DNA from: Folioceros fuciformis
Lineage: Eukaryota
Assembly: GCA_049999805.1 (NCBI GenBank)
Contig: JBNGIO010004535.1
Span: forward strand, 1-38,606
Reading direction: 5' to 3'
Length of the DNA stretch: 38,606 nucleotides
Positions within the stretch are counted from its first letter, which is position 1; every line of letters begins with the position of its first letter. Shown piece by piece: positions 1 through 38,606 of this stretch. The notes beneath the pieces are model-generated. The model worked only from the letters and a program-made list of their open reading frames with translations, searched no databases and had not been told where the DNA came from. The position numbers and the translations under genes were made by a program.

Positions 1-665
1 TCATGATTCAAAAAACAATGTTAATCAACTAAAACTAGTTAGAAAATAGTCGGAATGTAATGTGGATTCTCAAAATTACCCTCACAACTTGTTCCAAATC
101 GGATGTCCGCAACTTGGGCCTTGGTCGCTCACAATTGGAATGTCTCCCGTCGTCCGATCGAGATCCTAACTTCCGCAGTCGGGGTCAGTTCGGAGCCCAT
201 CTGGCGCGCTCGGCCGGATCCTCGCCTCATTGGCGCCCCGCTAGCGAACGGCTGCAGCCCGGGTGACTCCTTGCTGGCGCCCAAGTGGCGCCCCACTGGT
301 GCCTCGCTGGCTCCCAAGTGGTGCCTCGCTGGGGCCCACTGACGCCCAGGTGGCGCCTCGTTGGCGCGCCCTAGCCGGCGGCTACGCCCTAGCCGTCGCC
401 CTAGCCAGCACCCTAGCCAGTGCCGTAGCCGCCGGTTGTGCCCTAGCCCGGCGGCTAGCACCCTTGCTCCTCATAGATGTTCATCTTCTTGCCTTGTGCC
501 TCCGTTTGTAGCACCTACAATAGACACAACCATCTTGCTCCACACCCTAGCTCTGATACCACTTGTAGGATCAGTCTAGGAGCTACATGGTGGAGGAGAG
601 GAGAAAAGGAGGTAAGGAGAAGAAGAAAAAGAGAGGTCACACCCTCACAACAGAGTCTCTCAATT
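1..665 (-). mobile_element. LTR retrotransposon relic: part of the 5' LTR, tRNA-iMet primer-binding site and leader
   Basis: 550-561 gctctgatacca reads TGGTATCAGAGC on the minus strand, the canonical tRNA-iMet PBS. It lies 2 nt from an LTR end (CA on minus = TG at 564-565). The LTR appears interrupted near 666 by TTTAGGG-rich repeats. Confidence 0.75.
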
Positions 666-1025
666 TAGGGCATGGCGAGGGAGAATCGATGTAGGGTTTA
701 GGGGCATTGCGGAGAAAAAAAAGGTTTAGGGTTTAGCAACATGATGAAACAGAATAGGTTTAGGGTTTAACCGCATGGCAGAGTGGAGTAGGCTTGGGGT
801 GTAGCAACATAGTGGAGAAAAATGGATTAGGGTTTTTATCAGCATTATGGAGCAAAAATGGGTTTAGGGTTTAGTGACATGGTAGAGCAAAATAGGTTTA
901 GGGTTTAGTGACACGATGGAGAAAAGTGGGTTTAGGGTTTTATAAACATTGTGGAGCAAAATGGATCTGGGATTGAGCTGCTTAGAGTGGAGCTTATGGA
1001 AGGCATTATAGGGTTATGGGTTACA
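666..1025 (+). repeat. Degenerate array of ~40-bp units containing GGGTTTAGGGTTTAG
   Basis: About 7-8 diverged copies resembling ggagcaaaaatgggtttagggtttagtgacatggt. Confidence 0.75.
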
Positions 1026-1429
1026 ATGAGGAGTACAATTGTTTGGTCTTGATCATTTTACAAGACTTTCTACACGCCTCTATCACATGGTGCGTGACAC
1101 CCAGCCTTTACCTGTCAAGGACACCCCTTGCCCATTGTGTTTTCAACTTTGCTCCGGGGTCAAGGGGGTGAAACGCCATATTGGTCACAAGCATAAGGAT
1201 TTCGATAGGATCACTTGGGTGGCACAAGTGCGACTTGCTTCTTCCTCCGAACCAGGTGAAGGGTTATTAAAGCCCAATGTGCTTAGACTAATGTGTTTTG
1301 CCTAGTTAAGTGCTATTAGTTTAGATTAGTTTAAGCTAATCTATATGAAGCTTCTTGCCCAGCTTCCTGTGCGCTTGTTGTGAAGCTTCCTAGGGAGCTC
1401 TTCTAGAGGGTATAAATACCCCTTGAGCT

Positions 1430-1680
1430 CCCCTTGCTGCCATGCTTTTAAACTGTAAACTTTGTTGTTTTGCCATGCCGCTGCCATGCTTTTTAAATTG
1501 TAAACTTTGTTATTCTGCCATGCTACTAAATCCACTAAACCCTAATCTCATTCTCTTTATGCCATTTTACTAAATACCAAACTCATTCGCATTCTNNNNN
1601 NNNNNATTCGCATTCTCTTTATGCCATTTTACTAAATACCAAACTCATTCGCTTTACCTGCTCGCTAAACCTTAAACCTT
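1430..1680 (-). repeat. Inverted counterpart of the 666-1025 repeat (ccatgc...aaaccctaa units), containing an assembly gap
   Basis: ccatgctactaaatccactaaaccctaatctcattctc is similar to the reverse complement of the left-arm units. N-gap at 1597-1606. Confidence 0.5.
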
Positions 1681-1867
1681 CTCTTCATTGGATTGACATT
1701 AAAAATCATGGCACTTAAGGCCCGATACGAAGCCTGTCAACCTTCTCTTCATTGGACTGACATTAGAAATCATGGCACTTAAAGCCCGATACGAAGCCTG
1801 TCAATCTTTTCTTCATTGGACTGACATTAGAAATCATGGCACTTAAAGCCCGGTACGAAGCCTGTCA
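1681..1867 (+). repeat. 64-bp tandem repeat x3 upstream of the helicase gene
   Basis: cttcattgg starts at 1683, 1747 and 1811. Each near-identical unit carries ATTGG (reverse CCAAT), TGAC and GCCCG. Confidence 0.9.
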
Positions 1868-2383
1868 TTGTCGTGGCCTGAAAATCAAAACCAGCATGCA
1901 TGAAGGATCTCCAGTTTGTACTGGCATCCAAATCGACGGCCCGGCCGACGTACGCAAACACTCCATCCCTCTTCGTACACAACAGAATTCTGGTAAGCGG
2001 CGGCAGAGAGTTAAATGCACTCTTAACGGAGTTAAGCCAGTCTGGGACACTGTCACAAGAAGAAACGTGTGAGATGAGCCCACACAAACAGTTGCGATTC
2101 ATGGGCAGTGGATACTGACGTCATGCAGGATGTCATCATGCGTCTTAATCGCCGAAATCTGCCTGAAGGCATCTTTTGCTCAGCCTGTGGAGCCAGTGGA
2201 ACGGTCTTCGGAAGCTGTTTTCCGGGAAACCGAGGACGCTGGAGCAAGGCTCGCTTGGTGTCTGACTTGAGCTGTTCCATGTGTTTATCAGGTCGGGGAA
2301 GGTGAACCTTCAAGACTGGATACGAATTTTGTGGAAGTTTCTTGACTCCGGAAGAGCTTTCCTCCACCCACAAGACAATCAGC

Positions 2384-5300
2384 ATGGTGTCCTTGAAGGA
2401 GAAGTGGGACTCGCCGGAATGGAGAAGCGGTAAGACTGTACAGAGTGAGAATGTGCAGGATAATAGTAAAGGGAAGGGGAGAAAGATGGGAGCAGACCAT
2501 CACCAGAGCCTTCCGATTGACAAACACCGGTCCAAGATTTTGGATCATATAATGAAGAATCGAGTGACGTTTATCCAGGTACACTTTGTGAGGCAGACTG
2601 GGGTGCTTTGATTTGCATCACATTGTTTCACTTCCTGTGTGACAATCGCATGAATTGCGACGTTCGAGTCAGCGACGTGCCTTCTCGTCATGTGGCTGCA
2701 GGGAGACCCTGGGTGCGGGAAGAGCACGGCGGTGCCACAGTTTATACTGGATGATAATCGTTTCAGAGCGGCGAAGGTTGTGGTTACCCAGCCACGGCGT
2801 ATTGCAGCCATATCGTTGGCAAAGCGGGTTGCCCAAATGAGAAATCAGCTTGTAGGAGATGAAGTTGGGTACTGTGTTTCCAACGATCATATAACTGGTG
2901 GCGAGCACACCAGGCTTTTGTACATGACTAGTGGGTATTTGCTGGAGGTACGTGTCCTGTTGGTGCACCACGCTTGGCTGTTGTGGACTCGGTCTAGAAC
3001 TTGCAGACGCCATTAACATTGTTCCCCCAAACAGACGAACGTTGGAACTTGAGGAATGTGTATGCCTGTAGAAGCAGCTAGAACTATGACCGACAAGCGT
3101 ACAGCCATGCATTTCAATCGTGCTTAGGCGTCACCACCCTTGGTTTAGATTGTTCTGCAGACTGGCGGCTGGAGGCTGAATGAATGAAAGCCAGCCTTGT
3201 TCGTCATGCGCAGTGGCTTGGTTGCCAGTGGGACAAGACGAGGCCTTTGCAGGAATGCATGTCTCATCTGATACTGGATGAGGTGCATGAGGGAAACGCT
3301 CAGCAGGAGTTGCTCATGCTCATGGTGAAAAAACTCCTACACTGCGGCCAAAAAGCCTGCTCGGCATCCACCGGCTTCCCCAAGATCATCATAATGTCAG
3401 CGACACTGCAAGTGAAGCCTTTCCGCGACTACTTCGCGCCCTTCACTCGGCAGTTCAGCATCAGCAAGAGAGGAGGCTCCCGTGGGCCAACCATCCAGGC
3501 TTCGGAATCCTTGGACGACACCTTGCATGTCGGAGCGTATAGGTTTTCTGTAGACATTGTTTTTCTGGAGGAGATTTTGAAAGCCATCCCGACCCTTGGC
3601 TCTGCAGGGAAGGAGATTGTACGAAGGCTCCTCAAATTCCCAGCCAACGGTGAGTCCTTTCCCAGTTTTGCCTACTCTCTTGTGGTGCACCTTGTGAGCC
3701 AGACAGCACAGGCCGGGGATGCAGTGTTAGTGTTTGTGCCTGGCATGGGTGACATTGTGCGGCTGCAAGAGGAATTCAGACGCAAGTCAAGTGGAGCAGG
3801 AGACAAACGTTTGGAACTGTACTTTTTACATTCCTTGCTCGAGAAAGAAGAGCAAGCGGCGGCGCTGCAGCCACCATCTCCAGGTACTACGATCAGTCTT
3901 AGAATAATACGTACGATGGCACTAGACACACTTCTTCTCAAACGAGGCAGATGTTCATAAGCGTCTGACCGAGGCTGTGGAACCGCTCCGGGACGTCTTG
4001 CAGGAGCCGCCAAAGTAGTGTTGTCCACAGACCTTGCTGAGAGCAGCATCACCATCCCAGGAGTCAGGTTCGTGATTGACATGGGAATGACGAAGAGCAT
4101 GACGTTCGACAAATCTGTCGGGGTTCATAGGCTGTCCTGCTCGTGGTGCACAAAAGCTTCTGCAACGCAAAGAGCTGGGAGGGTTGGTCGTCTCTACCCA
4201 GGCACAGTATTTCGCCTCTACACCCGAGAAATGTATGATCATTTTCAGGCAAGCTGCTTATCCTAGACCACTTGATTGCGAGTGCTGAAGGTGGTGAAGC
4301 AAGGGATCCTCACTCTTTCCATTTCCACCTCGCAGTACTGGATTGCATTGGTCCTTACATGCAGGTTGCACGCATGTTTCTGTTTTCCTCATCTGACACC
4401 AGTTTCCAGGACTATACTGAGTCAAAAATTCGAGAACAAGAGATTCAGTACGCCTTGATCAAGCTCTTGAGCAACTTCACAGCGTTTGGCCCACCTATCC
4501 AGCTTGTTCAAGAAACGATGGTCCCTCCTGAGCCAACGCTGGTAGTCGACGCTATGAGAGCCCTGAGAAGTTCAGGAGCATTGATGTATTCCGATCACAA
4601 CAACTTCCATGATGCTAAGCTTACGGCACTTGGACGCTTAGCCAAATGTCTTGCAGGCGATGTTAAGGTGGCCAAGCTTGTGCTGAATGGTTTGGTCCTG
4701 AACTGCTCCCCTGACTGTGTTGTAATGGCAGCAGCACCGGAAAGTGACAAGGAGGACATATTCCATCGCTATCAGATCCATCAGTGCCAAAGGTAACACT
4801 CACATTGAATCCGATCTCAAACCACCTCACAGTCCTGTGACAACCGTAGATAAGTCTCACATTGGGGGAGGGGCGCTGTTTTACTGTGCACAGTGATCCG
4901 CTGAAAATTCAGAATAATCTGTGTGAGTCCTTCAAGACGAGAAAAAGGTTTGACAGGGGCCACTACAGTGAGCTCCTGATTTACCGACAAGTATATATCG
5001 AAGGCCAGCGGAATCAATTCACCAGAAAATGGTTAGAGCAGAACCACCTTAGCTCCCCTCGATTCGAACTTTTCACTCGGAGGATTGCAAAGTTTGCCAG
5101 CCATGTCTCAGAATTCCTTCAGACCCACAATTTGTCAGAAGGAATGAGTTTAGAGCTACAAAAGCTCACACTGCTTGCGCGACATGGCAAGGGCTACACG
5201 TTGGATTCATTTATATTCCGAGAGGACCTGACCATGGTTAAGCTTGCCATCACAGCAGCTTTTACAGACTGTCTGCTTGTCGGGGAAATTGCTAACAGTA

Positions 5301-8300
5301 GGCAAGCAGTGAACGAGTCCATAGAACTGCAGAAAGCAGGACTTCTTCCCTCTGTCTCATTCAAATTGAATGGAATCGAATCTGCTCCGGTGAATGTTGA
5401 GGAGTTAGGCAAAGTGCTTCAGGTATGCTATGTCACATTCAAGGCACAGCGTGTTAGAACGGAGTCACATGCCATGAAAATGATGTATCACCAGGTTTGA
5501 CACGTTCCAAAATGACTTGTGTTGTTGGACGTGTTCAGGTGGTAGGACCCTTTGCTAGGATTGTACCAAGTCCAACTCAAAATGGAGCAGCTCTAATCCA
5601 ATGTTACAACGCAGGAAGTCAAACAAACTGTTATGATTCTGTTGTCCAAGACCTCCCCCAAAGTTGTCTGTTACTGTTCCGTTTGCCGAGAGCAAGCGCC
5701 TCCAGACGAGCAACAGTAGTTCATCTTGCTGGGCAAAACGGATGCAGCGAAAGACACATTGGCCGACCCTCGAAAAGCAGGCAAATTGGGTGGTCTACAA
5801 TACTGAATGGACGTACTGTCAAGGTAAAGTGTGAACAGAGCAGCATATTGGAGCCAGCGTTCGAGATGAGGACAAGGGGAGAGGTAAACTTTCATCTCGC
5901 TGTGGCTCGCCAGGTCCTCGGGACAACTCGAAAGGACAAAGTAACCGCGCAGTGCGTAACCCTCTTGCCATCTCAAAACCTGTTTTCAGTCCTAGCTATT
6001 TTGCTATGTTGGCCTCCAGGGGAGCATGGTTTAGAGCTTCGGATGGATACCCGTAGCCAGAGGGTCTACTGTATCCGTATAGGACCAAGACTGAACCTTT
6101 CCCTGGCACCTAGGTACCTCATCTTGAAGCAACTTGACCTTATTGAAGTAGCTCGCATCAAAATGCATAGAGTGCTAGCCGGTGAAATGGTTCAGGGAAA
6201 TCTTGAGATGGACATAAGGATGATCCTCATGGCTGATACAAATCAGAAGCATCAAGCCGTTATGTCTCCTCAACTGGGGCCTTGGGTTCGGTATCCCTTT
6301 ATGATAAGTTCCGAGGAATGCAAGGTGAACATTTCAAACAACGGAGCAAAACACTTTAACGGTGTACACAAAGGAAAAGCGCGTAATGCTGCCCGGCAAT
6401 CAGTAAAATCAGTGGCATCCCTGGATGTTCGTTCTGAGGAGAGTGCGCCAACCAAATCCACGAACACTGTTCAACAGAAAAAAGTATATATTCCCAAGTG
6501 CGCTGATGAAGGGGCTAACCGATTGCAGCGAGGAGTTAACGACGTACACATGTCTTCAGATGAAGCAGTCCAGAGTTCTGGACAGTCTGTGACTGACGCT
6601 CAAAGGCCTCTGCTTATCTTTGCTACAGATGAATCATACAACCATGCAACTAGGGAGAAAGTCGCAGTCCTTGACTCATTACTCACGGAAGACATGGCTA
6701 CCATGCCCCATAAGCTTTTCAGTACAGCACCTGACCGACTGCAGGAAGAATTTAAGGAAGCACTCGCACTCGCTGATATGTCTTTAGATGAAATAGGCGA
6801 AAGTTCTGAACATGCGGGGAGTGAAGCACGCGAACTACGTCTGCCCGTGGAAGACAAGGCCATCGTACGCATTGAGTCAGGAGACAAGGCTACCATATTG
6901 AATGACCTACCCGAGGTTGCAAGTACAGTTACACCCGATATTCAGACCCTGCTCACTGCTTTCCAGCTGGTTGATCCAAGTCTCAGCCTGCAGATGGTGC
7001 ATGACTGGACCTCCGGGGAGAGATCTCATAATCAAAAGTTTTTTTCTCTATTAAGGGAGTTAGTCCTGATGTACCATTCTACAGAGGGGGAATCATTGGA
7101 CTGTGATGTTCCGACTGTTGTAGAGATCGTGCATAAGGAGAAACGAAAGCTTGTCAACAACAAACAGCAGGTACAAAATTGTTGATCATGATGTCTGTGA
7201 ATGTCCAGCCACGGTACGCAAACTTTGCAGCTGACTAACGCAGCCTGATTGTGCAGATGCAAGTCGAAACCTGGTACCACTCAGTATGCAATCCGGACAA
7301 ATCAAAGATGATGCCATTGACCGCTTGGGGCACTGCTCCACGTGAAAAAGTGCGAGTTGACAAGCAAGATGCTCAGTCATTCATCAGGCAACCATCTGCC
7401 ACTACAATCAGCAAAGAGCTTTCACTAACACTACCTCAGAGAAGCTTTCTTCTGCAGAAGTTGAAAAGTCAGCCGGTTCCTGAGGTGGACGTTTTTATTC
7501 CTGATGTAGCATCTAAAAGCAGCTTGGTGATGGTGTTTGGGGAACCCTTGCAAGTAGAGACGGCTTTGGGGTGGATCAGGTCTACAGTTCTTGAGCACAC
7601 GCCAGGAAAATGGCGCATTAACCAGACATATATGGACTCCCAAGACAGTCACCAGAGCATTCGTTTCGTGGCGATAAGTCAAACTCGAAACAGGCTGTTA
7701 TCAGAGTTTGTTGTACAGCTGGCTCCAGGACTTCGTTCCCCTTTGGATGTCAAAGCTCCATCCCTGTACCTTCCTGAAATATCGAGGGACTTTGGTAATG
7801 TTCTGCAGAGGGTACGCTCGGGGACAAAAGTCGAGATGCAGGGAAGACTTGGAAGGGTAGTTTTCTGCCAGAAGAAAAGCCAGGAGATCTTTTTGCCATA
7901 TGACGTCAGTCGGACACCAAACGTCCTCATCCGTCTTTTGACAGAAAAAAAAGTGCACAAGCAGCGGTTTGATGACGCAATCCAACCTGAGGAGTTTGGC
8001 TATTTACGTTCAGCCCTCGCCATCTGTCGCCCAAAAAAAATCTTCAGACACCAGTCCATCATTCTGCAGGTGTCCAGTTTGCAGAGGCAATCTGCAAACG
8101 AAGGCGTGAGAAAGCTGACTATAGTTGAATCTGACAGTCGACCAGGAAAACATATATTGCAGTTGGTGCAACACAGAGAAAGACTAGCAGCAGCAGACAT
8201 CGTTCGACTACATGTAGGAGCAGTACATGCAGATATACGACTTTGTATGACGGTATGTGTTTACAGACGAATTGCTCCCGAGTTCCAGAAACGAGAGACT

Positions 8301-11300
8301 ACTTGTCCCTGCTTGATCGAAACTCTGTTCCTTGATGTTGCAGACCACAGTGCAGAAAGGAGTAACGAAGGAAGACCAAGAATTTGTGGATGGTATCGAA
8401 AGAAGAGGTGCTATATTGTGGTTTCCACCTCATTATGTAGTGCACACCAAAAGGCTGAAGGAAATGGAGGTATTTCTGTTTCATGAGTTGAAGGTTTCTC
8501 TGGCTGTAGTCACCCAGGCACGTGGTGAAGGAGACTCAGTGATAAAACATGAGGTAGAGTTTGAGGTCGTGGATCCCAATGGAGATGGCTCCACTTCGTT
8601 TTTATCACCTGAAAGTGTACGAGAAAGAATGGAATTTCTTCTGAGAGAGATTCAAAGCATGTGTACCGAGTTAAGCTTGAAATTTGATGAAACAATTACC
8701 AAAGACTTAGCTGGGAAACTGCTGTTGCACTGGAAGATGCAGCATGGAAAGAGCCCACAGCTCCGCAAGTTGCTTGAACTTGGGTTGTCTGCAAACCCAG
8801 AGGAGAAGGATGGTGACTCTGTTCATCAATCACCTGCACACCCTGTCAGTCAGGGTTATGGGCGCAACACTAACAACAGTGAGCTAGTCTGTGACCTAGT
8901 GGAACACCTGCATCACTTTGATGGTTGCATCACGGCCAAAGATGATGTCGCTGCAACTGAACTGCTTATTGCAGTACTTCAAACACTTCATTCTATGAAA
9001 TTCTTGCTTGCCACAGGTGTCCAGGAGAGGGCGTGGATGTTGATAACAAGTAGTGAACTGAAACCAAAAGTTGCCCTCTGGTTTGCCTCTCTTGTTTCAA
9101 GAGATTGCTATTCCAAACATCATTGGGAGGATGTTCTGTGTCCTTACCTGTGGCAAATGGAGCTTGAACAGCAGCATGAGGAAGCTGATGAGCTGATCTT
9201 ACTTCTTGGCCTTCAGAAAAAGCCGATGAAAGTAGTTCTGAATGACCTTGCACGTGGTCCCAGCTTGAATAACATATTCTGTTCTCTCCGAAGACTGATC
9301 CACACCAACAATGCTCCGCAGTTCATGGCAGTTTTCTCACGCGCTCTCGAACAACAGAGTGCAATTCCTCCACGGCATTTAGAGGAAAATATGAAAAAGG
9401 TTCTTTGTCATCATGAATCAAGAGGTGCCAAATTCGTGCTACTATGCTCGGAGTGGTTTCTGCAAAGTTCAGAAAGCGAGGGAGACACAGACCACAAGTC
9501 AAGTCTTTTGTGGTTGATTGGAGTGATCAAAACACTAAACGTCCCAATCAGTGAGGAGTGCCGTTTGCTTGCATTGTCTCAGCTGATGGAATTCGCACCA
9601 GTGGAGATGGAAGCTCAAGACATTGAGGAGAAGATATTCAGTACATATCAAGTGGACGAAGCTCTATACAGAAACGAGCATTATCAAAGAATTTTGAAGA
9701 GCCTTTCACTCTCTCGTACACATATAAATGTATGTCGAGTCGAGAAACTCAATAAGTAGCACATGAGTTCTTCAACATGTCAGGGACCAAATCCGTCACT
9801 AAGACTTGCCTTCCTGTGCACACTGCAGGAGTTGGTACGCAGGGGGCTTGCAGAGAGCCAATGCCATATGTTTAAGACTTTACATCCTGGACATCGAGTC
9901 AAGGCAAGCTGTCTTATTCCTGGTGTGAATAGAGGTGGAGATAAATTGATAGGAAGCCCTGGAATCTTAATCCCTGCTCGAGACCCTACAGGTCAAATAA
10001 CTGGTGCCCAGATCAAGGTTGACAAAGTCAATAGTGGGAAGTATATCTGGTGGAGCAGTAAGAACGAAGGAGGAAGGGGACCCAGAGTGCGTGAAAGTTT
10101 GCCGTTGTTCTGCTGCATTCCAGAAGGACATGATTGTGCAGTTATTGGACTTTGTGAAGGTGCAGCACCTTTGTCTATATTGGAATTCAGATGTCCCTAC
10201 CCAACTTTGGTTTACCGTAGACGATCTTTGAGAGGCTTCGTACAGTTGAACAGCGACCACACCTCAGTAAAATCAGTCTTTGGGAGTGTACCTGAATTCT
10301 TTTCGCAGCTCCCTATCAAGCTTAGTAACAAACATGCTAAATGCAATGCAGGAGGCCTTAAAGCACATGTTGCTGCAGCCTTGAGTGGACTGCCAATGAT
10401 TGGAGCTTCTGGAGCGGCATTCCCACAATCAAGGAGCTTACTTGAGACATACTTGGCTATGCTCAAGCCCGCACAGATACTTTTCTTTCCAGATGCAGGT
10501 TCAACAAGTAATGACCAGGCAAGTTCCAATGCCCTTCATCTCTGTCGTACATTGATTTTCAGTGTGAGCATGGAAGACGAATGTTTCTTTTGATTGCAGG
10601 TAACACGGAGCTACTTCCACACATTTCGACTACTTCGTGAATGGAATTATAATTTTGTTATTGCATGGTGGGGCCAAGTGAACAAGGAAGATCACCTTGA
10701 TATCGATGACTTTCTCTGCACAAGTGAGTCTGCAGAGGAACTTTCGTTGTTATCAGTGCGCCAATTTTGGCAGCTCATCAATCCAGACGTGAAAACCAAG
10801 TTAGACGAAGAATTTTCTGAGTTGAGCAAGCCTTGGGAGGTTCGCGTTCAGCCCCAAGCTATAGACCTAGAGGAAACATTCACAGACACCGATGACATTA
10901 AAATCACAAGAATTCCGGCCTCGATAGAAAGCGTGCATACTCAGAAGTTCTTGATATCAATCCCCAAAGCCAGGATGACGAGGATGCCAAACCCACCAAA
11001 TGGATATGTCACACCTTCTTCTGTGAAAACTTTTTCCATAGAGGCCTCTATGGTGTCCGTGAACAATTTGCAAGAAATAGATCTACTAGTAGAGTGGTTG
11101 ATGCAAGGGGAGAAGGATGACAAGGCTATCATAGGGCTGGACTGTGAGCATGACCCTGATGGTACACTGAGACTCATACAGTTATCTGTTCACAGTCGAT
11201 GTCTGCTTATTCGCGTACCTTTCTTGACATCCAGGCACCTGTTCCAAGCTCCTATCAGGTACACAATGGGGACTTGTTCTGCCAGGTTCCATGTTGGGTT

Positions 11301-14242
11301 AGGTGGCTGTAGATAACGTACTTACTTCTGCAGGCTCTCAAGACTCCTTGCCTCTGTAACATACATAAAAACTGGAGCGGAAGTCCACAAGGATGCCCTT
11401 GCTATCTTCCACACCCTGGGACTTGTGGTCAATGGATGCAAGAACGTATCTCATGTGTATCGTGATAACAATCGTACGAATGGCATGTTACAGATATTCA
11501 GGTAAACAGCTAGCTTACTAAGTACTTTCTCACTTTCCCCTGAATACCGCACTGTCACGTTGGGATGTACAAAGGGTTCTCCCTGTCATATTTCTGTATA
11601 TGGATCCGTCCTGAACTTCACGTCATGAGAAGGGACACTGAATAGACCTAACCCAACTTGCGGCAGGGACTTGTACGGCTGGGACTGGAAAAAGGAAAAG
11701 TCTGTAAGCTGCAGTCATTGGGGTGGTGACTACCTATCACTTGAACAGGTTAGTCACAAGCACCTGCTACCTGGTGTGGGCTCAAATGGGTGGTCTATGT
11801 TAACAAAAGCAACCTGCATAGGACTCCTGCAGGCGGTACTAGATGAACTAATGCAATGCGCCTTGTCCAGATAAAGTACGCAGTCATTGATGCCTGGGCA
11901 TCTCGCATGCTGTCACTTCAAGGAAGGGCTGCAGAGGAGGGTGCCATTCCTTTGGTATCCTTGCAAGATGTTCCCGTGACGGTGCTCGACATTTTTGCTA
12001 GATCAATATCACACTCGGATACTCTGAAGAAGGAAGAAAAAGTAATCGAGGTCAGAAGGCAACATATTCTACTGGAGAACATAACAGCACCAAGAAGTTT
12101 TTATCTGCTAGGCTTTCAGCTCCCTTTTGCTTTGATCGATCAGAATTTGCTTGCTTAAGATTCCTGCCAACTGTCTGCACATCAGAGTCCTCATACTCGT
12201 GACTGAGGTGCTTGTGTGTAATCTAAATCAGGGGGAGGGAAATATCATGGCGCTTAACTGTGGGGCACTCCGACTACAACAAATTAAGTTCCGGTCTAGA
12301 GTTCTTGGGATAAAGTCTTCAGTTGAGATTAAGTTCAAAGATGGCCAGGAACCGAAAAAATATGCTGCCACAGCACGGACAGGGAAGACAGTCACGTTGC
12401 GCCTAATATCAACGTCAGCACCTACTTTTGAAGCTGACACAAAAGAATCAGGTACACATGTGTCATAGAAACCAGTGTCTTTAACTGCCTCGAAGTTACA
12501 AAAATGAGAATGCTAACAGTGGTTTACACATTCACCGAGCAGGACAGTGCCTAGATGTTTCTTCAATAAGCAGCATTGTCGTCGACAACAGAAAACACGC
12601 TAACAAGGCGAAAAAGAAATTGGAAGAAGCTCTTTATGGCATACTTTGTGCACCAGCGAAGTGCCCAGCCCTCTTACTTCGTGCACTTCACTGTAGCAAC
12701 ACCCAGAGAGACAACGTCATCCTCAAAGAATGGACTTCGACTCATTCAAGGGTGATGGCACTACAGCACATCTCTGGTGCTCTGAACAACTCTCAACGCA
12801 AGGCTTGGGAACAGATCTTGACATCTGATGTCTCAGCTACTATCGGTCCACCGGGGACCGGGAAAACAAGACTCATTGCAGCAGTCACCCAAGCATGGCA
12901 TGATTTAGCGGATGAGGGGCATGTCTTCCTCTGCACCGCTGTTCAGAATGTGGCAACCCGCCATGTTGCAGAAACACTTGTTCGGCAACAGGTATATTTC
13001 AACTCTCTCCTCTGTGAGTCCAGTCAATTTCCAAGTGAGACTTTCTTGTTGAAAAAGTCACGAAGGTTTCTTTCAAACGGCGCTGCAAGGTTGACCTTCC
13101 ACTGCTGTGCTATCTGTGCTTATCTGCTGTCTTCACATTTGCCGAAGGTACCCGGAGTCATGCTGCTGATCAGCCAAGACTACTACATGGAATGGCATGA
13201 ACATCTTTACAAGGACATCAAAGAATTTGTTATCATGTCAGCAGCTCGAAGCGATCTACTTTCGTCTCTCCATATTTGGGCTGTCACTAACAAGCGGAAA
13301 ACCCCGCGGATCCTTATTTGTACTCTCAGCTCGGTGGGTTCCCAAGCCTTCAACACAAGTCTCATGGGCGGAAAAGTGACCATGATGCTTGTCGACGAGT
13401 GTTCGCAAGCTGCAGAAGGCAGCATTTTGGCACCTCTGGTATGTCTACCCAACTTGCAACAAATTGGAGTTATGGGGGACCCCTACCAACTGCCACCATT
13501 CAGTGGGAGGCAAACCCAGGCAAACAGCGTGTATGACTTGATGGCAACGGGCTGCATCCCAACTTTACTGGAGGAGCAATATCGAATGCCTCCAGCTATC
13601 TGCGACTTCATATCATGCGAATTCTACAAGAAGAAACTGAGGACAGCTCCTATTCGCGAGAGACAGAAAGGAATCAGAACTCCACTTTTATGGGTCAATG
13701 TGAAGGGGCACAGTACTGTTCTACCTGGGAAAACCTCCTTGACCAACAAGGCAGAAGCAAATGCCATCATTACATTCTGCAAAAGCTACTCAACGCTCTC
13801 AGCTGGAAACATGGACACACAGGAGCCCAGAACACTTCCGACCAACAACGAGAGCCAAGAAGCAGGGAACATGAGTCTGGTAGTGCTCACTCTCTACGAA
13901 GAGCAGCGCCACCTCATCTCCAGCCTCATGCGTGAATCAAACCTAGAGTTCCAGGTCCACAACGTAGACTCATTCCAAGGCCAAGAGGCGGAAACTGTCC
14001 TAATCTCCCTGGTGGTTGCTGACAAGATATCACACTTCGCAGCGGATCCACATCGAGCCTGCGTGATACTGTCACGAGCAAGTAAGCTGATGTGCATATT
14101 CGGGAACCTGAGCAAAGTGGTAGACAACCCAAGAGCAGAAGTCTGGAGGAGGCTCGCATTACATTGTCAGCATCATGACTTCATTCTTCAAGAGAATGAC
14201 GTACAGTCGGTTGTGGAGGAAACGACACGACGACCAGCTTGA
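2384..14242 (+). CDS. Giant multidomain protein (~3210 aa): DExH/RHA helicase + HA2, KH-like, CYTH-like, helical region, TOPRIM-like domain, DEDDy 3'-5' exonuclease, Upf1/DNA2-NAM7-like SF1 helicase
   Basis: Predicted exons: 2384-2578, 2702-2947, 3214-3883, 4004-4248, 4410-4792, 4894-5422, 5539-7170, 7257-8252, 8344-9729, 9829-10159, 10352-10518, 10600-11258, 11334-11501, 11667-11748, 11871-12050, 12232-12451, 12543-12991, 13148-14242. All junctions are phase-compatible (total 9633 nt). DExH motifs: GDPGCGKST, TQPRRIAA, DEVHE, MSAT, STDLAESSITIP, QRAGRVGR. TOPRIM-like motifs: CEGGLKA, PDAG, AWWGQ..DIDD. Exonuclease motifs: GLDCE, YAVIDA. SF1 motifs: GPPGTGKT, DECSQ, GDPYQLPP, QYRM, VDSFQGQE, SRA. 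The 5' start is uncertain (possible extra exons in 1900-2430). Confidence 0.8.
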
Positions 14243-14314
14243 AAAGCAAGACTTGCTGTCTCATGTGAAGCACACAAAACTCTGTGGGCTACGGGCCACC
14301 GGGCCATCAGTACT

Positions 14315-14450
14315 CTCGAGAAGGAAGCTAATCTGCTTACACAGAACGCCTATACGCCTGAATTCTGCTTACCAGCCACGTACCACTCGAGAAGGAAGCT
14401 TGCTTACACAGAACGCCTATACCCCTGAATTCTGCTTACCAGCCACGTAC
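14315..14450 (+). repeat. ~70-bp direct tandem duplication between the helicase and PPR genes
   Basis: ctcgagaaggaagct...gaattctgcttaccagccacgtac begins at 14315 and again at 14386. Confidence 0.9.
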
Positions 14451-14702
14451 AATCTCCTAGCAGAGAACTCCTAGGAGCACCAGGAACCGACCAAGGCTGC
14501 ATCTACTGAACCATTGTACATCTCGAAGTATCTCAGAGTATGCATTACATGCTTGGGCTCCTCACCTGACCAATTCACACCCTGCCAAAGTCGTGCACAT
14601 GTAGCGAGAACCTGACCAAGCTGCCATCTGATGTCGCGCTGCTCAGAGCATCTGCCTGCTGAAGGAAACTGGAAATCGTTAAGAACTTTTCCACCAATCC
14701 GC

Positions 14703-17700
14703 ATGTGGGTGGTCCGTTGTATGTGCCGTATCGTGAAACCAGGTCCTCCCAGAGTTCCTTACCCGCAGCAAGATTTCAGGCCGCTGGTCACCATTTCTGC
14801 ATTCCGCGTGCCAGTGTTCCGGGACGATCACCGACCATTAAGGGTAGGCCATTCGGCCTTGTTCAGAACTTCCAACTTTCTTTCTGGGGTTGAAACTCAT
14901 CGGAGCGAGGTGTTGGGTGAATGCTTCAAAGATACCATGGTGTCTATGAAGGTGCTCATCGCGTGTTACCTTGTCTTTTGCCCCGTTTCAGGGTGATGGG
15001 TCCAGGTGTTGCAGGCTGCAAGAGAGTGGGGGGATAGTGTTGTCAGATCTGACTTTTGTTCCACTGATGGTGCCGGACGCTGCCAGGGGTAGCTTCAAAC
15101 ACACGCGGATTGACACAAGGCTACGGTCGGCACAGGCTGTCGCGAACTGCACTGGACCTAGCCGAATAGGGGAGCAGGGCAAGCTAGTGTCTAGTCCCGG
15201 TAACTGCTTGACTGCCGCTCAATGCAATGTTCTGGTAGGCGAGCCTGCAGTTGAGGAATTTCTGATTTGTAGGTGTCCTGCAGAAGAGCCAGGGGCACAG
15301 CCAGCATTGTGGGAGAAATTTCTGGACGGATTTGCACGGTTGTGGGACAGTAGGTCCAAAAAGGTAGTTGGCTTAGCAATTGTCTTGTTTGTATCCGGAT
15401 GAGCTGTAGTTATGGTGTACTGGAGAAGTCGTAACTAGGCTGTTGATGTGGCAACAATGCAGCTGTGCAAGTTGACGGGGGACCAACTACAGGAGCCTTC
15501 GTGGATTGACTCACAACATGCGTGGCAGGAAGGGAGGCTACCAACATCACCAGCTGTCAGTCGATTCAGACCTTCCTACCAGTCTGAAGAAGTCCCGGAC
15601 GCTGATCGTAGCAACTTGTTGAGGTGCAGATTCCAGCTCTTTTGATTGAATTTGTTGCTCCGGTCCTCCACAGGTGTGGTGCCCACAATAGTTTCCTGAT
15701 TATGGTGGAATTTGCAGGGCTGTCGCGGACGAGACACCTTCGGGGGTAGGAGCCTGGTTCGATGTATATGGCGAAGGGGGGCTCACCGAGGCTGTTGGTG
15801 CATTGGACTCCGTGGTGCAGCAGGGGTCCTATGTTCCCACTGCTCTCGTTTATGGTGTACTCAAGAGAGGTGTGGCGGAGAAGGATCTGGTTGTGGGCAA
15901 GCTTGTCCACTCTCTTACTCGTGCCACGGGGTACGAGTCTAGCACATTTTTAGCTAACCATATCATCCGCATGTATACTTCCCATGGGAGATTGCTGGAA
16001 GCAACCAAGGTCTTCAGCAACTTGGATAGTCCGGATGTATTTGCATGGTGCTTCATCATATTGGCACACGTTGAACAAGGTCAGCCTACTAGGGCTATAG
16101 AGCTGTACAAGCATATGCGCCAATTATCTGTGAAACCAGACAGTCATACGTATGTGGCAGTTCTTAAAGCCTGTGCCAGTGCTTTGGATCTGGCATCTGG
16201 CAAGCAGGTCCATTCTGATATTCTGAGTGGTGAATTGCAGCCCAGTGTCTTCGTTGGAAACTGCCTCGTGGACATGTATGTGAAATGTGGCAGCCTAGAA
16301 GATGCCCGAAGAGTGTTTGACAATCTGCTATCCAAGAACGTGGTTACTTGGACTGCTATCATTGGAGGATATGCCCAGCAAGGGCTTGGTGAAGAAGCCC
16401 TTTCCTTGTATGCAAGTATGCATGAGGAAGGCATCAATACTGCAGACCGTGCTACTTATGTGTGTCTCTTGAAAGCCTGTGCCAGCATTGGAGGTTTACA
16501 TCAAGGGAAGTCGTTTCATGAAATAATCAAGGAGAAAGGACTTGAATCGGATGTAGTTGTTGGCAGCAGCTTGGTAGACATGTATGCCAAGTGTGGAAGC
16601 TTAGAAGATGCCTGCAGCGTTTTTGAAAAACTCCCAACCAAAAATATGGTGACATGGACAGCTATCATATATGGGTACGTGCAGCATGGTCGTGGTCAGG
16701 AAGCCCTTGATCTGTACGCAAGTATACAACGGGAGGGCATGCTTTTAGCAGACCGTGTTACATTTGCAGGCTTAGTGAAGGCATGTGCAAGCATTGGTGC
16801 TTTAAGTACAGGCAAGGAGCTTCATCTCCAGATTCAGAAGAGCAGGCTAGATCATGACGGTCTTGTTGGCAATAGCCTGGTGGATATGTATGTGAAATGT
16901 GGGAGCTTGGAAGATGCAGGGAGGGTGTTCAACAATCTGCAGTCGAAGGATGTCGCCACATGGACTGCCATGATTGCAGGATATGGCCAGCATGGGCTTT
17001 GCCACGAAGCCCTTTCCCTTTATGCTAGGATGCAAAAGGATGGTATTGTTCCAGCCAATCACGTGACATATGTGTGCCTTCTCAATGCATGTGCAAGGGT
17101 TAGAGCTCTTTCTCAGGGAAAGCAGCTGCATTCTCAGATTCAGGATAGAGGGCTTGAAGTTGATGTGGTGATTGGCAGCAGCCTCGTGGACATGTATGCT
17201 AAATGTGGGAGCTTATTGGACGCCCGGAGGGTCTTTGACAGACTGCCAACCAGAAATGTTGTGACATGGAATTCCATGCTTGCAGGATATGCTCAGCAGG
17301 GGTTTGGCGAAGAAGCCCTCGCTCTTTACTCGATAATGCAGGAGGAGGGCACTACACCAGCTGGCCATGGAACCTATGTGTGCGTCTTGAATGCATGTGC
17401 GAGTATTGGAGCACTGCGTCAGGGAAAGCAACTGCACTCAGAGATTCAAGAGAATGGACTTGAAGTTGATTTGGTTATTGGCAACTGCCTGGTGGACATG
17501 TATGCAAAATGTGGGAGCTTATTTGATGCCCGCAAGGTATTTGATGGGCTTCCGAAGAAAGATGTGGTGACCTGGACCGCCTTGCTGAATGGGTATGCCC
17601 AAAATAATGACAGCCAGAAGGCAATGCAGTGTTTCCAAGAGATGCAGCAGCATGGGGTGGAACCAAATGACGCTACTTTTTTGTGTCTCCTGACATCATT

Positions 17701-18478
17701 CAGAAATCAGGCAATGGTTTCTGAAGGCCGGCAGTACTTCAAGGTGATGATGGAGCAGTATGCAATTGCACCAACAGTTTTCCACTATGCAGTCATGGTT
17801 GACCTGCTTGGAAGGTCAGGATTCCTTAATGAGGCGGAAGATATGCTCAAGAGGATGCCAGTCAAAGAGGACACCGTGGGGTGGATGACGTTGCTGTGTG
17901 CCTGTAGGAAAGCAGGTGACACACAGCGGGGCGAGCGGTGTTTCAACCGACTTACTAAATTAGAACCTCAAAATGCAGCAACATATGCGCTCATGTCGAA
18001 CATTTACGAAAATGCGAGCAGGTGGAGTGATGTACAAAGAATAGAAAGCCGGAGGATATCTGCAGGTGCTTGCAAGAAGCCTGCGCGGGCTTGGATTGAG
18101 GTAGGCATCAAAGTCCATACGTTCACTGTTGGGGAGACCAGGGACGACATATCCTCTAGGCTAAAAAGTGCCAACCTTGGCTTGGAGGAGGACAAAGAAC
18201 ATGAGCTACCTGATCAGTTGGTGCTGCAGCCATTGTCTCAGAGAGAGAAAGGTGATGTTCTTTGTGGACATGCTGAGAAGCTTGCATTAGCATTTGGTCT
18301 GCTCAACACTTCTGATGGCACACCTTTGCTAGTCACCAAAAATCTTAGGATGTGCCAGGACTGCCACAATAGTACCAAAGTATTGTCGAGGATTGAAAAG
18401 CGAGAGATCATCGTGAGGGATGCACACTGTGTCCATCGCTTTGTGGACGGGCTCTGTTCATGCGGAGATTCACATTGA
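14703..18478 (+). CDS. PLS-class pentatricopeptide repeat protein with E1-E2-DYW:KP deaminase-like domain (candidate U-to-C organellar RNA editing factor)
   Basis: About 19-20 P/L/S motifs, ending P2-L2-S2-E1-E2, then KPARAWIEV, HAEKLA, CQDCH and CSCGDSH*. The track ORF at 15803 starts at TTG. In-frame GT-AG exons 14703-14909, 14992-15363, 15439-15623 and 15718-18478 supply an ATG and an Arg-rich transit-peptide-like N-terminus (these 5' exons are less certain). Confidence 0.92.
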
Positions 18479-18549
18479 CGAAGGTAGTGCATGACTAGGA
18501 GTTGTCAAACAGCGCAGACTGAAAGACGATGACTTCACGAAGACAAAAT

Positions 18550-18985
18550 CCATCGGGCAGGCCTCTGGTGATGCTTTTTGCGGTTTGAAGTTCGTGGCTT
18601 CTATAGCTCGTGGCTTGGAGCAGGTGCACCTCCTGCACTATGAACATGGCTCGTCCAGTTCAGCTTCTCAATCTTCGGTCTTGCGTGTTCGAATCTTTCG
18701 TGGTGTCCTAAAGGTGACTGCCACTCCTAACGGGCAGAATTGTTTCACACAGGTTGCATAGCTGAAGCAGAACAAGCACAGGGACTAGAATGAGTTAGAA
18801 TGATGAGGCTGGCAGCTTGATCGGCAGATTTCTCAGCAGCCTCGCGTGGCATGTCGCGGGAAAGCACACGAACTCGTCCTTCAAGATGGGGATTTTGGAG
18901 CTTGGATGACTTTGTCACGAGCAGGGTGCCATCTACATGGGCGGCAGGAGTTAGCAGATCGATCGCATGGGCTTCTTGTTGATTA
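18550..18985 (+). pseudogene. Possible degenerate PPR fragment
   Basis: About 18814-18985 translates KAHELVLQDGDFGAWMTLSRAGCHLHGRQELADR (E1-like). About 18570-18640 gives AFCGLKFVASIARGLEQVHLLH (L-motif-like). Stops intervene. Confidence 0.35.
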
Positions 18986-19832
18986 GTAAGTTTTGTCTTC
19001 CCTTTCTGCTTTGGTGAAACAGGCAAGCACGCAGAAGAGGCGGATGATTTGAGACCTGTGGGATCCGGGCCTCCGTTTGACAGGTTTGTCTACGTTTCTC
19101 GGAATTGTGCACAGTGAGTTCAAGCCTGTTTGCGAGAGGGAGAAGCTTTGAAAGGACGGAGGCGGCAAGGGTTCCAACTCTGTGCAGGAGGCAAAACGAA
19201 GAAAGGCGGAGTTCGAGTTCACCTTAACCTTACAACAGATCCAACTTGGGACTTGTCCAAACTTACCCTCGAAGAACCAGGAAGCCACCACTATTTGGGC
19301 AGAATAGCAACAGTGATCTGTAACTGGGATGTGTGAGGAACAGGGTGGTGTCAGGTAGACTCTTGTATTGATATAGCCATAGGGTGTGTGGGTCAAAAGC
19401 CGCTGTCTGAACTGCTGATTGCTGTTCAAGCTGGTCATGCCGATGAGGAAAGCACTCTGACAAGTGTGAGGTCATCCACGTACTGTACCTCTCCAGAGAT
19501 TTTTGAAAGGCAGGTTGAATACAATGAAGGTGGGAGGTGGATGGATGTTAGTGAATCACCTGACCGATTGTCCCTGTTCCCTGGTCCTCATTATTGGCAT
19601 GCAACTGTTCCCTGCTAAGCCGATTGGTGGGAAAGACAGACTGTCATTAGGCTAATCCAAAATTGTACTTACCTTGAAGTTTCGGACTCACGCGGAAAGG
19701 ATGACGTTGCTCGCTCCCAGCACAGGCTGGCAGAATTACAAAGTCCTGGAGCCCGCAAGGTGATGGATGCCCTGTATTTCGATTTCCGCGGGGGTTGGAG
19801 CCTGTTGGGCCTGGGGGAGGGCTCCTCTCGCC

Positions 19833-21071
19833 ATGGCGCCTTCGTCTGCCTCCTCCACCAGGACGTCGTCCTTGAATTCCAGAACCAAGTCACTTGTCAT
19901 GATGTTCTACAACATTTGGTTTTGGGACGACTTGGAAGTGGAGCCAAGAATGGCAGCCATCGGGAGGCTGATAGATGAGCATCAGCCTCATGTCATCTGT
20001 CTCCAGGTGCGCTGTGGGAACATCACCTCACTTTCCCCCGTCGTTGCAACTCGTGACCTTGCCTGAGACTGTGCTTGGATATTTTCCCTGGCAGGAAGTG
20101 ACGTTCGGCATCTACAGCATTTTCAGAAAATCTAGCTGGTGGAGGCGGTACAAGTGCTCTGTATCGGAGTCCCTGTCATCAGAGAGGCCATATTTCGTTA
20201 TCCAGGTGGGGCGCCTGTATATTCCGTTTGCACTTGAGGATTTGTTCGCTAGAATCTGCAGAATGACAGAGTGGGATCTCATTCTTTGTGCGTGTCCTTG
20301 ACAGCTTAGTCGGCTTCCAGTGAAGGCTTTCCATCGGAATGCCTACAGCAACTCTGTCATGGGACGGGATCTCTGTATCGCGGAACTCGATGCAGGTGGT
20401 GGAAAGAAGCTGGTGGTCGCAACAAGCCATTTAGAGAGTCCCTCACCAACCAACGACCAAACTTACTCGGATAAGCGCATTCTTCAAGCCCGGATCGCGT
20501 TCAAACATCTTGAGGACATCCCGAACGTGGTGTTCGGAGGGAACATGAATTGGAATGACCGCCTCGAAGGAGCGCCCCCACTTCCCGAAGGCTGGGCTGA
20601 TGCCTGGCTTCAACTAAGACCCCAAGAGGTGGGCGCGGGAGACGGGAGGGAGTTTTGTGAACCTCTGAATTCTAGAAGCTTGTCATGATCCCCTGAATAC
20701 TCAGTGTCCAACATTTTGGCCAACTCCATTTTCTGACGGCTTCTTGTTCTCAGGATGGCTCGACACTCAGACGCCAATCTAATTCCACGATAGGCGACAA
20801 CGTCCACCAGGGCCAGAGACTGGACAGAGTCTTTTGCCACCTTACAGATTTCAAGTTGCAGGATATCCAGATTATTGGAAGGAATCCCATTCCCGGCCTG
20901 AGCTATGAGAAAGAGGAAGCGGTGGTGGACGGAGAAGTGCAGAGATCGACACAACTCGTTTTTCCGAGTGATCATTTCGGCTTGTTGCTCAAAGTAACAT
21001 ACGAAGTTCCACCGGAAAAACAACGCTCCTCAGAGCGCGCCTCGTTTTTGTGCTGCTGCCAGGCTCCCTGA
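19833..21071 (+). CDS. TDP2: Tyrosyl-DNA phosphodiesterase 2-like EEP family protein
   Basis: Exons 19833-20006, 20095-20205, 20305-20628, 20754-21071. Motifs YNIWF, ICLQEVT, MGRDL, ATSHLESP, GGNMNW, RLDRVF, PSDHFGL. Confidence 0.85.
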
Positions 21072-22674
21072 CGTGTATGCCTTTTTTCAGTTTGGGAACA
21101 AAGATTCCCGTCAAAAGTCGGTAGATGCTTGTCTGCCTACAAAACGAAGCCGGTAGATGGAATTTCTACGTGTACATCACTCTGTAATAAAAACCATGTG
21201 AACTTCTCGTCATAAAGTGCGTAGGGAACTCTTCTCTTGATCCGTTCATTCTGCTCAGTTTCTGATTTCTTGCAATCTCCATTCTAACCGTTGAATGAAG
21301 CTGCTGAAATGTGCGCCTTGTGGAAACAATTCCGGAAGGCATCACAGGCGCTCCAGCCAAGGAATCGCAACATTCTTCATCACCGAAGAGTACTGACCCA
21401 CCAGACTTGGACTGAGAGTTTAATCATATCTCAAGGAAGAGATGTAGTCAGGAACTCAACAGAAAAATGCTGGCTTGCCCTTCACGTTGCCTTCACTCAT
21501 GTCCTTCCATCTTGTACGCATGATAGACAAGCGAGTGATGCGCATTGGTCAATTTGGAGTCACTGACGGAAAGCTGTCCCTTGCAACCATGGTTCCAGCA
21601 AAGGCTCTCAGGCGCGGAAGCAGGGGAGCCTTTCGGGCCACAACAGGTTTTGTTGCAGACTACAGGAACTGCCATTCGGTGCCGTACAACAAATGAGATG
21701 CTATAGCAATACAGTATTGTTGATCTATTCAGATTCATCTTTCTCTGCAATTTCAAGGACATGGATAAGTTATCACACGACCACAGCATGCACCGCATGT
21801 GCAGTGGACGAATCTCCACCCCCCCGCGCACTGCCCTGGTTACTTTGCTAAGTACCCATGTCTTGCTCCATGCAAAAAGTGTGATACGAAGCTAATCCTG
21901 CACAACACCATGGCCAACCTCAAAAGCAACGTTGGGAGGATTTGCTTCCGCTTGGCACTTCCCTCGTCTAGATCTCCCTTCACCTTGCCCTTGAGCTCGC
22001 ATCGGAGTCGGCATCGATGGATCGACACACTTTCCACATACTGACTGGTGGTTAGATTACGTAAACTGGTTCTGCATGGATAAAATGACACATGCTTCAA
22101 TCGGTCTCTCATCCGCGAAGGCCACCCATTGGAGCCAGCATGTGCAACTCGCGACTTGGGAGCTGCGAATTGGGAGGTGCACTGCAGATGGATTTCTTCG
22201 AGACGTCTGTTCTCGGCACACCTCCAAACCCACCATGTTTGCTTCCACGTCTGAATTTATAGGCAAGTACCCAACAAAGACACAGCTTGAGGAAGCTGTA
22301 GGAGTGTACCACCACAGCCGGTGTCCTGGCCAGCTGCGGTTGGGACTCGCACGCCGCCGGCTTGATGCTTGACTTGTGAGGACTTCCCAGCAACCTAAGA
22401 ACTTTCCTGCCACTCTTCCTTGCCACTCTGCAGCTGCTCACCCAACCTGATGCTGCAGTTTCCTCTGTCACTGCCCCCGACCCTTCCTTGTGTTCTCAAA
22501 TTTGTTGGGTTGCAGCTCCGGGCTGAGGACGGATACGGGCAGGCAGTGCTGTGGCTAGGATTAGGCGTCGGCATGGTTTGGAGGTAGAGAGGTAGGCGGC
22601 ATCTCACATCCACCGGCTGCCCTAATGGTCGATCCGGACGTCTGAGAAGTTGGGGCACGCACTGGGGCATGGTC

Positions 22675-24392
22675 ATGGGCACTTCGGGATCAAAGTTGGA
22701 AAAGGTTCTGGGAGATCAGTTCCCAGAAGGCGAGCGGTACTTCGGATTGGAGAATTTCGGCAACACGTGCTATTGTAACAGCGTCCTGCAGGTGACAGCT
22801 CGGTGACATTGGAATTGGAGTTGGTGTGGCTGGCGATGTGGAGTTACCTCTGAATTTTTGAGAGGTTTGTACGCGCTTGCAGGCTCTGTATTTCTGCGTG
22901 CCGTTCCGAGACCAGGTGTTGGAGTGCCGTAGCCTCCCCAAACCTGCTGGGGAGGCAGAGGAAAATCTTTTGACCTGCTTGTCGGAATTGTTCACACAGG
23001 TATGCCGTTGCTGCTCAACGACTTATTATTACCTCTGTGCCTGTGGGTTCTAATATGACATTCTTAGCTTTTTCTTTCTTCCGCCCTTGCAGATAACCTC
23101 CCAAAAGAAGAAGACTGGAGTGATTCAACCAAAGCGTTTTGTGCAGAGAGTCAAGAAGCAAAATGAGCTTTTCAGGAGCTACATGCACCAAGTATGTGAT
23201 AGCATGTTGTGTCGTGGCATGTGCCACAGGAACAGGTGGTCCATCTTTTACTCAGTTCTGTCTCCCTTGTATCATATGGACAGGATGCCCACGAGTTTCT
23301 GAATTTTCTTCTGAACGAGCTTGTTGATATTCTCGAAAAAGAGGCCGCCGAAACTGCAAAGTCGGCCTCTGGTAGCCTGGTCCAGTCAGAGAAGGTCTCG
23401 AACGGGAACGTGAACGGACGGACAAATGGTAACCATGAGAAATCTGCAGCAACCTGGGTGCATAAGATATTTCAGGTGAAGGAGGAAGCTGCCGGACCTC
23501 TGCTTTCTTTTGCCTGCCACTGGATTTGCACGTGTGTCTGCCTCTATTCGTTTTGTCTTTGGCACTGAGAGTCCCTTCTGTGGTAAACGACGTCTTACAG
23601 AGTGCAGCTTTAACTTCTTCTTTAAATCTGCAGGGCACTCTTACGAACGAGACTAGATGCCTACGGTGTGAGACCATCACAGCCAGGGATGAGACATTTC
23701 TTGATTTGAGTTTGGACATCGAGCAAAACAGCTCCATCACAAGCTGCCTGCGGAATTTCAGCTCCACCGAGACACTGAATGCTGAAGACAAATTCTTTTG
23801 TGACAAATGCTGCAGGTTGGCAAAGCCGAACCTCGGACAGTTCAACAGAAGCATCCTGTCCTTGTTTCTTTCTCCGTTTGAAATGTTGCACGATGACGGT
23901 AGCTGTCCTAACCCTTGTTGTCATGGCAGCTTGCAGGAGGCGGAGAAAAGAATGAAGATCAAGACACCCCCTCGGATTCTTGCGCTGCATCTTAAACGTT
24001 TCAAGTACATGGAGGCGCTTCAGAGGTACAAAAAGCTTTCATATCGTGTTGTGTTTCCCTTGGAGTTGAAGTTGGTCAACACGACAGATGATGCTCCCAA
24101 TTCCGAGGCAGAGTACTCCTTGTTTGCAGTTGTGGTGCATGTGGGCACTGGTCCCAACCACGGCCATTATGTCAGCCTTGTCAAGAGTCACAATCACTGG
24201 CTGTTTTTTGATGATGAAAATGTGGAGATCATCGACGAGTCGATAGTACAGACCTTTTTTGGGTCCACACAGGAGTACGCAAACAACACAGATCATGGTT
24301 ATATCCTATTTTACGAGAGTCCGGAGCAGAGACCTAAGGTTGGACAGAATCCCTTGCCTGATTTTAGAAAGGCCCAGGCCAAGCCTCTGTGA
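22675..24392 (+). CDS. UBP3: Ubiquitin-specific protease UBP3/UBP4 (USP12/46-like)
   Basis: Exons 22675-22791, 22883-22999, 23093-23191, 23284-23475, 23634-23815, 23930-24392. [11 protein letters not shown]-terminus, Cys box [29 protein letters not shown], His box [17 protein letters not shown]. Confidence 0.95.
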
Positions 24393-24888
24393 TGATAGAG
24401 CGGTGGCATTCCTGGTTTGGGCCAGTAATCATACCGACCCTGGTGGTCGAGATTACTTGTGAAGTGATGACTTTGTAACTTGCGAATGACGTGATACGTG
24501 ACTCTGAATCGAGAAAGACAGCAGTCTGGGAAAGCATACCGGCCAATGACGGTGATACGTGGCTCTGATCAGACCAGAATGCCAATTATTTCATGTAGAT
24601 GACACCGATTGTTCAATTCGGCTGGGGCTGCAATCTGCTCCCAATGAAATTTATGGGCAGTTGGAAATGTCCTCCCCAATTGACAGTGTGGACAGTTGGA
24701 AACCTCTCCTATGGGAAACTTTATCAGAGCCTACTGAAATATGAACGTAATGTAAGTTTTGTTGCTTGCAAAGAATCGAGCCGATCTAGAGTTGGACGAA
24801 TTTAGTCGTGTGTGTCGAAGTTTGCCAACGACTGCGGCTGGCTTTCTGTCGAATGCGACCAGAGGTCTGTCAGATGCGGCCTCCTTTC

Positions 24889-26171
24889 TCACCCCAATTC
24901 AATATCTTGGTAGGTAGCATCAGCTCTCTTATCAGATTTGTTCAGCATATTCACTACTTGCTTCATTGTCGGTCTTCTATCCCTCGTGTCTGCTAAACAA
25001 GCCAAGGCCACCTGCACGCATTCACAGACAGTGAGACTTGTGTTCATTGGCGTACGATGAAAGACGTGCAAAGAGTGGGTCAGTCTAGGATCAAGGCAGA
25101 CAAAACTGGAAACCTTGGCCACTTCTTCGATGCTCTGGAAGTCCTCGAGAGTGAGGCTGTCATACATAGTGCGATCAATGATCTCCCGAACTCGATTCTG
25201 CTTGATGAAAGGGACACAACGAGCCCTGATCTCGGGCTCCAATGAAGCCTGGTCCCAAGGACCTGTGCAGTTATTAGCTCCAGCAGCAGCGCCCCGAAGC
25301 TGAAAACATCTGATTTCTCTGTGAGCTGCCCGCTTCCATGGTACTCGGGATCAAGGTAGCCGAGAGTGCCCATCACTTTAGTGAAAACGTGGGACTTGTC
25401 GTGGGCCAATCTCGAAATGCCAAAATCTGCAACCTTGGCATCGAAGCTGCTATCCAGCAAAATGTTTGCCGACTTCACATCCCGGTGGAAAATGGGGGGC
25501 CTGGCCAACACGTGCAGATACATGAGGGCCTCGGCAGTGTGGATAGCAATATTCAGCCTTCTGCCCCAGTCTAGCTCAGTGATTTTCCCCTGACGAGCGT
25601 CTTGCAGGTGGTCCCATACGGTGCCGTTGGGGATGAACTCGTACACTAACAGGGGCACCTCATTCTCAATACAGCAGCCCAGAAGCCGCACCAGATTGCG
25701 GTGATTCAACTGGGACAGAATGTGAACCTCGTTCAGGAAGTCTTCCAAGTTCTTGGTTCCAGCATCGTTGGATTTCTTGATGGCCACCACCCTGCCGTCG
25801 TCGAGCCATCCCTTGTACACCGTGCCGAATCCTCCCTTTCCAAGCGCAGTATCAGGAGAGAAATCTTCCGTTGCCTTCTGCAACTCTCGGTACTGGAACA
25901 AAGTACAACGAGAGCTCCACGTCGCTTTCACTCTCTCAAGATACGAGGGATGCCTGGAATCAAGAGTTTTCGGCAATTCAGACACGGCGACATCTGTAGG
26001 TGTGGACATCTGAAAGGTAACATCTGGCACCCGGAAGTTTTCGAGAGTCTCCTTCCGTTTGAAAACGTAGCAACATAGCGCGAACTTGACGATGATGAGG
26101 CCCATAGCGCCGAGGGCGATCGAGGACGCAACGATGGCGAATACCACGGCGGAGGAGAGCACAAGGAGCAT
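24889..26171 (-). pseudogene. Receptor-like kinase with N-terminal membrane anchor and WAK/LRK10L-like kinase domain, frameshifted
   Basis: Hydrophobic N-terminal segment, GKGGFG, VAIKK, HRDVKSAN, DFG, GTLGYLDPEY. The frame shifts near 25262 (ELITAQ / PWDQ...CVPFIK in another frame). Last intron at 25012-25113. Confidence 0.8.
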
Positions 26172-27374
26172 GCACGATCACTCAACATGCTACCTGAGGG
26201 TTCGCAGCTAGTACCGGGCTAGGATTGAGCCTCTTGCTGCTTACCTATGAAAATTGTGTCACTCGGTCCTCCGTCCGCTGCATCATCATCAGACTGTCAT
26301 GAGAAAGCTTCGCCCCTAAGCTTCAACCACCTTACTGCACATCAAAACCTTCCAGAATCTCGAGCAACCAGGCCCTGCCAGGATAGAATCAAGACCTGCT
26401 AGGAAAGCGTCTTACAAGGTGAGTTACCTTGTGCAAGGCACTTGGTTCGAAACCAGAAGAGGACTAGAATCCATCGCATCCAGGCAGTGAGCGGCGAAGG
26501 CCCCGTTGCTGCCCTGCCCATGGCTTATGCGCTTCACAGTGGCTGCACCGTCGATCCCTGTCACCTTTCTAAGGCCAAGGAAGTGTAACACAGCACCTAG
26601 TTGGGATACTTGCCCGACTTCGTCAGAGACGTTAAAGATCTGTGGATCTTCGATGGACGTCTGCCTCCACATCTGTCATTTTGTATGCATTTCTGCCTAC
26701 GTCTGCTTCGAGAGAAGTTCCGGTGCTCCAGGGCTCTCCTGCTACATGTTAGACTTATCTCGTAGGGAGACAAGTCAATTGGGGAAGGTTGCACCCGGGG
26801 CAGGTGCAAAGCGGTCAGTCAAAGGAAACGCGGGGTCGCAGTCTCCCAGCATTTCCCATTGCCATGCTGTGACCGTGTAGCCACTGGCATCCCTGGGCTG
26901 GATATAACTTTGTCCTCAAGCTGTGCACCAAAGTTCGGCCTTCCGCGCGCTGCTCCAGACCTGCGGCAATGGGGCTAGCCGTAAAAATCAGGTGGCCAGG
27001 TCTGGGCCCCACCTATCCACTCGTGCAGCCGTGCCATGCTTCATGTATGACATCCATGGCTTGTGCATAGGGATACGGTCAGCATCTACGTATGGTTTTG
27101 CAGGGCACCGGCAACCGGTGAAAAACGGGCTGGCCATGCAGATCACGAGCGAACTACTGTCCTTGTTCTACAGCGCACACTATTACACTATACGCAATAT
27201 ACGTATACGAATACGCGTATATCTTCAATTAAATATTGACTTGCGCCTGCTTGGAACCAAGTCCCGCTTCTTCAGATTCTGCGGGCAGAACCAAGTCTCG
27301 CTTCTCGTCTTCCACGGGCAGAGATAGGCAAGTGTGTGTCTGCGTAGAAGGTTTGCCATTCCATTTTGGAGCCC

Positions 27375-27480
27375 CATGGATTTGAAATTGCACCCTATGG
27401 ATTTATAGGCTACAGGAATCTAAAGCCCATGGATTTATAGGCTGCAGGAATTTAAAGCCCGTGGATTGCAAGGCTGCAAA
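27375..27480 (+). repeat. ~32-bp degenerate tandem repeat
   Basis: ccatggatttataggct(a/g)caggaat(c/t)taaagc, about 3 copies. Confidence 0.65.
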
Positions 27481-27831
27481 TAAGAAGGTCATGAAGGCAA
27501 CAAGGCACTATAGTGAATGGAAACTAAATCCACAAATCTTGTAGAGAGAAAAACTAGGGCGTGCAACCCTGCCATTGTCCTGAAAAACAAGGCATGTGAT
27601 TATCTACCATTGGCTTCTATGCATTCTCTTTGCCACCTCCTATATTCCAAGTGATTTTTTTCTTTTTGCCTTGGGAAGGAAAAAGAAATGTCTCAACCTC
27701 ACTGCATTGCTTGGTCCTTCAACTAGCATAAAAGGTAGTAATGACCTGCATTCCGGCTGTCCGCCAGTCTCTTGCATTTGGGCTATGAGCTGTTTCACAG
27801 CCAACAAAGTATTCTCCACAAGGACATCAGC

Positions 27832-28270
27832 AAGCAATAATTAATGGTGATTGGAAAAAGAATTGAACACCCAAAGTGAGGATGTAAAGAAAACCTTGCA
27901 CTGCAGCTTCCTGATCACATTTCCTGATCACATATACTCCAAAATGCACATAAAATACATCATTTTGTTTGCCTTGCTAAGACAAACAGAATGGTATATA
28001 GCATGCAACAATTAGTGAAGAATGGAGAAAGAATTGAACACCCAAAGTCAGGATGTGAAGAAACCCTTGCATTGCAGCATCTTGATCAAATGTGCTCCAA
28101 AACGCACACACAAAACATCATTTTGTTTGCCTTGCTGAGCCAAATAGCATGGTGTACAGCATGCAACAATTAGTGAAGACTAGAGAAAGAACTGAACACC
28201 GAAAGTCACGGTGAAGAAAATCTTTTCTTGCATCATGGTGTTCTAAAATACACACAAAATGCATCATTCT
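27832..28270 (+). repeat. ~160-170-bp degenerate tandem repeat x2.5-3
   Basis: gaa(t/c)tgaacacc at 27860, 28031 and 28189, with shared downstream blocks (aaaatacatcattttgtttgccttgct). Confidence 0.75.
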
Positions 28271-28462
28271 ATTTGTGTTGGTAATAAGCAATACGGATGC
28301 ATCGTTTGGTGGTAAGCGAGGTCAGGAAAACACATCATTCTATTTGTGTTGGTAGTAAGCAATATGGGTGCATCATTTGGTGGTAAGCGAGGTCAGGAAA
28401 ACACATCATTCTCTTTGTGTTGGTAGTCAGCAGTACCGGTGCATCATTTGGTGGTAAGCGAG
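28262..28462 (+). repeat. 71-bp tandem repeat x~3
   Basis: catcattct(a/c)tttgtgttggt at 28262, 28333 and 28404. Confidence 0.9.
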
Positions 28463-28469
28463 ATCAACT

Positions 28470-28798
28470 ACGATCACCATTATCCATCCAAGAGCGCGGT
28501 CAGCTAGGATGGCCGTTGTCCATCTAAGGAGCGCGGTCGCCGTTGTCCATCTAAGGATTGTCCATCTAAGGAGAGCGGTCAGCTAGGATCGCCGTTGTCC
28601 ATGTAAGGAGCGCGGTCAGCTAGGATCGCCGTTGTCCCTCTAAGGAGCGCGGTCAGCTAGGATCACCGTTGTCCGTCTAAGGAGCGCGGTCAGCTAAGAT
28701 CACCGTTGTCCGTCTAAGGAGCGCGGTCAGCTAGGATCACCGTTGTCCATCTAACGAGCGCGGTCAGGTAGGATCACTGTTGTCCATCTAACGAGCGC
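28470..28798 (+). repeat. 37-bp minisatellite, ~8-9 copies
   Basis: Unit gagcgcggtcagctaggatc(g/a)ccgttgtccatctaag, head-to-tail with no spacers and some truncated units. Confidence 0.92.
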
Positions 28799-29450
28799 CA
28801 ACTCCAATTTCGTACCCCGCGGTGTAAGCAAATCACGAGGGTGAAACGAGGGTTTCAACACCTAAAACATAATTGGTGGCAGATTGACGATCAAGCCTAT
28901 ACTGTATGTATATAATAGTGTATGTATGATGGTCACATGTTATGTGGCAACCTTTCCAGGCACACTCGTGTAAGAACAGTGTCAGTGGGGCCCGGAACTG
29001 GCCACCACCTGATTTTTACGGCTAGCCGGCAATTGTGCCGTCTCTCCTGGCAGGGACATACGCCATGCCTGGTGCAGCTTTGAGTGAGCAGCAGTGGAAC
29101 GGGACTGGATGGTAGCCCCCCTCTCGCGCTGGTCTCTCCACTTGTAGGACGAGAAGCTGGTCAGTGCGATAGGTCCTCATGGCAAGCCATTCTGCTGTTT
29201 GCTCATCTGTCTGCAAACAATTATTCCAGGCCTGTGACAGCCCTTCGAGGGGGCAACCGCCAGAAGCTGACCGGACCCTGTTTAGATCGCCATAGGGCAG
29301 CATACGGAAGAGCAGCTGGTCTCTGGTACTTGGCACTCCTTCCCCTGGGAGGAAAAGGATGCCGGATGCAACACGAAAGACTAACTGGTCATCAGAACGG
29401 GCCATCGACAGTACCCATGGGCAAACTCCGCTGGGATAGCAGCATCACGA

Positions 29451-31072
29451 CTAAGCCCTAGGCCCAGACAGTTCTATCGCCTGCAGAGGCTCTGAGCCGG
29501 AAACAGAGCTCGACAATTTCGGATGTTTCCGGAAGCTGCCACCGGTCGGCAAGACTTCACTCTCCAAACCATCACCCTGATAGAAAGCATCGGATTCAGC
29601 GCTAAAATCAGATGCGCCCACTTTGTTCAGTTCGCCCAATACTTGTGTCATTGTTGGTCTTCTATCTCTCGTGACTGCTAGACAAGCCACAGCCACCTGC
29701 AGGCATTTGTTTGCAGAAGGTGAGTGTCCCTTGGTGTACTATCAAGCATGTACTGAAACTGCTCATTCCCAAAAAGAGGGGCCAACAAATCCACAAACCT
29801 TTGCGACTCCTTTGATGCTCTCGAAGTCCTTTGGACTTAGGCTGTCAAGCAGAGTGCGATCAATGATCTCCTGAACTCGGTTCTCCCTGATCAAAGGGAC
29901 ACAGGCCTCACTGAGGTGGGTGACCTGCGATGAAGAGCTGTCCACGGGTTTCTGTGCAGTTATCAACTCCAGCAGCACCACCCCGAAGCTGAAGACATCT
30001 GTCTTGTCTGTGAGCTGCATGTTTCGGAAGTAGTCAGGATCAAGGTACCCGAGAGTGCCCTTCACAGCAGTGGAAACGTGGGTCTTATCTTCCTCCACCA
30101 ATCGGGAAAGGCCAAAATCTGCAACCTTGGCATTGAAGCTGGCATCCAGCAGAATGTTGGCCGACTTCACATCCCGGTGGAAAATGGGAGGGCTTGCCTT
30201 GATGTGCAGGTATTCCAGCGCCTCGGCAGTCTGGATAGCAATCTTAAGCCTTATGCTCCACTCCAGCTCAGTAGGTCGGCCCTGACGAGCTTGCTCCAAG
30301 TGCTCTCGAAGGGTGCCGTTGGAGATGAACTCGTACACCAGCAAGGGGACCTGCGTTTCCACACAGCATCCCAGAAGCCGGACCAGATTTCTGTGGTTTA
30401 CCTGGGACAGAGTGGCCACTTCATTCACAAACTGTTCCAAGTCCTGAGCTCCCCCATGCTTGGATTTCTTGATGGCTACCACAACTCCATTAAGAGATCC
30501 CTTGTACACCGTGCCAAATCCTCCGCTCCCTATCTGCTCGTAGGGAGAGAAATTCTGTGTTGCGTTTTGCAGCTCCTGGTAGTCGAAGAAAGTACATCGA
30601 GCACCCCCACTTGCTTTCAACTTCTTGAGAACTCCTGAGTAACCAGGCATGTTCCGCCCCTCGGAGTCAGCATAGGGGTGCGAGTGTTCGGACCGCCCCC
30701 GCCTTCGGTATCTGTCAATACCAAAGACTGCTAGGACGGCAGCGCTGATCACAACCACAAAGGGAATGATAATAGCTGCACGCAGAGGAGCGAGCAACGA
30801 TGCACATCAGGTCACATTTCTGCCTTGCCAATCGCCGACCAAAATTTGATGCTCAGGAGTCTGCAGCTCCAGCTCACATGTAGTGTGTAGTGTTGGCTAC
30901 CTGCAAGTGGAAGAGTCACTTTCTTTGACGATGCGGGTGCGCCCCCTACACCTCCTGGACTTGGCGCTGGGGTTGATGGCGGCTGTGCCGAACTTTGGCC
31001 TGGGCAAGTGAAAGGAAAGCCCAGCAGGACTGAAATCCATAGCAGCCAGGAAGCCAGCATTCCATAGCCCAT
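29451..31072 (-). CDS. Receptor-like kinase with signal peptide, short Pro/Ser/Ala-rich ectodomain, TM helix and WAK/LRK10L-like kinase domain
   Basis: Exons 31072-30901, 30775-29799, 29696-29451 (phase-compatible GT-AG). MGYGMLASWLLWISVLLG signal, QPPSTPAPSPGG, TM followed by RYRRR, GSGGFG, HRDVKSAN, DFGLSR, GTLGYLDP, RPTM. Confidence 0.88.
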
Positions 31073-31526
31073 AGATGGTGACTCCGCAACACAACCCCAA
31101 TACAGTACACAGTTGCCTCAAGAAAGAGGCATCTGGGGCTGTGGCCCTGTACCGTATTGCAGATAGGGGCAGGTCAATCTGCGACAGTTCATCGGCTTTT
31201 TTGACAGGCAAGATTTGCTCGCTGCCAGGCCCCCGCGATTGGGTGGTCCCCAGACCCGCGTTGACCTCCGAACCTCTTGTCCTTATCCCGCTCCATCCAG
31301 CCCCGAGTTCATGTCATATCCGCCTCCCACATTCACGTCCTCTCCCCCACATCCCTTCCTCTCCTTCGCCACCCCGATTCCTCGCGTAGCAAACAATTTC
31401 AGCTTCCAGGCTGCGGGCTTCCTCACCTGGAACCTCCATTCCAGAATCCGGTCCTGGATTGCCGATTTCCTTGCGTGGGCATTCCAACAGCCCCTCCAAG
31501 TTCACAGACCGTCACGGTTGAAGGCC

Positions 31527-31760
31527 ATGGCCGGGGGCGGGGTTGCGTGCTGCACGTTTCTGCTGCTTCACCTGACGAGCTCGGAGAACCTGCCTCCAGC
31601 AGCAGAGATCTATTGGGCGGCTCCATCAACCCGATCTTCTACAAGAAATGGTGCCCTCAGTTTTGCACGATCGTGAGCACTGAAGCAAAACCTGCTGGCT
31701 CAGGACGTCCAGCATACTGGACCCACCTGCTCCGTCTCCTTTTCCATAATGCCGTGGTGA
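31527..31760 (+). pseudogene. Class III peroxidase exon-1 relic
   Basis: INPIFYKKWCPQFCTIVSTE...HLLRLLFHNAVV matches the class III pattern LSxxFYxxSCPxxExIV...SLLRLHFHDCFV. A signal-peptide-like MAGGGVACCTFLLLHL lies in another frame. No downstream exons recognised. Confidence 0.65.
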
Positions 31761-33223
31761 ATCTACCTGCCCTGAGGTGCACGTCTGAGCTCGAAGCTGC
31801 ATCTGCAGACCTCGGCCATCCTTGTGTCTCAGATCAACGTGTGCGGTACGTCTGTCTGAAATTTACAGGGGTGAGAAGGATTTAACGATTCCTACCACGC
31901 CTCCGGTTGGATTCAACGCCATGTCGCCAATTCTGTATTGAATTCTCCTCGCTCTCCGTTCCACACCAAGCACAGGAGCCGCCGGAAGACGAAAGAAGAA
32001 TTTTATTATGATTTGAAGGGCGGATCTGCTTGTACCATGATAGACCTAATCACTTCCTTCGAAGGGCTATCCTTCGAAAATCTTAGTCTGGATTTGAGGA
32101 CTTGATGCTTACTCCCAGAGTTCTTCTAACCTTGTGTGTCCATTTGGCCCAAGGGTCCATCCATCACCTTCCAACCACAACTTCCTCAAACTCACCCACA
32201 TCACTTATAATACCCAGAAAGGCTTAACAATACACATTCCCCAATTTACAAACTCCCACATAAATTAGAACCAACACTTCCTAAACTGCATTCTAACATC
32301 AAAACTTCAAAAGCATGTCTTAGAGTAACATCACACATTATCAAAACTTCAAAAGTATATCTTACAGTAGCATCACACATCATCTTGTCACAGAAGGATC
32401 AACTCCTTTTCAAAACGATCAAAATGGAAACAAGAATGATAAGAACAATCACAGCATGCAACATCCAAATCAAAAACATAAAATTTAATCTACTCTATTC
32501 TTTTGAGCTATGGAAGAACACCGAACTCCATAATCCTACTAGGCCCAAATAGAGAGATGTGCAATACAACTTCCGCACCACTCGCATAAGAGTAGCAAAA
32601 TATGGTCTTAGTCTTTGAGAATATGCTGAGCACAAGATGAACAACAAGAGGCTTGTTGCAAGCATAAAAAAAAGTGTAGCGCACACAGCACATAGCAGGG
32701 ATTGTAGATAAGCCTACAACCCACAAAATATTGTTTTTCGGGAACACCAAGAAATGAGGTTTGTGCCCCAACACCATAGAGACCAAGAAGAACACCAAAT
32801 ATGATCTCATGGGCCTCCAAAGACTCAAAATGTCTGCCTGCTCCTCCATCTCATTGTGAGATTCTGTGCTCTCAATGTCTATAGTACAATGCAAAGGCAT
32901 GGTTTCTAAAGCGTAATTTATAGGGCCTGCCATCAGGAGGAGGGATGAATAGCAAGATGTGGCCAAACAAATGAACTTTAACGACCTCCCTCTCCCATAT
33001 GAGATCACTTTGTCTCCTCTTGTTATGTGAGTTTATGAATGATATGTGTATAGCTATCTTCATAAATCCCAAATTAGCAACTTACAGTTTCCTCCCTTCT
33101 GATGATCAAGGGATGGAGCATGGTGTAGCTCCATAAATATAGCTTCCATTTGTTTATGATTTCATAATTTGCTTCTTGCCAATCCTAAGACAACACATAT
33201 TAATCTTTCCCGACCTTCAAAAT

Positions 33224-33327
33224 TAGTAGGACCAAAATACACAAAGTTAGTAGGACCAAAATACACAAANNNNNNNNNNTTAGTAGGACCAAAATACACA
33301 AAGTTAGTAGGACCAAAATACACAAAG
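33224..33327 (+). repeat. 24-bp tandem repeat spanning an N-gap
   Basis: ttagtaggaccaaaatacacaaag, about 4 copies. Gap at 33270-33279. A (TA)n tract follows at 33362-33385. Confidence 0.8.
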
Positions 33328-33831
33328 ACAGTTGATAAACATATGCTTTTAGAAAATGATGTATATATATATATATATATATATAACTTTTCATGAAAGT
33401 ATGAATGTCGGATTTGAACCCAAGATTATTCAACAAAGCATCTGAAACTCAGTGGCCATCCATCTAATTGTGTACGCATTCATTTTGGAATTCATTTTGG
33501 AACACCCGAGCAGCGGGATTTTACTGTCCTTCACGCTTACTGGTAATGACGCATTTTATAACACACAGGTTACTAGATACGATCAAAACTTGACACAATC
33601 TGAGACACGGACACTCTCCGAATTCCTCTCCTCTCCGAACATGCCTTCTCATGTTCAGGAGCGATTATCGGTTTTCCCCGATGCGCACCGAGGGCACCAA
33701 CCCATTTGGAGAAAACCGCGCGCCAACGATCGCCAGTCCCATGATTGAGAACTGACAAGCCGGTCGGGGTGGGTTCGCATATACACAGGCTCGCCGGTTA
33801 AAGTGTGAATGAATCCGGCTTCATCGGGAGC

Positions 33832-34736
33832 TCACTCTCTCAAGATATGCGGGATGCGTGGAATCAAGAGTTTTCGGCACTTCAGGCACGGCGAGATCTG
33901 TAGGTGTGGACATCTGAAAGGTAACATCTCGATTCCGGAAGTTTTCGAGAGTCTGCTTCCGTTGGGAAACGTAGCAACATAGCGCGAGCTTGAAGATGAT
34001 GACGGAAATAATGACGATAAAGTATACGGACGCACAGACGAGGCCAATAAATGCGGAGGAGAGCACAAGGAGCATGCACGATCAGTCAACATGCTACCTG
34101 AGGGCTCGCAGCTAATACCGGGCTAGAGTTGAGCCTCTTGCTGCCTGCCTGTGATAACTCTGTCATTCGCTCCTCCGCCAGCTGCATCATCATCAGACAT
34201 GACATGAGAAAGCTTCGACCCTAAGCTTCAATCACCTTACTGCACATCAAAACCTTCCAGAATCTCGAGCAACCAGGCCCTGCCAGGATAGAATCAAGAC
34301 CTGCTAGGAAAGCGTCTTACAGTCTGAATTGCCTTGTGCAAGGCACTTTGTTTGAAACCAGACGAGGACTAGAATCCACCGCATCCAGACAGTGAGCGGC
34401 GGAAGCCCCGTTGATGCCCTGCCCATGGCTTATGCGCTTCACACTGCCTGCACCGTCGATCCCTGTCACCTTGCTGAGGCCAAGGAAGTGTAACGCAGCA
34501 CCTAGACGGGATATTTGCCGGACTTCGTCGGAGACATTAAAGATCTGTGGATCTTCGATGGACGTCTGCCTCCACATCTGTCATTTTGTTTGCATTTCAG
34601 CAAATGGTCTGCCTACGTATGCCGTCTGCTTTCATACAAGTTCCGGGGCTTCAGGATTCGCCTGCCACATATTAGACTTATCTCGTAGGGAGACACGTCA
34701 ATCGGGGAAAGTAGCACCCGGGGCAGGTTTACAGCG
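33832..34736 (-). pseudogene. Truncated duplicate of the 5' part (upstream region + first ~80 codons) of the 24889-26171 kinase gene
   Basis: Colinear with about 25928-26813. MLLVLSSA...ETLENFR...KTLDS.HP.YLERV is followed by an abrupt loss of homology and a stop at 33821-33823. Confidence 0.9.
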
Positions 34737-35222
34737 GGGGGTCGCAGCGGAAATTTGCTGTGTCTTGCTCGCGTATGGCATACCAAAGGGCACACGCCCC
34801 CTCTCTCTAGGTTTTTTTTACAAACACACGGGTTATGCGTCCGCTTGGGCGCGTAAACGTAACCCTATACCCAAAACCAAACCGGTCCGGTTTGCAAGCA
34901 CGGGCGCCCCCACCTATGGTTTGGGGGTGTTTGGGCTTTCTGCCCTAAGATCGCCCGGTATCCAGCCCAAAACGGGCTGTAACCCTTGAGCCAATGTCCC
35001 CTTTGGTGCGGCGTTTGGTTTGGTCGGTTTATCAAAAGGAATACGAAAAATATGGGTATCAAAAGGGAATATTCGACTAGATACCTATGAGAAACCCTTA
35101 GAAAATGTATAGTGAGAGAGTGTCCCTTTGTATGCCATACACGCTTCCTGGGTAAGAAATCATTTTATGACATATAGTTAGTAAATACGAACACAACTTG
35201 AAATTGCGTGCCTCTCATGTAG

Positions 35223-35455
35223 GCCAATTCTACAATGCTGATTTTGGCAGACTGGATGAGGATTCTCAAGCTAGAAGTACGTACAAACAGGAGCTGAATT
35301 ACCTCCAAATTTACAGGAGTAGGGAGGTGAGACGAAGCTATTTCACATCGACCTGGACCACGCTTTTTGCCATGGCGCATGGAGGGTCGCTGGTGTTGAG
35401 AATCAGACTTGATGTTGTAAGTCGCTGGTGTTGAGAATCAGACTTGATGTTGTAA
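35223..35455 (+). pseudogene. ALG14: ALG14 (UDP-GlcNAc transferase subunit) internal exon fragment
   Basis: YLQIYRSREVRRSYFTSTWTTLFAMAH...LRIRLDV resembles the ALG14 motif QIYRSREVGQSYxTSxxTTL. It is flanked by an AG acceptor (~35222) and a gtaagt donor. No other exons recognised. Confidence 0.7.
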
Positions 35456-35506
35456 GTGGCTGGGCCTGCTTTGTGTTTTCCGCCACAGCGCCTTGTGTAG
35501 ATCGGT

Positions 35507-38500
35507 TGTTAAGATACCCGTGTTGAGATACCCGACTTGCTTCTTGGATGGGACAATTCATTCCTCTATACGATGCACTGAACGAACGCTACAAACATTA
35601 TGTCCCTATCTTTGCACCGTATACCGCCGTCCCTTGTCTCTATCTCTATTCCATAGAGTGTCCGCATCTCAGTGCACATCAAGCACGCCTACTTGTTCTA
35701 CCCGACGAGACCAGATTCTCCACAACGAAGCTATCTCCGCAGCAGTTTCCTCCGCATGCTACGCACACCCCAAGCTCATGTTGTCACTCATGGCTGCTGT
35801 GACTTAGTGGGGAAGAGAAGTTCTGGTCACTGATTTCATTTCTGGAAGAATGTCTGATGTATAGACGGGAGGCTACTTGTAGCATCTCGAGGGGTTAAGT
35901 CTCTCAAGGAGACACAACTGTTCAGCTAATGAGTCACGACTATTCTGATCTCGATCGGTTGCAGCTTACATGAATGCATCACTACTCACACACCCCCTTA
36001 AGCTCAAACGTCGAGATAGGGAAATTATTGATGATATGAGAGTCCTAATGCAGAAGTGAACTGAGTGTGTTTGATCTTCGCAAGTGGTTTGGTGAAGATG
36101 TCCGCCACTTGTTCTTCTGTAGGCACATGTGTTAAACGCACCTCTCCACTCTCAACCTTGGAGCGTAGAAAGTGGTACCTGAGCTCAATATGTTTGGAAT
36201 GCTCATGAAATCTGAGATCCTTTGAGAGGGCAATTGTAGCTTGATTGTCGCATTGCAGCTCAATGAGTCCTTGATGTGGGTACCCTAGATCTTTCAGTAG
36301 TTGGGCCAACCACAGGCCTTCTTTGGCAGTAGAGGCAGCTGCAATATATTCCGATTCTGCAGAGCTGAGAGCTATGAATGTTTGTTTCTTAGCTTTCCAA
36401 CTGATAGCTCCTCCTGCAAGTAAGAAGACATAACCGCTTGTGGACTTGCGAGAATCGGGATCACCAGCCCAATCCGCATCAGTCCAGCCAATCAATTTGT
36501 CTTGAGCTTCTGGCCACCTTGGTATTTAATTCCCTTCTTCTTGGTGCCTTGTTGGTATCGAAGGATACGTTTGACGGCAATCCAGTGAGGTGGACTAGCA
36601 TTAGAAAGAAATTGAGAGGTCAACGAGGTTGGTAGAGCTATGTCCAGCCGAGTGTTTTGTACGAGATGTTGGAGGCTACCAACAGCTCCTGCATATGGGA
36701 TTGAGCTCATTTCCTCTACTTCTGTAGGAGTTTGGGGACACATCATCTTGCTTAGTCGAGGGCCTGTTTGCATCGGAGTGTTAGCAGGTTTACAGTTTGA
36801 CATGTTGAATTTGTCAAGGACATCCAAACCATAGTAGCTCCTGATGAAGTGTAAGAGCTCGCTTGGGGTGGATTGTACTTCACTTGAACACCCAAGCAGA
36901 ACTGCATTATTCCATTGTCCGTCATTTGGATTTTGCTAGATACTTCTCATCATTGGATATCATAATCACATCGTCTACGTAGATGCCCATCATCAGCATT
37001 CGGGGACCTACGTTTTTGGTGAATACACTGGCATCCACATTACTCTTGGTGCCTTTGAGAGATCTGTAACATTCTTCATACCATTTCTTACCAGATTGTT
37101 TGAGGCCGTAAAGGCTTTTATGAAGCTTACAGACCAATGCTCTTTGCCTGGTGGTATGTATCCATCAGGCTACTGGATGTAAATCTCTTCTCGGAGTATG
37201 CCATTTAAAAACGCAGTTTGCACGTCCAGGTGATGAACATGAAGGTTGTGCAAAGCTGCCAAGGCTAGCATGAGTCGAAGTGATGTTAGTTTCACAACTG
37301 GGGTGTATACCCGGTCTTCATAATAATCAATTCCATCTCGTTGACTGAAACCCCGGGCAACAAATCGAGCCTTCAGTCTTGAGACTTGGCCTTCGGCATT
37401 GTATTTTTTGCGTAGCACCCATTTGCTGCCCACAGCATGGCGTCCTGGGGGTAAGGATACAAGGCTCCAAGTATTGTTGTCCATCAGGGATTGATATTCG
37501 CTATCCATGGCCTTTCTCCATGCTGCTGCTTCAGGTCCAGCTAGGGCTTCATCAGTTGGAACTATGTTAGGTCGGTCAACTGTGTGAGCTGCTAGACCGC
37601 GTGTTGTGGGAAATTCCAAGTCATGGAATTTGGTGCTGGGAATTCCCTTAGTGGTTCTTGAAGAAGTGCGGACAGGAGGGATAGGAGCTGGTGTATTTCG
37701 CTCTAGGGGGCCATCCTCATGGTTTGCTTCTATTGTAAGTGGGCGTGAGGAAAATTGCAGATCAGGGTTGCTACCAACCTCGCTACTCTCTCCCCCTGTG
37801 AGTTGCAATGGAGGGAACGCCTGTGAAGGAGCTAACAGGGAGGTCATAACCAAATCGGCTGGGGTGGAACCAAATGAAGGATCCGGCGGCCAATCTGGGC
37901 CAAGGTCATCATCCGAAGAAGGGGCAGCCGAAGATGGTAGTGGTGGCATGGGTGGTGCCAAGGCAGCATATGGAGAAGGATCCGGAGCTGGGTTAGGGGA
38001 GGCTGGATTTGGCTGGTCGGTGGCGGGCAAAAAATTCACGGCAGAGAGTCGCTCTGAATCTGGTGCACCCCCTGAAGGGGAGAGGAGGGAGGCTTCATCG
38101 AAGACGACATTTCTGCCTAAGGTAACCCTGCGGGTGGCTCTATCAAGGAGTCTGTAACCCTTCACCCCGTCGCTTTTGCCATAGCCAATGAAAGTAAGTT
38201 TTACAGATCGCTGATCTAACTTACGACGCCCTTGTGCTGGGATGTGTTTGTAAGCCAGACAGCCAAAAATTCGAAGGTGGCTGACCTGTGGCTTCCAACC
38301 TGTCCAGATTTGGTAAGGCGTTTTATCTGGAAGGGTGGAGGTGCTACATCGGTTTTGAACGTAGCATACAGCTGCAGCAGCATCTGCCCATAGAACGTAA
38401 GGTAAGGTATTTGTGGCAAGAGAGCTTCTAGTGGCTTCCATGAGCAAGCGATTTCTCCTTTCCGCCTAGCCTAATTGGGCATGGGCATAGGGCACAATCT

Positions 38501-38527
38501 TTTGATGTGCTATGCCATGGGCTGATT
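35507..38527 (-). mobile_element. Degenerate, 5'-truncated Ty1/Copia LTR retrotransposon (IN-RT-RNase H, PPT, 3' LTR)
   Basis: Integrase AERRNR and GVKGY, RT KARFVARG / LYGLKQS / YVDD, RNase H TDADWAG / KHIELRYHF, in Copia order. Stops at 37170-37172 and 38466-38468 plus frameshifts. PPT TAAGGGGGTG at 36000-35991. 3' LTR TGTGAG...CTCAACA at about 35990-35521. Confidence 0.95.
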
Positions 38528-38606
38528 GACGGCGTAGTGTTTCGTTTCACCCTAAACCTAAAGCTATATATATATATAATTGTCTATACCTAGAAGTAGT
38601 TAGGGT

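Follow-up and report, generated by a model that had tools for sequence, protein, structure and literature searches.

The open reading frames between positions 2384 and 14242 of the window (the whole 38,606-nt stretch of Folioceros fuciformis contig JBNGIO010004535.1 that was analysed) raise a question: do they form one gene, and, if so, what kind of machine would a protein with a helicase at each end be? To answer it, we rebuilt the gene independently of a preliminary description of the locus, using joints seen in RNA contigs and splice sites picked by homology score. The resulting model has 18 exons and 17 introns on the forward strand (Table 1). It begins at the ATG at 2384, the first after an in-frame stop at 2303–2305, and continues for 3205 codons with no internal stop until the terminator at 14240–14242. 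The coding length is 9618 nt with the intron-2 acceptor at 3229; the acceptor at 3214 adds 15 nt and reproduces the uninterrupted frame of 9633 nt that had been reported. These acceptors scored 622 (3229) and 609 (3214) against five homologues, and either may be the one used.

Table 1. Exons of the gene model, with window coordinates, encoded residues and evidence for the borders.
Exon	Position	Strand	Residues	Content and borders
1	2384..2578	+	1-65	Start ATG, stretch before helicase P-loop; donor 2578 joined to 2702 in X1 contig
2	2702..2947	+	66-147	DEAH motif I GDPGCGKS; acceptor by RNA joint, donor by homology score
3	3229..3883	+	148-366	Alternative acceptor 3214; motifs II DEVH, III SAT, RecA2 start; donor 3883 by RNA
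4	4004..4248	+	366-447	Motifs V, VI QRAGRVGR; acceptor by RNA; GC donor predicted by homology
5	4410..4792	+	448-575	Winged helix and ratchet (HA2) of DEAH module; borders by homology
6	4894..5422	+	575-751	Ratchet end, then family-specific sequence; homologues colinear by tblastn
7	5539..7170	+	752-1295	Conserved block, acidic/Ser-rich linker, conserved helical end; donor 7170 by RNA
8	7257..8252	+	1296-1627	Family-specific domain (formerly "KH/CYTH-like"); both borders by RNA
9	8344..9729	+	1628-2089	Family-specific region; donor 9729 by homology only
10	9829..10159	+	2090-2200	DUF3854/DnaG-like primase core N-subdomain, up to Toprim glutamate (CEG)
11	10352..10518	+	2200-2255	Toprim centre GLKAH, GASG, FFPDAGS; GC-AG donor 10518 by RNA
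12	10600..11258	+	2256-2475	Toprim end (WWGQVNK, DIDD), linker, ExoI GLDCE; acceptor by RNA
13	11334..11501	+	2475-2531	Exonuclease motif ExoII HKDAL; donor 11501 by RNA
14	11667..11748	+	2531-2558	Exonuclease; both borders by RNA
15	11871..12050	+	2559-2618	Exonuclease motif ExoIII KYAVIDAW; both borders by RNA
16	12232..12451	+	2619-2692	Pre-helicase region; both borders by RNA
17	12543..12991	+	2692-2841	SF1 motif I GPPGTGKT; both borders by RNA
18	13148..14242	+	2842-3205 + stop	SF1 motif II DECSQ, RecA2; acceptor by RNA

Evidence for splicing came from contigs of run X1 that match the window at ≥99%. This run is presumed to be RNA (no library type is recorded for it), and its contigs carry no information on transcript ends, strand or full-length molecules. 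With 15 of the 16 joints listed, at least 10 of the 17 introns (1, 3, 7, 8, 11, 13, 14, 15, 16 and 17) are spliced in these contigs, among them the GC-AG intron 11; on the same listing, five (2, 4, 5, 6 and 12) were set by homology alone. Four inter-module junctions had been singled out previously, and all have GT..AG borders around introns of 86–99 nt. Three of them (7170/7257, 8252/8344 and 12451/12543) are spliced in X1 contigs. The fourth, 9729/9829 (intron 9), was seen only unspliced among the joints listed, as was intron 10. The sole contig that crosses 9730–9828 and 10160–10351 retains both introns, being unspliced from 9493 to 10515, yet intron 11 has been removed from it; the contig runs without a break through exons 9 to 12. 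Retention of intron 9 brings in a TAG at 9757–9759, followed by an ATG at 9763. From the spliced RNA contigs and the colinear homologues of 2695–3343 residues, we conclude that the locus is a single nuclear gene of 18 exons that is transcribed, spliced and encodes a protein of about 3205 residues, as the preliminary description had proposed.

The N-terminal module is a DEAH/RHA helicase of the DHX36, Spindle-E and DHX29 type, made up of RecA1, RecA2, winged-helix and ratchet domains. All four SF2 motifs examined are intact, and motif I aligns with that of the homologues. When compared with solved structures, the family profile matched Spindle-E (9e-83) and DHX36 (6e-68), and the window's own exon 3 matched DHX36 (3.6e-8), then DHX29 and Spindle-E. 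Exon 4 contains a Pfam Helicase_C match of 35.7 bits (cut-off 23.5), and residues 441–638 of the model aligned with the winged-helix and HA2 regions of HrpA with an hhalign probability of 98.5% (E = 4e-15).

The approximately 1,300 residues that follow are family-specific and lack detectable homology. Exon 7 is 26–33% identical to the homologues, with a conserved block reaching to about residue 1005 and a linker (residues 1006–1230) of which just 20–44% can be aligned; Pfam and PDB searches with this exon returned no match, and no OB fold was detected in it. Exon 8, compared with 1.84 billion representatives, yielded five matches, four of which belong to the same family. Exon 9 is an open frame of 462 codons with 23–44% identity to the homologues and no match in the PDB. 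The KH or CYTH identity once suggested for the exon 8 region found no support in profile tests: across the family there was no Pfam match to CYTH, and KH gave a sub-threshold match in just one of six sequences. The hhalign probabilities were 0.07–0.1% for CYTH and 0.6–3% for KH, with controls at 0.1–1.0%, and no GXXG loop is readable in the window's segment.

The Toprim domain, which had been recognized as such, can now be described more precisely. It belongs to DUF3854, shares homology with the catalytic core of DnaG primase (N-subdomain plus Toprim), and is most closely related to the N-terminal domains of CyRepA1-family proteins, which serve plasmid replication in cyanobacteria. Comparison with 30 DnaG cores gave an hhalign probability of 95.4% (E = 2e-8 over 217 columns; controls 0.2%). 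Four of nine matches in a profile search with this module were bacterial proteins with PF12965 (3.6e-9 to 1.2e-5), and Atlas features marked DUF3854 in 14 of 30 matches, at 0.96. In tblastn searches, 86 plasmid records matched at 34–38% identity with E down to 1e-28; the CyRepA1 family annotation is on two of the 15 records listed. The window's own model matched a CyRepA1 protein with 113 bits and 33% identity, a likeness confined to about 250 residues, and the domain clusters with the Rep domains of cyanobacterial plasmids (support 90/99). CyRepA1 is genetically essential for replication of the plasmid pSYSA, according to excerpts of PMC9978351. A table in PMC6220310 has cyanobacterial DUF3854 proteins among the best matches of the fern plastome ORF531 and also includes a mitochondrial ORF of the liverwort Treubia. 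Searches of the Toprim domain against defence-system models gave no matches, and a DnaG-type zinc-binding domain was not found in Pfam scans. All plant sequences, as well as two stand-alone eukaryote-like ones, have D-A-G at the DxD motif; with its second aspartate lost, Toprim catalysis is not assured.

The fourth module is a WRN/EXD2-like DEDDy 3'-5' exonuclease that has all five catalytic residues; the closest solved exonucleases are EXD2 (2.3e-5) and that of WRN (7.9e-5), both of which act on DNA. At the C-terminus lies an Upf1-like SF1 helicase with its motifs I and II present. Pfam AAA_11 and AAA_30 match the ORF enclosing exon 17, and AAA_12 matches exon 18 at 1e-29. The best PDB matches are Nam7/Upf1 (6e-15) and Sen1; MkoA, from the defence system Mokosh, matches at 1.4e-51. 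As a lead only, Atlas scores below 0.9 link the exon 16 region, viewed through the homologue P0008, with 1B barrels in Upf1-like helicases. Both helicases and the intact exonuclease thus agree with the initial assignments, and a literature search found no paper on a helicase-Toprim-exonuclease-helicase architecture, a combination noted earlier as not known from any described plant protein.

The notion that the gene is strictly lineage-specific did not survive: public databases hold relatives from one liverwort and three ferns. Six predicted proteins from four species (the liverwort Calypogeia and the ferns Ceratopteris and two Adiantum) are colinear with 2.5–14.2 kb of the window; they are gene predictions, named "hypothetical" or "unnamed". 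One, P0007 (3343 residues), has DEAD, Helicase_C, DNA_pol_A_exo1 and AAA_11/12 in a single chain. P0008, a Calypogeia paralogue of 1697 residues, carries only Toprim, exonuclease and SF1 modules, placed behind an unrelated Lys-rich repeat, and three paralogues share one Calypogeia contig. Together with some further contigs, these sequences are the only members found of a small, undescribed family. Conservation within it is strongest in the primase-like domain and SF1 helicase; Toprim identity, at 57–60% in all five homologues, is the highest of any module. The catalytic motifs of the DEAH and exonuclease modules are degenerate in all three ferns, and the conserved core is therefore Toprim plus SF1 helicase, a pairing also found in plasmid and phage primase-helicases. 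With catalytic residues lost from two of four enzymatic modules, what is conserved is not the four-enzyme machine, and a four-enzyme mechanism cannot be the family-wide function.

What, then, might the protein do? We think it reasonably probable that the five-part product is a nucleic-acid-processing machine, preferably one with a surveillance role. The single gene with its helicases, Toprim domain and exonuclease partly supports the preliminary interpretation of a sensing, unwinding and degrading machine, for which defence or silencing is a putative role. Going by their families, DEAH motors should travel 3'->5' and Upf1-like SF1B motors 5'->3'; the protein's two ends could therefore run along the two opposing strands of a single duplex or hybrid, in the manner of RecBCD with its two motors. 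Two phosphoryl-transfer modules lie between the motors. In this putative self-contained machine for unwinding and processing nucleic acid, the Toprim/primase-like domain would nick its substrate or make a short RNA, with the exonuclease trimming 3' ends. The DEAH and exonuclease modules of ferns may be kept only as non-catalytic scaffolds. The machine would survey or degrade invading nucleic acid, RNA:DNA hybrids or unwanted RNA, with both RNA and DNA conceivable as the substrate, and we weakly prefer this role to DNA replication or repair. The function may lie in defence, silencing or genome maintenance, and the shared Calypogeia contig, the patchy distribution and the decay of fern modules might hint at conflict biology.

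An unlikely reading, but one that merits weight, makes the protein a DNA replication or repair enzyme in which a plasmid-derived DnaG-like primase and an SF1B helicase work with a proofreading-type exonuclease and a DHX36/DHX9-like resolvase of G-quadruplexes or R-loops, acting in replication restart or in nuclear or organelle genome maintenance. Such an enzyme would suit the conservation of the primase-like domain and SF1 helicase, the kinship with replication proteins such as CyRepA1 (essential to its plasmid in the excerpts cited above), the DNA-acting EXD2 and WRN, and the place of DHX36 among the best solved DEAH relatives. The kinship with CyRepA1, however, spans only the stretch noted above, and neither the DnaG-type zinc-binding domain in Pfam scans nor the second DxD aspartate was found. 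The N-terminus, judged by reading, is unlike an organelle transit peptide, and Upf1-like and RHA-type helicases are for the most part RNA enzymes.

Two further accounts compete with a host-encoded surveillance machine. We consider it improbable that retention of intron 9 ends a DEAH and family-specific protein of about 2,100 residues at TAG 9757, with a Toprim-exonuclease-helicase protein made from ATG 9763 or an internal promoter and the 3205-residue chain a minor product or never made. The unspliced state of introns 9 and 10 in the only contig at this place, the in-frame ATG 3 nt after the stop and the composition of P0008 all point that way; yet that contig joins exons 9 through 12 in a single RNA path, and intron 9 has consensus borders (GTATGT...CTGCAG). 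Its removal also scores best by homology (1260 vs. 1201 for the next candidate), its 33 codons match no homologue, and five full-length homologues continue across the exon 9/10 junction. Far less credible is that the gene belongs to a mobile element or virus, or was captured from one recently, as a plasmid-like or viral replication module with no host function. The attractions of this account are the grouping of the Toprim domain with plasmid Rep domains, the organellar ORFs of the PMC6220310 table, the clustered Calypogeia paralogues and a copia-type reverse transcriptase fragment at 37173–38465. Against it, 50,697 phage records contained no match, the surrounding genes (one for a PPR-DYW protein, one for a UCH and some for kinases) are of ordinary host types, and the gene itself has 17 spliceosomal introns and colinear homologues in a liverwort and three ferns.

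On the plus strand, long open frames alternate with short, stop-rich gaps from 2.3 to 14.3 kb of the window; the preliminary description had joined these frames into a single coding sequence of 9633 nt. To assess the splicing of this region, we examined X1, a public sequencing run that contains 68% of the words sampled from window 4300–14250. The library type of X1 is not on record, and the label "RNA" is a guess; the run was treated as cDNA-like because its contigs, which match the window at 99% or better, carry joints at canonical splice borders. These contigs leave two segments of the gene uncovered (3053–3503 and 4857–6660). Among the 15 joints listed of 16, nine are plus-strand GT..AG introns within the giant gene, and the joint at 10518/10600 is a GC..AG intron once a three-base ambiguity is resolved. 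The exon borders that are spliced in X1 thus number ten: 2578/2702, 3883/4004, 7170/7257, 8252/8344, 10518/10600, 11501/11667, 11748/11871, 12050/12232, 12451/12543 and 12991/13148. All four junctions proposed earlier between modules have GT..AG borders, with introns of 86–99 nt. Three of them are spliced in X1 contigs; the fourth, 9729/9829, was seen unspliced only. One contig is unbroken from 9493 to 10515, across predicted introns 9 (9730–9828) and 10 (10160–10351), and the same contig lacks 10519–10599.

For the remaining gaps, every frame-preserving GT/GC..AG pair was scored by local alignment against five homologues, with the RNA-supported borders held fixed. A dynamic-programming model built on codon usage and splice signals overlooked the P-loop exon, and the homology-scored choices were used instead. 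The resulting gene model has 18 exons and 17 introns and comprises 9618 nt (3205 codons), with its stop at 14240–14242. Ten of the introns are RNA-spliced, two were seen only in retained form, and five come from homology alone. At the acceptor of intron 2, position 3229 scores 622 and position 3214 scores 609; when 3214 is chosen, the 9633-nt coding sequence is reproduced exactly, and the two models are essentially the same. A Pfam scan of the raw open reading frames is silent except for the last one, because the other modules are split by introns.

Several further features of the transcripts were observed. Introns 9 and 10 both have lengths that are multiples of three nucleotides. When intron 9 is kept, the frame meets a TAG at 9757–9759 and then an in-frame ATG at 9763; the frame of intron 10 is open, and its retention would lengthen the stretch from the Toprim Glu to the next helix by 64 residues. 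Introns 4 and 11 have GC-AG borders, the former predicted by homology only and the latter confirmed by an RNA joint. Four of the 15 listed X1 joints read CT..AC, i.e., they are minus-strand introns, and they belong to a spliced antisense RNA that overlaps exons 8 and 9. In its joined form, the longest open reading frame of this RNA has only 112 codons, and it is therefore probably a non-coding natural antisense RNA.

Does the spliced frame encode one protein? A HMMER search with exon 8 against 1.84 billion representative proteins returned five matches: two long proteins (2695 and 2837 aa), a pair of short Logan-assembly fragments, and a bacterial Ig-repeat protein. The last of these (P0005; E = 4e-10 over six weak stretches) is a Big_6 protein; the Big_6 model has no Pfam match on exon 8, and P0005 was dropped as unrelated. 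Cluster look-up assigns one of the long matches to the liverwort Calypogeia fissa, where it is an unnamed protein, and the other to the fern Ceratopteris richardii, as a hypothetical protein with a further isoform of 2994 aa. A second search added two Calypogeia paralogues (3343 and 1697 aa), both on one 15.85-Mb contig, and proteins of Adiantum nelumboides (2879 aa) and A. capillus-veneris (3025 aa). All six long homologues are colinear with window ~2.5–14.2 kb in tblastn, upholding the single-gene architecture of the preliminary description. One of the Calypogeia proteins, P0007, has DEAD, Helicase_C, DNA_pol_A_exo1 and AAA_11/12 matches on a single chain. Exon 9 has no match among proteins of 810–2310 aa. 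Apart from unnamed contigs, the databases searched contained the family solely in the spore-bearing plants named above; seed plants yielded no member. Its entries already exist in the databases as "hypothetical" or "unnamed" proteins; in the full texts searched, no description of the domain combination or of the locus tags was found.

The three Calypogeia proteins (P0002, P0007 and P0008) are encoded on the same 15.85-Mb contig and are 80–87% identical over their overlaps. P0008 (1697 aa) has only the Toprim, exonuclease and SF1 modules, which follow ~370 residues of Lys-rich tandem repeats. At the N-terminus of P0007, the P-loop region is apparently present twice; this may be an annotation artefact.

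The N-terminal module is a DEAH/RHA-type helicase. A profile of five homologues matched Spindle-E (9e-83) and DHX36 (6e-68), followed by DHX29 and DHX9/MLE; window exon 3 alone matches DHX36 at 3.6e-8, and exon 4 contains a Pfam Helicase_C match of 35.7 bits. As the preliminary description had it for the NTPase motifs, the SF2 motifs are intact: GDPGCGKS (I), DEVH (II), SAT (III) and QRAGRVGR (VI) align with those of the homologues. The Pfam HA2 model has no match on exon 5; model residues 441–638 nevertheless align with the winged-helix and ratchet (HA2) domains of HrpA (30 sequences; hhalign 98.5%, E = 4e-15). An OB fold was sought with sequence profiles only, which a divergent fold could escape: there was no Pfam OB_NTP_bind match on exons 6 and 7 at E ≤ 1, and hhalign against an HrpA OB alignment gave 0.2%. 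A Tudor domain was absent from the Pfam scans of the homologues P0002, P0003 and P0006 and from the precomputed domains of P0007. Because no OB fold was detected and no Tudor domain found, the protein is not regarded as an orthologue of Spindle-E/TDRD9. It shares RecA1, RecA2, winged-helix and ratchet domains and motifs I, II (DEVH), III and VI with DHX36, Spindle-E (TDRD9), DHX29 and DHX9. Unlike those proteins, it has no detected Tudor domain, DHX36-specific motif, dsRBD or OB fold, and it continues for ~2,500 residues with three more enzymatic modules.

Between this helicase and the Toprim module lie ~1,300 residues (exons 8 and 9 with all but the first 250 residues of exon 7) that have no match in Pfam or the PDB; for exons 7 and 9, an ankyrin-like PDB match at E = 0.23 is at chance level. 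The preliminary description had placed KH- and CYTH-like regions here, and neither was borne out. At E ≤ 1, Pfam CYTH matches none of six sequences; hhalign comparison with 30 CYTH domains from proteobacteria gave 0.07% and 0.1%; and the candidate CYTH strand reads E-x-Q-x-R instead of the expected ExExK. For KH, one of the six sequences had matches, all of them sub-threshold (KH_PARP14_8, 19.1 bits vs. a cut-off of 27; KH_1, E = 0.072). The KH hhalign values were 0.6–3.0% over 22–24 columns (controls, 0.1% and 1.0%), and no GXXG loop is readable in the window's segment. A profile search of the region against the PDB had a best E of 1.6. The KH and CYTH reference alignments were proteobacterial only, and these comparisons concern sequence profiles rather than folds, such that a very divergent fold could escape them.

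The Toprim module eluded most direct searches. In whole homologues, the region has no Pfam, NCBIfam or PHROGs match; the Pfam DUF3854 model itself gave no report on P0002 or P0006 (the latter from a fern) at E ≤ 1; the best PDB sequence match (E = 0.027) is a repeat artefact; phage records contained no match; and PADLOC yielded no Toprim or Gabija-type match. A profile of the region (A2), however, found four bacterial proteins with PF12965 (DUF3854) at 3.6e-9 to 1.2e-5, along with two stand-alone, eukaryote-like proteins, P0015 from Acrasis kona (3.5e-23) and P0013 (6e-39). Among protein-language-model feature matches, 14 of 30 are DUF3854 at 0.96, and there are others to Toprim_2 or DNAG_N. 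A ten-row alignment of the region (A3), consisting of six plant, Logan, ENA and Acrasis sequences and four bacterial DUF3854 sequences, aligns with 30 DnaG catalytic cores over 217 columns (hhalign 95.4%, E = 2e-8; controls, 0.2%); a profile of the plant sequences only reached 12.8%. The pairing covers the N-subdomain motifs (RD..G and KY), the Toprim Glu, the first Asp and the distal acidic pair. In tblastn against plasmids, 86 records were matched at 34–38% identity over 82–93% of the domain, with E values down to 1e-28; the commonest genera listed are all cyanobacteria, and two of the 15 matches listed are annotated as plasmid replication proteins of the CyRepA1 family. The TOPRIM domain of the preliminary description is thus real, as judged from the PF12965 relatives, the alignment with DnaG cores and the plasmid records.

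Are the catalytic residues of this module present? All ten rows of A3 have the Toprim Glu (the E of C-E-G-G), which pairs with the E of the DnaG motif EGYMD. The DxD motif is incomplete: its first Asp is invariant, and its second is replaced by Gly (D-A-G) in the six plant, Logan, ENA and Acrasis rows; the four bacterial rows have the full DxD. P0013 (446 aa) and P0015 (448 aa) are stand-alone DUF3854 proteins with the plant D-A-G and WWGQ variants, and P0013 has a Cys-rich, zinc-finger-like stretch N-terminal of the domain. One of the bacterial relatives, P0019, also has a DnaG-type zinc finger (CHC2; PF01807). In Pfam scans of the homologues of the giant gene, a zf-CHC2 zinc-binding domain was absent. 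The plant domain thus resembles the bacterial DnaG core in the elements paired by hhalign; unlike DnaG, the plant protein has no CHC2 zinc-binding or DnaB-binding domain, and two Asp residues are substituted, the one after the Toprim Glu and the second of DxD.

In a 21-row tree, the plant Toprim domains form a clade (95/98) that joins P0013 and a clade holding the cyanobacterial plasmid domains (90/99), with DnaG and the remaining bacterial DUF3854 proteins outside this grouping. The selection of rows was our own (6 of the 86 plasmid records, 4 of the 30 DnaG cores) and the rooting arbitrary; we therefore name no donor. The window model matches a CyRepA1-family protein at 113 bits, and the similarity is limited to the DUF3854 domain. 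Like CyRepA1 (Slr7037-type, with an N-terminal DUF3854 and a C-terminal helicase), the plant protein carries DUF3854 on one chain with a helicase, and the two domains are 33–38% identical over ~250 residues. The differences are that the plant helicase is Upf1-like SF1, that an exonuclease lies between it and the Toprim module, that the plant DxD reads D-A-G, and that the likeness ends at DUF3854. In its passages on the family, PMC10079941 relates DUF3854 to the primase Toprim and gives its function as unknown; by those passages and the ones of PMC9978351, the activity of DUF3854 still awaits biochemical demonstration. A table in PMC6220310 has cyanobacterial DUF3854 proteins among the best BLAST hits of ORF531 from the plastome of the fern Mankyua, and the same table includes a mitochondrial ORF of the liverwort Treubia. 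Organelle genomes of these plant groups thus also contain sequences of the DUF3854 type.

The two C-terminal modules agree with their preliminary assignments. The window and Calypogeia each have the full set of DEDDy residues: the ExoI D-x-E (GLDCE), the ExoII D (HKDAL) and the ExoIII Y-x3-D (KYAVIDAW). Calypogeia P0002, which aligns with the window's exonuclease, matches Pfam DNA_pol_A_exo1 at 38.9 bits (cut-off, 23.6); the window's own pieces, split over four exons, have no Pfam match. The closest solved exonucleases are EXD2 (2.3e-5) and that of WRN (7.9e-5), which belong to the same fold family. WRN likewise fuses its exonuclease to a helicase; there, however, the helicase is RecQ and the exonuclease N-terminal, whereas the plant helicases are DEAH and Upf1-like and the exonuclease is internal. 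The last raw open reading frame of the gene matches Pfam AAA_12 (1e-29) and AAA_11 (8.5e-21), identifying an Upf1-like SF1 helicase, and motifs I (GPPGTGKT) and II (DECSQ) are present. Its closest solved relatives are Nam7/Upf1 (6e-15) and then Sen1. Its strongest match in the defence library is MkoA of Mokosh (1.4e-51), which mainly reflects shared Upf1-like ancestry. The stretch N-terminal of the SF1 core gave weak feature-based leads (<0.9) to the 1B barrels of Upf1-like helicases. The Upf1 CH (Cys/His) zinc domain was absent from Pfam scans of the window's open reading frames and of the homologues, and R3H, NFX1-finger, RNB and PD-(D/E)XK domains were likewise not detected. What the plant helicase shares with the Upf1-like SF1B helicases that have fused or partner nucleases (Upf1/Nam7, Sen1, MOV10, ZNFX1, HELZ2, DNA2 and the bacterial MkoA) is the AAA_11/AAA_12 core with motifs I and II. 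In the literature searched, none of these is known to have DEAH, Toprim or DEDDy modules as partners.

The modules differ in how well they are conserved between the window model and five homologues. The Toprim module is 57–60% identical in all five and the SF1 helicase 44–50%. The exonuclease is 53% identical to that of the liverwort and 27–33% to those of the ferns; for the DEAH module, the values are 38–39% and 26–31%. Exons 8 and 9 are mostly 23–30% identical; the opening 90 residues of exon 9 are at 26–44%. The three fern proteins (P0006, P0009 and P0010) all have a degenerate P-loop, DExH, SAT and motif VI in the DEAH module (for example, D-R-A-D or D-D-V-D replaces DEVH, and there is no SAT) and substitutions of the ExoI D/E and ExoIII Y/D, whereas their Toprim and SF1 motifs are unchanged. 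From these data, we conclude that the conserved unit is the Toprim module plus the SF1 helicase. In the window and in Calypogeia, none of the four catalytic centres is lost. This contrast amounts to a natural dissection of which activities are indispensable, and it offers ready-made controls for biochemistry.

Judged by its sequence, then, the gene is a multi-domain helicase–nuclease fusion made unusual by a primase-type module with affinity to cyanobacterial plasmids. Each module belongs to a well-studied enzyme family; for the combination we found no description. How might such a protein work? By family precedent, DEAH motors move 3'→5' and Upf1-like motors 5'→3'. Located at opposite ends of the chain, the two could each follow a different strand of the same duplex or hybrid, as in RecBCD; alternatively, the modules between them might receive single strands from both. 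Nicking of the substrate or synthesis of short RNA could fall to the Toprim/primase-like domain, and the trimming of 3' ends would fall to the DEDDy domain. The comparison with RecBCD and AddAB is an analogy only: those machines also combine two motors of opposite-polarity families with nuclease activity, but there is no sequence kinship, and the plant protein is a single polypeptide with SF2 and SF1B motors whose polarity would be that of their families. Toprim and helicase are likewise paired in plasmid and phage primase-helicases and in CyRepA. T7 gp4 and Twinkle, like bacterial DnaG, have DnaG-type primase catalytic cores. Overall, we consider this account of the gene, its modules and the machine they may form to be reasonably probable, carried as it mostly is by the directly observed part.

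With respect to its role, the tandem paralogues, the patchy distribution, the decay of modules and the relatives in silencing and defence weakly favour surveillance or defence over replication or repair; the substrate could be RNA, DNA or a hybrid. That the protein is instead a primase-helicase of DNA replication or repair is the less likely reading, albeit one to be taken seriously. A division into two proteins at retained intron 9 would accord with the TAG at 9757 followed by the ATG at 9763, and with paralogue P0008, which has the C-terminal half only; we regard this division as very unlikely. That the gene belongs to a mobile element is more improbable still. A bolder form of the surveillance reading, which we think quite unlikely, holds that an active DnaG-type primase-like domain of cyanobacterial-plasmid Rep ancestry and an Upf1-like helicase constitute a new kind of eukaryotic surveillance enzyme, kept by spore-bearing land plants. 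In it, two opposed motors would unwind invading or aberrant nucleic acid, the Toprim domain would nick it or make short RNAs without an RdRP, and the exonuclease would trim; regulated retention of intron 9 and the antisense RNA could together switch between the full-length protein and two half-proteins.

To our knowledge, Twinkle is the only described eukaryotic DnaG-type primase core; this gene would add a second, with its nearest sequence relatives in cyanobacterial plasmid replication proteins. A role in defence or silencing would make it the plant equivalent of single-chain helicase–nuclease effectors such as HELZ2, ZNFX1 or Mokosh MkoA, with an unexpected primase-like part; a role in genome maintenance would make it a new primase-helicase beyond the canonical replisome. 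The question is testable, as Ceratopteris can be transformed.

Coordinates of unusual introns, the antisense RNA and neighbouring features in the window
Feature	Position	Strand	Basis or remark
Assembly gaps, 10 N each	1596-1605, 33270-33279		first lies ~780 nt upstream of the giant gene's start codon
GC-AG intron 4	4249-4409	+	GCAAGC...CCAG, predicted by homology only
Spliced antisense RNA	7987-9492	-	overlaps exons 8-9
Antisense RNA introns	8092-8226, 8609-8699, 8834-8907, 9058-9147	-	GT-AG, X1 joints
GC-AG intron 11	10519-10599	+	GCAAGT...GCAG, RNA joint
PPR gene with E and DYW deaminase domains, intronless, 928 codons	15692-18478	+	
Ubiquitin C-terminal hydrolase (UCH) fragment	23466-24389	+	
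Protein kinase gene	25083-26177	-	
Protein kinase gene	29766-30806	-	
Ty1/copia-type reverse transcriptase fragment (RVT_2)	37173-38465	-	

Rfam reported no RNA family anywhere in the window. Downstream of the giant gene, an X1 contig continues from the last exon past the stop to 14952 and then has a GT..AG splice at 14951/15087. Because the intronless PPR-DYW gene follows, this joint probably belongs to that gene's 5' leader. The 3' end of the giant gene and the PPR leader therefore abut or overlap.

Follow-up and report, generated by a model that had tools for sequence, protein, structure and literature searches.

Introduction

The primases that start DNA synthesis in eukaryotes are of the archaeo-eukaryotic type. 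The only DnaG-type exception known is the organellar Twinkle/T7 gp4 lineage, whose primase fold is encoded in the eukaryotic nucleus. Primase-like modules have also been described in replication proteins of cyanobacterial plasmids. Slr7037 of pSYSA founded the CyRepA1 family, which is reported to be required for plasmid replication (PMC9978351), and the N-terminal module of the founder and of the published CyRepA proteins is assigned to Pfam DUF3854 (PMC10079941). Seed-free plants carry MORFFO ORFs that are reported to have BLAST similarity to cyanobacterial DUF3854/primase proteins; these differ from the domain studied here in being organellar, mobile, short and intron-less.

Here we analyze a 38,606-nucleotide stretch of Folioceros fuciformis DNA (hereafter the window), in which a multi-exon gene encodes a domain of this general kind. 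We hold with moderate confidence that it is a complete DnaG-type primase catalytic core of a cyanobacterial plasmid-type family, now an internal domain of a giant nuclear plant protein. A nuclear gene would thereby have gained a DnaG-type core for a second time and independently, in one protein with two helicases and an exonuclease, and the case would provide a datable bacterium-to-plant domain transfer. Neither Pfam nor NCBIfam has a dedicated model for the core's family, which elsewhere is typically found in replication proteins of cyanobacterial plasmids. We found no description of the plant gene in the accessible parts of the literature on CyRepA1, MORFFO/DUF3854 and plant primase horizontal gene transfer (HGT), where the supplementary tables of HGT surveys could list it.

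An intron-bearing domain in a nuclear plant gene

The primase domain is contained in three same-frame ORFs (8317-9759, 9760-10593 and 10594-11316), which together hold all the motifs listed in a preliminary description of this DNA: RNEHYQRIL, ELVRRGL, IPGVN, GILIPARDPTGQITGAQIK, GKYIWWSS, LPLF, IGLCEG/GLKAHVAA, MIGASGAAF, LFFPDAG, SNDQ/VTRSY and IAWWGQVNK..DIDD. That description also proposed three spliceosomal introns and nuclear integration, and both proposals hold. The introns (Table 1) are skipped in transcript contigs, the second of them interrupts the TOPRIM motif CEG/GLKA, and the spliced reading is collinear with Calypogeia and Ceratopteris gene models across both protein junctions.

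Two contigs document splicing, and we treat them as transcripts because they skip GT-AG and GC-AG introns, the RNA nature of the runs being presumed. The contig from run X2, a relative of the window's organism at roughly 90-93% identity, has introns 1-3 and six downstream introns all removed. Run X1 derives from the same organism, and its sole contig over the domain, with 0 differences from the window, lacks intron 3 together with five introns further down, while introns 1 and 2 are still present in it, so removal of all three is seen only in the relative. Both contigs place the intron 3 joint at 10515/10597, with 4 ambiguous letters.

Table 1. Features of the host gene and its primase domain (window positions)
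Feature	Position	Strand	Basis or remarks
Host gene, multi-exon, ~3,300 codons	2492..14242	+	tblastn collinearity, Pfam/NCBIfam matches, transcript contigs
DEAH-box helicase region, HrpA/HrpB-like, N-terminal	2492..4770	+	family matches and tblastn
Primase domain, ~270 residues and four exons within 9640..10720, complete core to 10830	9640..10830	+	
Upstream exon end, first domain helices (..YRNEHYQRILKSLSLSRTHIN)	9640..9729	+	ORF 8317-9759; aligns with Calypogeia and bacterial domain starts
Intron 1, 99 nt, GT-AG, in-frame TAG at 9757-9759	9730..9828		junction 9729/9829
Exon, N-terminal subdomain (L.RRGL, IPARD..G.ITG.QIK, KYIWWSS, LPLFCC) and first TOPRIM strand to the CEG Glu	9829..10159	+	
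Intron 2, 192 nt, GT-AG, phase 1, without in-frame stop	10160..10351		junction 10159/10352
Exon, central TOPRIM part (GLKAHVAA, MIGASGAAF, LFFPDAGSTSNDQ)	10352..10518	+	
Intron 3, 81 nt, GC-AG	10519..10599		junction 10518/10600
Start of next exon: last TOPRIM strand, acidic motif (VIAWWGQVNKEDHLDIDDF), short helical tail (LSLLSVRQFWQLINPDVK)	10600..10830	+	exon extends to 11258
3'-5' exonuclease (DNA_pol_A_exo1-like), several short exons	11100..11870	+	PF01612 on orthologue P0001; tblastn collinearity
Introns in the exonuclease region	11259-11333, 11502-11666, 11749-11870		absent from transcript contigs
SF1 helicase, AAA_11/AAA_12, IGHMBP2 family	12540..14242	+	family matches; intron joints in transcript contigs

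The host gene begins with a DEAH-box (HrpA/HrpB-like) helicase, followed by a long unassigned region, the DnaG-like primase core, the 3'-5' exonuclease and an IGHMBP2/Upf1-like SF1 helicase. In tblastn comparisons, the full-length proteins of Calypogeia (P0181, 3343 aa) and Adiantum (P0182, 3025 aa) are collinear with the window from 2492 to 14218. Family scans of the window identify a PPR-DYW gene, two kinases, a UCH hydrolase and a copia-type reverse transcriptase as neighbors. Bacterial contamination, mis-assembly or a gene-model artefact deserves practically no weight as an explanation, because the domain shares one reading frame with the flanking eukaryotic-type exons, has three introns that transcript contigs skip, lies between plant nuclear genes, and recurs with the same architecture in other plants, where the contigs that carry it are of chromosome scale (15.9, 114 and 147 Mb). 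The intron-bearing domain is genuinely a nuclear, expressed part of a plant gene.

Predicted fold of the domain

A structure was predicted for the domain of the Calypogeia orthologue, which is 57% identical to that of the window (pLDDT 87.1, pTM 0.88). The first 12 Foldseek matches listed for this model were 10 bacterial DnaG proteins, mycobacterial ones included, and 2 phage T4 primosome structures (E 7e-8 to 4e-5). VIA-align superposed the model on 12 DnaG RNA-polymerase domains with Z scores of 15.7-17.6 over 251-266 residues, spanning model residues ~2-297, compared with 10.8-13.1 for T7 gp4, T4 gp61 and Twinkle. For the TOPRIM domains of topoisomerases, gyrase and RecR, Z was at most 9.2 and the alignment was confined to model residues ~137-290. 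The two-subdomain DnaG fold, an N-terminal subdomain for template binding followed by the metal-binding TOPRIM fold, is present in the model, and residues up to ~292 align to DnaG, including the part encoded by the last exon of the domain. Profile comparison of the family with PDB sequences ranked the E. coli DnaG core in the top three places (E 0.27-0.38), with motif-to-motif alignment within the N-terminal subdomain. A phmmer search of PDB sequences with the window ORF gave no useful match. The preliminary description had recognized a TOPRIM primase-like module; TOPRIM is indeed there, but not alone, as the domain modeled in the orthologue is a whole DnaG-type RNA-polymerase core.

The same two-subdomain fold of ~260 residues characterizes the bacterial DnaG RNA-polymerase domain (PDB 5guj, 4edg and 1dd9). 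Both share the motif order L.RGL, P.R[DN]..G.I.G, KY, EG strand, D..G strand and late D.D[DE], the first three of which are the motifs that the profile aligned to E. coli DnaG. Sequence identity between DnaG and the plant-type domain is only 11-16%, and the plant-type family has D-A-G where DnaG has DxD. The Lys of the family's EG..K motif occupies a position where DnaG has Asp. The plant protein furthermore has neither an adjacent zinc ribbon nor a DnaB-binding C-terminal domain, and its core is embedded in a eukaryotic multi-helicase protein.

A eukaryotic TOPRIM protein such as Twinkle was the alternative named in the preliminary description, and the closest solved structures proved to be bacterial DnaG instead. 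Besides the clearly poorer structural match, the plant domain is not followed by an SF4 helicase, and no Twinkle-like protein occurred among the 150 characterized matches listed in the sequence searches. A Twinkle-like ancestry was dropped on the structural ranking, in which Twinkle and T7 gp4 score below bacterial DnaG.

A feature search of the ESM Atlas returned neighbors in TOPRIM, DNAG_N and DUF3854 clusters, which we regard as a lead and not as independent support.

Catalytic residues and possible activity

The window domain retains 7 of 7 family-invariant and 11 of 12 near-invariant positions. The Glu of the first TOPRIM strand (E154 in the Calypogeia piece, at the end of strand 149-154 of the model) is the same in all 25 aligned sequences, and the window has it in its CEG motif. 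At the site corresponding to DxD the family reads P-D-A-G, with one invariant Asp (D202, after strand 196-200) and the second Asp absent in all members. The later D.D[DE] motif (D246 and D248 in Calypogeia numbering) is conserved. Because the classical DxD has become D-A-G with a single Asp, the metal site may differ from that of DnaG. This substitution does not reflect plant-specific decay, since it is common to all bacterial replication-protein relatives. Pfam and NCBIfam scans detected no zinc-ribbon family on the upstream ORFs of the window or on the orthologues, whereas bacterial relatives carry a Cys-rich motif or Zn_ribbon_DnaG upstream of the domain.

Retention of the conserved motif residues suggests that the domain is probably catalytically active. 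We consider it unlikely that polymerase function has been lost and that the domain now works as a nuclease or phosphodiesterase of the TOPRIM type, or binds nucleic acid or acts as a scaffold without catalysis. Such a role could account for the reduced DxD and for the lack of a zinc-binding domain beside the plant domain, TOPRIM folds do occur in nucleases and topoisomerases, and the founding CyRepA papers describe the N-terminal module as being of unknown function (PMC10079941). Against it, D-A-G is shared with every bacterial replication-protein relative, all 7 invariant residues are kept, and the conserved N-terminal subdomain is DnaG-specific, being absent from nuclease and topoisomerase TOPRIMs.

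If the core is an active primase, as we favor, it would still transfer nucleotides in a metal-dependent reaction and so build short primers or oligonucleotides. The flanking helicases may expose the single-stranded templates and the exonuclease may trim the products; the protein would represent a new kind of plant nucleic-acid enzyme. A more specific and rather unlikely possibility is that a replication module of a plasmid- or MORFFO-like element was domesticated within a eukaryotic nucleic-acid surveillance or repair machine and primes outside organelles. Short RNAs might then be made on single strands unwound by the DEAH and Upf1-like helicases, with the 3'-5' exonuclease alongside, and could help to tag or restart DNA or RNA that is stalled or foreign. 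Were that so, the protein would be the first bacterial-type primase in land plants known to act outside organelles.

Relatives in cyanobacterial plasmid replication proteins

A search of 1.84 billion representative sequences with the window ORF 9829-10518, in which intron 2 is read through, matched 260 proteins at E<=1e-3. The best E values were 5.6e-40 and 6.1e-40 for plants and 8.3e-19 for bacteria, a similarity far beyond chance. By BLASTP, Calypogeia and the bacterial protein P0003 are 40% identical over 278 residues (E 1e-49), with nothing aligned outside the domain. The non-plant relatives are mainly bacterial proteins of ~1,000-1,400 residues that carry the domain at the N terminus. Across 185,579 species genomes, 56 loci were found, 52 of them in records titled as cyanobacteria; three contigs from metagenome-assembled genomes are labeled Rhizobium, Enterobacteriaceae and 'uncultured bacterium'. 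Most metagenomic relatives lack taxon labels, and the cyanobacterial share refers to those that are labeled.

Plasmids are well represented. All 15 plasmid records matched by the window ORF are cyanobacterial. The intact domain matched 85 plasmid records, of which the 60 listed are all cyanobacterial and 16 of these 60 are annotated as CyRepA1 family; Nostocales plasmids are among the matches. The preliminary description had pointed to the N-termini of cyanobacterial plasmid replication proteins, and these counts agree with it. We infer that the module came from a bacterial replicon, most likely of cyanobacterial plasmid type.

Arrival in the nucleus by way of a eukaryotic mobile element, be it a virus or one of the MORFFO ORFs that the organelles of ferns and other plants carry, and not directly from a bacterium, is distinctly unlikely. 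Five IMG/VR contigs do carry relatives, whereas 50,697 phage records gave just 2 weak matches. P4-type primase C-terminal (helicase) proteins are among the published MORFFO matches, a hint that the MORFFO similarity may lie in another, helicase, domain.

The relationship to CyRepA1 is restricted to one module. The plant domain (~270 residues) is homologous to the N-terminal module of many CyRepA1-family proteins at 30-40% identity. It aligns, for example, to the N terminus of a Nostoc sp. C052 protein that is annotated as CyRepA1 (31-35% identity). In bacterial CyRepA1 proteins the family model NF042913 covers residues downstream of the shared domain. Of 40 large homologues, 20 carry it there, and in 16 of these the match exceeds the cut-off. 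By contrast, this defining helicase region is absent from the plant proteins: NF042913 (595 positions, >200 bits) had no match in three whole plant proteins or in the window ORF pieces. It is likewise lacking in P0003 and P0004, the two best-scoring bacterial relatives, which are not tree sisters. The CyRepA1 likeness noted in the preliminary description is therefore real for the N-terminal module and extends to nothing else.

The same description had coupled CyRepA1 with DUF3854, and here the homology to the CyRepA1 N-terminal module stands without a DUF3854 match. Pfam and NCBIfam recognized no family for the plant domain in the window exon pieces or the orthologues, and PF12965 (DUF3854; 23 bits) specifically had no match in the window pieces at E<=0.1, in whole P0001 and P0002 at E<=0.001, in close bacterial relatives at E<=10 or in algal relatives at E<=1. 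In two cyanobacterial genomes, all 12 PF12965 matches fell in ORFs other than the plant-type loci. At the Pfam level, the DUF3854 module of the published CyRepA proteins and the plant-type module belong to separate families. DUF3854 too is a TOPRIM-type N-terminal module, found in CyRepA-like and other primase-helicase proteins. A divergent bridging group (P0135 and seven others) is matched by the plant domain and has PF12965 above the cut-off in 8 of 8 members. An hhalign comparison of the family profile with DUF3854 proteins brought EG, the D-strand and K..DD into register at a probability of only 5%. These comparisons support a remote relationship, in which DUF3854 is a parallel N-terminal module of other CyRepA1 proteins; CyRepA1-type helicases bear either of two N-terminal primase-like modules, DUF3854 or the DnaG-like one.

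Distribution and phylogeny

The survey of eukaryotes called for in the preliminary description recovered the domain in a liverwort and three ferns, and domains related to it in a dinoflagellate and a diatom. The liverwort Calypogeia fissa and the three ferns (Adiantum and Ceratopteris being among the plants compared) have full-length, collinear homologues. Between the window and Calypogeia the domain is 57% identical, as against 26-41% for most other collinear segments, the exceptions being two short segments of ~50 residues at 49-50%. Constraint has preserved the domain in the liverwort, the ferns and this plant.

The main tree comprises 69 rows, has no outgroup and is unrooted; a quick tree was made for an 84-row set. 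All plants group in a single clade (100/98), whose internal branches are long. A split supported at 93/97 sets all 43 cyanobacterial-type rows apart from the plants, the algal sequences and the DUF3854-positive group, so that the phylogenetic nesting within cyanobacterial sequences anticipated in the preliminary description was not recovered: the plants do not fall inside the labeled cyanobacterial rows. Because the tree lacks an outgroup and the plants are not nested, the direction of transfer rests on distribution and not on topology.

That a symbiotic lineage such as a hornwort recently took the module from the replicon of a Nostoc-type symbiont, the scenario first suggested for this DNA, is highly improbable. 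Nostocales replicons do appear among the plasmid matches, one being the CyRepA1-family gene of Nostoc sp. C052, which comes from the liverwort Blasia. The same full-length gene, however, occurs in a liverwort and three ferns, leaving a hornwort-Nostoc capture unsupported. The single, long-branched plant clade, a best bacterial identity of only ~40% (31-35% for the Nostoc C052 protein), and the three introns and in-frame fusion to eukaryotic-type domains also count against it, as do the algal relatives. The acquisition is old, conserved and common to liverwort and ferns, and is not a recent symbiont capture; the module would have entered before the bryophyte-fern divergence.

It may even share its origin with the dinoflagellate and diatom domains, through one or several transfers. 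A profile search showed that a dinoflagellate and a diatom have related domains that stand alone, and an algal-type clade of 14 sequences (100/98), including Prorocentrum cordatum, Eucampia antarctica and a EukProt transcript, adjoins the plants. These sequences raise an alternative to a land-plant-specific HGT, namely one very old entry into eukaryotes, by endosymbiotic transfer from the plastid ancestor or by early HGT with later passage to secondary-plastid algae, followed by vertical descent and heavy loss. We regard this as possible but on balance doubtful. In a smaller set the plants and three algal-type sequences are sisters (SH-aLRT 93), and forcing the plants and the algal clade together gave a likelihood 1.59 units above the free tree (p-AU 0.586). 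The group so tested was chosen after the tree had been viewed, however, and the branch that decides the grouping has a support of 55/43. Searches with length and word-index limits found no homologue in green, red or glaucophyte algae, mosses or seed plants, and the algal proteins are short and unlike the plant protein in architecture; transcriptome records, moreover, can include contaminants. If the plant and algal domains do have one origin, several lineages with plastids have kept the module. Three unlabeled sequences (P0011, P0020 and P0055) fall in the clade with the named algal members, and related metagenome and viral contigs gave only distant relatives of them, at 45% identity or less.

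Genomic setting and splicing of the primase core

Searches by tblastn with the Calypogeia fissa (liverwort) protein P0181 (3,343 residues) and the Adiantum (fern) protein P0182 (3,025 residues) were collinear over window positions 2492-14218. The encoded giant protein has an HrpA/HrpB-like DEAH-box helicase at its N-terminus and an IGHMBP2/Upf1-type SF1 helicase at its C-terminus, and a DNA_pol_A_exo1 3'-5' exonuclease directly follows the primase core. No Pfam or NCBIfam family matched the ~1,300 residues from the DEAH helicase to the primase core. A stretch of over 1,000 residues in this part, encoded by window 5458-8486 (+) and orthologous to about 950-1720 of P0181, is 26-30% conserved among the window plant, the liverwort and a fern. 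Identity between window and Calypogeia is 57% (155/273) over the primase core, 26-41% over the other long collinear segments and 49-50% over two short downstream stretches of ~50 residues. The liverwort possesses three paralogues (P0001, P0181 and P0174) on the same 15.85-Mb contig with domains 85-95% identical; two of them, P0001 and P0174, are apparently incomplete or split models of a gene with the full architecture of 3,343 residues. The PPR gene that comes next after the giant gene identifies the window as nuclear DNA of a land plant, and bacterial contamination is excluded for practical purposes.

Features of the window (introns 1-3 read from the sequence; positions of the six further introns after the tool's stated cut shifts)
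Feature	Position	Strand	Remarks
ORF	8317-9759	+	first of three consecutive same-frame ORFs over the domain
ORF	9760-10593	+	second of the three
ORF	10594-11316	+	third of the three
Intron 1	junction 9729/9829		GT-AG, 99 nt; in-frame TAG at 9757-9759
Intron 2	junction 10159/10352		GT-AG, 192 nt, phase 1; inside motif CEG/GLKA, no in-frame stop
Intron 3	10519-10599, junction 10518/10600		GC-AG, 81 nt
Six further introns	11259-11333, 11502-11666, 11749-11870, 12051-12231, 12452-12542, 12992-13147		skipped in X2 contig
PPR gene	15692-18478	+	E motif and DYW deaminase domain (RNA-editing factor type); intron-less, 928 codons
Ubiquitin C-terminal hydrolase ORF	23466-24392	+
Protein-kinase ORF	25080-26177	-
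Protein-kinase ORF	29763-30806	-
Ty1/copia-type reverse transcriptase	37170-38465	-	with retroviral SH3-like domain

All motifs listed in the preliminary description occur in translations of the three same-frame ORFs, and each of introns 1-3 has a length divisible by three. Contigs from two public runs containing the stretch, X1 (same organism) and X2 (a relative), were compared with window 1500-15600; both runs are classed as RNA by a tool's guess only, and the contigs are read as transcripts because canonical introns are skipped. The X2 contig (2,968 nt, roughly 7-11% differing letters) skips introns 1, 2 and 3 together with the six further introns. An X1 contig of 1,686 nt with 0 differing letters skips the 81-nt intron 3, and other X1 contigs skip five of the introns farther downstream. 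The X1 contig is unbroken over 9493-10515, so introns 1 and 2 are retained in the same-organism run, which could reflect unspliced precursor or regulated intron retention. If retained, the stop-free intron 2 would place a 64-residue insert inside the TOPRIM EG motif, and intron 1 would bring an in-frame TAG. Calypogeia and Ceratopteris gene models are continuous over both protein junctions (..CEGGLKA.., ..CNDQVI.CYF..). The three spliceosomal introns proposed earlier are borne out, all being skipped in the X2 contig and only intron 3 in the X1 contig over the domain, and the underlying sequence observation is confirmed. The donor of intron 3 is GC (CAG/GCAAGT ... CAG/G), a minor class of U2-type introns, and its joint is found in both X1 and X2.

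Fold and proposed function

When the Calypogeia domain was aligned with 24 short relatives (alignment A1), seven positions proved invariant: Tyr in KY.W, Glu in.EG, Lys four residues after that Glu, both Gly in IGA.G, Asp in PDAG and the first Trp in WWGQ. Twelve further positions are nearly invariant. The window retains 7/7 of the former and 11/12 of the latter, the remaining one being Gly to Asn. A model of the Calypogeia domain built on A1 (pLDDT 87.1, pTM 0.88) was compared with the PDB by Foldseek, and each of the first 12 entries listed was a primase of the DnaG type, either a bacterial DnaG RNA-polymerase domain or the T4 primosome (E 7e-8 to 4e-5). With VIA-align, twelve DnaG entries aligned over 251-266 residues at Z 15.7-17.6 and covered the model roughly from residue 2 to residue 297. 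Scores for T7 gp4, T4 gp61 and Twinkle were lower (Z 10.8-13.1), which speaks against the Twinkle-like identity that had been named as an alternative, and TOPRIM domains of topoisomerase, gyrase and RecR aligned with the second half of the model only (Z<=9.2). The three best matches of the family profile among PDB sequences were to the E. coli DnaG core, weakly (E 0.27-0.38), and in these weak matches L.RGL, P[IA]R[DN]..G.I.G..R and KY line up with their DnaG counterparts. The higher scores of the DnaG entries, their coverage of both halves and this pairing argue that the domain, as modelled, is a whole DnaG RNA-polymerase core. The TOPRIM module of the preliminary description is therefore present, but as part of a larger module with a DnaG N-terminal subdomain.

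The model puts the invariant Glu at the end of strand 149-154, the invariant Asp after strand 196-200, and D246 and D248 at the start of the helix following strand 228-232, a predicted TOPRIM arrangement. We take these residues to be equivalent to E. coli DnaG E265, D309/D311 and D345/D347. Whereas DnaG has a DxD motif, the whole family has D-A-G instead.

The data show the fold (from a predicted model), the conservation of the motif residues, sequence constraint, and that the gene is expressed and spliced. The domain may be a metal-dependent nucleotidyl transferase, which would use single strands provided by the helicases on either side as templates for short primers. Caution is warranted because the plant protein has no zinc-binding domain adjoining the primase core and because of the D-A-G motif; these same features favor the main functional rivals, in which the domain would cut nucleic acid as a nuclease or only bind. 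A primase role fits the architecture of a divergent group (P0135 and seven others), in which the module is fused to other replicative helicases (D5_N/DUF5906, DUF927, AAA_25/DnaB_C), as in primase-helicase replication proteins. In article listings and abstracts we found no published description of the plant gene, which is a new eukaryotic form of a known type of enzyme, in a domain combination that is also new. It belongs to a bacterial family in which this module is covered by neither Pfam nor NCBIfam.

Cyanobacterial relatives

In a search of 1.84 billion cluster representatives, window ORF 9829-10518, with intron 2 still inside as a 64-residue insert, matched 260 proteins at E<=1e-3; 22 matches reached E<=1e-10, and two reached E<=1e-30. 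The best two were from Calypogeia fissa and Ceratopteris richardii (2,695 and 2,837 residues; E 5.6e-40 and 6.1e-40; 59% and 57% identity), and the others were mostly 1,000-1,400-residue proteins aligned over about residues 100-370. The intact Calypogeia domain matched 175 of the 180 proteins collected, by local phmmer, collinear over ~270 residues. BLASTP of the Calypogeia protein against two bacterial relatives gave 40% identity over 278 residues (P0003, E 1e-49) and 38% over 304 residues (P0004, E 2e-45), with nothing similar outside the domain along its 2,695 residues.

A pattern scan of 185,579 prokaryote species, one genome each, afforded 56 confirmed loci, 52 with titles naming cyanobacteria; the other four were a Candidatus Sericytochromatia MAG, MAG contigs labelled Rhizobium and Enterobacteriaceae, and an 'uncultured bacterium'. 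Domains from the Rhizobium sp. and Enterobacteriaceae MAGs (L008 and L015) fall among cyanobacterial sequences in the tree, and these are likely mis-binned cyanobacterial plasmid contigs. Against 72,556 plasmids, the window ORF matched 15 records, all cyanobacterial and three annotated 'plasmid replication protein, CyRepA1 family', and the intact domain matched 85 at E<=1e-5; among the matches listed (60 of 85), all were cyanobacterial and 16 carried a CyRepA1-family annotation. Phage records (50,697) gave two matches, both weak. These results uphold the proposed relationship to cyanobacterial plasmid Rep proteins. CyRepA1 (Slr7037) is needed for autonomous replication of plasmid pSYSA and is described as a protein with primase and helicase domains (PMC9978351). 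Of the 40 large homologues with the best scores, 20 match the CyRepA1 model NF042913 (16 over its cut-off), which covers the helicase part that follows the shared domain; it matched no plant protein scanned. The suggested CyRepA1 likeness thus holds for the N-terminal module, homologous to that of many CyRepA1-type proteins, but not for the helicase region. In one Prochloraceae cyanobacterium MAG protein (P0019, 1614 aa) the primase-like domain is duplicated in tandem, at residues 37-301 and 401-633; a DnaG zinc ribbon separates the two copies, and the CyRepA1 helicase region follows the second.

Membership in DUF3854, also suggested earlier, was not supported: PF12965 matched no window piece, neither whole Calypogeia nor Ceratopteris proteins, none of six close bacterial relatives (E<=10) and none of seven algal relatives. 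Nor did it match on the Nostoc C052 plasmid, whose CyRepA1-annotated gene bears the plant-type domain. In two cyanobacterial genomes with plant-type loci, PF12965 matched 12 other ~1,000-residue ORFs and 0 plant-type loci. Since NF042913 also occurs in 4/5 such DUF3854 ORFs, CyRepA1-type helicases have two alternative N-terminal modules, DUF3854 or plant-type. Profile alignment by hhalign paired the EG, D-strand and K..DD motifs at only 5% probability, and the P0135 group is matched both by the plant domain and, 8/8 over cut-off, by PF12965; the two modules are probably remote relatives.

Eukaryotic distribution and origin

A size-matched search retrieved three Calypogeia paralogues (one 15.9-Mb contig), Ceratopteris richardii, Adiantum capillus-veneris and A. 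nelumboides. Searches restricted by length and by the word index gave no member from seed plants, mosses or green algae. A profile made from the unlabelled sequences that lie closest to the plants recovered 14 proteins, among them a 558-residue partial protein from the dinoflagellate Prorocentrum cordatum, a transcript from the diatom Eucampia antarctica (UniRef name 'DUF3854 domain-containing') and a EukProt transcript. These algal-clade proteins are short and lack a helicase, and the domain occupies their C-terminal end.

Seven plant rows formed one clade in a FastTree analysis of 175 domain rows (support 98). A quick IQ-TREE search (LG+C20 PMSF) of 84 rows also grouped the plants (94), there sister to three then-unlabelled sequences (93). 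A careful search (69 rows x 273 columns) recovered plants at 100/98 and a 14-row algal clade at 100/98. A split supported at 93/97 sets plants, the algal clade and the DUF3854-positive group apart from every one of the 43 cyanobacterial-type rows. In this unrooted tree, which has no outgroup, the expected nesting of plants within cyanobacterial sequences was not seen. The branch for plants relative to the algal clade received only 55/43; constraining the two together, a group chosen after the tree was seen, gave 1.59 log-likelihood units above the free search (p-AU 0.586).

DnaG-type primases are bacterial or phage enzymes. Because of this, the hundreds of bacterial clusters against few eukaryotic ones and the patchy eukaryotic distribution, we infer a bacterial source for the plant module, from distribution and not tree topology. 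The full-length architecture is common to the liverwort, three ferns and the window plant, and therefore puts the fusion in the common ancestor of bryophytes and ferns, or earlier; capture by a hornwort from Nostoc symbionts, as first proposed, is accordingly not supported. Candidate origins are horizontal transfer into the land-plant stem, an older entry common to plants and secondary-plastid algae, and a route via organellar mobile ORFs (MORFFO). For the last, one MORFFO ORF is reported to be BLAST-similar to cyanobacterial DUF3854/primase proteins (PMC6220310, PMC10823028, PMC13000998). In the algal clade, the N-terminal stretch of P0198 (EukProt transcript, 473 aa) gave no Pfam match and by eye resembles a retropepsin-type motif, which hints that some algal copies are perhaps in mobile elements.
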